Positions 1 to 64,000 of a DNA stretch of 64,000 nucleotides are shown one piece after another (within the stretch, counting starts at the first letter, position 1; every line of letters begins with the position of its first letter). The notes below the pieces were generated by a model. It was not told where the DNA came from, searched no databases, and saw only the letters and a list, made by a program, of their open reading frames with translations. Location: NCBI GenBank assembly GCA_965649265.1, contig CBFGKC010000004.1, positions 122,590-186,589 on the forward strand. The letters run 5' to 3'. Made by a program: the position numbers and the translations under genes. The DNA is from a candidate division WOR-3 bacterium. GTDB taxonomy: Bacteria > Hydrothermota > Tepidihabitantia > B3-TA06.

Positions 1-1
1 G

Positions 2-205
2 GTCGCACTGGCTGTCAGGAACGAATTCAAGAGGCAGGGTATAGGCGCGAAACTCATGATCAAGACGGAAGAGATCGCCCGCGAAAAGAACTGCGCGAAG
101 ATTGAACTCACCTCAGGCCTCGAGCGTACGGAAGCTCACGATTTTTACCGCGCGATAGGTTTTGAAGAGAAATCCAGAAGATTCACCAAAGACCTCGTAT
201 ACTGA
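2..205 (+). CDS. GNAT family N-acetyltransferase, 3' part (truncated by window start)
   Basis: Manual frame-2 translation VALAVRNEFKRQGIGAKLM...AHDFYRAIGF...; acetyl-CoA motif RQGIG and FY..xGF; TGA at 203-205. Confidence 0.85.
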   Translation, partial: VALAVRNEFKRQGIGAKLMIKTEEIAREKNCAKIELTSGLERTEAHDFYRAIGFEEKSRRFTKDLVY

Positions 206-302
206 AACTAACACGCGGGGACCATATGCGGCTTGATGCCTCCAGTGAGTACTTAGGCTATATCTAAACGACACAGTCAATGTCTCGAAAAGGGGCTTTA
301 CA

Positions 303-330
303 TTGACAGCCATCGTCACCAAAGTATAAT
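303..330 (+). promoter_or_regulatory. sigma70 promoter TTGACA-N16-TATAAT
   Basis: Perfect -35 and -10 hexamers upstream of the CDF transporter. Confidence 0.8.
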
Positions 331-453
331 CGACCCTGGTTAACAAGAGAGAAGGACTTTGAGTTCCGAATCCTTGTACTGGTGTAGCCGACTGGACAGG
401 CTTTCCTGAGGTGAGACCCTTTTTGAAAACTTGTTAAGAAGGAGTATCCTTTA

Positions 454-1356
454 ATGCGAGCTAGCGAACTACGCGCCCGCAAGGCCAAGCGTGTTACATG
501 GATAGGCCTTATTGTGAATGTAGCCCTTACCGCACTAAAGTTGCTTTCAGGAATCCTGGGTCGCAGCGGGGCGATGGTCGCCGACGCGATACATTCCCTC
601 TCAGATTTTGCCACGGATGTGGTTATTCTGTTCGGATTCCGTTTCATACACAAACCTGCGGACAAATCTCACCGATACGGGCACGGCAAGATCGAAACAT
701 TTTCGGCTTTTCTTATTGGTGCGGCTCTTCTTTTCGTCGGTGTAGGAATTCTCTGGGGAGGCGTGGAAAAAATAATCCTGACAATCCAGGGCAAGATACT
801 CGAAAAGCCTGGCTGGATTGCGTTCGCAGCGGCGCTCGTGTCCATCGCGGCCAAGGAATTTTTATACTGGTTTACCATCAAGGTAGGCAAGGACATATCA
901 AGCCAGGCGGTAATAGCCAACGCATGGCATCACCGCTCCGACGCTTTCTCTTCCATAGGCACCGCGATAGGCATAGGCGGCGCGATAGTTCTCGGCGAAA
1001 AGTGGAGGGTGCTTGATCCTGTGGCTGCGGTGGTCGTCAGCTTTTTCATCATCAAGGTGGCGCTTGAGATCACTATATCCAGCATAAAGGATTTGCTTGA
1101 GGCATCGCTCGACGATAAAACCGAAGAGAAAATAATGAAGATCATTTCAAGTGTGCACGGTGTTTTCAATCCGCATGATCTCAAGACGAGAAGGCTCGGT
1201 AATAACGTTGCGATAGACGTTCATATCGATGTAAAGAATACCATGGGTATAATGGAAGCCCATGACATCGCAACAAGGGTTGAGGAGAAACTATACAAGG
1301 AGTTTGGCGAGGATACGGTCATTTCCGTCCACATGGAACCTGCAGGGTCGAGATAA
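454..1356 (+). CDS. Cation diffusion facilitator (FieF-like) transporter
   Basis: ADAIHSLSD, H.YGHGKIE and HHRSD motifs; about 6 TM helices; C-terminal ZT dimerisation domain. Confidence 0.93.
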   Translation: MRASELRARKAKRVTWIGLIVNVALTALKLLSGILGRSGAMVADAIHSLSDFATDVVILFGFRFIHKPADKSHRYGHGKIETFSAFLIGAALLFVGVGILWGGVEKIILTIQGKILEKPGWIAFAAALVSIAAKEFLYWFTIKVGKDISSQAVIANAWHHRSDAFSSIGTAIGIGGAIVLGEKWRVLDPVAAVVVSFFIIKVALEITISSIKDLLEASLDDKTEEKIMKIISSVHGVFNPHDLKTRRLGNNVAIDVHIDVKNTMGIMEAHDIATRVEEKLYKEFGEDTVISVHMEPAGSR

Positions 1357-1609
1357 GATATAAGCGCTGCAATATTAACCAATTGACGTCTAGGTTTGGT
1401 CCGGCTCTGAGGTGGTCCGGACTTGACTTTATTCCTTTACAAGGCATAATGAAAACAGGATTCAAACAGACTTTTGTTATGTTTTAAGGAGGTTTCTTGC
1501 GAGAATCAACGAGTGTATGTGCCGGGACGAGTCTTTTCCTGTGCCATTCAACGTATCTACCCAAACAAAAAGCCTGCAGAAGAATAACATCAATCGCAGA
1601 GGCAAGCGC

Positions 1610-1870
1610 ATGACGTCGGAAAAACTCGTGACGGTACTTTCCACCTCCGACGCAACGATGATCACGCTTGTCAAATCCTTCCTTGACGGGGAGGGGATAC
1701 GCTACATAGTCAAGGGTGAGGGCACCCAGGGGCTTCTCGCGCCATCGGCGCTGTGGGGGCAATCTTCCCTGACCATCGTGACCATACAGGTTCTCGAGCA
1801 GGACTCGGAGGTTGTTTTTGATTTCCTCAAGAAGATGCAAGCTGGAGACAGTCAAGATTTGCCTGATTGA
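1610..1870 (+). CDS. DUF2007-like (putative signal-transducing) protein
   Basis: LVKSFLDGEGI.YIVKGE...IQV pattern; start moved to ATG 1610. Confidence 0.7.
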   Translation: MTSEKLVTVLSTSDATMITLVKSFLDGEGIRYIVKGEGTQGLLAPSALWGQSSLTIVTIQVLEQDSEVVFDFLKKMQAGDSQDLPD

Positions 1871-1920
1871 TCAACCGACCTCGTCCAGGCGGGTTAGTGT
1901 CGCGGAAAAAGGAGTGAATT

Positions 1921-2493
1921 ATGAGAACAATTCTCGGCGTTGTCGCTGCCTTCAGTATCCTGGTTTTGACGCCGGGATGCGTGAGGCAAACTATTAACCA
2001 AAAGGAGAGCGAAATGGCTGAAATCGAAAAGTCCGAACCGAAAGTCAACGTAAGGTTCATATTTTCGATATGCAATGACGTTGAAGAAATGCGCAGGTTT
2101 TACTCCGACCTTCTCGGCATGAAGGAACAGGCTTTTTACAAGGCCGAGGACGGAAAGTTCGGATATCTTTCGTACATGTGCGCGGGCGGCCTTGAGGTGG
2201 ACTTCTTCTATACCGGTAAAGAAGTGCCGGCATTGACCGAGTGGGCATGGCAGCCGGGTTACGAGGGAGGCAATTTCATGGTTACTTCCTGGGCGATAGA
2301 AATCCCGGAGGAGGATTTTCCCGCAACTGTAAAGCGTCTCAAGGATGCCGGAGTCAAGTCGTTTTCCGGCAATCCCGAGTGGCGGCAGGATTCGTACTGG
2401 GGCTTTTCGGTGGCCGACCCGCAGGGAAACACCATTGAGGTTTACGCCATGCCAAAGGAAAAACCTGGGGCCACAACCTGGCCTGGAAACTAA
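1921..2493 (+). CDS. VOC/glyoxalase family protein with N-terminal lipoprotein-like signal; alternative start at 2014
   Basis: RRFYSDLLG and ADPQGNTIEV motifs; hydrophobic N-terminus ending LTPGC. Confidence 0.85.
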   Translation: MRTILGVVAAFSILVLTPGCVRQTINQKESEMAEIEKSEPKVNVRFIFSICNDVEEMRRFYSDLLGMKEQAFYKAEDGKFGYLSYMCAGGLEVDFFYTGKEVPALTEWAWQPGYEGGNFMVTSWAIEIPEEDFPATVKRLKDAGVKSFSGNPEWRQDSYWGFSVADPQGNTIEVYAMPKEKPGATTWPGN

Positions 2494-2503
2494 GGGGCAG
2501 GCT

Positions 2504-2869
2504 ATGTTCAAAGGCATCAACACCGTTACCGTATACGTGAAGGACCTGGAGAGAGCCAAGAAGTTTTACATCGAGATCCTTGGTTTTGAACTTGCCTATG
2601 ATGTCCATCCCTCTCTTTCATTCCTCAAGGTCGCAAGCACCCACGTCTATCTTGAGGGCGGGTACGATCCCGTCGAAATCACGGACAAGTCAGCTCGTTT
2701 GAGTTTCTTTCTCGAAGCGGAAGGATCGGTGAAAGAAGTATTCGACACCCTCAAATCGAAGGGAGTAAAGACTATCCAGGAATCTCCGGAACAGGTCGGT
2801 GACGACACGTGGTGGTTTCAGTTCAAGGACCCTGACGGAAACATACTAGAGGTTTCGGGTAAACCCTAA
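2504..2869 (+). CDS. VOC/glyoxalase family protein
   Basis: VKDLERAKKFYIEILGF and FKDPDGNILEV; start MFKG at 2504. Confidence 0.9.
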   Translation: MFKGINTVTVYVKDLERAKKFYIEILGFELAYDVHPSLSFLKVASTHVYLEGGYDPVEITDKSARLSFFLEAEGSVKEVFDTLKSKGVKTIQESPEQVGDDTWWFQFKDPDGNILEVSGKP

Positions 2870-2884
2870 GAATCCAGAGGTGCA

Positions 2885-3280
2885 GTGATGCAGACGAAAA
2901 CAATAAAGCAGTGCTTTACCATAAGGGCGTCGGCTCACGATGTCTACGAGACGCTCATGGATTCAGACAAACACTCGCAGATGACGGGCGAGAAGGCCAG
3001 GATATCCAGAGATATCGGCGGCAAGTTTTCGGCATACGACGGGTACGCATCGGGCGAGAATCTCGAACTGGTGCCCGATCAAAAAATCGTCCAGACCTGG
3101 CGTGCGTCTGATTGGCCAAGGGGACATTTCTCCAAAATAACCATCACCTTGTTTGAATCCAAAGGTAATACGGAACTTTCCTTCGTTCAGGAGGAAGTTC
3201 CCGAGGAGTTCTACGACGACGTGTACGAGGGCTGGTTCGACTTCTACTGGGAACCCATGAAGCGGATGCTCGAGGACTGA
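2885..3280 (+). CDS. SRPBCC / AHSA1-like domain protein
   Basis: GGKFSAYDG, ELVPDQKIVQTWR and GW.DFYW pattern. Confidence 0.85.
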   Translation: MMQTKTIKQCFTIRASAHDVYETLMDSDKHSQMTGEKARISRDIGGKFSAYDGYASGENLELVPDQKIVQTWRASDWPRGHFSKITITLFESKGNTELSFVQEEVPEEFYDDVYEGWFDFYWEPMKRMLED

Positions 3281-3906
3281 TGCTTGTGAAAAGAAATGCA
3301 TATGACGAAAGGTACGGCGGGAACCATTACTATTGGGGCAAGGAACCTTCTTCCTTATGCGAACTCGTCCTCAAATCCTTTGAAGCGCCGCAGGGGCGTC
3401 GTCCCGCCCTGATAGATCTCGGCTGCGGCGAGGGTCGCAATGCCGTATTCTTTGCTAAGCGCGGGTTCGACGTGACCGGCCTCGACCTGTCTCTGCCCGG
3501 CTTGAAAAAAGCCGAAAAATACGCCAGCCAGGAGGGGGTGTCAGTCACCACCATCCATGAAGACATCCGCACCTTTGCAATCGAAGGCAAATGGGACGTT
3601 ATCTTTTCCACAGGAACGATTCACTACCTCCAGCCGGAACTCCGGGAGACCTGGTTCGAGAACGTCAAAAGAGCCACATCTCCGACAGGACTCAACGCAT
3701 TCTCCGTGCTCGTGACCAAATCATTCCTGCCCAGGCCTCCGGACGGTGAAAGCTCGGCATACCCGGTCAAGTCTGGCGAGATAATGAGTTATTACCAGGA
3801 CTGGGAAATACTCCACATCGCGGAGGAGGTATTCGACTGCATGTCGTCGGGCGTCTCCCACAAGCACGTAGTAAACCGCATGATCGCTCGCAGGTATAAG
3901 GGATGA
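3280..3906 (+). CDS. Class I SAM-dependent methyltransferase (TehB-like)
   Basis: IDLGCGEGRNAVFFA motif I. Confidence 0.9.
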   Translation: MLVKRNAYDERYGGNHYYWGKEPSSLCELVLKSFEAPQGRRPALIDLGCGEGRNAVFFAKRGFDVTGLDLSLPGLKKAEKYASQEGVSVTTIHEDIRTFAIEGKWDVIFSTGTIHYLQPELRETWFENVKRATSPTGLNAFSVLVTKSFLPRPPDGESSAYPVKSGEIMSYYQDWEILHIAEEVFDCMSSGVSHKHVVNRMIARRYKG

Positions 3907-4268
3907 AGCACCGGGAGGAGGGGGAATACCCCGATTTCAGACCTCGCTTCGAACAGGAGGTATTCTCCTGGCCGCACGTCACGACGAGATACATGTTCGG
4001 GTGCCTTGCCTATATGTCTTGCGGCAAGATGTTCGCCTTCCTCCAGAACGAATCCGTTGTTCTCACGAACATCGACGGCGAATCCAGGGATGCCCTTTGC
4101 GCCGGGCACGAAGCTTTTGCGTTCGAGTCCTCCAACGGCAAAACGGTCGGGGACTGGCTCGAGGTCGTGATATCGGACGAATCCGAACTCGGTGAAATCA
4201 TGTCCCACGTCCGCAAGAGTTACGAGACCGCTCTCGCCAGGTCTCAAGGTAAAGGTAAAAAGAGGTGA
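3903..4268 (+). CDS. TfoX-N / MmcQ-like protein
   Basis: RYMFG...GKMFA and W.EV motifs; ATGA coupling to the upstream gene. Confidence 0.65.
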   Translation: MKHREEGEYPDFRPRFEQEVFSWPHVTTRYMFGCLAYMSCGKMFAFLQNESVVLTNIDGESRDALCAGHEAFAFESSNGKTVGDWLEVVISDESELGEIMSHVRKSYETALARSQGKGKKR

Positions 4269-4324
4269 CGGAAATCGAAGATTACCACTTTTGTCGATCG
4301 GCAGCAAAGTAAAGGAGGCGCAGT

Positions 4325-4603
4325 ATGCTCTGGTTATGGATAATACCGGGGGTGATCGTTTTTTTCGGTCTGATAATTCTCATGGGCTCACTCGTGATGT
4401 TGCGCAAGATGCCTTCCATCTCAAAGCCGCTTTCTGAAAGCGATGTCTCGATATGCGCCGAAATCGTTAAGGGGAGGAGGGCGGGGAGGGCGAGGAGGCC
4501 CGTAACACCTTACCCCTTCGTTTGCAGCTGGGCGGTCCGCCACTCGGCCTGCCCGTGCCTGCCGTGCAAAAAACTCGAGCAGGCGAAGTCAGGCACAAAT
4601 TAA
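4325..4603 (+). CDS. Small membrane-anchored hypothetical protein
   Basis: AAGGAGG SD; single N-terminal TM helix; Cys-rich tail. Confidence 0.55.
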   Translation: MLWLWIIPGVIVFFGLIILMGSLVMLRKMPSISKPLSESDVSICAEIVKGRRAGRARRPVTPYPFVCSWAVRHSACPCLPCKKLEQAKSGTN

Positions 4604-4863
4604 CTTCACCTCAAATGTGATCTCACAATCGCAAGGACGAAGTAGGAATCTGGAGTTTTAGCTTTTTTTCCCTCAATTCCTACTGCGACCTGACTTCGAG
4701 GCGTCTATGGGCGTTTCTCTCCGGAATAACACTGTAATACTTTACAATTTTTTTGACCGGCTTCTTCAGCGGGCAAATCGCCTCGAAATCGGGTGAAAAC
4801 CCCTGTTTTGTCCATCTTTTGTCCCACTTTTGTCCAGCTTTTTTTTCAGGGGGTAATAAACGT

Positions 4864-4898
4864 ATCCCCGCAAACGTTCGAAACATCTGCGGGGATAA
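4864..4898 (-). terminator. Hairpin downstream of the 4917-5363 gene (probable terminator)
   Basis: TATCCCCGCA...TGCGGGGATA inverted repeat. Confidence 0.5.
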
Positions 4899-4916
4899 CA
4901 ATTTTTTAAGAGTATT

Positions 4917-5363
4917 TTAGAAGTAAAATCTGAGACCTATACCACCGCCCAGGCCGACATCCGTCGCTGGGTAGAGATAAATGAGCGGGTCAAGTTCTCC
5001 GTAGAAGCTTATCGGTGCGTAAATGAATTCAAGACCGAGAGGTATGCGGCCTGCGATGTTGAAATAGTCATTGGCCCGCATTCCCAGTTGTCCACCAAGA
5101 CCAATGTACGGCGCAAGTTCGCCTCTGCCACTTATAGGGATATTGAAGTGATAAAGGTAACCTGCCTGAACGCCGAGATAGTCAACTATCAGATTCCATC
5201 CCACCGTAAGGTCTATGGCACTTTGACCACCGATCCAGAATTTTCCTGTTATTCCGCTGGGTTCGCCGAATTGGACGCCTAATCCCACATTGCCGTGAGA
5301 CGCCAGAAGCGTTCCCGAGAAAACAGTTAATATGATAACTGATGCAATTACTAAACGTTTCAT
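4917..5363 (-). CDS. Small outer-membrane beta-barrel protein (DUF3996-like)
   Basis: Signal peptide; GLGVQFGEPSGITGK; alternating beta strands; C-terminal GLRFYF barrel signal. Confidence 0.8.
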   Translation of the reverse strand: MKRLVIASVIILTVFSGTLLASHGNVGLGVQFGEPSGITGKFWIGGQSAIDLTVGWNLIVDYLGVQAGYLYHFNIPISGRGELAPYIGLGGQLGMRANDYFNIAGRIPLGLEFIYAPISFYGELDPLIYLYPATDVGLGGGIGLRFYF

Positions 5364-5623
5364 TTTTCCTCCTTGAATCTGCTATATTATTCCTTACTAA
5401 AGCAATGTCAAGAACGAATCGAAAGGGAAGCGATTAAAAGACAAATCAAAGTTGCAGAGAAAATAGCGTGAGTTTTTCTGAGAATCCAGGTGGTTATTTT
5501 TGAAATTGCCAAGTGAGTCTGTCGTCTAATTCTCTCAAATCGAATAATGAGGATTCGTCAAAACTGTTGACAAGCAAACGTAGAACTGTAATCTAGAATA
5601 AATGCTCGATAGAAGGAGGCATC

Positions 5624-6445
5624 ATGTCCGACTTGCTAGACGTTTCCCGTGAGTACCACACCATTGTCAGCAGGCGGCTGGAGGCCAGAGGGTTTTCCAG
5701 CGAGCAGGTTCTCGTTCACAAACGGATACTCGAGTTGGCCGGAACCGCAAAAGACACAAGTGACCTCGAGGGTAAAAAGGAGGCTGAGAACCTCAATTTC
5801 AGACTCGCTCAGGCTCTCTCCATAGATAACTGGCTCGCCAGGGCGAAGGCGGCCTCGGAGTCAGGTGAAACGCTCGCAAAGAAGCTCTTCGAGGAGACCG
5901 CGGACGCTGCCCGCAAGGCAGCGGACCACGCGTCGCTCGCAAAGTCCGTTGACGAGGCGAGCACCCAAGGCACCCAGATGCTAGCAATCCAGGAGTATGT
6001 AAAGAGTTCATTCATCTCCGCGCTCTACGCGATCTTTGCCTATCGCATAACGCACCCGGCCAACGTCGAGGAGCGCAAGAGGCAGAAGGCGAATCTCGAT
6101 ATCCACACTTCCGAGATCAAAAAGAAAGGCTCGAGCTTCGAGCAGCTTCTCGGAGACTTCTACTATAAAAGTTTCGCGCCGCTTTCCGAAGTGCAGTGGA
6201 AGGAAATCGAAAAAATCTACAAGTCCATGCAATCCTCCGAAACCGACAAGGTGGCCCGGAACTCTCTCGAAGACGAGGTCAAGAAGGCGAACGGGGTGCT
6301 TAAGGGCAAGATGACGGAACTCAAGGAGCTACAGGCTTACATCGAATCAACGGGTACGCGGATGGCCTACCTCGGCATCTCCCCGAAGGAAGAACCTGGC
6401 CCATACACGTTCGAAAAAATCTGGGAAGGGGGCAGGGATGAATGA
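5624..6445 (+). CDS. Hypothetical alpha-helical / coiled-coil protein
   Basis: 273-aa ORF with AGGAGG SD and a promoter at 5567-5594; no motif recognised. Confidence 0.8.
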   Translation: MSDLLDVSREYHTIVSRRLEARGFSSEQVLVHKRILELAGTAKDTSDLEGKKEAENLNFRLAQALSIDNWLARAKAASESGETLAKKLFEETADAARKAADHASLAKSVDEASTQGTQMLAIQEYVKSSFISALYAIFAYRITHPANVEERKRQKANLDIHTSEIKKKGSSFEQLLGDFYYKSFAPLSEVQWKEIEKIYKSMQSSETDKVARNSLEDEVKKANGVLKGKMTELKELQAYIESTGTRMAYLGISPKEEPGPYTFEKIWEGGRDE

Positions 6446-7517
6446 GCAGGTGAAGCAGATGGTCGCCGGTTTCAAGCTGGCGTATGAGACGTACAAGGGT
6501 ATGCTTTCCGCGGAGGAGTTCGGTCCGCTCGAAGCGGTCTACAACGAGATGGAGACGATTGCCGAGTCCGCAGTAGACTTCACGGCGTTCAATGACGCGG
6601 CCGCAAAGGTGGACATATTCACTCGCCTTTCCACCGAACTCGGAAAGGCGCAGGCCTTGCTCGACTCCAAACCGAAATCCGAGCGCAAGACGCTTTCGGC
6701 CGAGGGCTTTATTGCCCAGTACCGGACGCTATACGAACAGGCCCAGGCCGCTCCGCATACCTACCGGACGCGCGAGGTATACGAAAAGCTGCTGCCGCTC
6801 GGGGACGGCGCGGAAACGCCACTCGAGGTCGTACGCAAGGCCGAGGATGAGAACCTGTTCCACAGGATAGGGGCTATGGGTGTCTACGACACATACAAGC
6901 TGGATTATGACAAGCTGGATCCCAACGAAGCCCCTTTTAGAGATTTCAGAATGGACGTTTTAGAAATATGCGAGAAGTCTGAGACCGCAGATGAACTAAC
7001 CTACAATGTTGATAGACGCGTGTACGAGTCGCAGAAAGAGATAGCACATGACAACTTCATTACCCAGATGATTGCCAACCTCGTCGGCTCCTTCCTGAAC
7101 CTCGAACTCTCCAAGACCGCAGTACGGACTGGACGGCTCGACTACATCGCCGCGGTCGCCATATACCGTGAAGAAGCTAGAGAGGCGTACCGCATCCTTG
7201 TGGATGAATTCGGCCTTGACTGGGGTAAGTTCATGTCCACCGAGCGCTACAAGAAACGTTTTCTCATGCAGGCGGCTGTTATCCCCGAGACCACTCGCGT
7301 TTTCCAGGCAATGGCACCCGAAAACCTCGAGTGGATGCGGGAGACCATTTTCGAAGAGGTTCTCTCCCCGCTTTCGCTTGCCGACATCATCCTGCGCAGG
7401 TCATCAAACGTTTTTCACCCTCTCGCACTCGAGGAGCATTCCATAAAACACGGCTTAGACGCGAAGCTCAAATCAAGATCGCTCGAACTCGTAAAGGACT
7501 TCTACTGGGCGAAGTAA
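6438..7517 (+). CDS. Hypothetical alpha-helical protein
   Basis: 359-aa ORF overlapping the upstream stop; no motif recognised. Confidence 0.8.
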   Translation: MNEQVKQMVAGFKLAYETYKGMLSAEEFGPLEAVYNEMETIAESAVDFTAFNDAAAKVDIFTRLSTELGKAQALLDSKPKSERKTLSAEGFIAQYRTLYEQAQAAPHTYRTREVYEKLLPLGDGAETPLEVVRKAEDENLFHRIGAMGVYDTYKLDYDKLDPNEAPFRDFRMDVLEICEKSETADELTYNVDRRVYESQKEIAHDNFITQMIANLVGSFLNLELSKTAVRTGRLDYIAAVAIYREEAREAYRILVDEFGLDWGKFMSTERYKKRFLMQAAVIPETTRVFQAMAPENLEWMRETIFEEVLSPLSLADIILRRSSNVFHPLALEEHSIKHGLDAKLKSRSLELVKDFYWAK

Positions 7518-7582
7518 ATCGCTCGAAACCTTTTATTAGCATCTTACGTCATCAATATTGTATCTAAAAAAAGGAGTAGAGC

Positions 7583-7933
7583 GTGAGATGCTTTTTGAGT
7601 TGGATGCTTGCAGTTGGAGCCATACTCGTTCTCGGATGCAGCGGTGTGTCCCAGGCAGGGATAAGGATTGATAATCCCGACGACAAGGCGGTCAAATTTG
7701 CAGGCTACTACGAGAGCGCATCGGGTCGAACCGATATTGACGGCGTAACCAGAGCCACCTATAAGGTTCCGGTTTCAGACACCGGCGATTTCGTCAGAAT
7801 TGCCTTAGTCAAGACCGATACCACCGACAGTGTTGACGAACTCAGGGTCAAGCTTTTCTATGCCGGTCGCCGGGGCATCGCGAGAGTTATAAAACCGGGC
7901 GACAGCGCCATTGTAGAATACAACGTCAAGTAG
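7583..7933 (+). CDS. Small lipoprotein
   Basis: AAGGAG SD; signal peptide with lipobox VLGC. Confidence 0.7.
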   Translation: MRCFLSWMLAVGAILVLGCSGVSQAGIRIDNPDDKAVKFAGYYESASGRTDIDGVTRATYKVPVSDTGDFVRIALVKTDTTDSVDELRVKLFYAGRRGIARVIKPGDSAIVEYNVK

Positions 7934-7969
7934 AGCCCCCTGCGCTCACATTGGATTTGCAACAATGAG

Positions 7970-8011
7970 ACAGCAGAAACCGAAGGGTTGTACCCATGCG
8001 CCCCCGGCGCT
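7970..8011 (-). repeat. REP-like element family A, dispersed copy
   Basis: Reverse complement AGCGCCGGGGGCGCATGGGTACAACCCTTCGGTTTCTGCTGT aligns with 48820-48861. Confidence 0.75.
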
Positions 8012-8185
8012 CCCACTCACTCAAAATTCCCCATCAGCGTTTGTCTCAGATACTGTGGCGATTCGAAAGCATCTTCCAAACCCGAACAACTGGTGATAGT
8101 TGTAAACACAGAGCCTTGGCAAACGTCTAGTAGTTCCAGGACAGCTATCTGACTAAATCGCAAAATACCTAAAAAAGGAGGTCTA

Positions 8186-8971
8186 GTGGACGACAAAGAA
8201 GCCGGTCGCTACTGGGAAGAAAACGCCGAGGCGTGGACGCTTCTGGCTCGGATGGGAGCAGATATCTACCGCGATCATTTCAATACACCCGGGTTTCTTT
8301 CAATCCTTCCCGACGTTGCGGGGCTTCGTGGTCTCGACATAGGCTGCGGCGAGGGTTACAACACGCGCAAGCTTGCTGAACGAGGTGCGGTTATGACAGC
8401 CGTAGACATTGCACCTACCTTTATTCGCCACGCCCTTGAAGAAGAAACAAACCATCCACTGGGAATAAACTACAATGTCGCGAGTGCAGCAGAACTCCCG
8501 TTTCCTGAATCGTCCTTCAACTTCGCTACCGCTTTTATGAGCATCATGGACATGGCATCGGATGAAAAGGCAATCAGAGAAGCTTTCCGCGTCATAAAAC
8601 CAGGTGGTTTTCTTCAATTCTCTATCTGTCATCCCTGCTTTACGTCCACCAAAAACACCTGGATCGACGACGATCAGGGTCGTCATATCGCCATGGCTGT
8701 CTCAGACTATTTCAAAGAGGGGGAGGGGGAGATCATTGAATGGATTTTCCATGAAGCGTCTCCTGAACTTAAGACGAAGCTGAAAAAGTTCCGCATGCCA
8801 ACTTTCCACCGTACCCTGAGCGGATGGCTGAACCTCTTGATTGATACTGGTTTCGCAATCGAACGCGTTCACGAACCGACGGCCTCAGATAAGACAATCA
8901 AAAACTATCCATGCCTTGCCGACACAAGGATTATTTCCCATTTTCTCATATTGCGCTGCAGGAAACCATGA
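8186..8971 (+). CDS. Class I SAM-dependent methyltransferase
   Basis: LDIGCGEG; RVIKPGG; HRTLS.WLN. Confidence 0.9.
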   Translation: MDDKEAGRYWEENAEAWTLLARMGADIYRDHFNTPGFLSILPDVAGLRGLDIGCGEGYNTRKLAERGAVMTAVDIAPTFIRHALEEETNHPLGINYNVASAAELPFPESSFNFATAFMSIMDMASDEKAIREAFRVIKPGGFLQFSICHPCFTSTKNTWIDDDQGRHIAMAVSDYFKEGEGEIIEWIFHEASPELKTKLKKFRMPTFHRTLSGWLNLLIDTGFAIERVHEPTASDKTIKNYPCLADTRIISHFLILRCRKP

Positions 8972-9148
8972 TTCCAGTAACACGACGATTTGCTTGGAAA
9001 TTAAACTCGAAGACCAGATGCTCCAGCAGGTTATTGATGCGTCAGCCGCGGGTCCGAGACGGTACTTGAGATTCCTGAATTGCGCACTAAAAGTTTATAA
9101 TGTAACTATAATGCGATGGTTACTTGTCGCGTACTGTTTTTCTAAGTC

Positions 9149-9176
9149 TTGACATTCTTTGAGTTGTAAGTATATT
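9149..9176 (+). promoter_or_regulatory. sigma70 promoter of the kinase-bEBP gene (TTGACA-N16-TATATT)
   Basis: Hexamers read directly from the sequence. Confidence 0.65.
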
Positions 9177-9274
9177 GTTATCAATTAAAAAACGGAGCTA
9201 GGGATGCAAGATACTGCAAGAAAGCGTCTTGGCAGGTGTTTACTGAGGATAATGGCAGAGGGGGAGCCGGTTCC

Positions 9275-12200
9275 ATGGTAAAAAAAGGATCCGTGGATTT
9301 TCCGAGCGGTTTCGAGGTATCAAGGAAGCTTGGTGAAGGGAGCGCAAGCATTGTCTGGGCCGTAAGACGTGAAGGCACAAACGAGGAGTTAGCCTTAAAG
9401 ATCACGGCGAGGCCAGATCCGGCACGCCTGCTCGAGCGCGAGTACGCAATTCTCAGACGTCTGGACCATCCGGGTATCGTCAAGGTATTCGAATCGGGTG
9501 AGTTTAACGGCAGAGGCTTTTTTCTGATGGAATTGATAGAAGGTGAATCTTTTACCTCTTTTTTCAAACAAAAAAAGGAGAGCGTAGGTTTTATTGAGCT
9601 GTTCCTTCAGGTCTTGAGGGAATCGGCAGGGATACTCTCCGATCTTCACAAGCAGGGCGTGGTCCATATTGACGTCAAACCCTCGAATATTCTTATACGA
9701 AAAACAGGGTTTCCGCTTCTTTTGGACTTCGGTTTTGCCGAAGACTATATATTGAGCCCGACGGCAGAACCGTCGGGTACCACCCTTGACTACGCGGCTC
9801 CTGAGCTTTTTTCGGGCGGCCATGTGACGCCTGCTGCGGATATTTATTCACTCGGTGCGATGGCGTATGAAGTCTTGAAAGGGAATAAGCCCTGGATCGG
9901 TAAATCGCCGAGGGAACTCATAGCAGCAAAGCTGAGAGCCTCTCCAGGATTAGGCAAGCTCGAATTCGAGATACCTGCGGGGCTGGAGGGTTTGGTTTTG
10001 CGAATGATAAATCCGGAACCCTCACTGAGGCCATCCGCGGATGAGGTCATACTCGAGCTCGATTGGCTTTCGGGAGGTAAATCTATCGAGATCAAAAAAG
10101 CATCGGTTTTTCTGCCGAGGCTCGTTTTTGGCGGCAGGGAAGAAGAGATGGAATACGTCAGGAAACTGATCTTCGATGAAAAAAAGGTTATATTTCTTTC
10201 AGGTGAATCCGGTATCGGAAAAACAAGATTTCTGAGGGAACTTCGTTTCAAGGCAATGCTTGATGATCGCAAGGTTTTGCTCCTCGAGGGGCGCGGAGCG
10301 CATCTGTCGCTTGTGGATTACCTTTTTGTTTCACTGGGTGTAAACCGTACCGGATCCGGAACCAGCGAGACCCAATTGTCCGATAAGTGGTCCAGATACG
10401 AAAGGATTTCCCAGGAAATAGAAAACGCCGGCTTTGAAGCGTTGTATATTGATTCGCCAGTTGATTTGAACTCTGACGAGAAAGGGCTTATTGGGTACTT
10501 GGCCCGCGGTTTTGATACGAGACTGGGCTTACTCGTTACCCAGGTTCCTGAATTCTTATATCCAAATGCGACGAATTTCAAACTCGAACCTCTGAACGAA
10601 GAGAGGGTAAGAACCCTGGTTTCAAGAACTTTCAGAGGCTTGAAGGGTGAGGTCCGTCTTGCCAAAAACCTTTTTTTACTCGCCGGAGGGAATCCCAGGC
10701 GCACTAACGAACTCCTTGATATACTCTACAACGAAGGATGGCTTTCATGGGACAGGGGCTGGATATACGAACCGGTTAGTGAAGAAAGCACCATTGCCGC
10801 GCAACTCGAAGAGTGGCTTGGAGACAGGGTCGGTCGGCTTGATGGGCCTTCCAGGTTCATTCTTGATTCGCTTGCGGTCGTCGAATCGGCGCTCCCTACG
10901 GAGGTTTTATCCAGGATAATCGGCGAGGATGCGGAACTCGCAATGAAAGGTCTTGCCGAGCATGGGCTTGTCCGCTCATTCTTTTATCTTGAAAAGCCCT
11001 ACCTTGAGTTTGCCGACGACGTTACTAAACCCTACCTTCTTGGTAAACTCCACGGTGGACGCGCAAAGGAAATTTCGAAAACCCTCGCGGAGGCCGTTCA
11101 GGAATATGGCGTCAAGTACTGGGGCCAGGATCTTGACTGCTGGGAGAAGACATGCCTTGCGGATGTCGGGTTGCTTTTTTTCATGTCAGGGTCAAAAACG
11201 AAGGCCGGAACATATCTGATCAAGTCGGCCAAAGACCTGAGGCTTAACTATCACATTGAAAGAGCGCTTGAATATTTGAAAAAAACCATTGAGTGCAGCG
11301 GTGAAGCCAGGTGGAAAAAGGAGGCAATGCAGGAAATGCTCCACATTGCCTATATTACTTATAATCTGAGCGAAGCGGAAAAGATCACATCCGAATTGAT
11401 GCCTCTTCTGCACGATGACCCTGAAGCAAAGGCCGAGGCAATTTCCAGGTTAGCCGCGATATACATGAGGATGGGGCAAAACGACAGGGCCGAGCAGTAT
11501 CTGGATGAATGCGAGAGGATAGTTCCTGATCCTTCTTCGACTCTCTTGTTCAGTATGATGAATGTGCGTGGGTGGATTGCCAACAACCGCAGCAGGTATC
11601 TTGAGGCGCAAGATATCTTTCAAAGAGCTCTTGATATGGCTTCAAGTGATAAAGAGAGAAGGATAGCCCACCAGGGCCTGCTCAGAACCGTTATTTTTCT
11701 GGGGAAAAACGCGGAAGCGCTCGTTCACGCCACCAGGGCGGTCGAATTACTCGAAAAGGGCGGAGACAAGAACGATCTTTGTTCAACGCTAGTCAATATG
11801 ACCGATGTAATGCGCAATCTGGGCATGTATTCTGAAATGGAGAGCTGCATTGAGAAAGCTCTCGCGATAGCGGAGGACGTGAAGAATCCCAATCTCCTGG
11901 CTTTGACTTATGAATACAGGGCTTTCATGTATGCATTGAACAAAAAATATCGCGATGCACTGAATTACACACGGAAGGCGATAGTCTTTTCGACGAAGGT
12001 AAAGAACGAACTCAGATCTATATCCCTGAAAATAAGTGAGGCTCAGTATTTGCACGATACGGGCGAATGGTCTGAAGCAAAAAAGATATATCTTGAAACG
12101 TGGCAGGAGTTGGCAAGAAGCAAAAGTGATGCAGTTACCAGATCGAAGCCCTACTTTTTGAGAGCCTGGGGTGAATTCTTAAGAAGCAGAAGTGAATATT

Positions 12201-14311
12201 CTTCAGCTCTGAGGATTCTTGAAAAAGCGAAAAAAATTGCCGCTGAATTGAACAACGAAACTCTCTCTCAGCACATTGATATCGTGAAGTGCAGGGTTTT
12301 CATTGAGTCAGGACAACTTGATCGGGCAGAACGGATAATTGAAGAATGCGAAACGGCACTAAAGAAACAAAAAGACATCGCAGGTGAGGAGATCTTGAAT
12401 TGGTTGAAAACGGAGCTTTATCTCAGTCAAGGTAAAACTCGCGAAGCTTACCTGCTTTGCAATGAATTGTCGAGTGCGCGTGAGGGAAAGAACAGTGCTA
12501 TATCCTCTGAAATAAATATTACGAGATTGATCGGGAGAACCCTTCTCGGAGTTGGTAAGACAACTGCCGGGTTATCCAAACTGAAGGAAGCAATTGAAGC
12601 AAGTAGAGTTCAGGAAAATCCCTTGGAGTTAGGATTAAGTATCTTCTTTTACGCTGAAGAAAAACTTAAGAAGCATGGGTTTATTGAAGAGGCGATTGAA
12701 GCTTTTGACGAAGCCGAAACAATTTTCAAAAGACTTGGATTGTCCAATCTGGTACGGGACATAGAAAGATTACGTCGGGAGTTCCCCAAGCCTGAACGAA
12801 CAAACCACGAATCAAACAAGTATCTTGAGGGTTTCAAAGAACTTACATCAGTAGTCAATTGTTACCTGGGTAAGGAAAATTATATGAACGTCATCCTGGA
12901 TACCGTTTTGGACTTCACTAAAGCCAATCGAGGCATGATCTTATCATTCGAGGATGGTGTACTTCACCCACTGGCCATAAAAAAACTGGATACAGTCTCA
13001 TTCTATGACGCTGAAAACATCTCCCATACCGTTATTGAAAAGGTGAAGGAGGGTTTTGAACCGGTGTTTACTCCCGATGCAGAACATGACGAGCGTTTCA
13101 AAAATTCCGAAAGCATTAGACTGAACCAGATACGTTCTCTCATGTGCGTTCCTCTTCTGACTGGGGGGAATCTCGTTGGAACGATCTACCTTGACAGCCG
13201 GCAACCAGGATTATTCGACAGTGAAAAGATCCTCTATTTTGAGTCTTTGGGAAATCTTCTGGCTGCGACGCTTGATAAGTCTCTAGAATTCATAAGATTA
13301 AAAGAAAGACTGGCCCTTGTTAAAAGGAAGCATGACCTCGATAACTGTGGGATAGTAATCGGTAATTCACCTCAAATGAGGGAATTTAGTTCCAGAATCG
13401 AACAGGTTTCCAGGTACAATGCTAACGTTCTTCTGGAAGGAGAGACCGGTACGGGCAAGGGCGTTATCGCGAGAATGATTCACGATAAAAGTAACAGAAG
13501 AGAATATGAGTTTTCGTGCATAAACTGCGGGATACTTCCAGAGAATATTTTTGAGTCAGAGCTCTTCGGTTGTAAGAAGGGTGCGTTCACTGGAGCTATT
13601 TCGGATCGTATTGGTCTGCTTGAGTCTGCAAATGGATCCACTGTTTTTTTTGATGAGATAACTAATACATCTCTCGCCGTACAAGCCAAGCTTTTGGAGG
13701 TCATCGAGGATAAGGTGATCCGGAGACTTGGGGAAACCAAGAAGCGCAGCGTGGATTTGAGATTCATTTTCGCAACCAATCGTAATATACAGGAGGAGAT
13801 AGCCAAGGGCAGCTTTCGTGAAGATCTCTACTTCAGGCTGCGCACGTTTGCCTTTCACCTTCCTCCCTTGAGGGAACGCAGGGAGGACATTCCGCAGTTT
13901 ATCAATTTCTTTATGGATAAATACACTAAAGAATTCAACAAGGATATAGTTGATATTGAACCTGCGGCCTATGATGCCTTGATTACTTATAATTGGCCCG
14001 GTAATGTGCGCGAGCTTAAAAGCACCATAGAGAGAGCGGTTCTGCTGGCTCCCGGAAAGGTTCTTACGACCGACCTTTTTGAACGCTGTTTCTTTGAAAG
14101 GGTTTTGAATAATGAAAACGGTCGTGAAACGTACAGGCTAAAGGATGAAGATTTGGTTAATCTAGTGAAGAAAACCCTGAAGGAAACAGATGGGAACATG
14201 ACAGAGACGGCAAAACTTCTGGGAATCTCCAGGCGTCATCTTTACAGGATCATTGAACGATTTGAAATGGTTAAGGAACGAAGTAAAAGCCGCAAGTCCA
14301 AAAAACCCTGA
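9275..14311 (+). CDS. Multidomain sigma54 activator: Ser/Thr kinase - STAND-like P-loop ATPase - TPR - GAF - AAA+ bEBP - Fis HTH
   Basis: Kinase LGEG, ALK, HIDVKPSN, DFG; Walker A GESGIGKT; helical repeats; GAF IRSLMCVPL...GTIYLDS; bEBP GETGTGK, ESELFG..KGAFTGA, FFDE, FREDLYFRL, WPGNVREL; HTH AKLLGISRRHLYR. Confidence 0.93.
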   Translation: MVKKGSVDFPSGFEVSRKLGEGSASIVWAVRREGTNEELALKITARPDPARLLEREYAILRRLDHPGIVKVFESGEFNGRGFFLMELIEGESFTSFFKQKKESVGFIELFLQVLRESAGILSDLHKQGVVHIDVKPSNILIRKTGFPLLLDFGFAEDYILSPTAEPSGTTLDYAAPELFSGGHVTPAADIYSLGAMAYEVLKGNKPWIGKSPRELIAAKLRASPGLGKLEFEIPAGLEGLVLRMINPEPSLRPSADEVILELDWLSGGKSIEIKKASVFLPRLVFGGREEEMEYVRKLIFDEKKVIFLSGESGIGKTRFLRELRFKAMLDDRKVLLLEGRGAHLSLVDYLFVSLGVNRTGSGTSETQLSDKWSRYERISQEIENAGFEALYIDSPVDLNSDEKGLIGYLARGFDTRLGLLVTQVPEFLYPNATNFKLEPLNEERVRTLVSRTFRGLKGEVRLAKNLFLLAGGNPRRTNELLDILYNEGWLSWDRGWIYEPVSEESTIAAQLEEWLGDRVGRLDGPSRFILDSLAVVESALPTEVLSRIIGEDAELAMKGLAEHGLVRSFFYLEKPYLEFADDVTKPYLLGKLHGGRAKEISKTLAEAVQEYGVKYWGQDLDCWEKTCLADVGLLFFMSGSKTKAGTYLIKSAKDLRLNYHIERALEYLKKTIECSGEARWKKEAMQEMLHIAYITYNLSEAEKITSELMPLLHDDPEAKAEAISRLAAIYMRMGQNDRAEQYLDECERIVPDPSSTLLFSMMNVRGWIANNRSRYLEAQDIFQRALDMASSDKERRIAHQGLLRTVIFLGKNAEALVHATRAVELLEKGGDKNDLCSTLVNMTDVMRNLGMYSEMESCIEKALAIAEDVKNPNLLALTYEYRAFMYALNKKYRDALNYTRKAIVFSTKVKNELRSISLKISEAQYLHDTGEWSEAKKIYLETWQELARSKSDAVTRSKPYFLRAWGEFLRSRSEYSSALRILEKAKKIAAELNNETLSQHIDIVKCRVFIESGQLDRAERIIEECETALKKQKDIAGEEILNWLKTELYLSQGKTREAYLLCNELSSAREGKNSAISSEINITRLIGRTLLGVGKTTAGLSKLKEAIEASRVQENPLELGLSIFFYAEEKLKKHGFIEEAIEAFDEAETIFKRLGLSNLVRDIERLRREFPKPERTNHESNKYLEGFKELTSVVNCYLGKENYMNVILDTVLDFTKANRGMILSFEDGVLHPLAIKKLDTVSFYDAENISHTVIEKVKEGFEPVFTPDAEHDERFKNSESIRLNQIRSLMCVPLLTGGNLVGTIYLDSRQPGLFDSEKILYFESLGNLLAATLDKSLEFIRLKERLALVKRKHDLDNCGIVIGNSPQMREFSSRIEQVSRYNANVLLEGETGTGKGVIARMIHDKSNRREYEFSCINCGILPENIFESELFGCKKGAFTGAISDRIGLLESANGSTVFFDEITNTSLAVQAKLLEVIEDKVIRRLGETKKRSVDLRFIFATNRNIQEEIAKGSFREDLYFRLRTFAFHLPPLRERREDIPQFINFFMDKYTKEFNKDIVDIEPAAYDALITYNWPGNVRELKSTIERAVLLAPGKVLTTDLFERCFFERVLNNENGRETYRLKDEDLVNLVKKTLKETDGNMTETAKLLGISRRHLYRIIERFEMVKERSKSRKSKKP

Positions 14312-14341
14312 AGGTTTACAAGGTTATTTCTAATCGAGACT

Positions 14342-14358
14342 TGTGTCAAATTGGCACA
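14342..14358. promoter_or_regulatory. Putative bEBP enhancer site 1
   Basis: Palindrome TGTGTCA-AAT-TGGCACA (one mismatch), about 180 bp upstream of the -24/-12 box. Confidence 0.65.
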
Positions 14359-14424
14359 GCCTTTGTATCCTAACAATCTTCTTTAAAACAACTTGTGCGT
14401 TTGTTCCGACAAAACAGATTGCGT

Positions 14425-14441
14425 TGTGCCAAAAAGTCCCA
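14425..14441. promoter_or_regulatory. Putative bEBP enhancer site 2
   Basis: TGTGCCA-AAA-AGTCCCA, a degenerate copy of site 1. Confidence 0.5.
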
Positions 14442-14495
14442 ATGGGAATCGCACACTAGGGATTCTTTTTTTTAGGCTCAGCTTCAAGTCTTTTT

Positions 14496-14508
14496 TTTAA
14501 ACAACTTA
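14496..14508. promoter_or_regulatory. Possible IHF site between enhancer and promoter
   Basis: TTTAAACAACTTA after a T-tract; partial match to WATCAANNNNTTR; similar TTAAAACAACTTG at 14383-14395. Confidence 0.35.
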
Positions 14509-14533
14509 CGAGAAGCCCTCGGCTCCGAATGGC

Positions 14534-14549
14534 TGGCACGTATATTGCT
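14534..14549 (+). promoter_or_regulatory. sigma54 -24/-12 promoter
   Basis: TGGCACG-TATA-TTGCT is an exact match to TGGCACG-N4-TTGCW. Confidence 0.88.
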
Positions 14550-14796
14550 CTTAATTATAGCGAGCGGTTGAAGAGAAAGGTCGGACGGTTGTCGGAGTTA
14601 AGAAATTAGATGGAGGTCCCGGCAACAATTCTTGCATCCCGATAGAGGGCAGGTATTGGGCGGTGTATAGGAGTAAGGATGGGAGGGGGGAAAATTGGGT
14701 TATGTTGAAAGTTAGTTTGGGGCTTATACAGGTTATAGAGAAGGTGTTTCCTGTAATGAGGGTGAAAACAACCAATCTCAAATAAGGAGAATAATC

Positions 14797-15264
14797 ATGA
14801 AGATAAACAAGCTCGCTTTTGTCCTGATCGTTATGGTCAGCTTGGTCGGTGCAAGCTCCGCGTTTGCTATAACTGGAGGCGACTGCTATGGAGGCGGTAC
14901 CGGAACCATCACCAACGGCACTTACTCCTTTTGCCCGTGGGGGTCCTGGACTGGCTTCCACAGCACCGGGTCTATATCAGGGCTATTATATGGTCAGACA
15001 GGCTTCTCCGGGACTGTTGATGAAGGAGAATTCAATATAGATTATGCTTCGGGTACCTGGAGTCTATCGTATCTCGGTTATTCTTTTGCAGGCACCTTCG
15101 CGATGGATTTTAGCAACATGTATTTCGTCGGCGGCGAAGGTTGGTACATGAGAGGCATTACCGGAGAATGGGCGCTGACATCCGCCCCTCAAGGATGGTC
15201 TACAGGTCCGACAACGCGGACGATTAACGGTTACGAGTATTTGTGGGAAGATGACGACGAGTGA
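14797..15264 (+). CDS. Secreted Gly/Trp-rich beta protein (divergent WxG family member)
   Basis: AAGGAG SD; Sec signal ending LVGASSAFA; GSWTG, SGTW, AGTF, TGEW strands; acidic tail EDDDE. Confidence 0.82.
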   Translation: MKINKLAFVLIVMVSLVGASSAFAITGGDCYGGGTGTITNGTYSFCPWGSWTGFHSTGSISGLLYGQTGFSGTVDEGEFNIDYASGTWSLSYLGYSFAGTFAMDFSNMYFVGGEGWYMRGITGEWALTSAPQGWSTGPTTRTINGYEYLWEDDDE

Positions 15265-15312
15265 TGAGAGTTCATAAGCTCATTAGCTTTTGCCTCTGAT
15301 CATTTTAAGTAC

Positions 15313-15336
15313 AGCAGGGGGGCACTCCCCCCTGCT
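15313..15336 (+). terminator. Intergenic GC hairpin (weak terminator or stabilising stem)
   Basis: AGCAGGGGGG-CACT-CCCCCCTGCT with a poor U-tract. Confidence 0.55.
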
Positions 15337-15454
15337 TGGATTTGTTTGAGGGACACAGAGAAGTCAAAGTGTCTTTTCTGGCGATTTAACAGGTCGAAGA
15401 AGGGTGTTATCTTCAGAGGGTGAAAACAGCATAATCTCTGGAAAGGAGAAATCA

Positions 15455-15916
15455 ATGAAGGAAAACAAACTCACATCAATCGCCGCTTTTGTAGTGGTAC
15501 TGAGTGGTTTACTTGTGGCAACGCCTATTATGGCGGGACCAGTTTACCAGGAATACTGGTCAGGTACAGGTGATCCCTATACATATCTTGGTTTCCAGCA
15601 GATGGGTTATATTAACCCATTCCACGAGTGGAACATAAATATTGATGTTGAAGCAGAAGGCATTCCCTACAATATCGCCGCATCCTGGAGCGATCAGTAC
15701 GGCCACACGGGCACTATCCAAGGCCACATCAGCTACCTAAGTGATGGTGCGGGCTATGGTGTATGGGATTGCGACCAGCATCCTACATCGTTTGGTACTT
15801 GGACTGGTTCTTTTGGTAGAGGAGGGGTTGGAAGTAGTTGTTCCGGAACCTTCACTTACTATTACCAAGGCGGATATCAAACCGGCGGTTGGTTCTCAGG
15901 AACCAGAGATCAATAA
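15455..15916 (+). CDS. Secreted Gly/Trp-rich beta protein (WxG family)
   Basis: AAGGAG SD before MKENK; signal peptide; YWSGT, GTIQG, YGVW, FGTWTGSF, SGTF, GWFSG strands. Confidence 0.85.
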   Translation: MKENKLTSIAAFVVVLSGLLVATPIMAGPVYQEYWSGTGDPYTYLGFQQMGYINPFHEWNINIDVEAEGIPYNIAASWSDQYGHTGTIQGHISYLSDGAGYGVWDCDQHPTSFGTWTGSFGRGGVGSSCSGTFTYYYQGGYQTGGWFSGTRDQ

Positions 15917-15936
15917 AGTCTCACGCAAGCGTCATT

Positions 15937-15966
15937 ACAGGGCGGGCGTAAGCCCGCCCTGTTTCT
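15937..15966 (+). terminator. Rho-independent terminator
   Basis: ACAGGGCGGGC-GTAA-GCCCGCCCTGT followed by TTCT. Confidence 0.7.
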
Positions 15967-16066
15967 CAATATCTTAGAATTCAGGATAATATCCAGAGAA
16001 TTCTGAGGTTTAAAAGACGGTTATGAGTGGCTTAAATGAAATTAAACTAGTTTATAGTTAATTGAC

Positions 16067-16094
16067 TTGACAATTCGTTCGGTTTACCTATAAT
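16067..16094 (+). promoter_or_regulatory. sigma70 promoter TTGACA-N16-TATAAT
   Basis: Perfect hexamers. Confidence 0.8.
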
Positions 16095-16100
16095 CAACGC

Positions 16101-16217
16101 ATGGACAATCTAGAAACAAAAAAGAAGGGCGTTCGTTGCTCAATACAACGACAAAAAAACCGGATACAATTATACTACATATCCTCTGCAATTATTAACA
16201 TAGGGGGGACCCCATGA
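16101..16217 (+). CDS. Possible leaderless 38-aa upstream ORF coupled to the SDR gene
   Basis: ATG 6 nt after the -10 box; MDNLETKKKGVRCSIQRQKNRIQLYYISSAIINIGGTP*; stop overlaps the SDR start (ATGA). Confidence 0.35.
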   Translation: MDNLETKKKGVRCSIQRQKNRIQLYYISSAIINIGGTP

Positions 16218-17998
16218 AGGTTCTTTTGACAGGTGCCTTCGGTAACATAGGTTCGAGCACTCTTGAAGAGCTCTTAAGGCAGGGACACAGGGTCACCTGC
16301 TTTGACCTCCCAACGAAGGCTAATATTAAAAAAGCGCGAAGGCTTGGAAACAAGATTGACATGATTTGGGGTGACGTTCGAAACCGCAAGGATGTGGCTG
16401 ATGCAATCCTTGGACAGGATGCGGTAATTCACCTCGCGGCTATAATACCTCCACGCAGTGAGTTAGATCCTGAATATGCAGAACAGGTTAATGTTACAGG
16501 AACTCGTAACGTCGTTGAGGCGTTAAAGTCCACCTCCAATCCGGCACGTCTTGTTTTCTCTTCCTCCGTTTCAGTATTTGGTCGCAAGTTCTCGACACCT
16601 CCTCCTCGTACCGTAGATGAGTCTATTGAACCTTCCGACAACTACTCCAGGCACAAGATACTCTGCGAGGAGATGATACGTTCTTCTGGTTTGCGCTGGG
16701 CTATCCTGCGCTTTCCGGCTGTCCCGCCGCTCGTGAGTCTTCAGATGGATCCTATAATGTTTGATATAGCGCTTCATACGAGAATCGAGTTCTTGCATAC
16801 CCGTGACGCAGGTCTGGCGCTGGCAAATGCAGTTTCGTCCGACGAGGTTTTGGGAAAGATTCTTCTCATGGGCGGAGGAAGCCGCTGCCAGTTCGAGTAC
16901 TGTGACTACGTCGGCAAGACCCTTGATGCGGCAGGTATAGGCAGGCTCCCGTCGGAGGCGTTCGGCAGCGAACCGTTTTACACAGACTGGGTAGACTCTT
17001 CTGAGAGCGAAAGTCTTCTGTTCTACCAGCGCCACACCTACACGGATTACCTGCGTGAGTTCAGTGGCAATCTCGGATTCAAGCGCTTTATTATCCCATT
17101 TTTTAGACCGTTCATAAGGAGAGCGTTACTGCGGTGCTCGCCCTATATGCCGCCCGGTGCCGCAAGCGGGCGGAAGAGTTCCGAGTACTGGAGGGATAAG
17201 GTCGTTATCGTAACCGGTGCGTCGAGCGGCATCGGCGAGGCGTGTGCGCGCAGGCTTGCCCATGAGGGGCTCAGGGTTGCATTGGTTGCAAGACGCAAGG
17301 AGAGACTCGATGAAATCGCTAAAGCCATATACCTTCAGGGAGGCGAGGCTATGGCTGTATCTGCCGATTTGACCGTCGAGGATGAAAGAATCCGTGTCAT
17401 TGAAGAGGTACGCGAGAACTGGGGCAGGATTGATGTCCTTGTAAATAATGCCGGATTCGCATGGTACGGCTACGGTGCCGATATGCCCTGGGATGTCGCG
17501 TCCAAGATGATTGACCTCAACGTCAAAGCGCTTGTGCACATGACGCTTCTTGTCATCAAGAGGATGCGTTCTTACAACTCCGGACACGTGATCAATGTCT
17601 CTTCCATAGCCGGAAGCTTTCCGCAGCAAGGTACAATGCTCTACAGCGCTACAAAATCTTTTGTAGACAGCTTCTCAACTGTCCTCTACCGGGAAACGCG
17701 CGGTACAAACGTGCATGCTAGTTGTATTAAGCCAGGAGCCGTCTCCACTGAACTTTTCGATAACGCAAGACAGGATCCCACTTCTCTGCCCATTCCTGCA
17801 GAAGGGATGGCCGTGAGTGTCGAGAGGGTCGTTAACCGTATTTGGTCTCTCATGAACAGGCCTCGCAGAAGGGTCTTTGTTCCTGCACTCCTGTGGATTA
17901 TTCCATGGGTTGAACAGTTGTTCGGATGGTTCATCGACAAGCTTGGAGCACTGCTTCTCAAACACAGCGCCAATACTGCAAAGGTCCAGGTGAAGTAA
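16214..17998 (+). CDS. Fusion of an extended SDR (epimerase/dehydratase type) and a classical SDR
   Basis: N-domain TGAFGNIG, HLAA, YSRHK; C-domain TGASSGIG, NNAG, YSATK. Confidence 0.9.
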   Translation: MKVLLTGAFGNIGSSTLEELLRQGHRVTCFDLPTKANIKKARRLGNKIDMIWGDVRNRKDVADAILGQDAVIHLAAIIPPRSELDPEYAEQVNVTGTRNVVEALKSTSNPARLVFSSSVSVFGRKFSTPPPRTVDESIEPSDNYSRHKILCEEMIRSSGLRWAILRFPAVPPLVSLQMDPIMFDIALHTRIEFLHTRDAGLALANAVSSDEVLGKILLMGGGSRCQFEYCDYVGKTLDAAGIGRLPSEAFGSEPFYTDWVDSSESESLLFYQRHTYTDYLREFSGNLGFKRFIIPFFRPFIRRALLRCSPYMPPGAASGRKSSEYWRDKVVIVTGASSGIGEACARRLAHEGLRVALVARRKERLDEIAKAIYLQGGEAMAVSADLTVEDERIRVIEEVRENWGRIDVLVNNAGFAWYGYGADMPWDVASKMIDLNVKALVHMTLLVIKRMRSYNSGHVINVSSIAGSFPQQGTMLYSATKSFVDSFSTVLYRETRGTNVHASCIKPGAVSTELFDNARQDPTSLPIPAEGMAVSVERVVNRIWSLMNRPRRRVFVPALLWIIPWVEQLFGWFIDKLGALLLKHSANTAKVQVK

Positions 17999-18020
17999 GA
18001 ACTCAACATCAGAAATCCAC

Positions 18021-18046
18021 AAGGGACAGGCTTAGGCCTGTCCCTT
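18021..18046 (+). terminator. Terminator-like hairpin
   Basis: AAGGGACAGGC-TTAG-GCCTGTCCCTT. Confidence 0.65.
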
Positions 18047-18179
18047 CATTTGGATGCCTGAGCGATCGAGTCGAAAGAACACATCGGGCCAGGAAAGGAT
18101 TTGACATCATTGCGCTTTTATCTATATTAGTATTACAAGCCGGTCGTAAGATCGGTTAAACAAAGGAGTGGTCTTTACC

Positions 18180-18992
18180 ATGGATGAGTTCATAAAGACA
18201 AATTATGATCGTTGGCAGGAACTTGTCGGCATCAACGCCGGTTCGCCGTTTTACGGGGTGGAAAAATTCAAGAAGGGCGGGCTTTTCCTCGAAAGGCTGG
18301 AGTTGGAAGGCGTAGGCGAGGTGAAGGGTAAGTCGCTCCTTCACCTCATGTGTCACTTCGGACTTGGAACCCTTTCCTTCGCCAGACTTGGGGCACGCGT
18401 CACGGGAGTCGACTTTTCACCAAAGGCGATAGAGTACGCTCGCATCCTCGCGAGCGAGCTGTCAATCCCGGCGGATTTCGTCTGCTCGGATATCTACGAC
18501 TTGCCGGCCAGTCTTAGTGAGCGTTATGACATAGTATTCACGTCATACGGCGTGCTCTACTTTCTTCCGGATCTTAAACGGTGGGCCGCGATTGTAGCTC
18601 ACTTTCTGAAGCCCGGAGGTTTCTTTTTCATCGTTGACGGACACCCGTTTGAACAGATATTCGATCTGGGCGGCGCGCCCGACGGTGCGACCGATCTGAA
18701 GGTAACCTATCCCTACTTCTCCGAGGGACCCGTTCGATGCGACGAAAAGGGCTCATATGCCGACAGCGAGGTCAAAATGGAGAATACGGTATTTTACAAA
18801 TGGCTGCATCCCGTTTCGGAGATAATCAACTCGCTTACGACTGCAGGACTCAGGATCGAGTATTTCAGGGAGTACCCGTTTGCTACAGCGCCCATGCTGC
18901 CCTATTTCGTACGCAAGGAAGACGGTTACTGGTGGTTGCCTGGGGACCGCAAGGACATCCCCTTCATGTTTTCCTTAAAGGCATGGAAATAA
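18180..18992 (+). CDS. Class I SAM-dependent methyltransferase
   Basis: LLHLMCHFGLGTLS...VTGVDFS; LKPGG; paralog of 20089-20898. Confidence 0.9.
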   Translation: MDEFIKTNYDRWQELVGINAGSPFYGVEKFKKGGLFLERLELEGVGEVKGKSLLHLMCHFGLGTLSFARLGARVTGVDFSPKAIEYARILASELSIPADFVCSDIYDLPASLSERYDIVFTSYGVLYFLPDLKRWAAIVAHFLKPGGFFFIVDGHPFEQIFDLGGAPDGATDLKVTYPYFSEGPVRCDEKGSYADSEVKMENTVFYKWLHPVSEIINSLTTAGLRIEYFREYPFATAPMLPYFVRKEDGYWWLPGDRKDIPFMFSLKAWK

Positions 18993-19079
18993 AAAACATG
19001 AAAGCGGAAGCGTAGCTTGCGCCCATGCGGCATCGAGCCGCTAGTTTTCCCTTAAAGGCATGGAAATAAAAAACATGAA
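18973..19079 (+). repeat. Tandem duplication (77-nt period) of the methyltransferase 3' end
   Basis: CCTTAAAGGCATGGAAATAAAAAACATGAA is identical at 18973-19002 and 19050-19079. Confidence 0.85.
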
Positions 19080-19313
19080 TGCGTAAGCGAAGATGCACCC
19101 TAATGGTTTACTAAATGAGGCGGCTTTATCCTTTAACGGTCTCCTGATTTTGCTCAAGGAAGCTTCTTCATATCCTTTTTCAGGAACCATTCTTTCATGA
19201 CCTTAAGGCTTTTCTGGGGCGCGTTGAAGCACTTTGCCCTCGGCGCCGAAATTCAAGCAATCTAGGCCTTTGAGCATCTTGACATGCATTCTATCCATGC
19301 TATAGTCATCAAC

Positions 19314-19976
19314 ATGATCAAAAAGACATTTCAATTGCTGGCGTTATTTACGCTTTTTACCTTTGCCTGCGCGGGACACGCAGGCGGTTCTGGAGGGACA
19401 ATGCATGCAGCCGAAATACGCACCTACGAAGGTCAGAAGCTTTCCTCGATCAACGATTTTCGCGAGAACTCCATCCGAGGCCCGCTAAAGATAGACATCT
19501 CGAAGTACCGGCTCGAGATTTTGGGCCTTGTCGATACCTCGAAAACATACACTTACGATCAGGTTCTCGCTCATGGGCAGATCAAGAAGGTTATTACCAT
19601 TCACTGTGTGGAAGGCTGGAACGTGACCCTTCTGTGGCAGGGTGTGCCCGTGCGTGATCTTATCAACGAAGCACACGCGAAACCGGAAGCGAAAATCGTC
19701 ATCTTCTCTTCGCCCGACGGCTACTCGACGTCCTTCCCCCTCTCCTACATAATGGATAATGAGATACTCCTTGCTTACAAGATGAACGATGTCACTCTTC
19801 CTGCAGAACGCGGCTATCCCTTCGAGCTTGCCGCTGAGGGCAAGTGGGGCTACAAATGGATCAAGTGGGTCTCGAAGATAGAACTCTCTTCGGACACAGC
19901 CTACCGCGGCTTCTGGGAATCACGCGGCTACTCCAATTCAGGCGATCTCGACGAGTCCTTCTTTTCCAATCCTTAA
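19314..19976 (+). CDS. Molybdopterin-dependent oxidoreductase (sulfite oxidase / MsrP-YuiH-like)
   Basis: IHCVEGW (Mo-ligating Cys), W.GV, DGYSTS, ERGYP, GYKWIKW, GFWESRGY; N-terminal signal. Confidence 0.9.
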   Translation: MIKKTFQLLALFTLFTFACAGHAGGSGGTMHAAEIRTYEGQKLSSINDFRENSIRGPLKIDISKYRLEILGLVDTSKTYTYDQVLAHGQIKKVITIHCVEGWNVTLLWQGVPVRDLINEAHAKPEAKIVIFSSPDGYSTSFPLSYIMDNEILLAYKMNDVTLPAERGYPFELAAEGKWGYKWIKWVSKIELSSDTAYRGFWESRGYSNSGDLDESFFSNP

Positions 19977-20088
19977 TGTCCCGAAAAATGCCGGAATCCT
20001 TCAGGTTGTGCCCTTAGAAGTCGCCTTGCTTTTTTTATGGGCCACCGGCTTGAATTGACAACTCTTCGTCTTCCAGTATATTGAATAC

Positions 20089-20898
20089 ATGGACAAATAT
20101 GTCAAAGCCAACCAAGCGCACTGGGACGACATGGTGGATGCGCACGTGCGCTCCGAATTTTACGATGTTGAAGGATTCAAACGCGGCCGTTCGACGCTCG
20201 ATAAGATAACACTCGAAGGCGTCGGCGATGTCGGCGGTAAGTCACTCCTTCATCTCCAATGCCATTTCGGGCTCGATACGCTTTCCTTTGCCCGTCTTGG
20301 CGCTCGTGTTACAGGCGTGGACTTCTCGCTAAGGGCGATAGAACACGCTCGCATACTCGCAAGCGAACTCGACATACCGGCCACCTTCGTATGTTCCGAC
20401 GTGTACGACTTGGCAGACAATCTCTCCGGTCAGTACGATATTGTCTTTACTTCCAAGGGAGTGCTTTGCTGGCTGCCTGAACTGGAAGGTTGGGCCCGGG
20501 TCGCAAGCCACTTTCTCAAGCCCGGTGGGTTCTTCTTCATCCTTGAATCCCATCCCTTCTCACACATCTTCGACGACGAGAACCCTTCGGAACCCAAAAT
20601 GCGCTATCCCTATTTCCTCAAGGAGCCCATGCCGTTCGAGGGCGACTCCTCATACGCGGTTTCGCACTTCGACACCCGAAATCCTCGATCCTACGAGTGG
20701 ATGCATCCCGTAGCCGAAATCATTAACTCTCTCATATCGGCCGGTCTCACGATCGAGTACTTCAGGGAGTATCCTTTTATTTTCGATCGGCGCTTTGCGT
20801 TTCTCGAAAGGGGAGAGGACGGTGAGGAGGGTTTCTGGCGTTTGCCGGGAAAAAGGGTGGATTTTCCGCTGATGTTCTCGTTGAAGGCGACAAAATAA
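20089..20898 (+). CDS. Class I SAM-dependent methyltransferase
   Basis: LLHLQCHFGLDTLS; paralog of 18180; promoter at 20055-20082 with ATG 6 nt after the -10 box. Confidence 0.9.
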   Translation: MDKYVKANQAHWDDMVDAHVRSEFYDVEGFKRGRSTLDKITLEGVGDVGGKSLLHLQCHFGLDTLSFARLGARVTGVDFSLRAIEHARILASELDIPATFVCSDVYDLADNLSGQYDIVFTSKGVLCWLPELEGWARVASHFLKPGGFFFILESHPFSHIFDDENPSEPKMRYPYFLKEPMPFEGDSSYAVSHFDTRNPRSYEWMHPVAEIINSLISAGLTIEYFREYPFIFDRRFAFLERGEDGEEGFWRLPGKRVDFPLMFSLKATK

Positions 20899-21182
20899 GA
20901 AAAAATGTCCTTCATGCCGCATCAAGGAAAGTGAACGCCATTCCGAGGGTTTCTTGAAGTCAACAAGAAACTGTACTCCCTTCCTCCTCGCATTAAACAG
21001 GTTCTTCTGCTCATCCGGATTTCATTCCTGTTACTCATGGATGTCAGAGGATTGATTGTTATTGGCGGTATCAACTGCATTCCGTGAGCGATTGCTAGAA
21101 CGCTTCATTCGAGGCATATCCGTTTCTGAAGGCTGTGTTACATCCATGTTGACAATTGTCGGAATAAAAGTATCTTTGCACG

Positions 21183-21770
21183 ATGAGTACGGAAGACCAG
21201 GCTAACGGAAAGTCCTGCGCGTACGGCGTAGTGACTCTAATCGAGGGCGAGCCGCGTGAATGGATAGAAGGATTATGGCAGGAGCTTCTCGATAGATTCA
21301 ACCTCCAGCATCCTTACGAGAGTCCCATCGCGCACTTTTCCTATCACGTCGCTTCGGGCTACGATCTGGAGCGCGTGAAACCTCTTCTGGCACAGTTTGC
21401 CCAGTACAAGCAGGGCTTCAGGGTTCGTACTGAGGGTCTCGGCGTATTCACGAAAAAGGATCCCATCATCCACATACCGCTCGTTCGTAACCCCCAACTG
21501 ACCACTTTCCAGCGTTCGCTCTGGCAGGTAATTGACTCCTGGTCCGAAAATCCACTGACATACTATCATCCCGACAGCTGGATGCCGCATATCACTCTGG
21601 TGCACGGCAACCTACCAGCGGCCAGGCTACCGGAGATAGTCGGTTTTCTCGCGTCCAAGCAGTTCAACTGGGAGATAGAGGTTTCCAACATCTCGATAAT
21701 CTGTTCTTCGCGAACGAGAATCGATCCCGAACTGAGCTTCGGTCTCTCCACCGAAACCTTGACGGCCTGA
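21183..21770 (+). CDS. 2H phosphoesterase / 2'-5' RNA ligase family protein
   Basis: Two HxS/T motifs: AHFS and PHITL. Confidence 0.82.
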   Translation: MSTEDQANGKSCAYGVVTLIEGEPREWIEGLWQELLDRFNLQHPYESPIAHFSYHVASGYDLERVKPLLAQFAQYKQGFRVRTEGLGVFTKKDPIIHIPLVRNPQLTTFQRSLWQVIDSWSENPLTYYHPDSWMPHITLVHGNLPAARLPEIVGFLASKQFNWEIEVSNISIICSSRTRIDPELSFGLSTETLTA

Positions 21771-21818
21771 CGGCTCGAACTATCATAATACAACATAGAA
21801 AAACGTAAAGGAGCGGCG

Positions 21819-22802
21819 ATGATTGATTTGAAAACGAGTTACATGGGGCTTGAGCTTCGTAATCCCATCATCGTGGCGAGTTCGGGACTTACGGCAACCG
21901 TTGACGGTCTCGAAAGACTCGAGGATGCGGGCGCGGGGGCGGTGGTTCTCAAGAGCATATTCGAGGAGCAAATAGCGGTTGACGTCGATGACTTGACCCA
22001 GAATACCTGGCTGCCCGGTCACCCTGAGGCTTTCGATTACGTGCGCGAAATGGGATTCGCGCTGGGGCCGTCGAAATACGTCGATTTCATAACAGAGGCG
22101 AGAAGGTCCGTCAAAATACCTGTTATAGCTAGCCTCAATTGCATCTCCTCCTCCTGGTGGACCGACTACGCGAAGAAAATCCAGGATGCCGGCGCAGACG
22201 CTCTCGAGCTCAACATCTCCGTGATGCCTTCGGACTCGAGACGCACGAGCGCGGAGATAGAGAAGATATATTTCGATATCCTCGAATCTGTAAGATCGAA
22301 GATCAAGCTTCCCGTTGCCTTGAAGATAGGACCTTATTTCACTTCCATGTCGCGGTTCGCTGATGAGCTTGCTCGCAGAGGTGCGTCCGCTCTGGTGCTT
22401 TTCAACCGCTTTTACCAGTTCGACATCGATCCGGAAAAACTTGAGCTTTCGTCCGGCAACCCGCTGAGTTTGCCTTGTGAGTGCTCTATTTGCCTGCGCT
22501 GGGTGGCGCTTCTTGCCGGTCGGCTCGGGATAGATCTAGCCGCCTCGACGGGCGTGCACGAGACCGGGGACGTCATCAAACATCTTCTTGCCGGTGCGGC
22601 CGTCATCCAGCTTGCGTCCACGCTCTACAAGAACGGGGTCGAGAAAATATCCTCGATTCTTGCCGGTCTTGAAGAATGGATGACTGTGCACGGCTTCAAA
22701 TCCCTTGCCGATTTCAGGGGTCGTATGAGCCAGGTGCACTCCGAAAAGCCCGAACTTTACGAGCGCCTCCAGTATATCAAGGCACTCGTCGGAGTGGAAT
22801 AG
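21819..22802 (+). CDS. Dihydroorotate dehydrogenase-like flavoprotein
   Basis: LRNPIIVASS, GAVVLKS, ALELN, LFNRF..DID, TGVH, LLAGA. Confidence 0.9.
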   Translation: MIDLKTSYMGLELRNPIIVASSGLTATVDGLERLEDAGAGAVVLKSIFEEQIAVDVDDLTQNTWLPGHPEAFDYVREMGFALGPSKYVDFITEARRSVKIPVIASLNCISSSWWTDYAKKIQDAGADALELNISVMPSDSRRTSAEIEKIYFDILESVRSKIKLPVALKIGPYFTSMSRFADELARRGASALVLFNRFYQFDIDPEKLELSSGNPLSLPCECSICLRWVALLAGRLGIDLAASTGVHETGDVIKHLLAGAAVIQLASTLYKNGVEKISSILAGLEEWMTVHGFKSLADFRGRMSQVHSEKPELYERLQYIKALVGVE

Positions 22803-22939
22803 AAAAACCCATCTAACGCGCAGGGCGTTCTTGATGGGTTCCCGGGGGGTATTGACGTCAAGAAGTGTCCTCCTATTCCCAAAATATGTTGACATCACAC
22901 GCTTCATCGTTAATGTATTCAAAAAACAAAGGAGGAAGT

Positions 22940-23491
22940 TTGCTCAAGACAGCCCTTTTACTCGCCGCCGGTATCATTTTATCACCTGTGGTTCTGCCTG
23001 CGCAGGAGCCTTTCGAAGTAGTCGAACTTGACAGTGCGACCGTTGACAGCATGGCAGAATCGTGGTATGAGCAGGCCGAAACCGGACAGAAAACAATGGG
23101 TGAGCTCGATTTCTACCTCGTCGTCTCGCCCGACCAGCGGTGGATGGTTATGGGCAGACCGGTAGAGGGTCTGGATGTAGTGACTTACAAGCTTTACCTT
23201 ATATCCATTTACGACGCCAACCTGCGTCTCATCTCCGAGCAGGCGCTGGGTGTTACTTTCTCTCCTACTTCCGATTACTTGTTCGTCGTCCAGGGGCCTA
23301 ACCCGCTCCTTTATGATCTTGAAAGACACGCAGGCGTCGTCATCAAAAACATCTCTTCTGGTCTTGAAAACTATCCCTGCTGGGTATCGAACTGGTCGCG
23401 CGACGGAAAAGAACTCATCGTAAGACAGCAGCTGCGTTTTGACGATGCGGGTCAGCCGCGAGCCTGGAGATTAACAATCACAAATCAATAA
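22940..23491 (+). CDS. Secreted hypothetical protein with TolB-like (PD40-like) motifs
   Basis: GGAGG SD then TTG at 22940; signal peptide; VSPDQR, FSPTS and WSRDGK motifs. Confidence 0.65.
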   Translation: MLKTALLLAAGIILSPVVLPAQEPFEVVELDSATVDSMAESWYEQAETGQKTMGELDFYLVVSPDQRWMVMGRPVEGLDVVTYKLYLISIYDANLRLISEQALGVTFSPTSDYLFVVQGPNPLLYDLERHAGVVIKNISSGLENYPCWVSNWSRDGKELIVRQQLRFDDAGQPRAWRLTITNQ

Positions 23492-23494
23492 AAA

Positions 23495-23830
23495 ATGGAT
23501 CCAGACGAGCTTCTCGAGGTAACGGGCGCGACAGGGTGGCGCAAATGGCTGCAGCGAAACCATTCAAGGAAAAAGGAAATCTGGCTGGTTTTCTACAAAA
23601 AAAGTCAGGAAGAAAAAGCATCACCTACGAAGAAGCGATTAAGGAGGCCTTGTGCCTCGGATGGATCGACGGGTAGATAAAATCACTTGATAGTGAACGA
23701 TATTCCATAAGATTCACCGCCAGGAACAAGAGATCTAATTGGTCCACGTCCAATATCGAACGCACCCGGCGACTCCTAAAGGACAACCGGAAGACCAATT
23801 TCGGCTTGGCTATAATTCCAGAGGAAACCC
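23495..23830 (+). pseudogene. YdeI / OmpD-associated family pseudogene
   Basis: WRKWL.RNH...EIWLVFYKK, frameshift near the A7 run (23597-23603), then SITYEEAIKEALCLGWIDG, TAG at 23674-23676, then IKSLD...RFT.R..RSNWS..N. Confidence 0.8.
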
Positions 23831-23845
23831 AAAAAAAGATTCGAC

Positions 23846-23880
23846 AAAAAAACTGCCGGGCGGATACTCTCCGCCCGGTA
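23846..23880 (-). terminator. Rho-independent terminator ending the WxG array
   Basis: Minus strand TACCGGGCGGA-GAGTA-TCCGCCCGGCA-G-TTTTTTT. Confidence 0.85.
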
Positions 23881-23906
23881 TCTATATGTGCTGATTTATT
23901 AAGTGA

Positions 23907-24356
23907 TTATTCTTCGTCGACCGGCAGAAGCTGTTTGCCTTTCCAGAAGCCGTGGTGTATTGCGTCCGGATCGTTGAATGTCTTCCATTCGCCTTTGCCG
24001 ACGCCCGGATAAGACGATACCAGATCAAAGACGCCGAGCCAGTTGCCGATCTCGACGCCGAATTTATCGTAGATGATGCCGTTATCCGTCTTGTAGATGC
24101 CGCCTCCGTCAGTATTGAGTACCGCGTATAGCGTCCCGTAATCGGCATCGCTAATGTCGGATTGCCATTTGCCCTCGAAGTAAGGGACAGTGCCTGCGGG
24201 TCCATTGTCGAAGATGGTGCCTTTCCAGGTACCCTGGATAGCTATGCCTGAAGGGTCGCCCCAGTAGGTACCTTTCCAGTCAGTATTTTCTGCGGAAAGC
24301 GAGCTTGCTCCAAGAACAACGAGAAGCATCGTTAGTGTGAGGAGTGTCTTTTTCAT
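23907..24356 (-). CDS. Secreted WxG-repeat protein, array member 7
   Basis: Signal LGASSLSA; NTDWKGT, GTWKGTI, FEGKW, GTLYA, IGNWLG.F, GKGEW, GFWKG. Confidence 0.9.
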   Translation of the reverse strand: MKKTLLTLTMLLVVLGASSLSAENTDWKGTYWGDPSGIAIQGTWKGTIFDNGPAGTVPYFEGKWQSDISDADYGTLYAVLNTDGGGIYKTDNGIIYDKFGVEIGNWLGVFDLVSSYPGVGKGEWKTFNDPDAIHHGFWKGKQLLPVDEE

Positions 24357-24469
24357 CAATATCCTCCAGTGAGGTTTAATGTTTCTTAACCTCTCCTTGA
24401 AAACACGCTGTATCCTTCATTTGTCATCAATCGCATGACGGCAAGGGATTCCTTTCCGATAGTTCCGTC

Positions 24470-24874
24470 TCAGGGCACCTGCTCGCCTTTCCAGCTTCCG
24501 ATATAGGGTGCCCAGAGCCATGTCCAGTCACCTTTACCATAACCTGGATCGACCGAAACTGTGAAGGTACCGCCCCAGTTTCCGACTACGGAACCATCTT
24601 CGTCGTAGATAACGCCTTTGACTATCTTGTAGTTACCGAGTCCGTCTGACTTAAGGGATGCATTCATAGTTCCCCATTTCGCTTCATCCATCGATGTCCA
24701 TTTGCCTTCAAAGTGAGGGGCTGTCGGTCCGGTTGGGTCATCATATATGGTGCCCTCCCATGTGCCTTGATCCATGCAGAAGTATGTACCTGCCCAGTTC
24801 GTGTTGGCCGCCACAAGCGAACCTGCGCCCAGCATGAGCATGAGCGCTGCAACGGTAAGGAGTATTTTTTTCAT
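24470..24874 (-). CDS. Secreted WxG-repeat protein, array member 6
   Basis: Signal LGAGSLVAA; NTNWAGT, GTWEGTI, HFEGKW, VGNWGG.F, GKGDW, GSWKG. Confidence 0.9.
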   Translation of the reverse strand: MKKILLTVAALMLMLGAGSLVAANTNWAGTYFCMDQGTWEGTIYDDPTGPTAPHFEGKWTSMDEAKWGTMNASLKSDGLGNYKIVKGVIYDEDGSVVGNWGGTFTVSVDPGYGKGDWTWLWAPYIGSWKGEQVP

Positions 24875-24973
24875 CGTATCCTCCTAGGATATTTTTTTGA
24901 TTTTTCGCCCTACCAGGATACACGCTGATTTATTGTTCTGCTTTTATATAAAGCGAGCTAAAGCGTGGTTTTT

Positions 24974-25387
24974 TTATTCCTCGTCGTTCAAAGCTAACTG
25001 GCCTTCCCATTTACCCTTGAACGGGGCGTCTACCCATGTCCAGGTGCCTTCGCCGTGACCGGGCTTGACCATCAATGTAAAGGAGCCGTACCAGTAGCCG
25101 ACGATTAATCCTTTTTCATTATAGAGGGTTCCCTTTATTATCTCATAGTTGCCAAGTCCGTCGGCCTTAAGGGTCGCGTACATCGTTCCTTGCTTGTTTT
25201 CGTCTACTGATGCCCATTTGCCTGAAAAGTAAGGTTTAGGTCCGATGGGACTGTCGTATATAGTTCCTTTCCATATGCCTTGGTCAACGCAAGAGTACTT
25301 GCCTTTCCAGTTTGTGTTGGCTGCAGAGAGTGAGCTTGCGCCAAGAACGAGCGCGAGCGCTAATACGGTCAGCAGTAATTTTTTCAT
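24974..25387 (-). CDS. Secreted WxG-repeat protein, array member 5
   Basis: Start MKKLL at 25387; LGASSLSAANTNWKG, GIWKGTI, FSGKW, GEGTW, GKWEG. Confidence 0.9.
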   Translation of the reverse strand: MKKLLLTVLALALVLGASSLSAANTNWKGKYSCVDQGIWKGTIYDSPIGPKPYFSGKWASVDENKQGTMYATLKADGLGNYEIIKGTLYNEKGLIVGYWYGSFTLMVKPGHGEGTWTWVDAPFKGKWEGQLALNDEE

Positions 25388-25456
25388 TTCTTCTCCTACA
25401 CATGGTTTTGGTTTTTCCTCCTCCTTTAAACACCAATTATTATAGCTATCCGGCAA

Positions 25457-25873
25457 TCAGGGTGATTTTCCTGTCCATTTACCTGACGCAGAACCGTCGG
25501 CAAGCTGCCACGTGCCTTCTGCACGGCTGTCCGGAGTGCCGTCGTAATCCAAGTCGAAGTAACCTTCCCAGTAGCCTATGTTGGTTCCCTGGTCGTCATA
25601 GATTACACCATACGAAACCAAGTAGTATCCGGGTTGAGGAGTGCTGTACACCCCGAAAAGGGTTCCGTGTTCCGTAATGTCGGCGAAATACCAGTTGCCA
25701 GAAAAGTGAGGAACCTGGTCCTCATCAGGATTGTCGTGGATAGTTCCGTTCCAGATACCCGAAAGATCCCCATCGAAAGTTCCTTCCCAGTACGAATCAT
25801 CTGCGGCAAGCCTGTTTACGCCTAAGATACTCAAGACTATGACCAGCGTAAAAGTGAGGAAGGTTTTTTTCAC
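25457..25873 (-). CDS. Secreted WxG-repeat protein, array member 4
   Basis: GTG start with AAGGAGG SD; YWEGTF, GIWNGTI, HFSGNW, IGYWEGYF, AEGTW, GKWTG. Confidence 0.9.
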   Translation of the reverse strand: MKKTFLTFTLVIVLSILGVNRLAADDSYWEGTFDGDLSGIWNGTIHDNPDEDQVPHFSGNWYFADITEHGTLFGVYSTPQPGYYLVSYGVIYDDQGTNIGYWEGYFDLDYDGTPDSRAEGTWQLADGSASGKWTGKSP

Positions 25874-25990
25874 TGTTTCCTCCTTATTTTTTTTATTTTT
25901 TCGCCCTGCCAGGATACACGCTGATTTGGAACCCGGCCGCTCGTGGATTCAACGGCCGGGTCATTCATGGATTTGATTTGTTTTCTTACA

Positions 25991-26398
25991 TCAGGGCAGG
26001 ATTCGCTGGCCGTACCATTCTCCCGTATGGTCAATTTCGAGCTCTGCCCATTTGCCTTCGGCCCGACCGGGCTTGTAGTTCACATCGAAGTATCCCTCCC
26101 ACGATGCCACTACGTTACCCTTGTGATCGTAGGCGACTCCTTTGATTATTTTGTAGATGCCGTGTCCTTCATATGTTAAGTCAGCCAAGAGTTTACCGTA
26201 TTCCGAGTCGTCGCCTAATGACCATTTACCTTCAAAGTGGGGGGCCGCCGGGCCAAGCGGGTCATCGTATAGTGTGCCGGCCCATATACCCTCATGGTCG
26301 CCCCAGAACTTGCCTTCCCAATCCGTATTCGCCGCAACAAGAGAGCTTGCGCCAAGGGCAACGAGGAGCGTTGCAAAGATGAATAACTTTTTTTTCAT
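25991..26398 (-). CDS. Secreted WxG-repeat protein, array member 3
   Basis: LGASSLVAANTDWEG, GIWAGTL, HFEGKW, WEGYF, AEGKW, GEWYG. Confidence 0.9.
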   Translation of the reverse strand: MKKKLFIFATLLVALGASSLVAANTDWEGKFWGDHEGIWAGTLYDDPLGPAAPHFEGKWSLGDDSEYGKLLADLTYEGHGIYKIIKGVAYDHKGNVVASWEGYFDVNYKPGRAEGKWAELEIDHTGEWYGQRILP

Positions 26399-26518
26399 CG
26401 TATCCTCCATACTTGTTTTGTTTATTGTCGCCCTGCCTCATACACGCTGGTTTTGAGGCCGGCCATTTCCGAATGGCTACGGCCGGGTTAGATTCGGATT
26501 AACCTTCTGAAGTTAATA

Positions 26519-26917
26519 TCAAGGCAGTATTCGGTTGCCTTGCCATTTGCCGCATCTATCGACGTCAACCAACGTCCAGCTACCTTCGGCATAGCCTGGT
26601 TTTATGTTCTGATCAAAGTAGCCGTCCCAGACGCCAATTTTGTTGCCATCCGAGTCGTAGATGGTTCCTGTTACGATCTTGAAGATGCCGTGACCGGCGT
26701 ATTCCAGAACCGCATATAGTGTTCCTTCTTCTCCAGTCTCTTCACAAGTCCAACCGCCTTTGAAGATGGGTGGATCCTGTTCGTTGTCGTACAGTGTGCC
26801 TTTCCAGGTACCCGCATTGTCGCCCCAGAATTTTCCATGCCAGTCGGTAGCTGCAGAAAGGGCACTTGCTCCGAGAAGGATTGAGAGTGCAGTCAAAATG
26901 AGAAATGTTTTTTTCAT
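26519..26917 (-). CDS. Secreted WxG-repeat protein, array member 2
   Basis: LGASALSAATDWHG, GTWKGTL, FKGGW, IGVWDGYF, AEGSW, GKWQG. Confidence 0.9.
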   Translation of the reverse strand: MKKTFLILTALSILLGASALSAATDWHGKFWGDNAGTWKGTLYDNEQDPPIFKGGWTCEETGEEGTLYAVLEYAGHGIFKIVTGTIYDSDGNKIGVWDGYFDQNIKPGYAEGSWTLVDVDRCGKWQGNRILP

Positions 26918-26971
26918 GTCTCCTCCTTGTTTTTTCAATTTGTCGCCGCTCCCAGAATACACATGGAAGGA

Positions 26972-27001
26972 CGGGCGTCATCAAAGCTTTGATGACGCCC
27001 G
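26972..27001. repeat. Perfect 30-bp palindrome between array members 1 and 2
   Basis: CGGGCGTCATCAAAG/CTTTGATGACGCCCG. Confidence 0.85.
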
Positions 27002-27129
27002 CCCAGAATAGGTTTAGTAGCCGCTTAAGCCCATTACGCTTTCAAATACAATCTTACTCGTCTTCAAAATGGCAAAGCGACTTCTCAATTTGTTCTTATT
27101 GTCTTTGTTCATGCTCCGGAATGGGCTTT

Positions 27130-27510
27130 TTAAATGCTCCATCCAGACCATTTGCCTGTTTCGCCCGTTTCGAGCGTCCAGGTGCCTTTAGCTAATTCAT
27201 CGTTAACGGCAGGGAAAGTTCCCTCCCATTTGCCGATGACGTTGTATTCTTTGTCAAGGATAGGCCCGGTGACTACATAGTAGTTACCTACGAGTTCGAT
27301 GGTCTCGCCTCTCATATAGCCGTGGGGAGGGGGATCAGTAGGCGATGAGACTTCCCAGGTTCCCCAGAACGGCGGATCGACGTAAGGGGAAAGAGTCCCG
27401 GCCCATGTGCCACTGATGTCCCCGTCGAACGTTCCGGACCAGTTTGAAGCTACAAGACCGCTTGCTCCGATTGTTAGAAGGGCTGCAATAATGAGGGCTT
27501 TTTTAAGCAT
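27130..27510 (-). CDS. Secreted WxG-repeat protein, array member 1
   Basis: IGASGLVASNWSGTF, GTWAGTL, FWGTW, IGKWEGTF, AKGTW, GKWSG. Confidence 0.9.
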   Translation of the reverse strand: MLKKALIIAALLTIGASGLVASNWSGTFDGDISGTWAGTLSPYVDPPFWGTWEVSSPTDPPPHGYMRGETIELVGNYYVVTGPILDKEYNVIGKWEGTFPAVNDELAKGTWTLETGETGKWSGWSI

Positions 27511-27562
27511 AAAAACCTCCGATGCGGTTTAGTTTTTAAGCCCACCCTTTATCCTGCGGGGA

Positions 27563-27590
27563 ATTATAGACCAAACATTGGTTTTGTCAA
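27563..27590 (-). promoter_or_regulatory. Consensus sigma70 promoter of the WxG array
   Basis: Minus strand TTGACA-N16-TATAAT. Confidence 0.82.
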
Positions 27591-27861
27591 CTGTTGTAAA
27601 AAGTTAATCAAATATGATAGTTGCTTTAGTTTTTATATCAAAAAAAGCCTTCAAGGATAATTTATTGTTAAATATATTTAGAATGGAAATTTTGAACAAA
27701 TGTCACTCGTCGCGGTGTGGGATTCGGTAAGAATAGAATTCAACGGAGACTTCCTGCAAATACTTTTCGACCTGTTGATCTGATTCAGAATATCCAGGGT
27801 ATCTTCGTGCGGAATGGGAATTAATCGTTGACAGGCCATGCTTCGAGTATAATATAAAAAC

Positions 27862-28263
27862 ATGGGTTTCCTTGAACGCCTCAAGACTCGCGCGCGAAAA
27901 ATCAAGTGCGATACCTATGCTCTCTGGCTCGCGTACCGCCATCCTCGCACACCCTTGTATGCAAAGGTTTTTTCAGTTTGCGTTGTCGCTTATGCCCTGA
28001 GCCCCGTAGACCTCATTCCCGATTTCATACCGGTACTCGGATATCTCGACGATCTCATCCTTGTCCCTTTGGGTATCTTTCTTGCCCTCCGTATGATCCC
28101 AAGTGATGTAATGGCCGAGTGTCGTGCAAAAGCGGAGGCGGAGTCCTCAATCAAACTCAAGAAGAACTGGACGGCTGGCGCGATAATCATCCTGATCTGG
28201 TTATCTCTGCTTGCTCTTATAGGTTTCCTCGTCTGGAAAGCGTTTCCCCGTAACACCCCGTAA
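27862..28263 (+). CDS. YkvA / DUF1232 membrane protein
   Basis: YALSPVDLIPDFIPVLGYLDD. Confidence 0.92.
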   Translation: MGFLERLKTRARKIKCDTYALWLAYRHPRTPLYAKVFSVCVVAYALSPVDLIPDFIPVLGYLDDLILVPLGIFLALRMIPSDVMAECRAKAEAESSIKLKKNWTAGAIIILIWLSLLALIGFLVWKAFPRNTP

Positions 28264-28370
28264 CACCCGTAACACCCCGTACCCCTACGGGGTATTTTCA
28301 TATGCAGCTTTGTCTAAGGAAATAACACCCGTAACATCCGTAAATCCCGTAAAATCCGTAGCACCCATAA
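28247..28370 (+). repeat. Two short tandem runs of 9-10-nt CCCGTAACA-type units
   Basis: CCCCGTAACACCCCGTAACACCCGTAACACCCCGTA (28246-28281) and a degenerate run at 28323-28370. Confidence 0.75.
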
Positions 28371-28541
28371 CTCACTAATCAGCACCAGAGACAGGCTGAG
28401 TGGCGTGATACGTCTTCCGCCATCTGATCCTGTATCATTCTTAAACAAGCCTGGCAACAGCCCTTTGACATGTTTCCTGAGCCGTATATACTTCTATAAG
28501 GGGAGGGTGGTCAAAAATCTCTTAGTATGCAAGGAGGAAGA

Positions 28542-29681
28542 ATGTCAAAAAAAGGTTTTGCAATTATCTCCCTTTCCATAATCCCTCTCATGCTTTCGGC
28601 TCAGGCCGATTCGCTCTACCGGCCCATATCGGCATCGTGTGTGCCGGGAATTTCGTCAAACGGTTTCCCTGGAACCAACGTCACGACTAACTTCTCTTTC
28701 AACGTCCTCGGCGGCATCAATGCCGGAGTCGTGGGTTTCGAACTCGGTTCCCTTCTTAATATCAACGCGAAAGGTATGACAGGTTTTCAAATCTCAGGCA
28801 TCACAAACTTCACGGGAGGCAACGTCTCCGGTGTACAGATAGCTGGGGTTAACAACCTCGTGATTGGCGACGTGAACGTCGCTCACCTTGCGGGCGTTTT
28901 CAACGTCGCATTAGGAAACCTGAACGGAGCCCAGCTTGCGGGCGTTTTCAATATCGCAGGCGGGCAGGTCAATGGCGCACAGCTTGCCGGCGTTTTCAAT
29001 CTGGCCGTCGGTGGTGTCAAAGGAGCCCAGCTCGCAGGTCCTTTGAACATCTCTATCGGCGATGCGCCAGTGCAGCTCGGCGTGACTAACATCGAGACGG
29101 GCCAGACCTTTACCCAGCTGGGCGTAACCAACATCGCCATCAAATCCAGCGGTCTTCAGCTCGGCGTCTTCAACTTCGCGGCAGAGCAGGAGGGGGTCCC
29201 CATAGGAATAGTGAGTGTTGCCGGCGACGGCTGGTATCACTTGACCTTCTGGGCGGATGAGACGGCCCCCGTGAGCGTTGGCTTCAAGATGGGCTCAAAG
29301 CACATCTACAACATCTACACTTACGGCTACAATCCTCTTGGCGATACAAAGCACTCGCGATTCGGCCTCGGGCTCGGAACCCGCATACCTCTTGATCCTT
29401 TCTATGTCGATGTCGATGCGATAGCATACCAGATGAATGAAGGTGTGAGTCCCTGGGGCATCACCGGCTACAACGGTTTAAGCCAATTGCGAATCATGGC
29501 CGGTTTGAGTATCCTGCCCGGACTTAGAATCTTTGCGGGTCCCACTCTCAACGTCTGGAATTCATCCCAGTTTGACGGGGAAACCATCCCGTCCTTCGGT
29601 CTCTTCCTCGCTGATTTTGACGCTCAAGGGTTCTATACCGACATCTGGCTTGGATTCTCGCTCGGCGTAGAGGTTTTCTAG
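28542..29681 (+). CDS. Outer-membrane protein with GxQxAGxxN repeats (LA_2272-like)
   Basis: Signal peptide; 15-aa repeats GAQLAGVFN; C-terminal barrel ending GVEVF. Confidence 0.82.
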   Translation: MSKKGFAIISLSIIPLMLSAQADSLYRPISASCVPGISSNGFPGTNVTTNFSFNVLGGINAGVVGFELGSLLNINAKGMTGFQISGITNFTGGNVSGVQIAGVNNLVIGDVNVAHLAGVFNVALGNLNGAQLAGVFNIAGGQVNGAQLAGVFNLAVGGVKGAQLAGPLNISIGDAPVQLGVTNIETGQTFTQLGVTNIAIKSSGLQLGVFNFAAEQEGVPIGIVSVAGDGWYHLTFWADETAPVSVGFKMGSKHIYNIYTYGYNPLGDTKHSRFGLGLGTRIPLDPFYVDVDAIAYQMNEGVSPWGITGYNGLSQLRIMAGLSILPGLRIFAGPTLNVWNSSQFDGETIPSFGLFLADFDAQGFYTDIWLGFSLGVEVF

Positions 29682-29844
29682 TCCGCACTTGTCTGAATAG
29701 AATAATAAGCCAGTGGTTCAGTTTATTGGTATCTTAATTGCAATTCACAAGAACTTGCCGGACTCTGGGCTTGACACACCTTGTGAGAGGCTTATATTTG
29801 GATCATAGTTGCGCGAGAATAACAACAATATGTTAGGAGGATTT

Positions 29845-31881
29845 GTGGCTTCAAAAAAGCGTTTCATGAAAGCCGAAGATCTTTATGACTTTGAACTTAT
29901 CTCGGGCAACCAGCTGTCACCCGAAGGCAAATGGGTTGTCTACTCCCAGCAACGTGTAGACCGTAAGACAGAAAAGAAATACTCGAACCTATGGATAGTC
30001 CCCACCGAAAAAGAAAAGCCAAGGCAGTTCACGTACGGCAACCAGGTCGATGTATCTCCAAAATGGTCGCCTGACGGCTCCCAAATCGCTTTTCTCTCAA
30101 ACCGAGGGAACGAGCGGCAGCCGCAGATATATGTTATTTCTGTTTCAGGCGGAGAAGCCCGGCAGCTTACAAACATGGAAGGAACAATCGCATCTTTCGA
30201 GTGGTCGCCCGACGGAAAGTCGTTTGTGTTCATGTTCCGCAAGAAAGACGCCGAAATCGCAGAGATCGAAAAGGACGAACGCAAGAAGAAACTGGGCGTC
30301 GTGGCCCGGCACTTTACGCGTGTCTTCTTTAAGGATAACGACGAGGGCTTTCTGCCAAAGGAACACTGGCATATCTGGATCGCCGACGCGAAATCGGGCA
30401 AGGCGAAGCCGCTCACGGAAGGCGATTTCTACGACGAATTCTTGCCCCAGTTTTCACCCGACTCGAAGCGCGTTATTTTCTGCTCAAATCGCGCCAAGGA
30501 CCCCGATTTCGACGTTGACGCGATCGATATCTATGTTGTTCCGGCAAAGGGAGGAAAGCTTACAAAGATACCTACGCCGTATGGATTCAAGGCATCGCCT
30601 GTTTTCTCTCACGACGGTAAAATGATCGCTTACGTAGGCAAGGAAGGCCGCGGTCAGTGGTGGAAGCAGACACGCATGTGGGTGGTCTCTGCCGACGGTA
30701 AAGGCAAGGCTCGTTCGCTCACCGCTCGCCACGACTTCAATGTCTCCGCCTGGACGATAAACGATTTGGGGCACATAGAGCAGTCGCCGCCGACTTGGTC
30801 GTCTGACTCCGGCAAACTCTATTTCCAGGTTGCCCACCACGGCTCGACACTTCTAAAATCTGTCGACCTCTCTGGAAAAATAGAGGACATCATTAACTGG
30901 CAGGGTGTTGTCGGTGCATTCCAGTTTTCCAAAGATTTCGAGAAGCTTTCCTATTTCTTCGGCAACATGTTCGATCCCGGACAGATATGGGTCAAGGATA
31001 AGAAATCCGTAAAACCCAGAAAACTGACTGAAGCCAACAAGAAAATCCTGGAGTCCGTGAATTTCGGAAAGGTCGAGGAACTGTGGTTCCGGGATGCCGA
31101 TAACACCATGGACCTTCAGGGTTGGGTAATACATCCCCCGGATTTCGACCCGAAAAAGAAGTATCCCTCCATCCTCGAAATCCACGGCGGACCCAGGGTG
31201 CCGTACGGCAATTTCATGATGCACGAGTTCTTCTTCCTCGCTGCACAGGGCTACGTCGTCTACTTCTCTAACCCGCGCGGCGGGCAGGGCTACGGCGAAA
31301 AGCACTCGAAGGCCATATGGAACGACTGGGGAAACAAGGATTACATCGATCTCATGAAATGGGCTGACTTGATCTCCCGAAGACCCTATATCGACCCAAA
31401 GAAGATGGGCGTCACTGGCGGTTCCTACGGCGGTTTCATGACCAACTGGATAATCGGACACACTGACCGTTTCGCCGCCGCAGTCACCCAGCGCTCGGTC
31501 TCAAACCTCATCTCCATGTGGGGCTCTTCGGACGGCAACTGGGTCTTCGAGTTGGAATTCGGTGAGCGTTCACCTTTCGAGAACGTGGCCAACTACTGGA
31601 GGCAGTCGCCCATGAAATACATCGGCAATGCGAAAACGCCCACGCTCGTGGTCCATTCCGAGAACGACTTTCGCTGCGCGATTGAGCAAGGTGAACAGGT
31701 ATTCGTCGCCCTGAAAAAACTGGGCGTGCCGACCGAGATGGTCCGCTTTCCTGACGAAACGCACGAGCTTTCGCGCTCGGGACGTACCGACCGCAGAATC
31801 GCACGTCTCAATCACATCCTTCGCTGGTTCGATATCTATCTCAAGGGAAAGAAGGAAGAGCCGAAGAAAGTCAAACGCTGA
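29845..31881 (+). CDS. S9 family peptidase (acylaminoacyl / dipeptidyl peptidase)
   Basis: WSPDG propeller repeats; IHGGP; GGSYGG nucleophile; D.RC; E.HELSRSG. Confidence 0.95.
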   Translation: MASKKRFMKAEDLYDFELISGNQLSPEGKWVVYSQQRVDRKTEKKYSNLWIVPTEKEKPRQFTYGNQVDVSPKWSPDGSQIAFLSNRGNERQPQIYVISVSGGEARQLTNMEGTIASFEWSPDGKSFVFMFRKKDAEIAEIEKDERKKKLGVVARHFTRVFFKDNDEGFLPKEHWHIWIADAKSGKAKPLTEGDFYDEFLPQFSPDSKRVIFCSNRAKDPDFDVDAIDIYVVPAKGGKLTKIPTPYGFKASPVFSHDGKMIAYVGKEGRGQWWKQTRMWVVSADGKGKARSLTARHDFNVSAWTINDLGHIEQSPPTWSSDSGKLYFQVAHHGSTLLKSVDLSGKIEDIINWQGVVGAFQFSKDFEKLSYFFGNMFDPGQIWVKDKKSVKPRKLTEANKKILESVNFGKVEELWFRDADNTMDLQGWVIHPPDFDPKKKYPSILEIHGGPRVPYGNFMMHEFFFLAAQGYVVYFSNPRGGQGYGEKHSKAIWNDWGNKDYIDLMKWADLISRRPYIDPKKMGVTGGSYGGFMTNWIIGHTDRFAAAVTQRSVSNLISMWGSSDGNWVFELEFGERSPFENVANYWRQSPMKYIGNAKTPTLVVHSENDFRCAIEQGEQVFVALKKLGVPTEMVRFPDETHELSRSGRTDRRIARLNHILRWFDIYLKGKKEEPKKVKR

Positions 31882-32033
31882 CTGTCAAGGTCGATAGGCG
31901 CACTCGGCGATAAAGAGAATTCTTAAAGATGGTTCTTTCCTTGGCGTCGATTGCGCATCTTAGATTGCGCTTTTTTGGCTTGACACCACAGGATATTAGA
32001 GTATAACTCATCCCTCATAAATTTTGTGGAGGA

Positions 32034-32939
32034 ATGATTATGAGACCGGAATTTCCTGATTTCAAAAGGCTTGAACTCGAGGATAGAGATATCATAAAGA
32101 AAGTATTGTGGAGTTATCAGCCGCAAGTCTCGGAGATGACCTTCACGAATCTCTTCATCTGGCGCAAGCATTACAATCCTCGCTGGTCCATGTATCACGA
32201 GCATCTCATCCTTGTTGCCGAGACCGAGGCAAGGCAGCCTTTTGGTTTTACGCCGATAGGTTCTGAAACTAGGGCGGAGGGAGTGCTCATGCTCTTTCAC
32301 TGGCTCAAGGATATGGGTATCGAAAACCCGCATATAGAGCGCGCCGACTCGAGGCTTGTCCAGGAACTCAGGGAATCCAACATTTTCTCGATAGAACCTT
32401 TAAGGGAGCACTACGACTACGTCTATTCCCGCAAGGAGCTTGCAGAGCTTTCGGGTAACAGGTATCACTCCAAAAAGAATCACATCAACTCCTTCGTGAA
32501 GAACAACTCCTTCAGCTTCGAACTGCTGGAACCTGGCCACATAGAATCCTGTCTTGAAATGACCGAAGCCTGGTGCACAATGCGTCGCTGCGAGGACGAT
32601 TTAAGCCTCATGGAAGAATGGGAAGCCACTCGAGAAGTGTTGACCAATTTTGATTATTTGAACCTTATCGGCGGAGTCATTAAGATCGACGACAAGGTCG
32701 AGGCCTTTTCGCTCGGGGAACTTCTGAATCATGATACGGTCGTCGTCCACATAGAAAAAGCTAACCCTGAAATTCGCGGTCTTTACGCATTGATAAACCA
32801 GCAGTGCTCTGAAAAGGCATGGGGGGACGTCAGCTTCGTCAACCGTGAACAGGATTTAGGAAACGAAGGCCTCAGACAAGCCAAGCTTTCCTACCATCCT
32901 GTCAAACTCGTCGAGAAATACAGAATAAGATTAATGTAA
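32034..32939 (+). CDS. DUF2156 (aminoacyl-phosphatidylglycerol transferase-like) protein
   Basis: DYVY...L.G..Y..KKNH.N.F; HIEKA; NREQDLG.EGLR.AKLSY.P. Confidence 0.88.
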   Translation: MIMRPEFPDFKRLELEDRDIIKKVLWSYQPQVSEMTFTNLFIWRKHYNPRWSMYHEHLILVAETEARQPFGFTPIGSETRAEGVLMLFHWLKDMGIENPHIERADSRLVQELRESNIFSIEPLREHYDYVYSRKELAELSGNRYHSKKNHINSFVKNNSFSFELLEPGHIESCLEMTEAWCTMRRCEDDLSLMEEWEATREVLTNFDYLNLIGGVIKIDDKVEAFSLGELLNHDTVVVHIEKANPEIRGLYALINQQCSEKAWGDVSFVNREQDLGNEGLRQAKLSYHPVKLVEKYRIRLM

Positions 32940-32941
32940 AC

Positions 32942-33015
32942 CCCAGCCCTCCTCAGCCCTCCTCAGCCCTTTTCGGCTTCCCTCAGCTCCCCTTAGTCCT
33001 CTCAACTTCCCTCGA
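32942..33015 (+). repeat. Pyrimidine-rich short tandem repeat (CAGCCCTCCT-like)
   Basis: CAGCCCTCCTCAGCCCTCCTCAGCCCT followed by degenerate units. Confidence 0.6.
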
Positions 33016-33293
33016 CCGTCTCGGCCATCTTCTCAGAATCCTTCGTGACATCTCCCGGATTTTGCTTTTTCATTTAAGACAAAAAGAAGTGTTTCCAGAG
33101 AGCATCCTGCCCTAAATCGTTCCGCCGGTATAGGCTGTAGACGATTGCCGCTTGAATGCGCTTTTCCGTTTCGCGGACTCGTTTCTTCTTCTTGCCACCC
33201 TTCCCTTGAAAGGGATTGAAGAAGTAAGCGAACTTGACACACAAAAGATTTATACTATAGTAGTATGAAATAAAACCTAGCTGGAGAATCAAT

Positions 33294-33575
33294 ATGGAAA
33301 TAAAACATGTCCAGGGAAGGTTAAAGGGCAAAATAATGCTTTACGCGCTTTCAACTTGCGGGTGGTGCCGAAAGACGAAAGCAATCCTTAACGAGTCCGG
33401 GGTCGATTACTACTTTGTAGATGTCGATCTTCTGACCCCTGATGAAAAGGATACGGTCACGGAAGAGGTCAAGAAATGCAATCCTTCGTGCACGTTTCCG
33501 ACCATCGTGGTTAATGACGGTGAGCGCTGTATACGTGGATTCAAGGAAGACGAGATAAGGGAGATTTCCGCCTGA
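33294..33575 (+). CDS. Glutaredoxin-like protein
   Basis: LSTCGWC active site; TFPTI; GF. Confidence 0.9.
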
Positions 33576-34093
33576 TGGCCGAAGAGTCAATCTCAAAGAA
33601 AGAACAGATCAACAAAGTATATGAAAGGTTGAATCGCGAGGCGGAGGAGGGGGGGTACCACCTGAATCCCGATATCGAGTTTGCGAAGATGTTGATCGAA
33701 GGGCTCCTGACTAACGAAGTGCGCTATGGTTACTGGAATTGCCCGTGCAGGCTTGCTGCAGGCATCAAGGAAGAAGACGTTGACATGATCTGCCCATGTG
33801 ATTACAGGGACGCCGATCTCGATGAATTCGGTTCGTGCTACTGTGCCCTTTACGTTTCCACCTCTATCCTTAAGGGCGATAAAAAGGCCGAGTCCATACC
33901 GGAGCGCCGACCGGCACGGGAGGAACGCCAGCAGTTCAAGAAACCAACGATCGCCAGTAATCTTTTGCAGGTCTCCCTCTCCAAACCCGTCTGGCGCTGC
34001 AAGGTGTGCGGCTACCTTTGTGCACGCGACGAACCGCCCGAGATTTGTCCAATCTGCAAGGCAAAAAAAGAGCGCTTCGAAAGATTCATTTAG
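33575..34093 (+). CDS. Ferredoxin:thioredoxin / disulfide reductase catalytic domain fused to rubredoxin
   Basis: CPC, CPC and CYC motifs; C-terminal WRCKVCG...CPIC. Confidence 0.9.
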
Positions 34094-34181
34094 CGCTCCT
34101 TCTGTGCAGCACGCAAAAGATCGCAGCGAAAATCAAGAAAATTTTATGTTGACAGGCATGGAATTTCTATCAAAATAAGTC

Positions 34182-34997
34182 GTGAACAACAATAAAAGCC
34201 GCAAGCCAACAAAAAAGAATCCGACGCGTCGACTCTACGATAATCCTCTTTATTACGAGATAGCTTTCTCGTTTCGCGACATACCTAAAGAAGTAGACGT
34301 TTTCGAGGAGTGCATCCGGAGGTACTCACTGATACCGGTAAAAACGATGCTCGAACTAGCGTGCGGCCAGGCACCGCATCTTGCAGAGATCGCCAAAAGA
34401 GGGTATTGGTACGCTGGTATCGATCTTTCGCAGAAGATGCTCGATTTCGCGGCGAGAAGAATACCTGATAAGGCTAAGGCAGACCTTATCCTCGGCGACA
34501 TTGTGAACTTCAACCTTGAGACAAAAGTAGATTTCGCCTTTATACTCCTTGGTTCTCTTTATGCAAGAAACTCGAAAGACATAGACAGGCACTTCGACTG
34601 CGTCGGTAGAGCTTTAAGAAAAGGCGGTCTTTACCTTCTTGACTGGTGTGTGGAATTCGAGCCAGTTGCATCAAAGAATCCAGAAGACACATGGGTGCTC
34701 GAACGAGACGGAGTAAAGGTCACGACCAGTGTTTGCTACGAGCCTTTAAGCAACGTCGAACAAACCTTCGTTGAAACTATCGCGCTCGACGTAGACGATC
34801 ACGAGAAAAGAATCCATCTTGAGCAGAATGCCGTTCGCAGGGTCATATACCCGCAGGAGTTTCTGAGAATAATCGGTTCTCGCAGTGATTTTGAATTCGT
34901 GGGCTGGTGGAAGAACTGGGATCTTGAATATCCATTGAAGGCCTGGCCGTCATCGTTGAAGATAGACAGGCCCATTGCCCTGATCCGACGCATATGA
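34182..34997 (+). CDS. Class I SAM-dependent methyltransferase
   Basis: LELACG; GIDLS..ML; LRKGG. Confidence 0.85.
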   Translation: MNNNKSRKPTKKNPTRRLYDNPLYYEIAFSFRDIPKEVDVFEECIRRYSLIPVKTMLELACGQAPHLAEIAKRGYWYAGIDLSQKMLDFAARRIPDKAKADLILGDIVNFNLETKVDFAFILLGSLYARNSKDIDRHFDCVGRALRKGGLYLLDWCVEFEPVASKNPEDTWVLERDGVKVTTSVCYEPLSNVEQTFVETIALDVDDHEKRIHLEQNAVRRVIYPQEFLRIIGSRSDFEFVGWWKNWDLEYPLKAWPSSLKIDRPIALIRRI

Positions 34998-35077
34998 TTG
35001 TATCCCTGTATTGACAAAGCGTCGATTCCCGGATAGAGTCTGCAAGTAAAAATCAATTGATGCCCAAGGAGGTTTGC

Positions 35078-35785
35078 GTGAAAAAAACACTGATCATTGC
35101 AATTACGTTCTTTTTTATGCTTCCAGCGTGCAATCCGACACCCGAACCAAAACATGTGCACTTCATGCATCAGTCGACGGGCGGTAATATAATCGACGAC
35201 CACGACGGTGTTGCCGAACATCCTGATCCCGATTACGGGCTCAAGACCCTTCTGGAGAATGCAGGCTTTACGTTTACCGAGAACTGGATGGATGACTCCT
35301 ATCCGACTTCCATTGCAGGATACATTGCGAACGGCGGCTCCAACTTCCCATACAGTGCCAGGAGTGCGGGTATTCTTCTTTTCAAGTCATGCTACTATCC
35401 GATAGACGGTCTAACCTCCGACGAGGAGCTTGATAAATGGAAACAGGCATACATTGAAAAGATCATCCCGTATGCCAAAGATCATCCCGGTCAGATTCTC
35501 GTTGCAATGCCCGCGGTTCCCTATCGCAAGGATGACTGCCCCGAGGAGAACCACGACCGCGCTCGAGTCTGGGCAAACTGGCTTAAGGGAGAGTTCCTTG
35601 ACTCATGTCATGCTCATGGTGCAGATAATGTGAAGAGTTTCGATCTCTTCGATATCTGGGCGTACCCCGACAGCAACTGGCGCAAGGTAGAGTACTGTCA
35701 GACCGATGACCCTCATCCCAACGCATACGCCTCTCTCGTTATGGCCGACTCGATGGCCGCCTTCATTACCGGGCTGGGCGAATGA
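35078..35785 (+). CDS. Lipoprotein, possibly SGNH-hydrolase-like
   Basis: GTG start with AAGGAGG SD; lipobox LPAC; HQSTG, FKSCY and DPHPN motifs. Confidence 0.7.
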   Translation: MKKTLIIAITFFFMLPACNPTPEPKHVHFMHQSTGGNIIDDHDGVAEHPDPDYGLKTLLENAGFTFTENWMDDSYPTSIAGYIANGGSNFPYSARSAGILLFKSCYYPIDGLTSDEELDKWKQAYIEKIIPYAKDHPGQILVAMPAVPYRKDDCPEENHDRARVWANWLKGEFLDSCHAHGADNVKSFDLFDIWAYPDSNWRKVEYCQTDDPHPNAYASLVMADSMAAFITGLGE

Positions 35786-35824
35786 GTTCTATCCTGTTTA
35801 TGATTTATCTTTAAAGAGCGAAGC

Positions 35825-36784
35825 ATGATGTTGCTCGAGAAAGAACCATCGCCGGGGCTTTTGAGGTTAATTGTGAATGGGGTAAACTACGTTTACTCGT
35901 CAGAAGGTCTTCTTGAAGAGAAGGAAGGGAAGGAAACCTTCTGGCCCGCCTGCAATTATCCGAAAACGACAAAGGGTTTTATGAACACTGACGACACCTC
36001 ATTCTGGGTCGAGGAGGAGGGCGAGGGTGAACCTCTGATTCTAGTTCACGGCGGGCCCGGTGTCGATCACAGGTATTTTCACCCGTGTCTCTCTACGCTT
36101 GCCGTTAAACAAAGACTTATCTACTATGATCTGAGAGGACACGGCATGTCCCGGGAATCGTCGCCAGCCAGGCCGCATGGAGTCATGCGTGATGCTGATG
36201 ATCTGGAAGCCCTGCGGATCGCCATGGGACTTGGTCAAATCGATCTCTTCGGTCACTCTTACGGCGGGCACGTTGTTCTCGCATACGCGCAGAAGTACCC
36301 TTTGAATGTCAGGAACATTATCCTCGTGAGCGTACCCCTCGGCGAGACGGACGAGGATATCGACAGGAGAGTGGAATCGGCACCAATAACAAGGAAGATG
36401 GAGGAAGCCGAGTCGGAAGAGGAGTACGATAAGCTCTACTACGAGTTCTATTATCACAAACCGCCGCCTGCAGATGTTATTCGTTTCAACAAGCTTTCTA
36501 TGGAATCTTATAATACCGAAAAGAACAAAGCCCTGCTCAAATCCTATGAAAACGACAAGACTTCTCTCGACTTAAAAACCATCTTTACCGACCTTGCACT
36601 TCCCGTATTCATCATCGCGGGGAAGCATGATTTGATAGTCAATGTCGAAGCAATCGGAGAAGTAATCGCAGATTCGAGGAACGTTGAGTTCCAGATATAT
36701 GGAGAAAGCGGGCATGACCCGTTTGTCGACGAACAAGAAAGATTCGCCAAAGACGTTAACCGTTTCCTGTCAAGGGGCGATTAA
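35825..36784 (+). CDS. Alpha/beta hydrolase (proline iminopeptidase-like)
   Basis: HGGPG; YDLRGHG.S; GHSYGG; SGH.P. Confidence 0.88.
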   Translation: MMLLEKEPSPGLLRLIVNGVNYVYSSEGLLEEKEGKETFWPACNYPKTTKGFMNTDDTSFWVEEEGEGEPLILVHGGPGVDHRYFHPCLSTLAVKQRLIYYDLRGHGMSRESSPARPHGVMRDADDLEALRIAMGLGQIDLFGHSYGGHVVLAYAQKYPLNVRNIILVSVPLGETDEDIDRRVESAPITRKMEEAESEEEYDKLYYEFYYHKPPPADVIRFNKLSMESYNTEKNKALLKSYENDKTSLDLKTIFTDLALPVFIIAGKHDLIVNVEAIGEVIADSRNVEFQIYGESGHDPFVDEQERFAKDVNRFLSRGD

Positions 36785-37735
36785 ATGTTAAGACATAGCT
36801 TCCATTCAGTTCTGTTCGTCCTTCTTTTTTCTCTCGTATCCTGTGTTTCAGGATGGACGTTTCGAGACTATTTGAAAGGCTCGATGCGTTTCGACTGCCT
36901 GAGGCGAACCTGGCTTTTGCACTTGCCAAAAGGGTTCGATAAGTCGAAGTCGCTTCCGCTCGTATTCGTCCTTCACGGCGGGGGAGGAAGGGCAAAGGGC
37001 ATGATTGATCTCACCCAGGGAGGTTTTAACGGACTCGCAGACAGGGAAGGTTTCATAGTATGCTATCCTCAGGGCGTGGACAAGCACTGGAACGACGGGA
37101 GACCCGGAGCCACGAGCCGGGCGGCAAAGGAAGATATAGACGACGTAGGCTTCATCTCCGCGTTAATCGATCGCCTCGTGAAAAACCTCAACGTTGATCC
37201 GAAACGGGTCTACGTTACGGGGATGTCAAACGGCGCAATGATGTCCCACAGACTGGGTTGGGAACTATCTTCAAAAATCGCGGCGATCGCTCCTGTTGCC
37301 GGTGCCATGCCGGCCAATCTTGCAGAAAGGTCTGCAAAAAAAGTTCCGATATCCGTTCTTGCCATCTCAGGCACGGATGACCCTCTTGTTCCCTATCAAG
37401 GGGGGGAGGTCCACCTCTACGCGAAGGAACTTGGCAGGGTACTATCGGTACAGAAATCGGTCGAGCTGTGGGTCGAACGAAACCGCTGCTCAAAAACACC
37501 CGAAGTCTCACCGCTGCCTGATGTTGATAAAAGCGATGGTGCCAAGGTAACTAGAGAAACATACTCAGGCGGCGCACAAGGCTCGGAGGTCGTGCTCTAC
37601 ACAATCCAGGGCGGCGGCCATACCTGGCCGGGCGGGGTGCAGTACCTTTCGGAAAAAATAATAGGTAAGACATGTCGTGATATCGATGCGAACACAGTGA
37701 TCTGGAATTTTTTTAAAAAACACGTAAAAGAATAG
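36785..37735 (+). CDS. Secreted LpqC / PHB-depolymerase-like esterase
   Basis: LHGGGG; DDVGF; GMSNG; GGGHTWPG; N-terminal signal. Confidence 0.9.
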   Translation: MLRHSFHSVLFVLLFSLVSCVSGWTFRDYLKGSMRFDCLRRTWLLHLPKGFDKSKSLPLVFVLHGGGGRAKGMIDLTQGGFNGLADREGFIVCYPQGVDKHWNDGRPGATSRAAKEDIDDVGFISALIDRLVKNLNVDPKRVYVTGMSNGAMMSHRLGWELSSKIAAIAPVAGAMPANLAERSAKKVPISVLAISGTDDPLVPYQGGEVHLYAKELGRVLSVQKSVELWVERNRCSKTPEVSPLPDVDKSDGAKVTRETYSGGAQGSEVVLYTIQGGGHTWPGGVQYLSEKIIGKTCRDIDANTVIWNFFKKHVKE

Positions 37736-37766
37736 TCCTTAATAAAGTTTGATAAAAGGAGGTCGT

Positions 37767-38762
37767 ATGTCACGCTCGATTGTCGGAGCCGTATCCGATA
37801 TTCGCAAGCGTATAGCTTCTCTCGATCTTCTGCGCGGTCTCGCGATATTGCTCATGATCGTCGTCAACTCTCTATTCGATTACCCGGCTGTCCCTTCCTG
37901 GCTCAAGCATGCTCCGTGGAACGGTTACACAATCTCCGATATCGTGGCACCCATGTTTCTTTTTTCCATCGGCATTTCCTACAGTCTCTCGTTCAACAAG
38001 CGTCGAAATAGCCAGGGCACTGCAAAGACGATACTTCATTTCGTAATCCGGTATGTAGTTCTTTTCTGCTTCGGTTTCTTTGGTGAATGGGCGGTACTCG
38101 GAAAAATAGGGTGGGGGGTACTCACAATGATAGGCGCGGTCGGTATCTACTCGCTCGTATTCATGTTCATCGGACCCGCGCTCAGGGTTGTGCTTGCAGC
38201 CGTACCCTTGATAGCATACCAGGCGCTGGTTTCGTTCGGGATACCTGTGCTTATTTTCGTGGACGGAGGACTCGGCGGGACGACAGCCACCGTTGCCTGG
38301 GGCTTCATCGTCATCCTGGCATCGGCAATAGGAAATTGGACTCACAGGTCTCCTGAGGTCCCAGATGAGAACTCGAATCACAAGAGGATGTCGCTCGTTC
38401 TCGGAATCTGGGGAGCGGCACTTACCGTTCTCGGTATATCCTTATCTTTCCTCATTTTCTTCAACAAGCATCTGGTCTCAGTCTCTTACATTCTATTCTC
38501 TTCAGGCGTTAGTGCACTTACTATGCTCCTCTTCTATCTACTTGCCGATATATGGCACTGGAAGATTCCTCTGCTAGGCATCATTGGCCGCAACGCACTC
38601 GTTCTTTACATCCTGAGCAATCTCCTCATACTTGCCCTGAACGCAATTGTTCCCTTGAACGCCGCTTTGCTCTGGGTAATAGTCGGCACGACTGCCGTTG
38701 TAGGACTATGCATCGGCGTCGGACTCTTTCTCGACTGGCGCAAGTGGTTTGTAAGATTATAG
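37767..38762 (+). CDS. HGSNAT-like membrane acyltransferase
   Basis: RIASLDLLRG...HAPWNG.T..D.V.P.F; NKHL.S; G.NAL..Y. Confidence 0.85.
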   Translation: MSRSIVGAVSDIRKRIASLDLLRGLAILLMIVVNSLFDYPAVPSWLKHAPWNGYTISDIVAPMFLFSIGISYSLSFNKRRNSQGTAKTILHFVIRYVVLFCFGFFGEWAVLGKIGWGVLTMIGAVGIYSLVFMFIGPALRVVLAAVPLIAYQALVSFGIPVLIFVDGGLGGTTATVAWGFIVILASAIGNWTHRSPEVPDENSNHKRMSLVLGIWGAALTVLGISLSFLIFFNKHLVSVSYILFSSGVSALTMLLFYLLADIWHWKIPLLGIIGRNALVLYILSNLLILALNAIVPLNAALLWVIVGTTAVVGLCIGVGLFLDWRKWFVRL

Positions 38763-38803
38763 CCCCACAAAAACGCAAGGCGTTTTTGTGGGGACCCCGA
38801 TTA
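38763..38803 (-). repeat. REP-like element family B
   Basis: Minus strand TAATCGGGGTCCCCAC-AAAAACGC-CTT-GCGTTTTT-GTGGGG. Confidence 0.75.
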
Positions 38804-38964
38804 TCAGACCACTACTTTGGTTACTCCGCAAGAATCGTAACTTCGTATCGAATAGCCGCAGGGACGCCTTGACAACTCCGGATTGGAACCGTAATGTAGA
38901 CTAATATTGACAAGCTGGTAATCGGGAATACTATAAGCGGTAAGGTCATAAGAAAGGAGATTGG

Positions 38965-39459
38965 ATGGACATGAGAAACGATTCACACTGCGGGCTTTAC
39001 TGCGGCAGCTGCCTCGTGATCCTCGGTGCAAAGCGCGGGAAGCTCAAAGCCCTTGCAAGACAGTGGAAGTGCACACCCGAGGACCTCGAATGCAACGGAT
39101 GCAGGTCCGAAAAGGTCACGAAATTCTGTTCGGAATGCACCATTCGCGACTGCGCGAGGGAGAGGGGGGTAGGCTTCTGTATAGAGTGCGGCGATTACCC
39201 CTGTCATCACTACAAGAGGCTGAAAGAGCTTTCAAAGGAGCGTCCGCATCTGAGGCTCCAGCCCGCCGAACTGGAAAGAGTCCGTGCGCTGGGTCCCGAT
39301 CAATGGATGGGGTACCAAAAAAAGCGCTGGACTTGCCCTGAGTGCGGGGAGATGTTTGCCTGGTACGAAGAGAAGTGCTCTAAGTGCGGGGTAAAAGTCC
39401 GATCGAGCGTCGAGGAAGTTCAAGAACACGGTCTCACCGAGTATCCCCTTGACGTGTAG
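38965..39459 (+). CDS. DUF3795 Cys-rich protein
   Basis: CGLYCGSC, C.GC, C.IR.C, C.EC..YPC and a CPECG tail. Confidence 0.85.
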   Translation: MDMRNDSHCGLYCGSCLVILGAKRGKLKALARQWKCTPEDLECNGCRSEKVTKFCSECTIRDCARERGVGFCIECGDYPCHHYKRLKELSKERPHLRLQPAELERVRALGPDQWMGYQKKRWTCPECGEMFAWYEEKCSKCGVKVRSSVEEVQEHGLTEYPLDV

Positions 39460-39471
39460 GAGAGAAGGTTC

Positions 39472-39948
39472 ATGGAAGAACGCTACGATTCAGTATGCGG
39501 CATATACTGCGGAGCGTGTTTCGTGCTCGCGGCCCGCAAAAGGAACGATCTGGAATCAATCGCCCGCATGTGGAATTGCAAGCCTGACCAACTCATTTGC
39601 TACGGGTGCAAATCAGGTCAGGTATCGGACTCGTGCAAGCCATGCGAGATAAGGCCGTGTGCTGAGGCAAAAGGCCACGCGTTCTGCATTGAGTGCGAGG
39701 CTTTCCCCTGTAAACTTACAGGGCTTTTTCACGAAAACAAAAAAGTTAAACCGCATCTAGCCCTGGTTTTTAGAGATCTGGAATCAATAAAGGAGAAAGG
39801 CGTCGCAGTCTGGCTAGATGAGCAGGCTTCTCGCTGGTCATGCAAAAAATGCGGAGCATCCCTTTCGTGGTACGATGAGAAATGCCCTGGGTGCGGAGCA
39901 ACGTTCCGCAATGCCAGGGACGAAGCCGCTGATTTAGGTCTTTTGTAA
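39472..39948 (+). CDS. DUF3795 Cys-rich protein
   Basis: CGIYCGAC with the same Cys pattern. Confidence 0.85.
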   Translation: MEERYDSVCGIYCGACFVLAARKRNDLESIARMWNCKPDQLICYGCKSGQVSDSCKPCEIRPCAEAKGHAFCIECEAFPCKLTGLFHENKKVKPHLALVFRDLESIKEKGVAVWLDEQASRWSCKKCGASLSWYDEKCPGCGATFRNARDEAADLGLL

Positions 39949-40806
39949 ATGATGAAAGTTACCTTTCTCGGGACATCGGCAGCAAATGCTTATCCTGAGG
40001 CGTTCTGCAAGTGCGACAATTGCGTTCGTGCACGTTCGCTCGGAGGGCCGAGCCTCAGAAAACGCTCCTCAATACTCATCAATGACGACTTGCTCGTCGA
40101 TCTCGGGCCCGATATCATGACCGCGTCCCAGATGCATAAGATATCGCTCGTAAATGTTCGCTACTGTCTGCAAACGCATCCGCACGCCGATCACCTCGAC
40201 CTCTCTCACCTTAACTCGCGAAGCCCGGGGTACGGGGTCATTGGCGCTCCATGTCTCGATTTTTACGCATCACCTGAGACCCTCGAGAGGGCAAATGAAA
40301 GCTTCATGCGTGATCTCGGCGATACGGGCCTGCTTGATCCTGAAACTGAGAGGCGTTTGAACTTTAAGATTCATCACGTCGAGCCCTTTGAATCTTTCAC
40401 CTGTGGTATCTATCGAATAACGCCCTTCCAGGCAAACCACGCAGCCGGAATGGGAGCCTTGGTTTATGCCATAGAGTCCAACGGTTCAGTCGTATTCTAC
40501 GGTACTGACACCGCCGCATTGCCCACGCAAACATGGCAAGCGTTTGCTCGCCTGGAGATGAGATTCGATATGACGATACTGGACCACACATACGGACCGC
40601 AGCAGCCCGGTAGCGACCATCTCAGCGCTCACGATGTCATCGAGCATGTCGGGAGGATGCGCAGGGAAGGTTTTCTTAAACCGGGCGCCCGGGTTTTTGC
40701 CACCCATATCGCGCATGAAGGAAATCCGCCTCACCCGGAACTCGAGGCGTTCGCCACGAAGAACGGCTACGAAGTTGCATACGACGGGCTTGTTCTCGAT
40801 ATCTAG
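39949..40806 (+). CDS. MBL-fold metallo-hydrolase (PhnP-like)
   Basis: FLGT...P..FCKC..C; THPHADH; TDT; THIAH; AYDG. Confidence 0.88.
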   Translation: MMKVTFLGTSAANAYPEAFCKCDNCVRARSLGGPSLRKRSSILINDDLLVDLGPDIMTASQMHKISLVNVRYCLQTHPHADHLDLSHLNSRSPGYGVIGAPCLDFYASPETLERANESFMRDLGDTGLLDPETERRLNFKIHHVEPFESFTCGIYRITPFQANHAAGMGALVYAIESNGSVVFYGTDTAALPTQTWQAFARLEMRFDMTILDHTYGPQQPGSDHLSAHDVIEHVGRMRREGFLKPGARVFATHIAHEGNPPHPELEAFATKNGYEVAYDGLVLDI

Positions 40807-40865
40807 TGAGGAAGTGATAACCCTGAGGTTGCCCGTCGGATGATCTTTAAGTAAAAGGAGGAACC

Positions 40866-41342
40866 ATGGATTTCAGATACGATACTTACTGCGGGCTCAA
40901 CTGCGGGGCGTGTCCGGTCCTTGGAGCAAACGAACGCGGTGATGAGGAGTGGTTAAGAAAAGCCGCGGAAGAGGACGAATGCACAATTGACGATCTTCGA
41001 TGTCATGGTTGCAAGACCGACTCTACCGCAATGTACTGCACCGGCTGCGAAATGCGTTTCTGTGCGAAGGACAAGGGGCTTGAGTACTGCAGCGAGTGCA
41101 CCGATTTTCCATGTGAGATAATTACTGACTTCCGCAACGACAGGCATCCCCATCACTCCGCGATATTCAAAAATCTGCGAACCATTCGCGAGAAAGGCCT
41201 CAAGACCTGGTTGGAGGAGGAGAGGGTGCGCTGGTTGTGCCCCGAATGCGGCACGCGATTCTACTGGTATTCACAATACTGCTCCGGCTGCGGCATAGAG
41301 TTGTACAACTCAAGCAAAGAAGAAAAGGACCTTGACATATAG
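40866..41342 (+). CDS. DUF3795 Cys-rich protein
   Basis: CGLNCGAC with the same Cys pattern. Confidence 0.85.
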   Translation: MDFRYDTYCGLNCGACPVLGANERGDEEWLRKAAEEDECTIDDLRCHGCKTDSTAMYCTGCEMRFCAKDKGLEYCSECTDFPCEIITDFRNDRHPHHSAIFKNLRTIREKGLKTWLEEERVRWLCPECGTRFYWYSQYCSGCGIELYNSSKEEKDLDI

Positions 41343-41510
41343 TCAGGGTCTGCTCATCGTTGACTTACCCGTACCGTTTCTGACGAGTTGTGAGCTTTTC
41401 ATCTTGCATATTTCCCTCGCAATAAGCAAAATATTATTGCAACCTGTCAATCCATACTTGACGAGTAGGGTTGTTTTCCTACAATCATATTAAAAACAGG
41501 AGGAACAATA

Positions 41511-42113
41511 ATGAGGTTGAAATTTTTAGTTGGACTCTTACCGATATCGTTTATCTTCCTTTCTTCGCCAATACTGGCGCACAAACCGGTAGAAGACCCG
41601 GGGAATGCGACGTCGGCTGCTTTAGCCGTCATAATAAATGACCCTGATATCTCCCAGGTCATCTATCATGAAGTCAAAAAAGACTCAACGCAGTTGTGGC
41701 TGACTTTCGAAGCGAAGAAAGACTACGAGCTCTACCTGAGCATAGGCGTGCCCGTAATCGAGCGTCTCAAGACCTACAGGCCTGCGCTTGCGCTTATTGG
41801 GCCTGGGTTGCCGGACATCAAGCTTCCTTTTGGAAAACCCTCAGGTCTGGGTGCTTTAGTTTTTTACACCGACTCGGTTGCGACCCCGAAGTTTTTCCAC
41901 GAACCGATAACAGGTACAGACTCCTGGATTCTTCTGGAAAAGCACGTAACGCTTGGTGCAACCGGCCGCTACTACGTTGTAGCATTCTCGCCTGAGATGA
42001 AACCGGGCAAGCTGTGGGTGGCAATCGGCGAGGCTGAGCGCTGGGGATTTGGAGACATATTCAAGCTTCCCTCCATCTCGGCGGAGGTAAGGAAGTTTCA
42101 CGAGGTGAAGTAG
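41511..42113 (+). CDS. Secreted hypothetical protein
   Basis: AGGAGG SD; signal peptide; AH.P at the mature N-terminus; FHEPITGT. Confidence 0.75.
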   Translation: MRLKFLVGLLPISFIFLSSPILAHKPVEDPGNATSAALAVIINDPDISQVIYHEVKKDSTQLWLTFEAKKDYELYLSIGVPVIERLKTYRPALALIGPGLPDIKLPFGKPSGLGALVFYTDSVATPKFFHEPITGTDSWILLEKHVTLGATGRYYVVAFSPEMKPGKLWVAIGEAERWGFGDIFKLPSISAEVRKFHEVK

Positions 42114-42213
42114 ATGAATCCTTAGAAATCGAACCGTTGAACCGGTTCTTTCCTTATGGTCTATCCACAATAACACAACTTGACACATCAAGGCTTTAGA
42201 GTAAATTTCATGG

Positions 42214-43182
42214 ATGGCCATCGTGGAAGCAAAAAAACTCATGAAGCGATTTGAGACCACAACTGCAGTCGAGGATTTATCCATAACGGTCGAGAAGGGT
42301 GAAGTGCTTGGATTCCTCGGTCCCAACGGCGCAGGGAAGACGACTACCATCAGGATGCTTGCAGGAATTATCGCGCCGACCTCAGGATCAGCCACGGTTG
42401 CTGGAATCAACGTCCAAGCAGGCGTTGGACTCCTTCACGAACGCATCGGTCTCCTGACCGAATCGCCCGGCTTCTATGAAAAGCTTTCAGCGCTCGAAAA
42501 CCTTCGTTTCTTCGCGCGATTCTATCCCGAAATCCATATTGAGAAACAAGTAACAAAATATCTCGAGCTTATGGGGCTCTCTGAACGTGCCAAGGACAGA
42601 GTATCGAGCTTTTCAAAGGGAATGAAGCAGCGCCTTGCCCTGGCTCGCGTGCTCATTCATGAACCGGAGGTGATTTTTCTCGACGAGCCTACTGCCGGTC
42701 TTGATCCCGAAGCGGCGCGTGAAGTTCGCGGCCTTATCCATAATCTAAAATCTCAGGGACGCACAATATTTCTTTGCACTCATAATCTCGAAGAAGCCGA
42801 GGAGCTTTCCGACCGCATCGCGCTTTTCAAGACGCGTCTTGTTGCAGCAGATACCGCGAATAATCTCAGGCAGAGGCTTTTCCAAAGGCAGATCATTGTC
42901 GAGCTTGCCGGTTTTGATCCCGGGGTCGCTGACGCAATCGGAAAACTCGGATTCGTAAAGAATGTATCGACCGAACAAACAAGACTCATAGTCGAACTCG
43001 AGGATTTCGATAAGAACAGGTCAGTACTCATCGAAGAAATAGTGAAATCGGGCGGGAAGATCGCCAGCGTCTATGAGAGCGAGCATTCCCTTGAGGATGT
43101 ATACTTCACGCTTCTCAATGAACCGGAGAAATCCCCGCGAAGCGGTCACGACAAGAAGAGGCGTCATGAAAGCCAGGTCTAA
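42214..43182 (+). CDS. ABC-2 transporter ATP-binding protein
   Basis: GPNGAGKT; FSKGMKQR; LDEPT. Confidence 0.95.
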   Translation: MAIVEAKKLMKRFETTTAVEDLSITVEKGEVLGFLGPNGAGKTTTIRMLAGIIAPTSGSATVAGINVQAGVGLLHERIGLLTESPGFYEKLSALENLRFFARFYPEIHIEKQVTKYLELMGLSERAKDRVSSFSKGMKQRLALARVLIHEPEVIFLDEPTAGLDPEAAREVRGLIHNLKSQGRTIFLCTHNLEEAEELSDRIALFKTRLVAADTANNLRQRLFQRQIIVELAGFDPGVADAIGKLGFVKNVSTEQTRLIVELEDFDKNRSVLIEEIVKSGGKIASVYESEHSLEDVYFTLLNEPEKSPRSGHDKKRRHESQV

Positions 43183-43987
43183 TCGTAACATTGGCAACGT
43201 CATTCAAAACGAGTGGCGGAACGCATTCGCGAGTGTCAACACCGTCCTTTTCATGACGCTCTTTCCCGTTCTCATACTCGCTCAGATGTTTGTTATTATC
43301 TGGCTCGTTTCGAGGTTCGTCAGCCCAAATGTGCTTTCGGGAACCATACTCTCCCAGGGGCTCGCCAAGATTCAGGCGATAATGCCACAGATATCCTCCC
43401 TTCCCCCCGTAGACAAATTCAAGGTTTTCTTCTACATGCAGATACCCGTATACATCCTGCTCGTCCCGGCGATGATAGCAAACGGGCTTGCCACCTTCTC
43501 CATTGTCGAGGAGAAGCAAACGGGTACCATTGAGCCGCTTTTGGCAACGCCCGTTAAAACGTGGGAGTTGCTCCTGGCAAAGGCGCTATCGGGAACCATA
43601 CCTGCCGTCATAGTAACGTGGTTTTGCGCAGGGCTCTCGATACTCGGGGTCGCAATCATCGGGCCCTCCTCCCTCGTCAGCTACCTTTTGACGCCTGCAT
43701 GGCTTGTTTCACTCCTCCTCGTCGTGCCTGCAATCACGCTCATGAGCTTCCTTCTGGGCGTCATCGGTTCCGCGCGCGCAAAGGACGCCCGCAGCGCGCA
43801 GCAGCTGGCCGTAATCATCGTTTTTCCTATTTTCGGACTCGTAGTAATCCAGCTTCTGGGCGTGATTGCCTACTCGCCCCTTGTCCTAATCCTGCTCGGC
43901 GTTTTGATCTTGCTTCTCGACCTGCTTACTCTCCGCATGGCCGTTAAGCTTTTCCGTCGCGAGTCTATCGTTTCAAAATGGAAATAA
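43166..43987 (+). CDS. ABC-2 transporter permease
   Basis: SIVEEKQTGTIEPLLATPV...LLAK; 6 TM helices; start at ATG 43166. Confidence 0.9.
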   Translation: MKARSNRNIGNVIQNEWRNAFASVNTVLFMTLFPVLILAQMFVIIWLVSRFVSPNVLSGTILSQGLAKIQAIMPQISSLPPVDKFKVFFYMQIPVYILLVPAMIANGLATFSIVEEKQTGTIEPLLATPVKTWELLLAKALSGTIPAVIVTWFCAGLSILGVAIIGPSSLVSYLLTPAWLVSLLLVVPAITLMSFLLGVIGSARAKDARSAQQLAVIIVFPIFGLVVIQLLGVIAYSPLVLILLGVLILLLDLLTLRMAVKLFRRESIVSKWK

Positions 43988-44138
43988 AAAAATCCCAACA
44001 AAAATACTCAATATTTTTGTTGGGTACCTATATTTCTTAATAAATACCCCTAAACAAATTTCCTATCAAACCTAATAGACGGGATACCTTAAATCCGCGC
44101 CCTCCGAACTTTTCACCGTAGGTGAAAAAGAGGATTTA

Positions 44139-44225
44139 TAATCGGGGTCCCCACACGTTTGCACAGCAAACGCGTGGGGTGGTTAATCAGGGTCCCCACG
44201 AAGAGACGTAGTATCTTTGTGGGGT
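44139..44225 (+). repeat. Two tandem REP-like family B elements next to the tRNA 3' end
   Basis: TAATCGGGGTCCCCAC...GTGGGGT (44139-44180) and TAATCAGGGTCCCCAC...GTGGGGT (44184-44225). Confidence 0.75.
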
Positions 44226-44231
44226 AAAAAG

Positions 44232-44307
44232 TCGGGGAGAGAGGATTTGAACCTCCGATCTCCTGGTCCCAAACCAGGCGCGTTGAACCGGGCTACGCTA
44301 CTCCCCG
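44232..44307 (-). tRNA. tRNA-Pro(UGG), CCA not encoded
   Basis: Minus strand CGGGGAG acceptor; CCTGG-TTTGGGA-CCAGG anticodon arm; GGTTCAAATCC T-arm. Confidence 0.95.
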
Positions 44308-44431
44308 ACCGTAACACACACCACATTGACGATAGTGTGTATACCGGCTAATTATAAGCGGGGTATCCATGGAGTCAACAATAATATTGAGGGCGAGAAT
44401 CTTTTAAACTTGCAAATGGAGTTTGAAATCC

Positions 44432-44459
44432 TTGACATATGAATATATGTTCATATAAT
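44432..44459 (+). promoter_or_regulatory. ars promoter with overlapping ArsR-type operator
   Basis: TTGACA-N16-TATAAT; palindrome ATATGAA-TATATG-TTCATAT at 44437-44456. Confidence 0.8.
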
Positions 44460-44465
44460 CAATTA

Positions 44466-44825
44466 ATGCAAGACATCATCAAGCATCTGAAAGCGCTTTC
44501 AGATCCAACTCGCCTGCGCATAATGCTTCTTCTTGTGAAGGAGGAATTGTGCGTTTGTGAACTTGAGACAGTTCTTGCCGTGGAGCAGTCACGACTTTCT
44601 CATGCACTCCGGGCGCTCTCGAACGCAGGGCTTATTGAAGAACGCCGGGAGGGTCGCTGGATATTCTACAAGGGCTCGGCAAATATTTCCCATACTCTCA
44701 TGGCATATATCGAGGATTCGATGCGTGGAAACTCTGACCTTTCAAAGGATCGCAGAAACGCCAGGAAGCTTATCGAATCGGCAAAACCCTCGGGCAGGCG
44801 CTGCCCGCTCCGTGAGAAGTCCTGA
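44466..44825 (+). CDS. arsR: ArsR/SmtB family repressor
   Basis: KALSDPTRLRI; ELCVCEL; SHAL; RREG.W. Confidence 0.9.
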   Translation: MQDIIKHLKALSDPTRLRIMLLLVKEELCVCELETVLAVEQSRLSHALRALSNAGLIEERREGRWIFYKGSANISHTLMAYIEDSMRGNSDLSKDRRNARKLIESAKPSGRRCPLREKS

Positions 44826-45916
44826 TGCAGTTCGTCTGGCAATTGATAAGGAGCGGGTTGCTTGCACTGCTCGAATACCTCTCCGCTCATGTGCTTACCT
44901 GTCTCGTTCCGGCGTTCTTTATAGCGGGAGCAATCGCCGTTTTCCTGTCTCAGAAAGCGGTCCTCAAGTACTTCGGGCCCAAGGCGCCCAAGGTGCTATC
45001 CTACGGAGTGGCATCAGTCTCAGGAACCATACTTGCGGTCTGTTCGTGTACGGTCCTGCCTCTGTTTGGTGGAATCTATAAGAGGGGCGCAGGAATAGGA
45101 CCTGCGACGGCATTTCTCTACTCAGGACCTGCGATAAATGTCCTGGCAATAGTCTTTTCCGCAAGACTCTTAGGCTGGGATTTAGGCATTGCCCGTGTCA
45201 TTGGGGCAGTTTTGTTTTCAGTTATCATCGGGCTCTTAATGGCCGCAATATGGCAGCGCCGTGAACCCCCTCCCCCCGATGAGAACGCCTTCGACTTCGA
45301 CAAGGAGGAACATTCCAGACCTCTCTGGAAGACGGCTATGTTTTTTCTCTCCCTTGTTCTTCTCCTTGTGCTTGCAGCCGGTCAGGGCTGGGTTCAAAAA
45401 CTCATCGGTTTGCCTGCTCCTCTCGGGTACTGGCTCGCCTGGATACCTGCGGCTCTCTCCCTCGGAAGCGTGATCGTCATGACGATTCTGTGGTTCTCAA
45501 GGGAAGAGATCAAACACTGGATGCTCGAGACGTGGCGTTTCGTAAAGCTCATTTTCCCCTGGCTTCTCGGAGGGGTCTTCGTGGCGGGAATGCTGAAGTT
45601 TCTTGTTCCGGACACCTGGATAGCTTCTCTTGTCGGCGGGAATGGAATCTTCGCTAATCTAATAGCGTCTGTGTTCGGCGCGCTCATGTATTTCGCAACA
45701 CTTACCGAGGTGCCCATCCTCAAGGCTTTCCTCCAGATGGGTATGGGGAAGGGACCAGCGCTTGCGCTTCTTTTGGCAGGTCCTGCACTCTCGCTTCCGA
45801 GCATGATCACTATCGGCAAGATAATGGGCTGGAAACGGACCCTGACATACGTCGGACTGGTCGTCGTTATGGCTACATTGACCGGATGGCTTTTTGGAGC
45901 CATCGCTAAATCTTAA
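44825..45916 (+). CDS. arsP: ArsP-like (DUF318) permease
   Basis: HVLTCLVPAFFIAGAI; LAVCSCTVLPLF; YFATLTEVP; GPALSLP. Confidence 0.85.
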   Translation: MQFVWQLIRSGLLALLEYLSAHVLTCLVPAFFIAGAIAVFLSQKAVLKYFGPKAPKVLSYGVASVSGTILAVCSCTVLPLFGGIYKRGAGIGPATAFLYSGPAINVLAIVFSARLLGWDLGIARVIGAVLFSVIIGLLMAAIWQRREPPPPDENAFDFDKEEHSRPLWKTAMFFLSLVLLLVLAAGQGWVQKLIGLPAPLGYWLAWIPAALSLGSVIVMTILWFSREEIKHWMLETWRFVKLIFPWLLGGVFVAGMLKFLVPDTWIASLVGGNGIFANLIASVFGALMYFATLTEVPILKAFLQMGMGKGPALALLLAGPALSLPSMITIGKIMGWKRTLTYVGLVVVMATLTGWLFGAIAKS

Positions 45917-45935
45917 AAACAAGGAGAGAGGAGAG

Positions 45936-46508
45936 ATGAATAAGAAAACATTGATTATCCTTGTCATCGTTCTTGTCGCGCTGGCATGCGCCGTGACAGG
46001 AATAATCCTGATTAAGAAGAATCAGAACAGCCCTGGAAATGTGGCTATCCCGGACACCCTAGTCAAGGATACCGTCCCTGTCATTTCAAAGGATACGAAT
46101 TTCACAATAGACACACCACAAGTAAAGAAAGATACCATTCGCCCCAAACCGCAAGTTCCGCATAAGGATTCATCCTCCGGTAAAGTGGTTGAGCCAACCG
46201 CTTCCGATCCGATCAGCCGCGCAATAGCAACCGGTCGTCCCGTTCTTGTTGATTTCGGAAGGGGGACCTGTGTCCCGTGCAAGAAGATGGCGCCGATACT
46301 GGAAGAGCTCAAGCAAGAGTATGCAGGAAGAGCGGAAGTACTCGTACTTGACCTTGATGAGTATTACGAACTTGCTCGCAAGGTGGGCATCAAGATGATA
46401 CCGACCCAGATATTTTATGACATCGGCGGCAATGAGGTAGCGCGGCACATAGGTTTTATGGAGAAGGATTCGATAATCGCTCAATTCGCGAGGATGGGTG
46501 TAAAGTAG
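45936..46508 (+). CDS. Membrane-anchored thioredoxin family protein
   Basis: N-terminal TM helix; DFGRGTCVPCK; IPTQ. Confidence 0.88.
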   Translation: MNKKTLIILVIVLVALACAVTGIILIKKNQNSPGNVAIPDTLVKDTVPVISKDTNFTIDTPQVKKDTIRPKPQVPHKDSSSGKVVEPTASDPISRAIATGRPVLVDFGRGTCVPCKKMAPILEELKQEYAGRAEVLVLDLDEYYELARKVGIKMIPTQIFYDIGGNEVARHIGFMEKDSIIAQFARMGVK

Positions 46509-47198
46509 GTGAGTGGGTTCCTTGCGAACGTGGGCCAGTGGATATCTGATGCTCCTGCGCTCGCGTTTCTGGGTGTTTTCATCGCTGGGATAATCTCATC
46601 GACCAGTCCCTGCGTGATAGCGCTCATCCCTCTCTCTATCGGCTATGTCGGCGGGTACGCCGGGGGCTCGACTCGGAAGGCTGTGATCTTCAGCCTCATG
46701 TTCGTGCTCGGTCTGACGCTTACCTTCGTGGCTCTGGGCGGCATTGCCGCCTACCTGGGCGGAGTCTTCGGCCTCAGAGGGAAGTTCTGGTACTTCATCC
46801 TTGCCGGATTAGCATTTCTGGTCGGTCTGAATCTTGTCGGGCTTCTCAAGTTCGAACTGCCCTGGCTTAAGCGCATCCAGGTCAAAAAGCGCGGCCTCTG
46901 GGGCGCGCTCCTTCTTGGCCTCGTATTCGGTATCGCATCCTCACCCTGCGCGGCGCCCGTGCTCGCAATCATCCTTGCTTTCGCCGCAACGTCCAAAAAC
47001 ATACCGTACGGCATGGGGCTTCTCCTGACGTACGCCGTAGGTCACTGGGTGCTCGTGTTCGTGGCCGGTATCTCCACCGCCTTCGCCCAGAAACTGATCT
47101 CCTCGGAAAAGACCGAAAAGGTCAACCGCATCGTGAAACTCGTTGCAGGCATACTGCTCTTCGGGGTGGGGCTTTACTTTGTTTACCTGGGAGTGTAA
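46509..47198 (+). CDS. ccdA: CcdA / DsbD-type disulfide interchange membrane protein
   Basis: SPCV and SPCAAP motifs; 6 TM helices. Confidence 0.88.
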   Translation: MSGFLANVGQWISDAPALAFLGVFIAGIISSTSPCVIALIPLSIGYVGGYAGGSTRKAVIFSLMFVLGLTLTFVALGGIAAYLGGVFGLRGKFWYFILAGLAFLVGLNLVGLLKFELPWLKRIQVKKRGLWGALLLGLVFGIASSPCAAPVLAIILAFAATSKNIPYGMGLLLTYAVGHWVLVFVAGISTAFAQKLISSEKTEKVNRIVKLVAGILLFGVGLYFVYLGV

Positions 47199-47267
47199 CT
47201 GGATGCTCCTTTTGTCTTAGGACAAAAGATCGCAGGCGAAAGGAGAATCGATAAAAAGGAGTCGATC

Positions 47268-47510
47268 ATGCTCAAGATAGAGGTTTTCGGCGCAGGCTGC
47301 CCGAAGTGCAAAAAAACTGAGGAACTTTTCATGAAAGCTCTTACAGAGATGAAAATTGCAGCCGATCTGCGGCACGTCAAAGACATGAACGAGATGATCA
47401 ATCGCGGCGTGATGTTCACGCCTGCGGTGTTCATCAACGATAAAAAGGTGCTCGAAGGCAGGGTGCCGACCGAAGCAGAGGTAGAGAAGCTTATTAAAGA
47501 AGCGCAGTAA
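47268..47510 (+). CDS. Small redox-active disulfide protein (thioredoxin-like)
   Basis: G.GCPKC; GVM.TPA; G.VP. Confidence 0.9.
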   Translation: MLKIEVFGAGCPKCKKTEELFMKALTEMKIAADLRHVKDMNEMINRGVMFTPAVFINDKKVLEGRVPTEAEVEKLIKEAQ

Positions 47511-47531
47511 AAAAAGGAAAAAGAAGGCACT

Positions 47532-48731
47532 ATGAGCGTCCCCGATAAAGTGCAAAACAAGGGAAAAGGTCTGGGGTTCTTCGAACGCTACCTGACCCTT
47601 TGGGTTCTCCTCTGCATCGGCGCCGGGATCGGTCTCGGCAAGCTCGCGCCGGGCGTCGCTCGCTTCCTCGACGGTCTTTCCATAAACGTCAACGCCGCGC
47701 CCGTCATATCTATTCCCATTGCCGTGTGTCTTTTCTTCATGATGTATCCTATCATGGTCAAGATCGACTTCACCGAGGTCCTCAAGGCTGGCAAAAGCAT
47801 CAAGCCGGTCACGCTCACGCTCGTTTTGAACTGGGCAATAAAACCCTTTACGATGTACGCGATTGCCGTGCTCTTTCTCGGCGTCCTCTTTCGCGGACTC
47901 ATCGGACCTGACGCGCTCGACTACGTCAAGATGCCCCTCGGTCGCGATCTGGCGGTCGGTGCGGCATACGGCGCGGGCAAGGTCGTTCTCGTGAACGGGC
48001 TCAAGATGCTTGCCGTTCCCCTGTGGCGAAGTTATCTGGCCGGCGCGGTCCTTCTCGGAATCGCGCCCTGCACGGCGATGGTGCTCGTGTGGGGATACCT
48101 TGCGCGCGGCAATGACGGCCACACGCTCGTGATGGTCGCAATCAACTCGCTATCCATGCTCGTGCTCTACGGCCCTCTCGGCGGGTTCCTTCTGGGCGTC
48201 GGACGACTGCCGGTTCCGTGGCAGGCCCTCCTCCTCTCCATAGGCATATACGTCGCGCTGCCCCTTGTCGCCGGTTACTTCTCGCGGCGCTGGATAATCA
48301 AGGCAAAGGGCATAGATTGGTTCAAGACTCGCTTCCTGCCCCTTCTCACGCCCGTAACCATCACCGCCCTGCTTGCAACGCTCGTTCTCCTGTTCAGCTT
48401 CAAGGGAGACGTCATCATCTCCAACCCGCTGACTATCCTCTGGATAGCCATACCCCTCTTCATCCAGACCAACCTCATCTTCTGGCTGGGCTATGCCGGG
48501 GCGAAGCTGCTCAAGCTCTCATACGAGGATGCGGCGCCCTCGGCCATGATAGGCGCGTCCAACCATTTCGAGGTGGCAATCGCCACCGCGACCATGCTCT
48601 TCGGGCTCTCATCCGGGGCGGCACTTGCCACGGTCGTGGGTGTCCTCATCGAGGTTCCTGTCATGCTCATGCTCGTGAAGATATGCCTTGCGACCAGGCA
48701 CTGGTTCGCGAAGAAAACCTCACCTCGTTAG
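47532..48731 (+). CDS. acr3: Acr3 family arsenite efflux pump
   Basis: FERYLTLWV; MMYP; APCTAMV; SNHFEVAIA; GVLIEVP. Confidence 0.95.
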
Positions 48732-48755
48732 ATCAGGAAAAAGTTGAGGAGGGTG

Positions 48756-48920
48756 AGCGCCGGGGGCGCTGGGCGCAAGCTGGGCTTCCGCCATTTCATT
48801 TCCACCAAGTCTAAGGTGGAGCGCCGGAGGCGCATTGGCAGAAACCTCCGGCTTCTGCTGTATCACTATTACCAATTTAATGATAGCGCCGGAGGCGCAT
48901 TGGCAGAATGGAATTCTGCT
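48756..48920 (+). repeat. Cluster of REP-like family A elements between convergent acr3 and rdgB
   Basis: AGCGCCGGAGGCGCATTGGCAGAA is identical at 48820-48843 and 48885-48908, each followed by TTCTGCTG; degenerate copy at 48756. Confidence 0.8.
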
Positions 48921-48970
48921 GAGGGGGGCGAGGAGGGGGAGGAGGGCGTCGCGGAGGGCTTATTTCCAAA

Positions 48971-49591
48971 TTAACGGTTCAAGCTAATCTTTCTCAGATA
49001 ATCCGCCAGCTTCGCTATCGCCTTCGCGCGGTGGCTGATGCGGTTCTTGACAAGCATCCCGAGTTCGGCATTTGTCAGCGAAAATCCCTGCGGGATGAAG
49101 ATTGGGTCGTAACCGAATCCCTCCTGGCCCCTGTACTCGAATCCTATCCATCCCTCGAGAACACCCTCAAAAGAACTTTCCTCGCCGCCCTCCTCCCCCT
49201 CCTCGCAGCCCTTCAGGAGAACGAGCGTTGCCCTGAAGCGTGCGGTTCTCGAATACATGGGTACGTCCTTAAGCTCGGCAAGAATCAGCCTGCACTTTTC
49301 GGGATGAGGAAGCTCTTCGCCTCCGTATCTGGCAGATAGAGCCCCCGGCCTTCCACCCAGCGCATCTATCTCGAGCCCGGAATCCTCTCCGCATATCATG
49401 CCGTCGAAAACATTTCTGTAAGCCGCGGCCTTCATGCGGGCGTTGTCCGCGTAGTTCTCGCCTTCCACAACGTCTTTTCCCCGTAAAGAAAGCTCGGCGG
49501 GCGTCATCACATCGACAATCCCGCCGAGTAGTTTCTTAAATTCTTTTATTTTGCCCTGGTTAGATGATGCAACCAGAAGTCTATTGTGCAT
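48971..49591 (-). CDS. rdgB: Non-canonical purine NTP pyrophosphatase (RdgB/HAM1)
   Basis: SN.GK..E; DSGL.IDAL.G.PG..SAR; GFGYDPIF; KN.ISHR. Confidence 0.93.
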   Translation of the reverse strand: MHNRLLVASSNQGKIKEFKKLLGGIVDVMTPAELSLRGKDVVEGENYADNARMKAAAYRNVFDGMICGEDSGLEIDALGGRPGALSARYGGEELPHPEKCRLILAELKDVPMYSRTARFRATLVLLKGCEEGEEGGEESSFEGVLEGWIGFEYRGQEGFGYDPIFIPQGFSLTNAELGMLVKNRISHRAKAIAKLADYLRKISLNR

Positions 49592-49982
49592 TTACCTCCG
49601 TTTGAACTATCCAGGCGTCCAAGTACCCGAGGTTTTTGGCCTTCTCGCGGAGTATCTCTGCATCGGAGCGGTTCTTGTAGTCGCCTACGCGAACCTTGTA
49701 GTAATTGTTGTCGAACTCGACATATATCTGCTCGGTGAACTTGAAACGCGCTTCACTGGCTATCTTTTCAGCGCCTTCGTTGGTGCTGGACGCGAAGATC
49801 TGTACCCTGTAACCGGGTACCTTGTTCCCGCTCAGGTTCGTCGTGGTCGTAGTCGTTGTGGTCTGCTTCTCCATGTCGTACAGGGAATAATCCTGACCGG
49901 GTGAAACCACCTTGGTGGTTTTTCTGGGTGTGCAGGCTATGGCCGCCACCAGGATAAGCGCCAGTGCAATCAAACGTTTCAT
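49581..49982 (-). CDS. SPOR-domain lipoprotein
   Basis: Lipobox AIAC; GYRVQI...YKVRVG.Y...A...DAWIV. Confidence 0.88.
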   Translation of the reverse strand: MKRLIALALILVAAIACTPRKTTKVVSPGQDYSLYDMEKQTTTTTTTTNLSGNKVPGYRVQIFASSTNEGAEKIASEARFKFTEQIYVEFDNNYYKVRVGDYKNRSDAEILREKAKNLGYLDAWIVQTEVNAQ

Positions 49983-49993
49983 TTATGCACCTC

Positions 49994-51040
49994 CTAGGGT
50001 GTTCGAGACGCACGCCGGACAAGAAGCTTCTTGATATCGGCCGCTCTCTCTTTTGCGCATACGAGCACTGTATCTTGCGTTTTTACAATAACTAAATTGC
50101 GCACTCCCAACAGGGCAACCTCGCCCTCGGGCGCGACAACTATACATTCTTCACTATCCAATGATATAAGTTTACCGACACTTACGCTTTTGTCAACCCC
50201 TTTTTTCAGGTGACGTTCAATAGCCGTCCACGAACCGACGTCGTCCCAGAGAAATCGTGCCCGAAGAACGGCAACATTTGGAGACTTCTCCATGACGGCG
50301 TAGTCGATAGATGTCGCTTCGAGTTTCGAGTAAGATGCCCTGGTCACGCGATTTGAACCCCCGGCCAGGAGACCTTTGTAAGTCCCAGGAGCATGGACCT
50401 TGAACGCTTCTATTATCGAACCTGCCCTCCACACGAACATCCCTGAGTTCCACAGGTGTTTCCCCGATTTAAGGTAGCTTTTTGCCGTCGCCTCGCTCGG
50501 CTTCTCGTGGAACTTCTTGACTTTGAAACCGTCCCTGCAAAGCGGTTTTTTCTCCTCAATCTCAATGTAACCGTAGCCGGTTTCGGGTCTTTCAGGCTTT
50601 ATGCCGAAGGTCACGAGATAGCCCTTGCGGGCAAGCTCGGCCGCTTTTCCCAAGTCGTTAAGAAAGGCCTTCTTAGGCGAGATCAGGTGGTCGGCGGGCA
50701 GCACGGCCATGACTGAGTCGGGTTTGTTCCTCAAGCTCCTTGCGGCAAGCGCTATGGCGGGTGCGGTGTTGCGGCCTTCGGGTTCCACAATCAGATTTTC
50801 CTTTTTTACCCACCGGAGCTCCTCCTTCAGGGGCCTCACGAGATGGGGCGGCAGCACGAAGAGAATCCTCTTGCGGGGCACAAGCGGCAGAATCCTTTCC
50901 ACCGTCTCCTCGATCATCGATTTCTGAGAAAAAATCCTCAAAAACTGCTTCGGACGCTCGGGGGTGCTTAAGGGCCAGAAGCGCTCGCCCCTGCCGCCCA
51001 CGAGGAACACGGCGTAAATCTCAGTACCTTTTTTTGTCAT
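49994..51040 (-). CDS. manC: Mannose-1-phosphate guanylyltransferase
   Basis: GG.G.RFWPLS....PKQF; EP.GRNTAPA; PETGYGYI; WNSGMF; SIDYAVME; WDDVGSW. Confidence 0.93.
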   Translation of the reverse strand: MTKKGTEIYAVFLVGGRGERFWPLSTPERPKQFLRIFSQKSMIEETVERILPLVPRKRILFVLPPHLVRPLKEELRWVKKENLIVEPEGRNTAPAIALAARSLRNKPDSVMAVLPADHLISPKKAFLNDLGKAAELARKGYLVTFGIKPERPETGYGYIEIEEKKPLCRDGFKVKKFHEKPSEATAKSYLKSGKHLWNSGMFVWRAGSIIEAFKVHAPGTYKGLLAGGSNRVTRASYSKLEATSIDYAVMEKSPNVAVLRARFLWDDVGSWTAIERHLKKGVDKSVSVGKLISLDSEECIVVAPEGEVALLGVRNLVIVKTQDTVLVCAKERAADIKKLLVRRASRTP

Positions 51041-51102
51041 AGGTGTAACTCCATATTAAAGTTAGACGTACTCCTTTGTCGTAAAGGTTCCGTGGGGTGA
51101 TT

Positions 51103-51792
51103 TTATTCCTTCCATACCCACTTAAGACGCGCAGTGATGGAGCCGATGGTCATGACCGTCTTGATCAATGCCGGCGAGAGGTCGCCATCCTTTGTGAGAT
51201 AGAAAATCAATGTCCCGCCCGGACCGAACCCCGATTTTCCCGAGACCTCGGGTACGAGTTTTGTACACAAAAAGCTACCTTCTTTGGAAGCGCTAGAGCG
51301 TACTTGTGTTTCGCTCACCGCTTTTACTATGGCTTTGTCCGTCTTTCTGTCCGCGTGAAGTATAACCGTTCTTTGTTCTCCAAGCTTCAAGGGATTGATC
51401 CTGAAATAATAATAAATCGATACAATATCCAGCGTTCCGGGGTCCAGGGGATATGTAGCACCGTCCTCGTACTTTATGACCCCCTCCCCCCAGTCGTAGC
51501 GAACCCGGATCAGCGTGTCGTAGTTTTTCTCGTGCATGCGCTTCTCGAAGTAAAGGGTCTTGAACGAGTCCTTCGTTACATAAGAATACAACGTGTCATT
51601 TATGGTCACGAGCCAGTCCAGATCCGGAAGCGAATTCAAAACCGACCGAAATCGGTAGCAGGCTTTGCCCTCAAACTCCGTTTCTATGACCGATAGGCGC
51701 ATCTCGCCCGCGTAAACGGGTCCGAGGTTGACGTCGTAGGTCAGAACCTCTTTCTGTGGCAGCGCTGACAGAACCAGTAAAATCAAACTCAT
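51103..51792 (-). CDS. DUF3108-like exported protein
   Basis: E.LTY.V..G...AG; D..S.YY.R; GSI.A.L. Confidence 0.7.
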   Translation of the reverse strand: MSLILLVLSALPQKEVLTYDVNLGPVYAGEMRLSVIETEFEGKACYRFRSVLNSLPDLDWLVTINDTLYSYVTKDSFKTLYFEKRMHEKNYDTLIRVRYDWGEGVIKYEDGATYPLDPGTLDIVSIYYYFRINPLKLGEQRTVILHADRKTDKAIVKAVSETQVRSSASKEGSFLCTKLVPEVSGKSGFGPGGTLIFYLTKDGDLSPALIKTVMTIGSITARLKWVWKE

Positions 51793-51900
51793 ATGCTTCT
51801 CCTAAGTCTAAATGGAAATACAGTAATGTCAACGAATTATTTCATCAGGGATTAGTACGAATCACTAACGCTTCCGTACTCTCTTGTCCTAGTATACTCC

Positions 51901-52509
51901 TCACTGAGCCTTGTAGACCGTGTCCTTGCCGTTGTAGAACCAGAGGAGGCGGTCGATTGAGCCAGAACTACCTCCATTACCTTCATTTGTGCTAAAGTTA
52001 TACCCTTGCAGAATTACTCCGATCCCTTTCAGGCGTCTTACTCCGTTCCATCCCTCATCTTCAGGGCATTCTCCATAATAATGATCTAATGAAAGTTTAT
52101 CTTCAAAGTAGCTTATTTGAAGGCCGTATTGGTTTTGCCAAGTCATATTCTGGGCAACGGTAATAGGGATTGTGTCGTAGTGAAAATCAGGATTTCCTAA
52201 AGGTACTTTAAGTTCCCAGATTTTTATTGGATTATCCAATTCTAGCGTTGCACCTCCCGTGAAAAATAAAGTGTCTGCTATCTGAGAGGAGTCGGTTACT
52301 TCAATCTTGAAGGTGTCATATTTGTTCCAATTGTTTTCATCGTCCGGAAAAGAATGCCAGTTATGGTTCTCATAGCACCACTCATACCCCAGCCCGAACG
52401 GGAAGTAAGTGGTGTCTAGGTCGATGTCGTCGTGGGCGATATTATGCTGGCAGCCGGTAATAATCACCACTATCCCAAAACACAAAACGGCGAGTCTAAT
52501 CGTTTTCAT
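51901..52509 (-). CDS. Lipoprotein, head domain only (0 stalk domains)
   Basis: Lipobox ITGC; DLDTTYFPFGLGYEWCYE...KGIG...LLWFYNGKDTVYKA. Confidence 0.85.
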   Translation of the reverse strand: MKTIRLAVLCFGIVVIITGCQHNIAHDDIDLDTTYFPFGLGYEWCYENHNWHSFPDDENNWNKYDTFKIEVTDSSQIADTLFFTGGATLELDNPIKIWELKVPLGNPDFHYDTIPITVAQNMTWQNQYGLQISYFEDKLSLDHYYGECPEDEGWNGVRRLKGIGVILQGYNFSTNEGNGGSSGSIDRLLWFYNGKDTVYKAQ

Positions 52510-52520
52510 CCATCACCTCC

Positions 52521-53426
52521 TTAAGGTGCCTTATACACAGTATCTTTGCCGTTATAGATCCAGAGAAGGGTGTAACTCATATCTTCCCAATCATCGCCAT
52601 ATATATATAGGTCTCCTTCTTGATACACTGCTCCTATTCCTCTCATAAAAATCGAGGTGGTGTCTCTTGTACCTTGCAACCCTTGAGTCCAGCCAAAGTA
52701 TTTACGGAAGTAAGAGTGTACCTCGAGGCTGTCATCCACATAACTTATCTTTCGACCATAAGAAATTAGTGTATCCCCCTGGTTATAAGATTTCTCAGTT
52801 GAATCTTCGCGAGGGATGACAGGGACTGGTCCCCAGTCTATAAGTTCTACTCGATTCCTGCGAATCTTGGCGGTTTCGCCTAAAAAGAAAAGGCTTCCTT
52901 CGAGTTTGAAAAGAAGCGTATCGGAATCCCAAAAGGAATCGATTACTTTCACGAAAGTTGTATCGTAAAGGCTGTTAATCCAATCATGTGTCTCGTAGCA
53001 CCATTCATATCCCATGCCGAAGGGGAAATAGGTAGTGTCGAGATCGAGAGGGAATACGAATTCTCTGATATGGAACTTGCGAGGGGATGGGTATATCAAT
53101 GTGTCCGTAAGTGAATCCATGACGCCCACGGTCCATTCGTAGACGCCGATGTCTGCAGAAAGAAAGTCATCCATTGAAAGGGAATAGCTCGTATCCGTTA
53201 CACAGTTTGAAACGAGCGCATGTGAACTCCACAAAGAATCCTTTAATATCATCAGATAGTATTCTTGACCGCTTTGTCCGGACCACACGAAGGTGGGGGG
53301 GAGGGAGTCGAAAACGGCACCATCCTCAGGCTCTATCAACACCGGAGCCTCGGGTTCAGGCTGCTGGCAGCCGGCGACAATCGCCGTAATCACAAAACAC
53401 AAAACAAAAAATCTAATCGCTTTCAT
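52521..53426 (-). CDS. Lipoprotein, 1 Ig/FnIII-like stalk domain plus head
   Basis: Lipobox VAGC; PVLIEPEDGAVFDSLPPTFVW; same head termini. Confidence 0.85.
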   Translation of the reverse strand: MKAIRFFVLCFVITAIVAGCQQPEPEAPVLIEPEDGAVFDSLPPTFVWSGQSGQEYYLMILKDSLWSSHALVSNCVTDTSYSLSMDDFLSADIGVYEWTVGVMDSLTDTLIYPSPRKFHIREFVFPLDLDTTYFPFGMGYEWCYETHDWINSLYDTTFVKVIDSFWDSDTLLFKLEGSLFFLGETAKIRRNRVELIDWGPVPVIPREDSTEKSYNQGDTLISYGRKISYVDDSLEVHSYFRKYFGWTQGLQGTRDTTSIFMRGIGAVYQEGDLYIYGDDWEDMSYTLLWIYNGKDTVYKAP

Positions 53427-53437
53427 TTATGTCCTCC

Positions 53438-54655
53438 TTAAGGTGCCTTATACACCGTATCCTTGCCGTTGTAGAAGTAAAGGAGACGGAAGTTTTCGTC
53501 TTCTATTGTAGAACACATGTTTGATTGATCGCTATAATTTCTTTGTGTTAGAGATCCAATACCTTTAACGCGAGTTATAACCTGTTCGTAATGTCCATAT
53601 TCAACACCGTAACTCCAATCATATGAGATATCAAGAATTTTCAAGGAGTCGCTTCTATAGGAGATGTAAAAATCACGGGAAGAGGCACATCCGCAACATT
53701 CTTCATAAGTGTGCTTGTGATCGGGTTCGGGAACGATATTTACCCAGTACCCCATAAGGCGTATTTGATTTTTTTTGATTTTTACAGGATTTGACAAATC
53801 GAAGAAAGTTCTACCCCCAAGCTTAACAAGAAGCATGCTTTCGTCCCAAAACGAATCTGTAACAGTAATTTTGACGGTATCAATGAGATCGGTATACTCT
53901 TCGCATCCATAGTTATTGTATATATAGTGCCTCTCGTAGCACCACTCGTACCCGAGCCCGAATGGGAAGTAGGTGGTGTCTAGATCAAGAGGAGGGAGGG
54001 GGAGTTCCTCAACTTTGAATGTTTTGGGGAAGGAGTACATTACTTCGCCGGTTGCCTTATCCACGACCCCTACCGTCCATTCGTATGTGCCGCTATCGGA
54101 TGACTTAAAATCGTTCAAAGGCATGGTAAAGGACGTATCCTGAATATTGACCCAAATCAGGTAGTTATCGTTCCAGAGAGAGTCTTTGAATACTCTTAGG
54201 TAATATTCACTTACATCCTCCTTAGACCATACGAAGGTGGGAGGGATGGAGTCGAACACGGCGCCGTCAGCAGGGGAGATGAGTGCTGGTACGTTCTCTC
54301 TTGTATCTATATAAAAAGTCCTGATTTCGCTCCAGAGATAGCCCGTATCAGCCTCGACTGCAACGCGCCATTTTATTGTGGCACATTCAGTTACTTCTAT
54401 TGATAATGTGCGGGTTGTATCACTTTGTTCAATTAAGTCTGATGTGTCTGAGTGGGTTCCAACAGTAACGATCAAAACTACAAGATATCTTCCTTCAGGA
54501 TTGCTTGCGTTCCAGATAAGGATAGGCTTAGTGGTATCGAACACCGCCCCATCTTCTGGTGCAATCAGCACCGGCACTTGGGGTTCAGGCCGCTGGCAGC
54601 CGGCGAAAATCGCAAGGATCGATATCGATAAAAGGGTAAACCAGAAATACCTCAC
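53438..54655 (-). CDS. Lipoprotein, 2 Ig/FnIII-like stalk domains plus head
   Basis: Lipobox FAGC; two P.LI.P.DGAVFD...P...W units; same head termini. Confidence 0.85.
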   Translation of the reverse strand: MRYFWFTLLSISILAIFAGCQRPEPQVPVLIAPEDGAVFDTTKPILIWNASNPEGRYLVVLIVTVGTHSDTSDLIEQSDTTRTLSIEVTECATIKWRVAVEADTGYLWSEIRTFYIDTRENVPALISPADGAVFDSIPPTFVWSKEDVSEYYLRVFKDSLWNDNYLIWVNIQDTSFTMPLNDFKSSDSGTYEWTVGVVDKATGEVMYSFPKTFKVEELPLPPLDLDTTYFPFGLGYEWCYERHYIYNNYGCEEYTDLIDTVKITVTDSFWDESMLLVKLGGRTFFDLSNPVKIKKNQIRLMGYWVNIVPEPDHKHTYEECCGCASSRDFYISYRSDSLKILDISYDWSYGVEYGHYEQVITRVKGIGSLTQRNYSDQSNMCSTIEDENFRLLYFYNGKDTVYKAP

Positions 54656-54685
54656 GTTTTACCTCCGTTTCCGTTTACTTGTACG

Positions 54686-54713
54686 ATTTTAAGCAGGCTT
54701 CGCTGCTTGTCAA
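54686..54713 (-). promoter_or_regulatory. sigma70 promoter of the lipoprotein trio
   Basis: Minus strand TTGACA-N16-TAAAAT. Confidence 0.7.
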
Positions 54714-54749
54714 GCGGTCAAAGTTGCCTGAATCATAAGCTTATTCCGG

Positions 54750-54777
54750 TTGACAACATGGCTTGCCAGACTATAAT
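54750..54777 (+). promoter_or_regulatory. sigma70 promoter of the hdr operon
   Basis: TTGACA-N16-TATAAT. Confidence 0.8.
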
Positions 54778-54786
54778 CCCCTCTAA

Positions 54787-55194
54787 ATGATTGAACTTGG
54801 AAAGAAGTCCAAATCCACAAACGACGTACTCGAAAAGGTCGCGCGTGTTTCAGAAGTTGACGTTTTCGCGTGCTATCAGTGTGGTCGCTGCTCGGGCGAC
54901 TGCCCTTCCATCAATTCCATGGACATCCTTCCCAACCAGGCCATACGCCTCACCCAACTCGGTGAGATAGATCGTCTTCTCGCGTCAAAGACCATATGGG
55001 TCTGCGCATCGTGTTTTACGTGCACGTCGCGTTGTCCGAAAGGCATCGATATCGCGCGTGTCCTGGAGGTTCTCAGACAGGTGTGTTTAAGAAAGAATAT
55101 TGATTCGCTCGACCTCAATCAGATTTCCGAAGAAGAACGCACAAAGTATCCGGCTATCGCATGGGTTTCGGCGTTAAGGAAGCTTTCGGCCTGA
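54787..55194 (+). CDS. hdrC: Heterodisulfide reductase subunit C
   Basis: CYQCG.CS..CP and WVCASC.TC..RCP. Confidence 0.92.
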   Translation: MIELGKKSKSTNDVLEKVARVSEVDVFACYQCGRCSGDCPSINSMDILPNQAIRLTQLGEIDRLLASKTIWVCASCFTCTSRCPKGIDIARVLEVLRQVCLRKNIDSLDLNQISEEERTKYPAIAWVSALRKLSA

Positions 55195-56084
55195 TGGCAC
55201 AGATGCCCGCTCGCAGTTTCGCCTACTATCCCGGCTGCACGATGAAGACCACAGGAAAGGTTTTTGAAGAGTCAACGTTTGCGGTCACGAACGCGCTCGG
55301 CATCGAGCTCAAGGAACTGGACCGCTGGAACTGCTGCGGAACCGTTTTTTCACTCGCGAAGGATGATACCATGCACCAGATGGCGACCATCCGCAACATG
55401 ATGCGGGTGGAAGCGATGGGCATGCGTGAGGTGGTCACGCTTTGTTCCATGTGCTACAACACACTCAAGCGCGCCAACGAATACATATCATCCGATCCCG
55501 TCAAACTTGCAGAACTCAACGACTTCATGTACGAGGAACCTGTAAAGTACTCGGGTAACATAAAGGTTCGCCACTTCCTCGAAATCCTTCGAGATGATGT
55601 AGGCTGGAAAGGCTTATCCGAAAAGATCGCGAAACCCTTGACCGGACTCAAGGTTGCGTCATATTACGGCTGTGCGCTAGTTAGGCCTTCAGGCGCGGGT
55701 GTCGACAATCTCGAAAACCCCGCCGTCCTGGAGGACCTTGTTCGTGCGCTTGGCGCGGAGCATGTAAGCTGGGCGTCGAGACTCGAGTGCTGCGGTTCCT
55801 ACCACACCATACCTCGCAAGGAGCTGGTCTTCGAGCGCGCGGAGCGAATAGTGGGCGAGGCGCGCAAGGCCGGAGCAGACCTCATCATACTTTCCTGCCC
55901 CTTATGCGAGTTCAACCTTGGCGCGCGCCAGCCCGAGGTCAAAGAAGCAAGGTACGGATTCAAGGGACTGCCTGTGCTTTACTTCACCCAACTCATGGGT
56001 CTGGCGCTCGGCATTAATCCCGGCGAACTCGGCATTACCGATGATTCCATCCTGAAAATCGTAAGCCAGAGGGGTGCGGCATGA
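55194..56084 (+). CDS. hdrB: Heterodisulfide reductase subunit B
   Basis: YYPGC, WNCCG, CSMC, YYGC, ECCG, CPLC (two CCG domains). Confidence 0.93.
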   Translation: MAQMPARSFAYYPGCTMKTTGKVFEESTFAVTNALGIELKELDRWNCCGTVFSLAKDDTMHQMATIRNMMRVEAMGMREVVTLCSMCYNTLKRANEYISSDPVKLAELNDFMYEEPVKYSGNIKVRHFLEILRDDVGWKGLSEKIAKPLTGLKVASYYGCALVRPSGAGVDNLENPAVLEDLVRALGAEHVSWASRLECCGSYHTIPRKELVFERAERIVGEARKAGADLIILSCPLCEFNLGARQPEVKEARYGFKGLPVLYFTQLMGLALGINPGELGITDDSILKIVSQRGAA

Positions 56085-59000
56085 GAAAGCCTCGCATAGG
56101 CGTGTTCGTCTGTCACTGCGGGCTCAATATCGCGGGAACCGTAGACGTGGAGCGTCTCGCTGAAGAAGCGCGAGGGATAGAGGGGGTGGTGTTCGCAAAG
56201 AGTTATATCTACATGTGTTCGGAGCCCGGGCAGGATCTCGTCGTCGAGACTATCAGGAACGAGCACCTTGACGGCATAGTCGTCGCAAACTGCTCGCCTA
56301 CTCTTCACGAGAAGACCTTCCGCAAAACAGGCCAGCGTGCGGGTCTCAATCCATACCGCGTCGAGATAGCCAACATCCGCGAGCAGGTCTCCTGGCCACA
56401 CCCCAAGGACAAGGAACAGGCCACCCGCAAGGCCTTGACTGTCGTCCGTGAAACGGTGCGCAAGCTCGCGCTCGACCGCAGCCTTGAACCCTTCCAGGTG
56501 CCGATTACCCATAAGGCGCTTGTCATCGGCGGCGGCGTAGCGGGTATTCAGGCGGCGCTCGATATCGCCGACGGCGGACACGAGGTATACCTCGTGGAGA
56601 AGCGTCCGACCATCGGCGGGAACATGCTCCAGCTTTCGGAGACGTTCCCGACGCTAGACTGCCCTCAGTGTATTATGACGCCAAAGATGACCGAAGCGGC
56701 CCAGCACCCCAACATCCATCTCCTTACGTATTCCGAAGTAGAGGAGGTCTCGGGCTACATCGGGAACTTCGACGTGAAGATTCGCCGCAAATCGCCTTAC
56801 ATAGACTGGTCCAAGTGCAACGGCTGTTCCGACTGCGCAAGGGTATGTCCGGTCGAGATGAAGTCGGAATGGGATCACGGGCTTTCAAGGCGCAAGGCCG
56901 CTTACAGGCCGTTCGCTCAGGCCGTGCCCAACAGGTTTACAATCGACAAATCAGACCAGGAGGCACCCTGCCGCGCCGCATGCCCGGTCCATCTGAACGC
57001 ACACGGATACGTGGCGGCGACATCTGCAAAAGAATACGGGCAGGCGCTCTCCATTATCCGCGACGAGGCATCGTTCCCGTTTGCGGGTATCGCAGGTCGT
57101 ATCTGCACGCACCCCTGCCAGCAGGCATGTTCCCGGAGTGAGGTTGATTCAAAGCCCGTAACCATAAAGCACATAAAGCGCTGGCTCGCGGACTGGGAAC
57201 TTCGCGAAAAGGGCGAGGCGGGCATGAGAGTCGAAATCGCAAAGCCGTCAGGTCAGAAGGTTGCGATAGTAGGGGCGGGTCCCGGAGGTCTTCAAGCGGC
57301 GGTCGATCTGGCAAAGGCCGGGCACGACGTTACGATCTTCGACGCACAAGACAGGCCGGGCGGAATGCTCTACTCAGGGATACCTTCTTTCCGGCTGCCC
57401 AAGGATGTGTTACAGAAAGAGTGTGAGCTGGTTTTCAAGCTCGGTGTCGGCTACAAGCCGAATACGACGATAGGCAAGGATATTGCGCTCAAGCAACTCA
57501 CAAAAGAATTCGACGCGGTCTACCTCTCTGTAGGCGCGTACAAGGAAGGGAAGATGAACATCCCCGGCGAGGAACTCGAAGGCGTCGGAGGAGGAGTTCA
57601 ATTCCTCGGCGCTCTTAACCGAGGCGATAAGCCGAAGGTTGGCAAGCGGGTCGCGGTCGTGGGCGGCGGAAACTCCGCGATGGATGCCGCGCGCTCGGCG
57701 CTCCGCATGGGGGCGGAAGTCACCGTTATCTACCGTCGTACCGAGAAGGAGATGCCTGCAATCGCGGATGAGGTTAAGGCAGCGAGTCAGGAGGGGGTAA
57801 AATTCATGCTTCTGGCCAATCCCGTTCGTTTTATCGGCGAAAACGGCAGACTCAAATCCGTAGAGGTAATCCACATGGAACTCGGCGAGCCCGATTCTTC
57901 CGGCAGGCGCCGTCCGGTTCCGGTGGAGGGTTCGGAAGAGATTCTCGAGTTCGACAACGTCTTCCTTGCTGTCGGCGAAAAGCCGGAGCTTTCCTTTATC
58001 ACCCCGGATGACGGAATCTCCCTGACATCATGGGGAACCATAGCCGTCGATGGAGAAATCCTCATCACCTCCAATCCCAAGGTTTTCGCCGGCGGCGACT
58101 GCGTCACCGGGCCCGCGACATTCATCGACGCCGCAGGTGCCGGCCGCAAGGCCGCGCGTTCGATAAACCTAATGCTCGAAGGCAAGGATTTCGCAAGCAA
58201 CCGTGCCAACGAACTATCCCGTAAGTCCGACCTCATAGGTGATAAGGACCTCGCATCTTCCACTATCCTCAAACATATGCCGGAGCTTTCCGTCGAAGAT
58301 CGCGTCTCCAACTTCAAGGAAGTCGAACTCGGTTACTGTGAAGAAGATATCGTCGAGCAGGCCAAACGCTGCATCCACTGCGGCGGATGTTCCGAATGCC
58401 GTCTCTGTGAGATAGCGTGCGAACCCAAGGCGGTCGCGCATTCGCTCAAGCACTGGACTGAAGAAGTCAATGTCGGCGCAATCGTCGTGGCGACCGGTTT
58501 CGAACTCATGCCGCTCGAACGCATGCCCGAATACGGAGGCGGCAAGTTCGCCAACGTCATCGACGCCATGCAGTTCGAGAGAATCCTATGCGCGTCCGGA
58601 CCGACCGCGGGCGAGGTGCGCCGACCGTCTGACGGCAAGGTACCAAAGAAGATTGCGTTCATTCACTGCGCGGGCTCTCGCGATCCCGAGCACGGGGTAG
58701 CTTACTGCTCCCGTGTTTGCTGCATGTATTCGATCAAGCAGGCAATGCTTTACAAGCATACCGTTCACGACGGAGACGCCTACCTCTTCTACATAGACAT
58801 CCGCTCAAACGGAAAGCGCTACGAGGAGTTCTACGCACGAACGATGCAGGAAGAACACGCGACGTTCATACGCGGCAAGGTCTCCCGGCTCTACGAACAG
58901 AATGGTGTGGTTACCGTCTACGCCGAGGATACGCTTACAGGTCAGCCTGTTACGCTTGACGCCGATCTGGTGGTCGTCGCTCCAGCGATGCTTCCTTCAA

Positions 59001-59461
59001 CCGCCGTCCAGGAACTCGCGTCCAAGCTGCGTCTCGCGACGGACGAGTACGGCTGGATTTCGGAAGCGCATCCCAAGCTGCGCGCGGTCGAAACGCTGAC
59101 AGGCGGCATATTCGTCGCGGGCGTGACGCAGTTTCCGAAGGATATTACCGATACGGTCTCGCAAGCCTCTGGTGCAGCCGGAAAGGTCCTTGCCATGCTT
59201 TCGAGAGAAACGCTCGAACGCGAGCCCTTAATCGCGGAAGTCGACCAGGATATCTGCACGGGCTGCGGCATATGCGAGGCTATTTGTCCGTACGAGGCGC
59301 CCAAGGTCGATCCGATCAAGAAAAAGGCGAAGGTCAACGAAGCCCTTTGCGAGGGCTGCGGCGCGTGTGCGGCGGCATGTCCGTCACACTCAGTGAGGCT
59401 GCGCAACGCCACGAGAACACAGCTTTTCGCCATGATAGACGAGGCAACGAGGAATTACTGA
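56081..59461 (+). CDS. hdrA: Large HdrA with an inserted GltD-like NAD(P)H module (HdrL-like)
   Basis: IGVFVCHCG, GGGVAG, TFPTLDC, CSRVCCMY; insert GRIC.HPC...C, GAGPGG, GGGNSAMD, YRR. Confidence 0.92.
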   Translation: MRKPRIGVFVCHCGLNIAGTVDVERLAEEARGIEGVVFAKSYIYMCSEPGQDLVVETIRNEHLDGIVVANCSPTLHEKTFRKTGQRAGLNPYRVEIANIREQVSWPHPKDKEQATRKALTVVRETVRKLALDRSLEPFQVPITHKALVIGGGVAGIQAALDIADGGHEVYLVEKRPTIGGNMLQLSETFPTLDCPQCIMTPKMTEAAQHPNIHLLTYSEVEEVSGYIGNFDVKIRRKSPYIDWSKCNGCSDCARVCPVEMKSEWDHGLSRRKAAYRPFAQAVPNRFTIDKSDQEAPCRAACPVHLNAHGYVAATSAKEYGQALSIIRDEASFPFAGIAGRICTHPCQQACSRSEVDSKPVTIKHIKRWLADWELREKGEAGMRVEIAKPSGQKVAIVGAGPGGLQAAVDLAKAGHDVTIFDAQDRPGGMLYSGIPSFRLPKDVLQKECELVFKLGVGYKPNTTIGKDIALKQLTKEFDAVYLSVGAYKEGKMNIPGEELEGVGGGVQFLGALNRGDKPKVGKRVAVVGGGNSAMDAARSALRMGAEVTVIYRRTEKEMPAIADEVKAASQEGVKFMLLANPVRFIGENGRLKSVEVIHMELGEPDSSGRRRPVPVEGSEEILEFDNVFLAVGEKPELSFITPDDGISLTSWGTIAVDGEILITSNPKVFAGGDCVTGPATFIDAAGAGRKAARSINLMLEGKDFASNRANELSRKSDLIGDKDLASSTILKHMPELSVEDRVSNFKEVELGYCEEDIVEQAKRCIHCGGCSECRLCEIACEPKAVAHSLKHWTEEVNVGAIVVATGFELMPLERMPEYGGGKFANVIDAMQFERILCASGPTAGEVRRPSDGKVPKKIAFIHCAGSRDPEHGVAYCSRVCCMYSIKQAMLYKHTVHDGDAYLFYIDIRSNGKRYEEFYARTMQEEHATFIRGKVSRLYEQNGVVTVYAEDTLTGQPVTLDADLVVVAPAMLPSTAVQELASKLRLATDEYGWISEAHPKLRAVETLTGGIFVAGVTQFPKDITDTVSQASGAAGKVLAMLSRETLEREPLIAEVDQDICTGCGICEAICPYEAPKVDPIKKKAKVNEALCEGCGACAAACPSHSVRLRNATRTQLFAMIDEATRNY

Positions 59462-62457
59462 TGGCTGGTCACAAGAAATTCGAAAAACACGTCGTCGTAC
59501 TCGGTGGCGGGGCTGCTGGAATAGCTTCGGCGCTCGCGCTTAACGACTTGGGATTCAAGGTCTCTCTAGTGGACAAGGGTTCCCATCTTCTCGGCACAAT
59601 CGGACAATTGGACAAGCAGTTTCCCAACGACGCATGCGGCTTTTGCCAGCTCAAATCGAGAGTGGAGCCTGGTTCCGCCGAACTCTGTCTGCGGAGGGAT
59701 CTGGGGGCGGAAGGTCTCGATATTTACAACCTCTCAACACTCTGGAGCGCTGAGAATAAGCCTGACGGCAGTCTTAAGCTTTCGTTCAATCAGGAGCCTT
59801 CGTTCATCAAACCCGAACTATGCGTGCGCTGCCGCAAATGCGAAGAGGTGTGTCCCGTTGAAGTTCCTGACGAGTTCAATCTTCTCGGAACCCGCAAGGC
59901 CGCCTATACCCGTTATCCTATGGCCGTTCCCTCCACCTGGGTAATCGATCAGGAGGCCTGCACACGCTGCGGTGAGTGTGTAAAGGCCTGTCCCACTGCG
60001 GCCATAGATCTCGACATGAAACCGATCGAGAGAACTCTTGAAGCCGATGCCGTGGTCATTTCAACAGGTTTCTCGCTCATAGATCCGTCCTACCTCACCG
60101 AATTCGGCGTACGGTTCCCGAACGTCGTGACGAGCCTTGAACTCGAAAGACTGCTTTCAAATTATGGTCCTACCCAGGGAGATCTGAAACGTCCTTCCGA
60201 CGGTATGACCCCGAAGCGTGTTGCTTTCATTTTCTGCGTTGGCTCCCGAGACAGGGTTCACCCTTACTGCTCGGCCGCCTGCTGCATGTACGGTGCAAAG
60301 GAGGCGCGGCTCTTGAAGGAGCGCTATCCCTCCAGCGAGATAACCATATTCTTCATGGACCGCCGTGACTTCGGTAAGCCTTACTATTCATATATGGAGG
60401 AGGTACCCGGAGACGTTCGCTGGGTTGCATCCAGGCCGGCAAAGGTCGAGGAAACGACGGGCAATAATCTTCTCGTTCGCTACGAATCCGAGGAAGGCAA
60501 AATCACAAAAGAAGAATTCGACCTTGTAACCCTCGTCGTCGGACAGGAGGGGAGGGGTGCCGATATCGCCGGTGTTTTCGGGCTCCAGACCGATCAGGGA
60601 TTCATCAAACTGAACAAGGGCTCCGATATAGCAACATCCAATCCCAGAATCTTCGTCGTCGGATCCTCCGGGGGACCTAAGGATCTGCCGGATTCGATTG
60701 CGGAAGCTCAAGCCGCTGCAGGCCGCATTGCATCAATTCTAGGCATCGGAAAAGCTGCTGTGAATGGTGCGAAATCTGTTGAAGATATTCCAAGTGTAGG
60801 CATCGTTTTCGACACAGTTGCAGAAAATGCCGCTTTCCCCGATCGGGATTCAATCAAGACTTTCTTTAAAGAGAAAGGAATCGAGACGAACTTTATCGAG
60901 TTTACTGAAACCCCCCGGGGGTTGGATGAACTCGAAGGCTTTATCAAAGAAAAGCAACTGACACGTCTGGTGCTTGCCGGTCCTTCTCCAAACAAGGCGG
61001 AACGGCTGGTCAAGGAGAGGGTAATGAGGCTCGGATGGCATCCGGCGCAGCTTGAGTATCTCGATTTCCGCGAGCCCTTAATATGGGGTTTCTCGGATAA
61101 ATCGAAAACCCAGAATGTCGCTCTCACATTAGCTCTTGCCCATGCCGAAAAACTCAGACTGCTGAGTTTTGACCTTAGAGAGCCTGTTCAACCGATAGGA
61201 AGTGCCGCGATAGTCGGGGCAGGCGCCGCGGGTCTGTGGGCTGCAAAGCTCCTCAAGGAATCGGGAATCCATGTCACCTTGATTGAAAAAACACAAAAGC
61301 CGGGCGGGCATGCCCTGAATATGGCAAGGACGCTGGAAGGATTCGATCCCAAGCCGTTCATCAAGGATTTGCTGGATGATGTCGGTAAATCCCCAAAGAT
61401 CGAGCTGCTTTTAAATACGGACCTGGTTTCGGTGGATGGGGAACTGGGGAAATTCTCCCTTAAACTTCGCAGGGGCGAAGAGGAGATCGTCCGTGGCGCA
61501 TCAGTCGTTTTCTTCACGACAGGTGCGTCCGAGTACGAACCGCAAAATAGCGAGTTTGGATGGGAGCTTGAGGGTGTCGTTGGTGAAAAAGATTTCTCAC
61601 AGGTTCTTGAAAGGGACGAGGCGGGCGCGTTAAAGTCGGTCGTCATGATTCAATGCGTGGGTTCACGTTCACAAGCTCATCCTTACTGCTCTCGGGTGTG
61701 CTGCAGAAGAGCGCTGTCAAATGCAATCCTTCTTAAAGAAAAAGATCCAAGGACAGAGATCACCATAATCGCTCGTGATGTAATGAGCTGGGGATTGTCC
61801 GAACTCTACTACACAAAGGCAAGGGAGATGGGTGTAAATTTCATTCGCTACAACAAGGATGCTCCGCCAGAGGTCTCAAGAAACGGTGAAGGACTCATTG
61901 TAAAAGTATATGACAGACTGCTCGATTCGACCGTCGAACTCAAGACAGACAGAGTCGTGCTGGCGCGTGGAATTCGACCTCAATTCCCCCGGATTTTCTT
62001 CAACGGCAATCTCCTTAAACCGGAAGTGTTCGGATTCTTTAAGGAGGCTAATCCGAAGTTCAGGCCGACGGAACTCGAAATGGACGGTTTGTTCGTCGCG
62101 GGTTTGGCAAAGGGACCAAAGCAAATCCCCGAGGCTCTAACCGAGGCTTCGGCAGCAGTGGCTAAGGCACTCGTTTTCCTCAGGCGTGAGAAGTTATCGC
62201 CGAAGTTTTATATCGCGCGTACTAACGAGCGCCGCTGCGCTTACTGCGGCATTTGCATCGAAGCATGCCCGAACAAGGCAAGGATTATGGATGACGATTT
62301 GGGAACGGCGCGAGTGATTGAAAGTATCTGCCAGGGATGCGGTTTGTGCGCTTCGGCATGTCCGTCGGAAGCGGCACATCTTACGACACTGGAAAGTGAT
62401 CAGACATTTAGAATGATTGACGTTTTACTCACCCAAAATGAAAGGGGTCGAGAATGA
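59461..62457 (+). CDS. hdrA: Second, internally duplicated HdrA-like flavoprotein
   Basis: Two FAD motifs (GGGAAG, GAGAAG); CVGSR twice; CSAACC and CSRVCC; ferredoxin motifs; start MAGHK at 59461. Confidence 0.88.
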   Translation: MAGHKKFEKHVVVLGGGAAGIASALALNDLGFKVSLVDKGSHLLGTIGQLDKQFPNDACGFCQLKSRVEPGSAELCLRRDLGAEGLDIYNLSTLWSAENKPDGSLKLSFNQEPSFIKPELCVRCRKCEEVCPVEVPDEFNLLGTRKAAYTRYPMAVPSTWVIDQEACTRCGECVKACPTAAIDLDMKPIERTLEADAVVISTGFSLIDPSYLTEFGVRFPNVVTSLELERLLSNYGPTQGDLKRPSDGMTPKRVAFIFCVGSRDRVHPYCSAACCMYGAKEARLLKERYPSSEITIFFMDRRDFGKPYYSYMEEVPGDVRWVASRPAKVEETTGNNLLVRYESEEGKITKEEFDLVTLVVGQEGRGADIAGVFGLQTDQGFIKLNKGSDIATSNPRIFVVGSSGGPKDLPDSIAEAQAAAGRIASILGIGKAAVNGAKSVEDIPSVGIVFDTVAENAAFPDRDSIKTFFKEKGIETNFIEFTETPRGLDELEGFIKEKQLTRLVLAGPSPNKAERLVKERVMRLGWHPAQLEYLDFREPLIWGFSDKSKTQNVALTLALAHAEKLRLLSFDLREPVQPIGSAAIVGAGAAGLWAAKLLKESGIHVTLIEKTQKPGGHALNMARTLEGFDPKPFIKDLLDDVGKSPKIELLLNTDLVSVDGELGKFSLKLRRGEEEIVRGASVVFFTTGASEYEPQNSEFGWELEGVVGEKDFSQVLERDEAGALKSVVMIQCVGSRSQAHPYCSRVCCRRALSNAILLKEKDPRTEITIIARDVMSWGLSELYYTKAREMGVNFIRYNKDAPPEVSRNGEGLIVKVYDRLLDSTVELKTDRVVLARGIRPQFPRIFFNGNLLKPEVFGFFKEANPKFRPTELEMDGLFVAGLAKGPKQIPEALTEASAAVAKALVFLRREKLSPKFYIARTNERRCAYCGICIEACPNKARIMDDDLGTARVIESICQGCGLCASACPSEAAHLTTLESDQTFRMIDVLLTQNERGRE

Positions 62458-62885
62458 ATGCTCAAATAAAATTTGAACCCAAGATTGTAGGTTTCTTTTG
62501 TAACTGGTGCACCTCGGCGGCGGCCGATCTTGCGGGTACCTCCCGGCTCGAATATCCCGCCAACGTCAGACCCATCCGGGTGATGTGCTCGGGTTCGGTC
62601 GACACAAGCTACATCATCAAGGCTCTCCTCGAAGGTGCAGACGGAGTGCTCATGGGCGGCTGTCATCCGGGCGACTGCCACTACGTCAACGGAAACTACA
62701 AAGCACGCCGCAGGGTGGCGCTTCTGAAGTCAATTATGTCCACCCTCGACCTCGAGCCCGATCGCGTCTGGCTCAGGTGGATCTCGGCGTCCGAGGGTGC
62801 GCGTTTCGCAAAAATCGTCACGAAGATGACCGAAGAACTCGAATCGAAGGGCCCTAATCCTATGGGGCGGACCTCGCAGACGTAG
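62454..62885 (+). CDS. mvhD: MvhD-type [2Fe-2S] subunit
   Basis: CNWC...ADLAG; RVMCSG; GCHPGDCHY; WISASEG. Confidence 0.93.
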   Translation: MNAQIKFEPKIVGFFCNWCTSAAADLAGTSRLEYPANVRPIRVMCSGSVDTSYIIKALLEGADGVLMGGCHPGDCHYVNGNYKARRRVALLKSIMSTLDLEPDRVWLRWISASEGARFAKIVTKMTEELESKGPNPMGRTSQT

Positions 62886-62893
62886 GAGCGGAG

Positions 62894-63991
62894 ATGATCG
62901 GAATCTACAAAAAGAACATGAATCCAGACGAGGCTGTAAGGGCTTTATTCGCTGAGCTGTTCGATTCAGGAGCCATCGATTTCGCCTTGCTTCCGGCGAG
63001 AAAAGCCGGGATGAATCAGATATTTCCCGCCCTCGTAGGGGAAAAGGATTCCCTGAACGAGGTTTATCCCCTTGCTCCGGTTATGCCGTTGTCGACCGCG
63101 GTGCAGCTTTCAAAGATCACTCGCTTCGCGTCGCCCCAAAAGAAGCTCGCAGTGCTACTTAAACCATGCGAGTCTCGCGCGGCGGTCGAGCTCGTAAAGC
63201 TTCGTCAGATCAATCTCGATAACGTCCTCCTTGTTACTCGTGACTGCCCTGGGACGGTAAAGCCTGATACTTTCGAATCGAAAATCAAGAGTACCGATCT
63301 ACCCGTATTCGGCGATTTCGAAGAGGAAGAGCTTCGACCTAATTGCCTGATGTGCGAGTATCCTGTTGCGCCTGTGTCTGATATCAACATCGGTACAATA
63401 GGAGTGGAAGGTGTGATACTTGAAGCTTGCTCTGAGAAAGGCGAGGAAGCGCTCAAGGGCATCAAATTCGAATCCGAACTTTCCGATCGCTCTGCACGCG
63501 ATAATGCGGTCACCTCCTTAAAAGAAAAACGCACCGCTTATGCGGAAAAAGCACTTGCCGACCTTCGTAAAGACGTCTCAGGTATTGACAGTCTTCTCAA
63601 GACTTTTGCGAAATGCGTCAACTGTCATAACTGCAGGACGATGTGCCCCGTGTGCTACTGCAACGAATGCTTCTTCGACTCGGCGACGTTCCATTTCGAA
63701 GGCCAGCGTTATGAGGAATGGACCGCCCGCAAAGGCTTGCTGCAGATGCCCCGTGACGAGATGCTTTTCCATATCGGACGTATGAATCACATAGGTCTTT
63801 CGTGCGTGGCCTGCGGCATGTGTGAACAGGCTTGCCCGCACGATATTCCTGTGGGTCAGGTTTTCACACTCATAAGCCGGACCGCACAGAAGGAGCTTGA
63901 TATTCACGCGGGTCTTTCGCTTTCCGATCCGCTTCCATCAGCAACTTACAGGGAAGAGGAGTTTTGTGATATGGGCGAGGAGAAAGCATGA
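62894..63991 (+). CDS. FdhB/FrhB-like 4Fe-4S subunit associated with Hdr-MvhD
   Basis: KPCE.RA..EL.K..Q; C..C.NCR..CP.CYC..C; CV.CG.CE.ACP. Confidence 0.85.
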   Translation: MIGIYKKNMNPDEAVRALFAELFDSGAIDFALLPARKAGMNQIFPALVGEKDSLNEVYPLAPVMPLSTAVQLSKITRFASPQKKLAVLLKPCESRAAVELVKLRQINLDNVLLVTRDCPGTVKPDTFESKIKSTDLPVFGDFEEEELRPNCLMCEYPVAPVSDINIGTIGVEGVILEACSEKGEEALKGIKFESELSDRSARDNAVTSLKEKRTAYAEKALADLRKDVSGIDSLLKTFAKCVNCHNCRTMCPVCYCNECFFDSATFHFEGQRYEEWTARKGLLQMPRDEMLFHIGRMNHIGLSCVACGMCEQACPHDIPVGQVFTLISRTAQKELDIHAGLSLSDPLPSATYREEEFCDMGEEKA

Positions 63992-64000
63992 AAACAAAAA

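Follow-up and report, generated by a model that had tools for sequence, protein, structure and literature searches.

The window analysed here is a 64,000-nt stretch of the genome of a candidate division WOR-3 bacterium. The part considered below holds the gene of a giant putative sigma-54 activator, an intergenic region with a candidate enhancer and a -24/-12 promoter, and two small downstream genes, sA and sB (Table 1). The activator is 1678 aa long if translation begins at the ATG, as in the database copy, and 1691 aa if it begins at the alternative GTG (frame 9236-14311). Pfam recognises a protein kinase at residues 26-272 (Pkinase, E 5.2e-38), AAA_16 at residues 300-358 (37.5 bits, cut-off 32.6) together with nSTAND3 (28.6 bits, cut-off 27.2), TPR_MalT at residues 777-1071 (46.6 bits, cut-off 45) as well as TPR_12 (55.2 bits, cut-off 30.1), GAF at residues 1219-1346, Sigma54_activat at residues 1374-1539 (PF00158, E 9.7e-63) with AAA_lid_14 also matched, and HTH_8 at residues 1643-1671 (33.9 bits, cut-off 22). 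A preliminary description of this DNA had proposed an activator of about 1680 aa with an intact GAFTGA loop. This is borne out: the loop is present in the translation (as KKGAFTGAI), and every domain named at the time is matched by Pfam.

Table 1. Features of the activator locus, in window coordinates.
Feature	Position	Strand	Basis or remark
Sigma-70-like promoter of activator gene	9149..9176	+	TTGACA-16-TATATT, 11/12 consensus positions
Giant sigma-54 activator, 1678 aa	9275..14311	+	ORF and Pfam; alternative GTG start 9236
Hanks-type Ser/Thr kinase domain, non-RD (HID)	9311..10051	+	PF00069; motifs kept in 21-22/22 homologs
STAND NTPase module, Walker A GESGIGKT	10133..10915, end approximate	+	AAA_16, nSTAND3
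TPR sensor region	11435..12448	+	TPR_12, TPR_MalT (Pfam)
GAF domain	12890..13273	+	PF01590, E 1.5e-10
Sigma-54 interaction AAA+ domain with lid	13355..14101	+	Walker A GETGTGKG, GAFTGA, Walker B FFDE
Fis-type HTH of activator	14162..14248	+	PF02954
Candidate enhancer site 1, TGTGTCA-AAT-TGGCACA, core TGTCAAATTGGCA	14342..14358	.	Imperfect palindrome
Candidate enhancer site 2, weak, TGTGCCAAAAAGTCCCA	14425..14441	.	3 mismatches, chance level alone
Two T8 tracts 25 nt apart, possible bend	14466..14498	+	Between enhancer and promoter
Sigma-54 promoter, TGGCAC-N5-TTGCT	14534..14549	+	223 nt past activator stop
Predicted 236-nt G/A-rich leader	14560..14796	+	No fold signal; no Rfam family
AGGGTGAAAA motif, copy 1	14759..14768	+	38 nt before sA start
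sA, predicted secreted Gly/Trp-rich protein, 155 aa	14797..15264	+	Composition, homologs, model
Terminator-like hairpin between sA and sB	15313..15336	+	10 pairs, 8 G-C
Sigma-70-like element with extended -10 before sB	15386..15413	+	TTAACA-16-TATCTT, TG; 9/12
AGGGTGAAAA motif, copy 2	15417..15426	+	38 nt before sB start
sB, predicted secreted 8-stranded beta-barrel protein, 153 aa	15455..15916	+	Composition, homologs, model
Terminator-like hairpin after sB	15944..15959	+	Hairpin prediction

The motifs of these domains are largely kept across 22 homologs. In the kinase, LALK, HIDVKPSN, DFG and APE supply the catalytic Lys, Asp and Asn; the Lys, HxD and APE are present in all 22 homologs and DFG in 21. 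The STAND P-loop (GxxGxGK[ST]) is found in 21/22, the exception (L030) reading GIGRT, and a Walker-B-like hhhhD in 22/22. The AAA+ motifs GETGTGKG and FFDE are conserved throughout with small variants, and several orthologs of family f1 carry GAYTGA or GSYTGA in place of GAFTGA. The genome encodes RpoN on the same contig as the window (DNA-binding domain, E 3.5e-44). Judged by its sequence, the protein qualifies as a sigma-54 activator and also as a STAND-TPR NTPase with a Hanks kinase. Such proteins are numerous: among 8000 candidates scored, at least 696 are homologous at E <= 1e-30, all with generic names only and spread over several candidate phyla. A tree of the activators was built with FastTree; the window protein would be a member of a retargeted subclade, and a paralog of a module that is class-wide.

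Downstream of the gene, the preliminary description had reported two TGTGYCA palindromes, IHF-like tracts and an exact sigma-54 box. The box stands: TGGCACGTATATTGCT is the only exact -24/-12 match in the window, and the 2.74-Mb genome has 17 in all. The palindromes are a mixed case. The first, TGTGTCAAATTGGCACA, begins 31 nt past the activator stop, has arms matching at six of seven positions and is the sole match to TGTGYCA-N3-TGRCACA in the whole genome, whereas the second does not rise above chance by itself (at its stringency the window has 8 matches where 5.08 are expected, a count equalled or exceeded in 17 of 100 shuffles). The position of the second does agree with that of a second site found in relatives, most of which have two convincing palindromes where the window locus has one. 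The genome has 11 instances of a related core, TGNCAA-N1-2-TTGNCA, three of which sit 100-190 nt upstream of the two leader-sharing sigma-54 promoters. The IHF-like tracts, on the other hand, did not hold up. Within 14312-14534 there is no match to the IHF consensus WATCAANNNNTTR with up to one mismatch, only two T8 tracts (14466-14473 and 14491-14498), and IHF sites in the spacer were rejected for this reason despite the two HU/IHF-family genes of the genome.

How general is this arrangement? The layout was surveyed in 22 homologous loci, leaving out L038 (downstream DNA of just 100 nt). Every one of them has a -24/-12-like box on the same strand, +144 to +331 nt past the activator stop, and none has one on the opposite strand. 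With a strict box pattern and a range of +100 to +400, 16/22 loci have a same-strand match and 0/22 an opposite-strand one, the background rate being 0.018 per 300 nt; a looser TGG box is found in 20/22, and the strict and loose patterns jointly cover all 22. The binomial probability of the strict-box layout (~1e-23) overstates the support, because related genomes are not independent. Palindromes between stop and box are usual in the relatives and differ from locus to locus; some are repeated within a locus, such as GTGTGCAGATTTTGCACAC (twice in L040), TGTAACATTTATGTTACA (twice in L039) and TGCGACAATTTGTCGCA (twice in L044). Generic palindromes in the 200 nt past the stop show a modest excess (69 against 37.9 in shuffles), and the argument for enhancers rests on the identical repeated palindromes rather than on this excess. 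In the window's own genome, a paralog on contig C7 (43% identical to the window protein, also 1691 aa long) shows the layout too, with a box at +194 followed by an sB-like gene. A box at a narrow same-strand distance, combined with locus-specific palindromes, suggests that each activator acts on its own downstream site. The first proposal, of an activator positioned to act on the promoter directly downstream, is therefore strongly supported by the comparison, and the order of gene, enhancer, promoter and target would represent a conserved and uncharacterised kind of regulatory circuit.

The two genes beyond the promoter had been described as encoding secreted Gly/Trp beta proteins that resemble a sigma-70-driven gene array of the same genome, and hence as an inducible branch of the array's family. 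The first part of this fits the data. Mature sA and sB contain 19-20% Gly, about 5% Trp and 8-10% Tyr (8.0%, 1.4% and 3.5%, respectively, in the long ORFs of the genome), their N-termini look signal-peptide-like when judged by eye, and the predicted models of both are all-beta (sB: 8 strands, pLDDT 76.4; sA: pLDDT 61.6, best structural match Z 8.5). The likeness to the array is only indirect. A direct relationship between the array and either sB or sA was rejected (hhalign probabilities of 18% and 6%); sB appears to be related to it through a third family only, a remote and transitive relation, and the link of sA to that third family is weak. Beyond these two signals, the 'inducible branch' has in its favour a shared motif in the 5'-UTR: AGGGTGAAAA is common to sA, sB, a gene on contig C7 and three array genes. 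Given their homologs (at 76% and 70% identity for sA, 54% and 44% for sB), both sequences read as real genes. Neither matches Pfam or NCBIfam, a PDB profile search with sB gave no match at E up to 10, sA, sB and P0005 are all absent from the ESM Atlas, and no sB ortholog locus was found in the public collections of genome contigs and metagenome contigs. The superfamily seems lineage-restricted, with no relative in Pfam, NCBIfam or the PDB; it has expanded to dozens of copies in this 2.7-Mb genome of an uncultured lineage. Genes like sB elsewhere also favour the circuit reading: one, in another family (G015), is preceded at 73 nt by an exact box, and a pair in G013 abuts the giant activator.

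Whether both genes are the activator's 'own pair', as had been claimed, is less clear. sA follows the promoter and leader, and the terminator proposed after the pair is present as a terminator-like hairpin. A second such hairpin, overlooked in the preliminary description, parts sA from sB, which may place sB outside the sigma-54 unit; the status of sB is made more doubtful by its own sigma-70-like element. In addition, an upstream element, GTGTWT...AGGGYGAAAA, is common to sA, sB and three array genes, its distance from the start being fixed at 34-39 nt. This element may be a sigma-70-type extended -10 promoter, so that expression without sigma-54 would be possible. A look-up for expression data turned up neither a sequencing run over 13800-16100 nor an RNA holder.

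The G/A-rich leader between promoter and sA was likewise absent from the preliminary description. Its fold is no better than that of shuffles (z +0.58) and Rfam has no family in the window, nor in L002 and L025; a structured leader or riboswitch was rejected on both grounds. Two further candidate roles were also discarded. A CsrA sponge fails because no CsrA (PF02599) was found in the 96%-complete genome, and GGA occurs in the leader 8 times against 8.1 expected; antisense pairing with the mRNA for a proline-rich peptide at the C1 locus fails because its duplex energy was reached by 15 of 40 shuffles, for both leaders.

We consider it likely that the window locus is a retargeted sigma-54 circuit made up of the activator, its downstream palindrome, the -24/-12 promoter, the leader and sA (with sB as a possible further member). 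The activator, read from its own sigma-70-type promoter, would be a cytoplasmic protein that integrates signals. Its Fis-type HTH most likely binds the palindrome just past its stop codon, and perhaps the weak second site too. A trigger on the sensor block (Hanks kinase, STAND, TPR and GAF) would then cause the AAA+ ring to open the promoter. The resulting transcript, predicted to start near 14560, would comprise the leader and then sA, and sB would be expressed if the hairpin is read through or if its own weak sigma-70-type element is used. Both products would be exported as small beta-barrels of a Trp/Gly-rich superfamily for which the same genome maintains long sigma-70-driven arrays. In the class-wide form of this module, an activator of the same kind would have a small proline-rich peptide as its target, driven from the same position.

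The leader itself gives rise to a different possibility, namely that the main sigma-54 product is a G/A-rich regulatory RNA and that sA and sB are made chiefly from their own sigma-70-type elements, like the array. The window promoter shares 37 of 45 bases with a second promoter on contig C7 (C7_p2), including 17 identical transcribed bases (14561-14577), and C7_p2 drives a stand-alone RNA with no plus-strand ORF of at least 60 aa before a hairpin ~570 nt downstream. Similarly, G002:C25_p1 has the same box, TGGCACGAGAATTGCT, followed by ~200 nt of RNA and a terminator, so that frame-less G/A-rich RNAs ending at an intrinsic terminator have two examples; the shared element at its fixed distance from the sA, sB and array starts points the same way. 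Against this, no terminator was found between leader and sA, which means that any transcript from the promoter enters sA, and for the leader neither a fold signal, an Rfam family nor a CsrA gene in the genome was found. We regard a primarily RNA-producing locus as rather unlikely. It is compatible with the retargeted circuit, and both can hold together.

It is more improbable that the 14534 promoter chiefly answers to a different activator (the C7 paralog, for instance), and that its adjacency to the window activator is historical rather than functional. The genome has several activators, three of them giant. C7_p2 shares with the window promoter its enhancer core and the first 17 bases transcribed, so that the C7 paralog could act at the window promoter, or the window activator at C7. 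However, the recognition helices of the two proteins differ (ISRRHLYR in the window activator, ISTRSLWR in C7), the palindromes vary by locus, and the box keeps its narrow same-strand spacing in 22/22 loci; the last two observations speak for action of each activator on its own site. Most improbable is the idea that the kinase-STAND-TPR block is a conflict or anti-phage sensor with the secreted proteins as unrelated passengers: repeat-sensor STAND NTPases are frequent in defence systems and the NCBIfam defence kinase MAD6 is weakly matched by the kinase, but that match is far under its cut-off (131 bits against 460), Pfam finds no nuclease or other killing domain in the activator, the C-terminus is a complete sigma-54 activator with its HTH, and a sigma-54 promoter follows in every locus.

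If the locus is a retargeted circuit, the relatives may tell us from what. The expectation that homologous activators would be followed by both sigma-54 boxes and small Trp/Gly neighbours was correct for the boxes (22/22) but not for the neighbours: Trp/Gly targets were seen in this genome only, and 14 of the 20 relatives' loci fetched have instead a small proline-rich peptide gene downstream. The genome's own C1 paralog locus has one too, and 14312-14796 contains no proline-rich or other small peptide ORF, which makes the peptide a feature of the wider family and not of the window locus. In a complex model of the pair from G004, the proline-rich tail lies in the TPR groove (score 0.73, best control 0.00), a mark reached by 58/80 solved complexes and 2/110 mismatched pairs; pLDDT of the partner is no lower than 41, no less than 42% of contacts are common to the runs, and one of the three runs scored 0.16. 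The prediction concerns a relative rather than the window protein. For every homolog, conservation of the TPR residues that make the modelled contacts is lower than that of the remainder (12% against 25% for the window protein), an outcome that speaks neither for nor against a changed ligand. The model does yield a concrete ligand hypothesis, the proline-rich tail.

A comparable arrangement is known from RRNPP-type signalling, in which a TPR receptor has a small peptide gene next to it. The relatives and C1 share with these systems a small peptide gene that adjoins the gene of a cytoplasmic regulator with TPRs and is predicted to be controlled by it. They differ in having a sigma-54 AAA+ domain as output and in coming from organisms other than Firmicutes, and the likeness carries no claim of a sequence relation; the window locus differs further in having no peptide gene. 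Tentatively, the giant activators might be widespread and undescribed auto-induction circuits that sense peptides, like RRNPP quorum sensing but wired to sigma-54, each driving, from just past its own stop codon, a proline-rich peptide whose tail binds back to the TPR groove. The window paralog, having lost its own peptide, would then couple sensing (perhaps of the C1 peptide) to a G/A-rich RNA and secreted ligand-binding barrels.

What such barrels might do can be approached from their predicted fold. In a wide structure comparison with VIA-align, the sB model matched the N-lobe barrel of LbpB (3uaq_B; Z 10.6, rmsd 3.0, 106 residues), HphA (8gm3_B; Z 10.4, rmsd 2.9, 100 residues), hemophilin (7re4_A; Z 10.0, rmsd 3.0, 100 residues) and a streptavidin variant (6qsy_A; Z 8.6, rmsd 3.3, 100 residues). 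TbpB/LbpB lobes, the haemophores hemophilin and HphA, and avidins are all small secreted or surface binding proteins, and the fold predicted for sB serves elsewhere in haemophores and vitamin binders. Identity in these structural alignments is 8-18%, with no sequence relation, and sB lacks a lipobox and a handle domain.

Sigma-54 activators are a textbook class, no studied member of which is known to have a kinase-STAND-TPR sensor block, and a full-text literature search found no paper describing such a block fused to a sigma-54 activator. The fixed order (gene, enhancer, promoter, then a small exported product) also offers an experimental handle, as it involves a short DNA and one protein. 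The best solved relative is the NtrC-family regulator 4l4u (E 4.8e-72 over residues 1342-1676). Regulators of the NifA/NorR/FhlA type share the succession of GAF, AAA+ with GAFTGA and Fis-type HTH, and use enhancer palindromes 100-200 nt upstream of a -24/-12 promoter, as is predicted for the window locus. All NCBIfam matches fall under their cut-offs (NorR: 315.6 bits against 476; NifA: 301.1 against 528.85), so the activator is none of the named regulators. It also carries ~1200 extra N-terminal residues (kinase, STAND and TPR) that have no counterpart in them, and its candidate enhancer comes immediately 3' of the gene that encodes the activator itself. The N-terminal part recalls MalT and PknK, which form one STAND subfamily, with TPR among the sensor repeats (PMC4381067). 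In both, an NTPase oligomerisation module is followed by a TPR-type sensor, and PknK has an N-terminal Hanks kinase as well. The difference is in the output: a LuxR-type HTH in MalT, the kinase alone in PknK and, in the window activator, a further ATPase, namely the AAA+ domain for sigma-54 interaction, together with its HTH.

Read from its sequence, the circuit built around the giant activator does not stand as an isolated oddity: it appears to be a derived branch within a widespread family of self-adjacent sigma-54 circuits, still uncharacterised, in which the usual product is a proline-rich peptide. The preliminary description had placed the activator upstream of enhancers, a -24/-12 sigma-54 promoter (the box) and two small secreted Gly/Trp-rich proteins (sA and sB). 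That observation is largely right, and comparison with related loci supports the circuit reading of the activator-enhancer-promoter layout.

Features of the window circuit and of the loci compared with it (window coordinates unless a contig or residues are named)
Feature	Location	Strand	Details
Sigma-70-like promoter of activator gene	9149-9176	+	11/12 consensus positions
Activator gene	9275-14311	+	1678 aa counted from ATG; same length as database copy
Protein kinase domain	residues 26-272		Pfam, E 5.2e-38
STAND-type P-loop module			Pfam, AAA_16 37.5 bits (cut-off 32.6), plus nSTAND3
TPR repeats, including MalT-type TPR region	residues 777-1071		Pfam, 46.6 bits (cut-off 45)
GAF domain	residues 1219-1346		Pfam
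Sigma-54 interaction domain	residues 1374-1539		Pfam, E 9.7e-63 (domain); its lid also found
Fis-type HTH	residues 1643-1671		Pfam
Spacer, activator gene to sA		+	485 nt
First candidate palindrome	14342-14358		TGTGTCAAATTGGCACA
Second candidate site	14425-14441		three mismatches
T8 tracts	14466-14473; 14491-14498		
Sigma-54 box	14534-14549		TGGCACGTATATTGCT
sA gene	14797-15264	+	
Hairpin in sA-sB gap	15313-15336		10 pairs, plus T-rich stretch
Sigma-70-like element upstream of sB	15386-15413		extended -10
sB gene	15455-15916	+	
Terminator-like hairpin after sB	15944-15959	+	
GTGTWT-N6-12-AGGGYGAAAA element	14740-14770; 15400-15430	+	
GTGTWT-N6-12-AGGGYGAAAA element	24360-27000	-	
Array, seven genes	23907-27510	-	12/12 sigma-70 promoter; terminator
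C13 family	C13:76600-88100 (L046)		~22 tandem genes for 136-171-aa secreted Trp/Gly-rich proteins
Palindrome, L040	between stop and box		GTGTGCAGATTTTGCACAC, two copies
Palindrome, L039	between stop and box		TGTAACATTTATGTTACA, two copies
Palindrome, L044	between stop and box		TGCGACAATTTGTCGCA, two copies
Palindromes, L028 and L029	between stop and box		CTGTCACAATATTGTGACAG and GTGTCGCAAATATGTGACAC
Proline-rich product	L027-L037, L039, L041, L043		first frame after sigma-54 box

The activator (1691 aa if an alternative in-frame GTG at 9236 is used) is as giant as claimed, and the GAFTGA reported as intact is so in the translation, as are both Walker motifs and the arginine-finger region of the AAA+ domain. 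Its kinase, of the non-RD type (HID), retains the beta-3 lysine, catalytic HxD, DFG and APE, which are kept in 22, 22, 21 and 22 of 22 homologs, respectively. The closest solved relatives are PknA/PknB for the N-terminus and NtrC-family AAA+ regulators for the C-terminus (4l4u, E 4.8e-72); no NCBIfam match to named regulators reaches its family cut-off. The rpoN gene lies on the same contig, ~3.4 kb past the window end. In family-f1 orthologs (L025-L031, L033) GAFTGA is replaced by GAYTGA, GSYTGA, GAYSGA or GVYTGA, and the L025 loop reads GAYTSA. The source genome (G000) also encodes a split counterpart (C3:210700-213800, L004), in which a 516-aa GAF-AAA+-HTH activator and a 560-aa Ser/Thr kinase have separate genes; the first overlaps the start of the second, and an exact sigma-54 box comes after the kinase gene. 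At the other end of the unit, the terminator proposed behind the small genes is visible as a terminator-like hairpin. The next gene (region 16067-17998), whose 594-aa product fuses two domains of the short-chain dehydrogenase/epimerase type, owns a perfect (12/12) sigma-70 consensus promoter at 16067-16094; the studied unit therefore ends there.

The N-terminal 1200 residues of the activator were searched against 41 genomes of the class. Kinase-only matches were numerous, and ORFs of ~1600-1770 aa matching far past the kinase were present in most families. We assembled 23 loci (20 from relatives, the window and two full-length paralogs on contigs C7 and C1) and left L038, with only 100 nt of downstream DNA, out of the box count. 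A strict same-strand box at +100 to +400 is present in 16/22 loci and one on the opposite strand in 0/22, against a background of 0.018 per 300 nt in the remaining fetched DNA. A looser pattern starting TGG finds 20/22 (opposite strand, 0) and, since the two loci it misses are caught by the strict pattern, a box is present in every one of the 22 loci, +144 to +331 nt past the activator stop, across at least eight families. The formal probability of this layout (~1e-23) overstates the support, because the genomes are related and two locus pairs are nearly identical.

Most loci also carry palindromes between stop and box that are locus-specific and recur inside one locus, and HTH recognition helices vary among homologs. 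Such repeated palindromes are what one would expect of enhancer sites co-evolving with their own activator's HTH. Phylogenetic footprinting thus supports the proposed cis-regulatory model, although only the first of the two palindromic sites claimed in the window is convincing: its arms match at 6/7 positions and it is the sole match to the originally proposed pattern in the whole genome, whereas the second alone is at chance level (8 matches in the window versus 5.08 expected). The supposed IHF-like tracts are not supported, as a consensus search of the spacer found no E. coli-type IHF site and only two T8 tracts. The box is indeed exact, the sole such consensus in the window and one of 17 in the genome. 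Two more exact intergenic boxes, at C2:202430 (-) and C3:199874 (+), possibly serve additional sigma-54-dependent RNAs, since within 450 nt of them no ORF has a ribosome-binding site.

What lies downstream is more variable. The first reading frame past the box is a small proline-rich product in 14 of the 20 relatives' loci. Some of these encode a 47-95-aa precursor whose N-terminus is hydrophobic and signal-peptide-like and whose tail reads, for example, GGPPVPPPIPEPTLPPPPID; the product in families f7 and f10 (e.g. L035, L036) is a bare 16-20-aa peptide, and that of L043 is MFGVFVPPSPLPVPPK. In family f1 the peptide is followed by a conserved protein of ~97-102 aa with no Pfam match. The C1 paralog (L003) is the single canonical peptide module of the source genome, with a 71-aa peptide and a 97-aa gene after a 1720-aa ORF. 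The proline-rich peptide is absent from L025, L026, L040, L042, L044, the window and C7. The sensor-to-secreted-effector idea therefore needs amending: the genome search that had been proposed recovers the box behind every activator counted, but small WxG neighbours are not the usual target. In a FastTree phylogeny of 22 full-length activators (C1 excluded for an assembly gap; midpoint root, no bootstrap), the window activator, C7, G002:C25 and G002:C63 form one clade (local support 100%) nested among family-f1 peptide-type loci. Besides sA/sB, the targets in this clade comprise an sB-like gene, an LVIVD-repeat propeller and two secreted proteins of unknown kind (489 and 483 aa). Given this nesting and these other targets, the window circuit is best read as a retargeted paralog.

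A feature unremarked in the preliminary description is the predicted leader, the 236 nt (62% purine, 12% C) that separate the start codon of sA from the transcription start expected near 14560. The window promoter has 37/45 bases in common with a second exact C7 box (C7:162136 onward; L002:8137-8735), located after the C7 sB-like gene. These include 17 identical transcribed bases (14561-14577), and a small hairpin and a G/A-rich continuation are common to both. So is the enhancer core TGNCAA-N1-2-TTGNCA, which occurs 11 times in the genome, three of them ahead of these two promoters. The predicted C7 RNA is ~570 nt long and G/A-rich, with tandem repeats GGAGGAGGGC and TGGTGTGTTACGGG. It lacks any same-strand ORF of at least 60 aa, and a hairpin plus T-run closes it; it is a candidate sigma-54-dependent non-coding RNA. 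At G002:C25 the same box precedes ~200 nt of G/A-rich RNA and then a terminator. With all three loci alike in this respect, a predicted sigma-54-dependent purine-rich RNA would be a recurrent product of the window-C7-G002 subclade, fused to sA in the window because no terminator intervenes. The leader matches no known Rfam family. We rejected a structured leader (folding not beyond chance), a CsrA sponge (no CsrA in the genome) and pairing with the C1 peptide mRNA (no better than shuffles).

Extended peptides are often bound by TPR sensors, and the proline-rich product was therefore considered as a ligand. We modelled the TPR segment of the activator of a relative, G004 (610 aa, 10-sequence alignment), with residues 31-70 of its neighbouring peptide (5-sequence alignment). 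Three runs scored 0.16, 0.73 and 0.73 (median 0.73; best of three controls 0.00), with partner pLDDT of at least 41 and contact agreement between runs of at least 42%. The calibration mark is reached by 58/80 solved complexes and 2/110 mismatched pairs, counts that hold only roughly here because our own alignments were used. Peptide residues 45-70 run along the inner face of successive repeats, and the model, of G004 and not of the window protein, supports binding of the peptide in the TPR groove. In every homolog, conservation of the modelled contact residues falls below that of the remaining residues, and it is lowest in the window protein (12% versus 25%), a pattern that would fit a specificity surface that is diverging or a model that is unspecific. 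The hypothesis of peptide sensing is the part of the scheme most worth testing.

Both small proteins had been said to resemble the array. With signal peptides removed, hhalign joins sB and the array through a third family, C13 (W.G.G.G ... PWQ.W.G ... G.W.D..G..G.F.G ... C.G.W): the sB family matches it at a probability of 96.3% (E 1.9e-9) and the array at 92.6% (E 4.5e-7), with 0/20 column shuffles near in either case, while sB and the array compared directly reach 18%. For sA, the match to C13 is 45% (E 2.2e-4), there is no hhalign signal with the array, and the only other genomic matches of its profile are three C13-type genes (E 4e-6 to 5e-5). Two further sB-like genes lie at C13:21960-23072 (L045). 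In addition, six genes (sA, sB, the C7 gene and three members of the array) have GTGTWT-N6-12-AGGGYGAAAA 34-39 nt ahead of their start codons. They account for 6 of the 14 places in the genome at which the motif is followed by a ribosome-binding site and a reading frame of 60 aa or longer. The element may be a common 5'-UTR signal or, together with the initial transcribed sequence, an extended -10 promoter. From the profile links and this common element, the likeness of sB to the array is real but remote, and that of sA is only suggested. The superfamily profile matches 14/132 genomes of the class, none of them outside families f1, f2, f3 and f5. The sB-like genes of other genera are each followed by a gene for an 844-903-aa protein (L067 in G013:C1, L068 in G015:C6, L069 in G009:C23, L070, L071), with a type-IX secretion C-terminal sorting domain in the two examples tested. 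An exact sigma-54 box precedes the G015 gene by 73 nt, and two such pairs adjoin a giant activator in G013.

The sigma-54 promoter may drive sB as well as sA. The sA-sB gap holds a hairpin and a sigma-70-like element, and over the last ~20 nt before its start sB shares 95% identity with the C7 gene; unlike the latter, sB has no sigma-54 box ahead of it in the window sequence. The description of both products as secreted Gly/Trp beta proteins stands for their strongly skewed composition and signal-peptide-like N-termini (judged by eye only), and better for the fold of sB than of sA. The only close homologs of sA (76% and 70% identity) form a tandem gene pair on a single small metagenome contig, and its weak all-beta model (pLDDT 61.6) finds the same generic barrels as sB at Z <=8.5, the range of chance arrangements. 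A word-based search with sB returned its own record only; when a profile built from sB and three paralogs was run against 1.84 billion representatives, 18 proteins scored E <= 0.001, orthologs sharing 54% and 44% identity among them. In the model of sB (pLDDT 76.4), eight strands form an up-and-down barrel, predicted to be closest to the LbpB barrel domain (Z 10.6, rmsd 3.0, 106 residues) and the HphA barrel (Z 10.4, rmsd 2.9, 100 residues), with hemophilin and TbpB barrels also among the best matches and avidins at Z 8.0-8.6.

Taken separately, both GAF-AAA+-HTH activators and the kinase-STAND-TPR class of proteins are well described. In the full-text literature we found no description of the fused kinase-STAND-TPR-GAF-sigma-54 architecture and nothing joining the lineage name and sigma-54. 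In public records the homologs go by no other name than 'sigma 54-interacting transcriptional regulator' or 'Nif-specific regulatory protein'; where an organism is given, it belongs to one of several candidate phyla. MalT and PknK are grouped as STAND proteins with repeat sensors in PMC4381067. Sigma-54 has been argued, by the title of PMC3162934 (cited with PMC6468293 among the background literature), to control the cell exterior, a role that the predicted secreted targets of the window circuit would fit.

Follow-up and report, generated by a model that had tools for sequence, protein, structure and literature searches.

Four internal genes of a tandem array encoding small secreted proteins in an uncultured candidate division WOR-3 bacterium (A2, A3, A4 and A6) share a conserved element in their 5' leaders, and the first half of the same element is kept by a further gene, A7. 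The element is real, but it is smaller and less uniform than an earlier note on this DNA had claimed. Our leading, tentative reading is that it is a lineage-specific 5'-leader module with an RNA-level role in intercistronic processing or 5'-end formation and in translation initiation. Throughout, the window is the whole stretch of DNA that was analysed, 64,000 nt in length (GCA_965649265.1 CBFGKC010000004.1:122590-186589) out of a contig of 214,737 nt.

The leader element of array A

Array A comprises seven tandem paralogs, A1-A7, on the minus strand (27510..23907), whose products are predicted to be 8-stranded beta-barrels. On the coding strand of the array, outside coding sequences, sites with 12/12 or 10/12 matches to the promoter consensus occur solely upstream of A1, and the sole terminator called by the scan follows A7; the seven genes, lying between a single canonical promoter and a single canonical terminator, thus form one apparent operon.

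27563..27590, minus strand: sigma-70-type array promoter (TTGACA, 16 nt, TATAAT) upstream of A1; 12/12 consensus, fits the genome's promoter pattern
27130..27510, minus strand: A1 coding sequence, promoter-proximal paralog, 126 aa, with signal peptide
26519..26917, minus strand: A2 coding sequence, 132 aa; heads the alignment whose model is an 8-stranded beta-barrel
25991..26398, minus strand: A3 coding sequence, 135 aa
25457..25873, minus strand: A4 coding sequence, 138 aa, GTG start
24974..25387, minus strand: A5 coding sequence, 137 aa
24470..24874, minus strand: A6 coding sequence, 134 aa
23907..24356, minus strand: A7 coding sequence, 149 aa
23856..23878, minus strand: intrinsic terminator closing the array, 9-bp stem then T run (terminator scan)

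The leaders of A2, A3, A4 and A6, all of them internal genes, are clearly homologous. Each has a GTGTAT block 45-50 nt before the start codon and, after 8-10 variable bases, GGCGA(A/C)AA, followed by an A-rich tract and the ribosome-binding site GGAGG; invariant among the copies are GTGTAT and GGCGA. In local alignments of the intergenic regions of these four genes all six pairs beat at least 199 of 200 shuffles, as did the B1-B2 pair of the B locus described below; the other 21 intergenic pairs, including every pairing of array A with that locus, gave p = 0.02-0.71 in the same test. A 19-mer pattern allowing up to three mismatches found 2 matches against 0.01 expected, and an unprompted repeat search recovered the element as families D7 and D17. 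Searched against both strands of the 64 kb, a model built from the four copies retrieved above noise only those four. The many copies in unrelated intergenic regions that would mark a REP- or MITE-like dispersed repeat were absent within the 64 kb, and no copy there stands upstream of an unrelated gene; copies in front of unrelated genes were what the earlier note had itself named as a threat to its claim.

26940..26966, minus strand: A2 element copy, two-block score 13/14
26425..26450, minus strand: A3 element copy, two-block score 13/14
25897..25927, minus strand: A4 element copy, two-block score 14/14
24901..24931, minus strand: A6 element copy, two-block score 14/14
24390..24410, minus strand: A7 half copy, first half only (CAGCGTGT), 5.1 bits, E = 3.8
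25411..25434, minus strand: A5 weak element-like stretch, 11/14, tied with two spurious sites, p 0.02-0.71
27532..27550, minus strand: A1 leader, a G-rich block then an AAAAAC tract, score 10/14, equal to background

The motif strings quoted in the earlier note are present on the strands given there; its coordinates were right for the two copies at the B locus (14740-14770 and 15399-15428) and 3-4 nt off for the four strong array copies. Its count of eight genes in nine was too generous: A2, A3, A4 and A6 carry the element, A7 carries half of it and A5 scores at background. In A7, CAGCGTGT keeps the distance to the start codon seen in A3, A4 and A6 (50-54 nt), and the second block has diverged. 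The A5 copy had been described as a truncated 9-mer at 25397-25405, which proved weak; the stretch at 25411..25434, directly downstream of a lone TATAAT (within 25433-25446), matches better, yet not significantly. The statement that the promoter-proximal gene lacks the element was borne out, since the A1 leader scores at background, resembles the second half only and has no GTGTAT block.

The comparison with synonymous sites bears on selection. Between the A4 and A6 element copies 30/31 bases are identical, whereas the two coding sequences share 33% amino-acid identity and only 7/25 identical four-fold synonymous sites. Across the array's paralog pairs, four-fold sites are identical at 5/25 to 21/38 positions, that is, saturated. 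Mean pairwise identity over 26 nt of the element is 0.72, compared with 0.71 for the best coding windows and a coding median of 0.54. Because the A4/A6 element stands at 30/31 while four-fold sites are randomised, selection rather than passive duplication is indicated: the A2, A3, A4 and A6 leaders and the first half of that of A7 are conserved beyond neutral expectation, which points to selection. The earlier claim of non-coding conservation despite protein divergence therefore holds for these five genes, and the alternative it had raised, conservation no higher than at synonymous sites, is not what the A4-A6 pair displays.

The B locus

The earlier note had extended the element to two further genes on the plus strand, B1 and B2.

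14534..14549, plus strand: sigma-54-type promoter-like site (TGGCAC, 5 nt, TTGCT), by sequence match
14740..14770, plus strand: B1 element copy, 12/14
14797..15264, plus strand: B1 coding sequence, 155 aa, with signal peptide; not demonstrably of the A family
15313..15336, plus strand: terminator-like hairpin with T-rich tail after B1 (terminator scan)
15386..15413, plus strand: B2 promoter-like site (TTAACA, 16 nt, TATCTT; TG before), 9/12
15399..15428, plus strand: B2 element copy
15455..15916, plus strand: B2 coding sequence, 153 aa, with signal peptide

The nine genes, which had been grouped as WxG genes, are not one family: homology to the A family cannot be demonstrated for B1 or B2, nor can homology between the two, and outside the signal peptide the B2 protein shows no detectable similarity to either B1 or the A family. 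B1 and B2 nonetheless share an upstream region of ~85 nt, with an exact 13-mer that in each case ends 26 nt ahead of the ATG; the promoter-like region, the leader and the first codons are common to the pair. The site at 14534..14549, which we take to be of sigma-54 type, closely follows a gene for a 1691-aa kinase / sigma-54 activator and precedes B1 by ~250 nt, so that the B1 copy sits within a leader of ~250 nt and would be transcribed if that promoter is used.

The notion that the element ties the two loci together has one rank test in its favour, in which, of 112 candidate starts, B1 ranked first against the A-derived two-block pattern once the training copies are set aside; with the model from the four A copies neither B1 nor B2 was recovered at E <= 10, and the shuffle alignments of A against B were likewise negative. 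The likeness of the B1/B2 upstream region to the A element is thus only suggestive. We consider it unlikely that the two-block motif (GTGTWT, 8-12 nt, GGYGAAAA, at a fixed distance from the start codon) is an undescribed cis-regulatory RNA element, served by a dedicated RNA-binding protein or ribonuclease of this WOR-3/Stahlbacteria-related lineage, that links the sigma-70 array and the sigma-54/kinase B locus in a small post-transcriptional regulon; such a regulon would stand out the more because many other genes of the genome appear to be leaderless.

Hairpins, promoters and possible roles

In A2, A3 and A4 the element is immediately preceded by a strong hairpin without a U-tract.

26969..27004, minus strand: A2 hairpin, 16-bp, GC-rich, without U-tract, before the A2 element (predicted fold)
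26457..26487, minus strand: A3 hairpin, before the A3 element (predicted fold); same 5' arm, ACCCGGCCGT, as in the A4 hairpin
25931..25961, minus strand: A4 hairpin, 12-bp, without U-tract, before the A4 element (predicted fold)

The A3 and A4 hairpins are homologous and no other hairpins share sequence. The intrinsic-terminator scan calls none of the three and does call the sites after A7 and after B1. Under the preferred reading, the element would be part of one polycistronic mRNA, read from the one promoter in front of A1, and would act as RNA, marking, just 3' of the U-tract-less GC-rich hairpins, the start of the translation-initiation region of the next cistron. Endonucleolytic cleavage in or near a single-stranded GUGUAU would then give an upstream fragment protected by its 3' hairpin and a downstream cistron with a short, uniform, A-rich leader and a strong ribosome-binding site, and might in turn affect mRNA stability or translation. 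The first block has a GU↓AUY or GU↓UUY core that fits by eye RN↓WUU, the cleavage motif quoted in the relevant passages of PMC5927463, and the fit carries almost no information. No ribonuclease genes are visible in the window.

The earlier note had offered three functions, namely an RNA processing site, a binding site for an RNA-binding protein and an internal promoter, of which an internal promoter of housekeeping type is disfavored for the A copies by their lack of a -35 box. Promoters of this genome follow a strict TTGACA-16-TAnnnT pattern: 21 of the 35 sites with at least 10/12 matches have a perfect TTGACA and a 16-nt spacer, mostly directly upstream of genes. Many other genes in the genome are apparently leaderless. 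Scanned for -35 and -10 hexamers 16-18 nt apart with at least 9/12 matches and, in the -10 box, A as the second and T as the sixth base, none of the six A intergenic regions contained a sigma-70-type site; canonical internal promoters are absent from the array. Since the genome's promoters are so strictly TTGACA-16, the missing -35 box in the A copies is informative.

A live, if less likely, alternative is that the element acts in DNA, as the -10/start region of internal promoters that lack a -35 box and depend on an activator or an alternative sigma factor, or as an overlapping operator, in which case the paralogs could be transcribed singly, with some transcripts ending at the hairpin before each. 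A DNA-level role or origin is plausible because the B2 promoter-like site fits the genome's promoter pattern and its -10 hexamer, which falls inside the first block of the B2 element, aligns in register with TATCCT of the A copies; relative to the G-rich/A-rich block, TATCCT or TATTCT occupies this register in the A copies, and in A2 an ATGACG stands 16 nt upstream of TATTCT. In addition, A1, which has a perfect promoter, is without the first block, the lone TATAAT lies just upstream of the A5 stretch, and the tails of the A2 hairpin and the B1 terminator are similarly T-rich. Against these points, the -35 match is 0-2/6 in A3, A4 and A6 at 16-17 nt spacing, whereas promoters of this genome as a rule have a perfect TTGACA. 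What is invariant is the GTG before TAT and the GGCGA after it, and for an extended -10 the TG of the A copies is displaced by one base. In the -10-like hexamer the final position is variable, and lost in A3 and A7, which does not match a sigma-70 -10 box. Sigma-54 promoters have GG at -24 and GC at -12 at fixed spacing (TGGCAC, 5 nt, TTGC); the element contains TGGCAG or TGGTAG, but its -12 position is A-rich, and by eye, against the usual consensus sequences, it has no fit to sigma-54, sigma-28 or ECF-type spacing.

A purely translational operator at the RNA level, rather than a processing site, seems an unlikely account of the element. Here the pyrimidine stretch that follows GUGUAU (UCCU, UUCU or UUUUC) would pair with GGAGG, or a protein or small RNA would bind to the two blocks, each of which fits GYGWAW, so that several cistrons, perhaps the B genes too, would be controlled together. 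The rank of B1 in the pattern search and the constant position of the first block, 45-53 nt before the start codon in seven copies, would suit such an operator, and in minimum-energy or centroid folds a pyrimidine stretch in or beside the element pairs with the ribosome-binding site in A2, A6, A7 and B1, that of A6 being a perfect 7-bp complement. However, the stretch is missing in A3 and A5, the A4 fold leaves the ribosome-binding site free, pairing to an invariant GGAGG cannot show covariation, and neither a binding protein nor a small RNA emerged as a candidate. Fold energies are no different from those of shuffles (leader-fold z-scores -1.8 to +0.8), the folds differ between copies, and no shared secondary structure is predicted. 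The UCCU/AGGG stem put forward in the earlier note can form in A4, A6 and B1 only and is unused by the minimum-energy folds. In favour of the preferred reading, the variable middle pairs better with its own upstream flank than with the flanks of other copies (0/1854 and 0/265 derangements reach the observed mean), an effect driven by A3, A4 and B1; the test favours a short stem enclosing the first block, which in A4 uses the arm of the large hairpin, and in A3, whose middle is unlike that of A4 and A6, involves sequence just after the hairpin.

That the element has no function of its own, as a leftover of tandem duplication or a short gene-conversion patch at paralog 5' ends, we regard as quite improbable. 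The genes are indeed tandem paralogs, the conserved block continues through the ribosome-binding site into the first codons (repeat family D4), and the element is wholly or partly gone from A5, A7 and A1. It is also missing from three related Candidatus Stahlbacteria arrays that were fetched (7 family genes), where spacers of 27-50 nt are without hairpins; because these arrays are without the element, there is no cross-genome conservation or covariation. The synonymous sites of the same genes are nevertheless saturated, and a gene-conversion tract needs flanking homology, with which a 30/31 block that is sharply bordered by unalignable flanks is hard to square. A recombination site, at which direct repeats would permit integron- or phase-variation-style deletion or shuffling of cassette-like paralogs against the single promoter, finds an echo in the hairpin-forming intergenic sequences but is very improbable indeed, given that no recombinase or integrase domain occurs in the 65 window proteins scanned, the array cassettes are paralogs of one another, A1 is without the site, the hairpin sequences differ and the setting is an ordinary chromosomal one.

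Relation to known systems

Should the element prove to be a processing or translation signal, it would offer a first view of post-transcriptional operon control in an almost wholly uncultured phylum and would explain how one promoter can yield unequal amounts of seven similar secreted proteins. Its practical value is modest, as few genes in one lineage are involved and the nearest genomes available do not have it; the strict promoter pattern, with the frequent apparently leaderless genes, may aid annotation of this lineage.

REP/BIME sequences are GC-rich palindromes with flanking conserved sequence between operon genes. Array A likewise has GC-rich palindromes between operon genes with conserved sequence alongside, but there are no copies outside the array in the 64 kb, only the A3 and A4 hairpins share sequence, and the conserved part is a non-palindromic segment adjoining the ribosome-binding site. 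The 'upstream homology box' of the Borrelia erp/ospEF-related genes is promoter/operator DNA of separately transcribed genes on different replicons. The likeness, which B1/B2 fit best, is that divergent paralogs of exported proteins have a near-identical non-coding 5' region; unlike that box, the A copies lie within one apparent operon and have no -35 box.

With the leader motifs of Rfam (ROSE and fourU thermometers) the element has in common its short length, a fixed distance to the start codon and, in several copies, pyrimidines that can pair with the ribosome-binding site; it differs in lying below all family thresholds and in having no consistent predicted hairpin. A search of Rfam, which the earlier note had proposed as a check, gave no family match over the element, even at E <= 5: at gathering thresholds Rfam 15 found one tRNA only in the whole window, and permissive scans of 23800-27700 and 14300-16000 gave 4 matches below gathering (E 0.53-4.2), none on the element, among them DnaX (19.3 bits against a gathering threshold of 35), which overlaps the A4 hairpin, and ROSE_3 (19.5 against 43), inside the A7 coding sequence.

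Passages of PMC5927463 describe, for E. coli operons, protective intergenic 3' hairpins (malE-malF) and RNase E cleavage beside protective structures (papBA-like). In contrast to the degenerate 5-nt motif of those passages, the array A element, known here from sequence alone, is long (up to 31 nt), specific and repeated; the likeness would lie in the order of parts, with intercistronic hairpins, a single-stranded segment and then the next initiation region. The element belongs to a well-known class, that of the conserved leaders and intercistronic elements of paralog arrays.

Leader copies in the locus A array

Locus A consists of seven tandem minus-strand paralogs (A1-A7) and locus B of two plus-strand genes for small secreted proteins (B1, B2), arranged as follows.

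Genes of loci A and B
A1, 27510..27130, minus strand, locus A gene
A2, 26917..26519, minus strand, locus A gene
A3, 26398..25991, minus strand, locus A gene
A4, 25873..25457, minus strand, locus A gene
A5, 25387..24974, minus strand, locus A gene
A6, 24874..24470, minus strand, locus A gene
A7, 24356..23907, minus strand, locus A gene
B1, 14797..15264, plus strand, locus B gene
B2, 15455..15916, plus strand, locus B gene

The element comprises a first block, GTGTAT, a variable middle of 8-10 nt and a GGCGA(A/C)AA block, followed by an A-rich tract and a GGAGG ribosome-binding site. The strings quoted for it in an earlier note were all found on the coding strands, with the coordinates of the four strong A copies displaced by 3-4 nt. 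These first-tier copies precede A2, A3, A4 and A6; when their intergenic regions were aligned locally in pairs, each of the six alignments outscored 199 or more of 200 shuffles. A repeat finder recovered the same four copies unprompted (families D7 and D17), and a 19-mer pattern of the element gave 2 matches against 0.01 expected. Homology in this tier exceeds the 26 nt originally noted: it starts at the first block, takes in the A-rich tract and the ribosome-binding site and continues into the first codons, and in A3 and A4 it also reaches upstream through a hairpin common to both. The second tier is A7, which retains only CAGCGTGT; this 8-mer occurs six times in the window on both strands, four of them within these leaders, and lies 50-54 nt upstream of the start codon in A3, A4, A6 and A7, which identifies A7 as a decayed true copy. 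A5 and A1 form the third tier: the 9-mer proposed as the A5 copy is weak, a better A5 stretch (25411-25434) does not rise above background, and the A1 leader has a G-rich block, then an AAAAAC tract, and nothing more of the element. The 5' arm of the A2 hairpin (26996-27010, minus) starts with a near-repeat of the A2 element middle (26943-26958, minus), TATTCTGGG, followed by a GC-rich run; from these strings it looks as if the hairpin arose inside the element or duplicated part of it.

Four-fold synonymous sites among the A paralogs are essentially saturated, with identities from 5/25 to 21/38. For A4 and A6, 7 of 25 such sites are identical, while their element copies agree at 30 of 31 bases between unalignable flanks. 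Mean pairwise identity over the 26 nt of the element is 0.72, compared with 0.71 for the best coding windows and a coding median of 0.54. The element is therefore more conserved than synonymous sites, which goes against the passive duplication that the earlier note had allowed for. A sequence model built from the four copies, run over both strands of the 64 kb, retrieved no further site above noise, and the next-best matches, A7 among them, had E = 3.6 or worse; hence no copies above noise precede unrelated genes in this stretch. The leader element of this seven-gene operon is real, maintained by selection and lineage-specific, with copies before four internal cistrons and one half copy. A further block pair at 7410-7452 (minus) was rejected as a copy: it lies antisense within the 6438..7517 coding sequence, and since it has a 24-nt gap and no downstream start codon it is probably due to chance.

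Proteins, neighbours and relatives of the two loci

The A1-A7 products are 126-149 aa long, each with an N-terminal signal peptide, and form a single family (34-44% identity to A1, 33-62% among one another). None of the nine small proteins encoded at the two loci was matched by Pfam. An AlphaFold model from a 35-sequence A-family alignment (A2 as first sequence; pLDDT 85.9) is an 8-stranded beta-barrel, with weak PDB matches (best E-value 2.7e-3, TM about 0.55) to small barrels, e.g. the NHBA C-terminal domain, hemophilin and TbpB. No relationship was detected between the B1 and B2 proteins (BLASTP E = 0.2), nor by hhalign between the A family and either B1 (41% probability, mostly over the signal peptide) or B2 (4.6%); the B1 structure model (pLDDT 61.6) was too poor for fold comparison with the A family. 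Thus, 'nine WxG genes', as the set had been called, describes a composition and not a demonstrated family. B1 has only two relatives in a 5.8-billion-protein set (76% and 70% identical). Each comes from a contig of 2044 nt, perhaps one and the same, so genes of the B1 type may occur in tandem elsewhere.

Locus B lies directly downstream of a gene (9236-14311, plus) for a 1691-aa protein with Ser/Thr kinase, STAND/AAA (STAND-type) ATPase, TPR and GAF domains, which also carries a sigma-54 activator domain with HTH. At 14534-14549 (plus), ahead of B1 and B2, is what we take, by comparison with the consensus, to be a sigma-54-type promoter-like site. Elsewhere, a metallo-beta-lactamase-fold gene is interspersed among three DUF3795 paralogs (38965..39459, 39472..39948 and 40866..41342, within 38965-41342, plus). 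At 54787-63991 (plus) lies a group of heterodisulfide-reductase-like and MvhD-like genes, with ferredoxin-domain, CCG-domain and FlpD genes and two flavin/FeS oxidoreductases of >1000 aa, which suggests an anaerobic way of life.

The A family is a rare one: its 28 clusters at E <= 1e-3 come from records labelled 'bacterium' or WOR-3. Its close protein relatives, two adjacent 'GX441' proteins among them, reach 96% identity to A1 and 92% to A2. A genome search with a 10-sequence subgroup of the family as query yielded three loci, with 4, 2 and 1 family genes; two of the records are titled Candidatus Stahlbacteria, and the third is from an uncultured bacterium. These arrays have a canonical promoter at the start and 27-50-nt spacers, in which neither hairpins nor the element were found. 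In one Stahlbacteria array, from a sister lineage, the spacers at 9121-9153 and 9975-10001 of that locus contain an identical 15-nt stretch that ends in the ribosome-binding site, precedes divergent paralogs and differs in sequence from the A element. A common leader thus seems to be a habit of these arrays, and the A sequence itself is lineage-specific. Among the papers listed in a literature search by the name 'Stahlbacteria', the subjects were metabolism, taxonomy or polymerase domains.

Resemblance between loci A and B

B1 and B2 have a common upstream region of about 85 nt, whose alignment was reached by 0 of 200 shuffles. It holds a 13-mer that is identical in the two and stops 26 nt short of either start codon; the window has two exact copies of it and, with up to two mismatches, seven matches against 1.64 expected. 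No A-versus-B intergenic alignment was significant (p = 0.02-0.69), and at E <= 10 neither B1 nor B2 was retrieved by the four-copy A model. If up to two mismatches are allowed, two-block matches are common in the window (24, against 10.45 +/- 3.7 in shuffles). When 112 candidate starts with a preceding ribosome-binding site were scored using blocks defined from A copies only, B1 was the top non-training site (12/14), and B2 and A5 scored 11, level with two spurious sites. Three of the five remaining candidate genes fell among the best 5 of 108; the hypergeometric p is about 5e-4, for a gap range and a search window that were set once B had been seen. The claim that the element ties the two loci together is accordingly favored by the two-block ranking but not by the alignments or the four-copy model; the link is suggestive, and the B1/B2 region is a separate one, with only a loose resemblance to the A element. 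The long B1 leader also contains, some 80 nt ahead of the B1 copy, a second and looser element-like stretch at 14662-14695 (plus), made up of a GTGTAT block, 16 nt, and a G run with AAAAT after it.

Readings of the element

Promoter scanning of the array gave a perfect match ahead of A1 and no site in any of the six regions between its genes; on that strand, the one terminator found outside coding sequence stands after A7. Window-wide, 35 sites match the consensus at 10 or more of 12 positions; 21 of them have a perfect TTGACA and a 16-nt spacer, and most of the promoter-like sites directly precede genes.

Examples of the promoter pattern, whole-window scan
20055-20091
21149-21185
27828-27864
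54750-54789

Given this strict pattern across the window, the lack of promoter sites between the A genes is informative. An ATG lies only 2-9 nt after the -10 hexamer in 8 of 27 sites inspected, so many mRNAs look leaderless; several of the ORF starts (19284, 44439) are probably too far upstream. Strong hairpins without U-tracts stand 5' of the element in A2 (16 bp), A3 (7+ bp) and A4 (12 bp), an arrangement consistent with one polycistronic mRNA that has hairpins between its cistrons. An RNA-level intercistronic processing and initiation module is the reading that we tentatively prefer. Several results pull the other way: scanning of the window proteins found no ribonuclease gene nearby, Rfam gave no match to the element, and no RNA structure common to the copies was found, the folds differing and their energies lying within those of shuffles (z -1.8 to +0.8). 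The variable middle pairs better with its own upstream flank than with those of other copies (0/1854 and 0/265 derangements), a test that favors a short stem around the first block but is driven by A3, A4 and B1; the A4 partner in this pairing is an arm of the large hairpin.

A promoter or operator is a more doubtful reading. The B2 copy overlaps TTAACA, 16 nt and TATCTT with a TG upstream, consistent with the genome promoter pattern, and this site is preceded by a hairpin that resembles a terminator and has a T-rich tail. Counted from the G-rich/A-rich block, TATCCT or TATTCT stands in the same register in the A copies; ATGACG is correctly spaced in A2, and a lone TATAAT is present in A5. However, A3, A4 and A6 lack a -35 box, and the invariant bases, GTGTAT and GGCGA, are not those needed by a -10 hexamer. 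Given the B2 overlap and the -10-like hexamers, the element may have evolved from a module of promoter and start site that has no -35 box, or may still work as one. Sigma-28, ECF and sigma-54 readings were discarded by eye against the consensus sequences, as spacing or key bases fail, and CRP, LexA or palindromic operators for want of a conserved dyad.

We consider a translational operator unlikely, though predicted folds speak for it: in A2, A6, A7 and B1 the ribosome-binding site can be paired by a stretch of pyrimidines. A small upstream ORF was rejected: GTG/ATG in the first block opens 7-9-codon frames in A2, A3 and A4 with no ribosome-binding site before them, inconsistent stop positions and a 1-nt indel in A3. 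A passive or conversion relic is highly improbable, in view of the A4-A6 match despite saturated synonymous sites. A recombination site is the least credible reading, no recombinase gene being encoded nearby among the window proteins scanned.

The element is a known kind of feature, of modest interest. For the processing and initiation module, the first-block core GU|AUY is by eye compatible with the RN|WUU motif quoted in PMC5927463, a motif that carries almost no information. In its layout the A array resembles E. coli operons for which the same paper describes 3' hairpins that protect the RNA, with RNase E cleaving next to them.

Follow-up and report, generated by a model that had tools for sequence, protein, structure and literature searches.

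The window, a 64-kb stretch of WOR-3 DNA, encodes a tandem array of seven paralogs (g1 to g7). We read them, at a probability of about 40%, as non-enzymatic periplasmic binding modules that would share one rigid scaffold and differ in their surfaces. None of the seven matches Pfam, NCBIfam, PADLOC or, by sequence, a solved structure, so an earlier note on this DNA was right to recognise no named family. The paralogs are an undescribed sequence family inside a known fold class, with no sign that they form a novel type of system.

Layout and expression signals of the array

The array consists of seven minus-strand ORFs of 126-149 aa that lie in tandem between one promoter and one terminator. This matches the seven co-oriented proteins of about 125-150 aa described earlier. 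There is no other gene within the array, hence no enzyme or transporter, as had been claimed. The leading gene, g1 (27130..27510), encodes a 126 aa type A paralog with a GxFP motif and the C-terminus GWSI (family HMM E 1.4e-36), which the tree places on its type A side (19 rows). The remaining genes encode type B paralogs: g2 (26519..26917, 132 aa), g3 (25991..26398, 135 aa), g4 (25457..25873, 138 aa), which is the most acidic of the seven (pI 4.05), g5 (24974..25387, 137 aa), which ends in NDEE, g6 (24470..24874, 134 aa), which has nine Trp among 111 mature residues, and g7 (23907..24356, 149 aa), which carries loop insertions and ends in VDEE. Beyond their ORFs, g2, g5 and g7 are supported by the alignment and the family HMM, g4 and g6 by the family HMM and g3 by its eight-stranded AF2 model. 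Gene coordinates take the MKK/MLKK starts, and g5 was started at the MKK at 25387 and not at the mechanical ORF start at 25456 because its homologs match the MKK start. A GGAGG ribosome-binding site precedes each gene. The seven paralogs score E 1e-36 to 1e-55 against the family HMM, which, run on the six-frame ORFs of at least 80 aa in the 64-kb window, detected no eighth member; the array is therefore not a product of chance.

A sigma70-type promoter, TTGACA-16-TATAAT, lies upstream of g1 (27563..27590, minus strand) and matches the consensus hexamers at 12/12 positions. The identical promoter was read directly from the sequence of the array at another locus, L001. The only canonical terminator (23856..23878, minus strand) has a stem of 9 pairs, 8 of them GC, and a T-run behind it (-20.4 kcal/mol, z -4.9). 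The single promoter and single terminator of the earlier note thus stand, but that simple layout is complicated by strong, GC-rich hairpins that lack a T-run. On the minus strand, they follow g1 (26969..27004, -31.4 kcal/mol, z -8.2, with 0/200 shuffles folding equally well), g2 (26459..26486, -17.7 kcal/mol, z -2.7) and g3 (25930..25962, -23.1 kcal/mol, z -4.2).

The genes are separated by long gaps (212, 120, 117, 69, 99 and 113 nt) that contain a conserved 23-nt box on the minus strand. It occurs upstream of g4 (25901..25923) as an exact pattern match, with 0 expected by chance, upstream of g6 (24905..24927) with one mismatch and, as a weaker copy seen in alignment A5, upstream of g3 (26428..26449). 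Over 35 nt, the g4 and g6 boxes share 86% identity, compared with 56% for the g4 and g6 coding DNA, and the g3 and g4 boxes share 82% over 34 nt. Given the long gaps, there may be internal regulation within the array, and the intercistronic hairpins possibly set the relative amounts of the paralogs.

Tryptophan/glycine register and predicted fold

The paralogs share 32-59% pairwise identity. Their alignment (A1) has 26 invariant columns that include all W and G of the motifs WxG, GxWxGT, FxGxW, G(T)L, G..Y, WxGxF, GxW and GxWxG, which bears out the register proposed in the earlier note. An alignment of the mature domains (A2) has 21 invariant columns. All seven proteins carry export leaders, in line with the claimed secretion, and these are N-terminal, Lys-rich, hydrophobic and of Ala-X-Ala type. 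LGASxL, said to occur in most of the leaders, is exact in four of the seven (g2, g3, g5, g7), but g6 (LGAGSL), g1 (IGASGL) and g4 (ILGVNRL) differ. Cys is absent from all seven leaders, including the lipobox position, and an identity as lipoproteins processed by signal peptidase II was rejected (LPAM_1 matches 7/54 family members, with a best E of 0.14, below the cut-off). The mature domains are 105-126 residues long with a pI of 4.05-5.84 and a GRAVY of -0.46 to -0.78. They contain 5.3-8.1% Trp and 14-17% Gly, compared with 1.7% and 7.9% in 24 other proteins of the window.

The conserved Trp and Gly alternate along one face of each strand, and family-wide the invariant residues are almost solely Trp and Gly. 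The conserved positions include six near-invariant Trp and two to three Phe, and there is no invariant polar residue among the 54 family sequences. Variability averages 1.08 bits at the 37 in-register positions and 2.60 bits at the 35 opposite-face positions (p=8e-8). The in-register face is composed of 33% Gly and 16.5% Trp, followed by Leu, Phe, Ala and Ile, and the opposite face is polar (14% Tyr, 13.5% Thr, 11.7% Lys and 9.1% Glu, also rich in Ser and Asp). The loops do diverge, as noted previously (mean 2.54 bits versus 1.82 bits for strands), but the outward strand face is equally variable. It is also the most variable part within the paralog lineages (five groups), at 0.60-1.43 bits versus 0.11-0.49 bits for the core. 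Loops 1-2, 3-4, 5-6 and 7-8 average 2.82 bits versus 2.26 bits for the remaining loops, a modest difference (p=0.011). In the predicted barrel, the more variable loops would sit at the end away from the termini.

AF2 models of g3 (pLDDT 87.9, pTM 0.77, 54 sequences) and g1 (pLDDT 87.7, pTM 0.76, 19 sequences) each have eight strands; residues 1-20 are of low confidence in both. We predict with high confidence that the mature domain forms eight antiparallel strands. DSSP assigns no helix beyond strand 8 in either model, and the chain ends 1-3 residues past the last strand. A two-fold pseudo-repeat, suspected earlier, was recovered by aligning residues 34-75 against 95-133 with hhalign (probability 87%, E 3.7e-6). 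The 50 Foldseek matches listed are almost all soluble eight-stranded up-and-down (meander) barrels with a moderate TM of about 0.5-0.6, which, together with the confident models, upholds the proposed barrel-type fold. They include de novo designed barrels, NHBA, fHbp, hemophilin (7re4), GID4, Cap15 and nitrophorins. The best PDB match for g3 is the de novo barrel 6d0t (E 1.2e-4, TMt 0.58), NHBA 5o1r reaches a TMt of 0.61, and the top BFVD match is a Cap15-like barrel (TMq 0.61). Two PDB matches pass E<=1e-3 for g3 and none for g1. The sequence periodicity and the kind of Foldseek matches suggest that the barrel closes and that its Trp/Gly face points inward.

Spread and subtypes of the family

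The earlier note had suggested an HMM search for copies across genomes. A profile search of 1.84 billion proteins found 22 short representatives, indicating a rare family, and the named sources of its members are only WOR-3 / Ca. Stahlbacteria MAGs. The tree separates subtypes A and B with a support of 99/92, and on this phylogeny they are two old subtypes. In the window, L001 and L002, the three multi-copy loci whose orientation could be read, A comes before B, and gene copy numbers across loci are 1A+6B, 3A+1B and 1A+1B. L003 has a single B gene with unrelated genes on either side. An A and a B gene also appear to lie together in two more cases: the locus tags GX441_12230 (B) and GX441_12235 (A) are adjacent, and the reported source of P0012 (B), as of P0028 (A), is a contig of 1571 bases. 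Other type A genes, e.g., GX441_03175, stand apart at separate locations.

Four of the six B genes are each closely paired with a protein of another sample. The nearest relative of g2 is P0002 (92% identity), and the tree groups g4 with P0032 (100/97), g5 with P0005 (100/96) and g7 with P0008 (100/100). The g6 protein pairs more weakly, with P0015 (94/77, 0.42 branch), and g3 is without a close counterpart, its sole near match P0001 being g3 itself. Neighboring genes vary by locus: L001 and L002 have SIMPL and sugar epimerases, L003 has oxidative-stress genes, and those of the window are unrelated. They provide no functional hint at these four loci.

Known barrels and candidate functions

The designed barrels BB1/mFAP (PDB 6d0t, 6czj, 6czi) align with g3 over about 110 columns at a TMt of 0.58-0.63. 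They likewise have about 110 aa and eight strands in meander topology, and share the sequence logic of core-facing glycine kinks and aromatic packing as that work describes it (10.1101/2020.10.22.346965). However, identity is 9-17%, and Trp is far more abundant in the natural family, which also contains an internal pseudo-repeat (4+4). Common ancestry does not apply because the BB1/mFAP proteins were designed. The best natural neighbors of g3 and g1 among the Foldseek matches listed are the C-terminal barrels of NHBA and fHbp as well as hemophilin (TMq 0.52-0.60, rmsd about 3.8-4.3 A), which are also Sec-exported proteins of diderm bacteria. These barrels, of the TbpBBD / lipoprotein C type, are parts of larger proteins and belong to type 11 secretion cargo. 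Such cargo is described from Proteobacteria as a C-terminal barrel with an N-terminal effector/handle domain, beside DUF560 outer-membrane secretins (PMC12282271), whereas here the barrel of only eight strands is the entire mature protein and the host is WOR-3. The TbpBBD / lipoprotein C Pfam models match 0/54 family members at E<=10, and DUF560 is encoded neither among the 54 window ORFs scanned with Pfam nor among the 16 ORFs of L001-L003. The likeness to fHbp, NHBA and hemophilin is fold-level only because GID4, Cap15 and the designed barrels score similarly.

Calycins (lipocalins, avidin/streptavidin) are similarly small, secreted, eight-stranded up-and-down barrels. They admit ligands at one barrel end, opposite the termini, and the more variable loops of the family are found at this same end. 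Avidins are Trp-rich, and the hallmarks of avidin/streptavidin are biotin-contacting polar residues and tetramer formation; the lipocalin barrel is followed by a C-terminal alpha-helix. The avidin/lipocalin likeness put forward in the earlier note does not amount to membership, as 0/54 members match the avidin model or the lipocalin families of Pfam at E<=10. Searching the PDB by profile (E<=10) likewise yielded no avidin/streptavidin chain, and the 50 PDB Foldseek matches listed include none; a viral BFVD model annotated as avidin family ranks 22 (TMq 0.49). Among the matches listed, the lipocalins (nitrophorins, Bla g 4) reach a TMq of 0.42-0.46, below the de novo, NHBA and fHbp barrels, and their C-terminal helix is absent from both AF2 models. 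Membership in PF14231 (GXWXG protein) was likewise rejected, with a single match among the 54 members (E 0.35).

We propose that the Trp/Gly face is turned into the barrel, where the glycines would serve as 'glycine kinks' that relieve the strain of small barrels and the tryptophans would pack onto them (aromatic rescue). A published account of eight-strand barrels, including soluble ones, describes glycine kinks that point into the core, together with aromatic rescue, as defining the architecture (10.1101/2020.10.22.346965). On our reading, the motif would determine the fold and not form a catalytic, metal or active site. Signal peptidase I would cleave the leaders and, in a diderm host, the mature proteins would be soluble, in the periplasm or beyond. 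A cultured WOR-3 isolate is described as having inner and outer membranes (PMC12285271); we infer a periplasmic location from this different organism and from there being no recognised further sorting signal.

The paralogs would vary on the exterior, most at the end opposite the termini, and each old lineage could have its own ligand or envelope/target molecule to recognise, with subtypes A and B co-expressed at a high level in fixed order. The retention of old paralogs, their pairing across samples and the A-before-B order in three loci favor this reading. Counting against paralog-specific ligands is the barrel interior, which is the conserved part, so a ligand inside it would be common to the paralogs, not distinct. 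A broader reading, which we consider unlikely, sees in the family a repertoire of 'one scaffold, many surfaces' made by nature, in which a deep-branching phylum diversified an unusually rigid glycine-kink/tryptophan barrel into paired A/B and multiple B specificities, either as a periplasmic or secreted recognition set (anticalin-like, evolved in bacteria) or as a WOR-3-specific envelope structure. If true, either version would give a protein family that has a function but no characterised relative, and that mirrors in nature the rules for designing beta-barrels from scratch.

The earlier note had put forward three candidate roles: a ligand-binding or decoy repertoire, an immunity-type array and a hetero-oligomer. 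The conserved inward face with its Trp and Phe would also suit an avidin-type carrier or sequestering protein whose Trp-lined interior binds one small hydrophobic or aromatic molecule, with the copies mainly adding dosage or differing in localisation or partners. The ligand-binding barrels among its neighbors (designed fluorogen binders, nitrophorins, hemophilin, GID4, Cap15) and the high expression suggested by the promoter are consistent with this. It is nevertheless quite improbable, since Gly that pairs with Trp takes up a third of the inward positions, a core-packing signature, no invariant polar residue could hold the ligand, avidin and lipocalin models go unmatched, and the old, retained lineages argue for differentiated roles. 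Small, acidic, exported, non-enzymatic proteins with diversified surfaces in tandem could also form a periplasmic inhibitor or immunity array, in which each protein neutralises a different incoming lytic enzyme or toxin, and would then resemble small beta-barrel inhibitors such as MliC/PliC and the serralysin inhibitor. Several results make this very unlikely. No toxin, secretion-system, integrase or phage gene is among the ORFs scanned in the window or L001-L003, PADLOC is without matches, and Pfam inhibitor families are unmatched in the 54 members save for a chance-level SSI match (E 0.25). Furthermore, the subfamilies turn up again in other samples, whereas acquired immunity islands are patchy.

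Alternatively, A and B barrels might assemble into a hetero-oligomeric or polymeric envelope structure, the B paralogs being alternative or additional subunits of an abundant assembly in the periplasm or at the surface. The A/B branch, the adjacent A-then-B order in the oriented loci, the two further apparent pairs and the perfect consensus promoter of the window and L001, which suggests high, co-ordinated expression, would fit. However, such an assembly predicts a conserved interface, and the outward face is most variable even inside lineages; B stands alone in L003, type A also occurs apart, and the A:B copy numbers are inconstant. We judge it just as doubtful as the common-ligand carrier. 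Integral outer-membrane eight-stranded barrels of the OmpX/OmpA/OmpW type are scarcely credible. They would share the eight strands, the signal peptide and the aromatic C-terminus (GWSY) seen in several type A proteins, and a few Foldseek matches are membrane barrels, with poor rmsd. Yet the exterior is not hydrophobic, as the polar non-core face and negative GRAVY indicate, and the best structural matches are soluble barrels.

A seven-gene operon with internal hairpins

The minus strand of the window carries seven co-oriented ORFs (23907-27510), named g1 to g7 in transcription order, that encode proteins of 126, 132, 135, 138, 137, 134 and 149 aa when the MKK/MLKK start codons are chosen, as in the homologues. 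The paralogs share 56-70% DNA identity and their mature parts 32-59% pairwise protein identity, with 26 invariant columns in the seven-protein alignment. All Trp and Gly residues in the register listed in the earlier note are among them. A family HMM recovers g1-g7 at E 1e-36 to 1e-55, and found no eighth copy in the six-frame ORFs of the window of at least 80 aa. The array has a TTGACA-16-TATAAT promoter (12/12, 27590..27563, minus) and a terminator formed by a 9-pair GC-rich hairpin and a T-run (23878..23856, minus), and GGAGG precedes 7/7 genes. Because ORFs, alignment, HMM, promoter, terminator and GGAGG are all present, the array first proposed from the sequence is confirmed: the seven paralogs form a genuine operon with clear limits.

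One promoter and one terminator, as originally described, are still the simplest reading, but two kinds of element inside the array qualify it. GC-rich stem-loops, all on the minus strand and without a T-run, lie directly 3' of g1 (26969-27004, -31.4 kcal/mol, z -8.2), g2 (26459-26486, -17.7 kcal/mol, z -2.7) and g3 (25930-25962, -23.1 kcal/mol, z -4.2). These hairpins could attenuate read-through or stabilise the upstream mRNA, and so yield unequal amounts of the paralogs. In addition, a conserved 23-nt box, of which no matches are expected by chance, sits about 30-45 nt before the start codons of g4 (25901-25923, minus, 0 mismatch) and g6 (24905-24927, minus, 1 mismatch). Over 35 nt these two copies share 86% identity, compared with 56% for the coding DNA of g4 and g6. 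Weaker copies on the same strand are found upstream of g2 (near 26950-26975), g3 (near 26428-26449) and g7 (near 24395-24420). The box was not found in the arrays of L001-L003, three related loci from other genomes. Its role may lie in RNA processing, in binding a regulator or in starting transcription internally; a sigma54 promoter was considered, but by eye the box does not match that consensus. An Rfam scan of 23500-28600 found no RNA family beyond a chance-level DnaX match (E 0.69). Internal processing or regulation within the array is likely.

A new protein family of a known fold type

Consistent with the original observation that no named family could be recognised, g1-g7 have no match above chance in Pfam, NCBIfam or PADLOC. 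Pfam likewise returned nothing above chance across 54 family members, the most-matched model being the signal-peptide-type LPAM_1 (7 members, E 0.14 or worse). A sequence profile search of the PDB gave nothing significant: its hits (E 0.04-0.6) were all antibody heavy chains or a capsid protein. The nearest ESM Atlas clusters are unnamed Acidobacteriota/Pseudomonadota hypotheticals (0.86-0.88) and DUF6006 (0.82), all below the lead threshold of 0.9, with recognition under the norm. The family comprises 31 clusters among 5.77 billion, and a profile search of 1.84 billion 50%-identity clusters yielded 22 short representatives; a profile of type A, one of two old subtypes of the family, adds 8 more type A clusters. 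The relatives are all 123-154 aa long and are recorded as 'hypothetical protein' from 'bacterium' or 'candidate division WOR-3 bacterium'. The three related genome loci, two from Ca. Stahlbacteria MAGs and one from an uncultured bacterium, were retrieved with a 12-sequence B-type alignment, beyond whose reach type A-only loci would lie. No description of the family occurs in the papers listed for Stahlbacteria, WOR-3 and glycine-kink/tryptophan-corner barrels. We conclude that g1-g7 represent a sequence family that is new and confined to one phylum, and whose fold class is already known.

An exhaustive search also returned nine longer proteins (360-1440 aa, E 2e-8 to 8e-4), each matched via 4-9 short stretches. 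They were rejected as fused forms: eight of the nine fall in unrelated repeat families (HA domain in three, DUF3659 in two, CHASE8, RHS/WXG100 and YkuD) and one is without a Pfam match. We treat them as motif-level matches to the 'G-x-I-Y-D-x-x-G-x-x-I-G' hairpin, and a dedicated search for longer forms of the family found none, which is weak evidence. This hairpin, formed by strands 5-6 of the family, is also the repeat unit of the unrelated DUF3659/beta-flower-like database proteins P0048 and P0051 and seems to be a beta-hairpin sequence that has been reused widely.

AlphaFold2 models were obtained for g3 (54-sequence alignment, mean pLDDT 87.9, pTM 0.77) and g1 (19 sequences, mean pLDDT 87.7, pTM 0.76). 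Residues 1-20 have low confidence in both, and eight strands span the mature part with a block pLDDT of at least 87 (g3) and at least 92 (g1). Among the matches listed, Foldseek against the PDB retrieved almost only eight-stranded up-and-down barrels. The g3 model resembles the de novo designed barrels 6d0t (E 1.2e-4, TMt 0.58) and 6czi (TMt 0.63), the C-terminal barrel of NHBA (5o1r, TMt 0.61), hemophilin, the N-terminal barrel of PvdP and fHbp; nitrophorins and Bla g 4 follow with weaker scores. The g1 model matches fHbp, GID4, NHBA, hemophilin and Cap15 (TMq 0.53-0.60, E above 1e-3 throughout), and the best match among viral models is a Cap15-like barrel (TMq 0.61). As far as the models go, the similarity is at fold level only, spread over many unrelated barrels, and does not indicate family membership. 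The proposed small avidin/lipocalin-like barrel thus stands as a fold, given the eight-strand models and their barrel matches, and falls as membership of the avidins or lipocalins. The 4+4 pseudo-repeat suggested alongside it is backed by hhalign, which aligns residues 34-75 with 95-133 at a probability of 87% (E 3.7e-6).

Two old subtypes and their arrangement

A tree that omits four long-branch rows (P0044, P0046, P0050, P0052) splits 19 type A rows, which include g1, L001 a-c and L002 a, from 41 type B rows, which include g2-g7, L001 d, L002 b and L003 (support 99/92*). Four of the six B genes form close pairs with proteins from other samples (g2-P0002, g4-P0032, g5-P0005, g7-P0008) and g6 pairs more weakly with P0015; g3 is without a close counterpart, P0001 being g3 itself. 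Because of these cross-sample pairs, the array duplications are, judging by sequence, old and retained rather than a recent amplification. The make-up differs by locus, with 1A+6B (window), 3A+1B (L001), 1A+1B (L002) and, in L003, a single B gene; A precedes B in 3/3 multi-copy loci (window, L001, L002). A TTGACA-16-TATAAT promoter and a terminal hairpin likewise accompany the L001 array, whose spacers are short (26-48 nt).

The GxFP motif was rejected as an exact type A marker because the 15-row set that carries it requires two changes on the tree; an AU test does not reject a single GxFP clade (p 0.32). Many type B proteins end in an acidic tail (DEE, EEE, EDE) after the last strand, among them g5 (24974-24985), g7 (23907-23918) and the homologues P0003, P0005-P0007, P0009, P0010, P0012, P0013, P0015 and P0033. 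Other C-terminal endings are RILP and, in type A proteins, GWS[IYN]. P0049 is a type A protein 38% identical to g1 that has no tblastn match in the window, and the host genome may carry it as a further, unlinked type A copy.

Core, surface and possible function

The 37 core-face positions, those in register with the invariant Trp/Gly, have a mean variability of 1.08 bits and consist of 33% Gly and 16.5% Trp, followed by Leu, Phe, Ala and Ile. The 35 positions of the alternate face average 2.60 bits (p=8e-8) and are rich in Tyr/Thr/Lys/Glu/Ser/Asp; loops average 2.54 bits. The mature domains are acidic and hydrophilic, with 5.3-8.1% Trp and 14-17% Gly, compared with 1.7% and 7.9% in 24 other window proteins. 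According to a barrel design study, core-pointing 'glycine kinks' relieve strain in beta-barrels, aromatic-rescue or mortise-tenon pairs fix strand register, and both are described as critical in water-soluble barrels too (10.1101/2020.10.22.346965). Since this work ties such kinks and aromatic pairs to barrels, the Trp/Gly motif is best read as a fold determinant.

To our knowledge, the envelope biology of WOR-3/Stahlbacteria is essentially uncharacterised. The single cultured isolate reported for this phylum is a diderm (PMC12285271). Given this and their Cys-less Sec leaders, g1-g7 would most simply be periplasmic, and they probably represent an exported protein set that is abundant in WOR-3/Stahlbacteria.

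We put at roughly 0.4 the probability that g1-g7 are highly expressed, exported, putative non-enzymatic binding modules on one rigid scaffold. The modules would differ in surface and open-end loops, with the scaffold held in common. Even inside single paralog lineages, positions on the outer strand face vary most (0.60-1.43 vs 0.11-0.49 bits for the core), and the loops on the far side of the barrel from the termini are more variable than the remaining loops (2.82 vs 2.26 bits, p=0.011). No invariant polar residue was found in the family alignment, which speaks against a catalytic or metal-binding role. The conserved interior could instead hold one common ligand, as in an avidin-like carrier, a rather doubtful alternative. 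The A-before-B order would suit a hetero-oligomeric envelope structure built from both types; L003 has a lone B gene, and we consider such an assembly unlikely.

An inhibitor or immunity array would be in keeping with the diversified surface and the tandem arrangement. It is an improbable reading: PADLOC recognises none of the seven proteins, and a Pfam scan of 54 window ORFs (15 of them also run against NCBIfam) identified no gene for a secretion system, toxin, phage or integrase. Membrane barrels would share the strand count and the export signal, yet the Trp/Gly face presumably points into the barrel and the polar face towards solvent. The barrel should therefore be soluble, and a membrane barrel is very hard to credit.

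Nothing suggests a new kind of molecular system. If the models are right, an undescribed sequence family has arrived at the soluble eight-stranded meander barrel, a fold that is well known, through a Trp/Gly core that is extreme and highly regular. Such a family would offer a natural test case for the design-derived glycine-kink and aromatic-rescue rules and possibly a small, stable engineering scaffold. What deserves structure and binding work is the natural barrel built on glycine kinks and Trp, together with the A/B pairing that has been retained.

The array is flanked in the window by genes for, among others, a DUF1232 membrane protein, a dihydroorotate-dehydrogenase-like protein, an S9/Dpp5-like peptidase, methyltransferases, redox enzymes and a 384-aa repeat protein. 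SIMPL/DUF541 and sugar epimerase genes adjoin the arrays in L001 and L002, and no conserved neighbour common to the window and L001-L003 was found. The lone B gene of L003 lies among oxidative-stress genes (L003 3204-4923, 5850-7643) encoding a peroxiredoxin, desulfoferrodoxin, ferritin, an ODP-type beta-lactamase-fold protein and rubrerythrin, a setting that could be coincidental synteny. The 384-aa protein (28527-29681, plus) has a signal-peptide-like N-terminus, many tandem 'GAQLAGVFN'-type repeats and its own promoter-like site (11/12, 28465-28492); it has no Pfam match and reaches a VC2662-family NCBIfam model at E 9e-9, with 35 bits against a cut-off of 140. Elsewhere in the window, a 1691-aa ORF (9236-14311, plus) encodes an unusually large kinase/enhancer-binding-protein fusion with Ser/Thr protein kinase, AAA_16/STAND-type NTPase, TPR, GAF, sigma54-interaction AAA+ and Fis-type HTH domains. 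A 2.4-kb stretch contains three DUF3795 paralogs (38965-39459, 39472-39948 and 40866-41342, plus) with a metallo-beta-lactamase-fold gene set among them.
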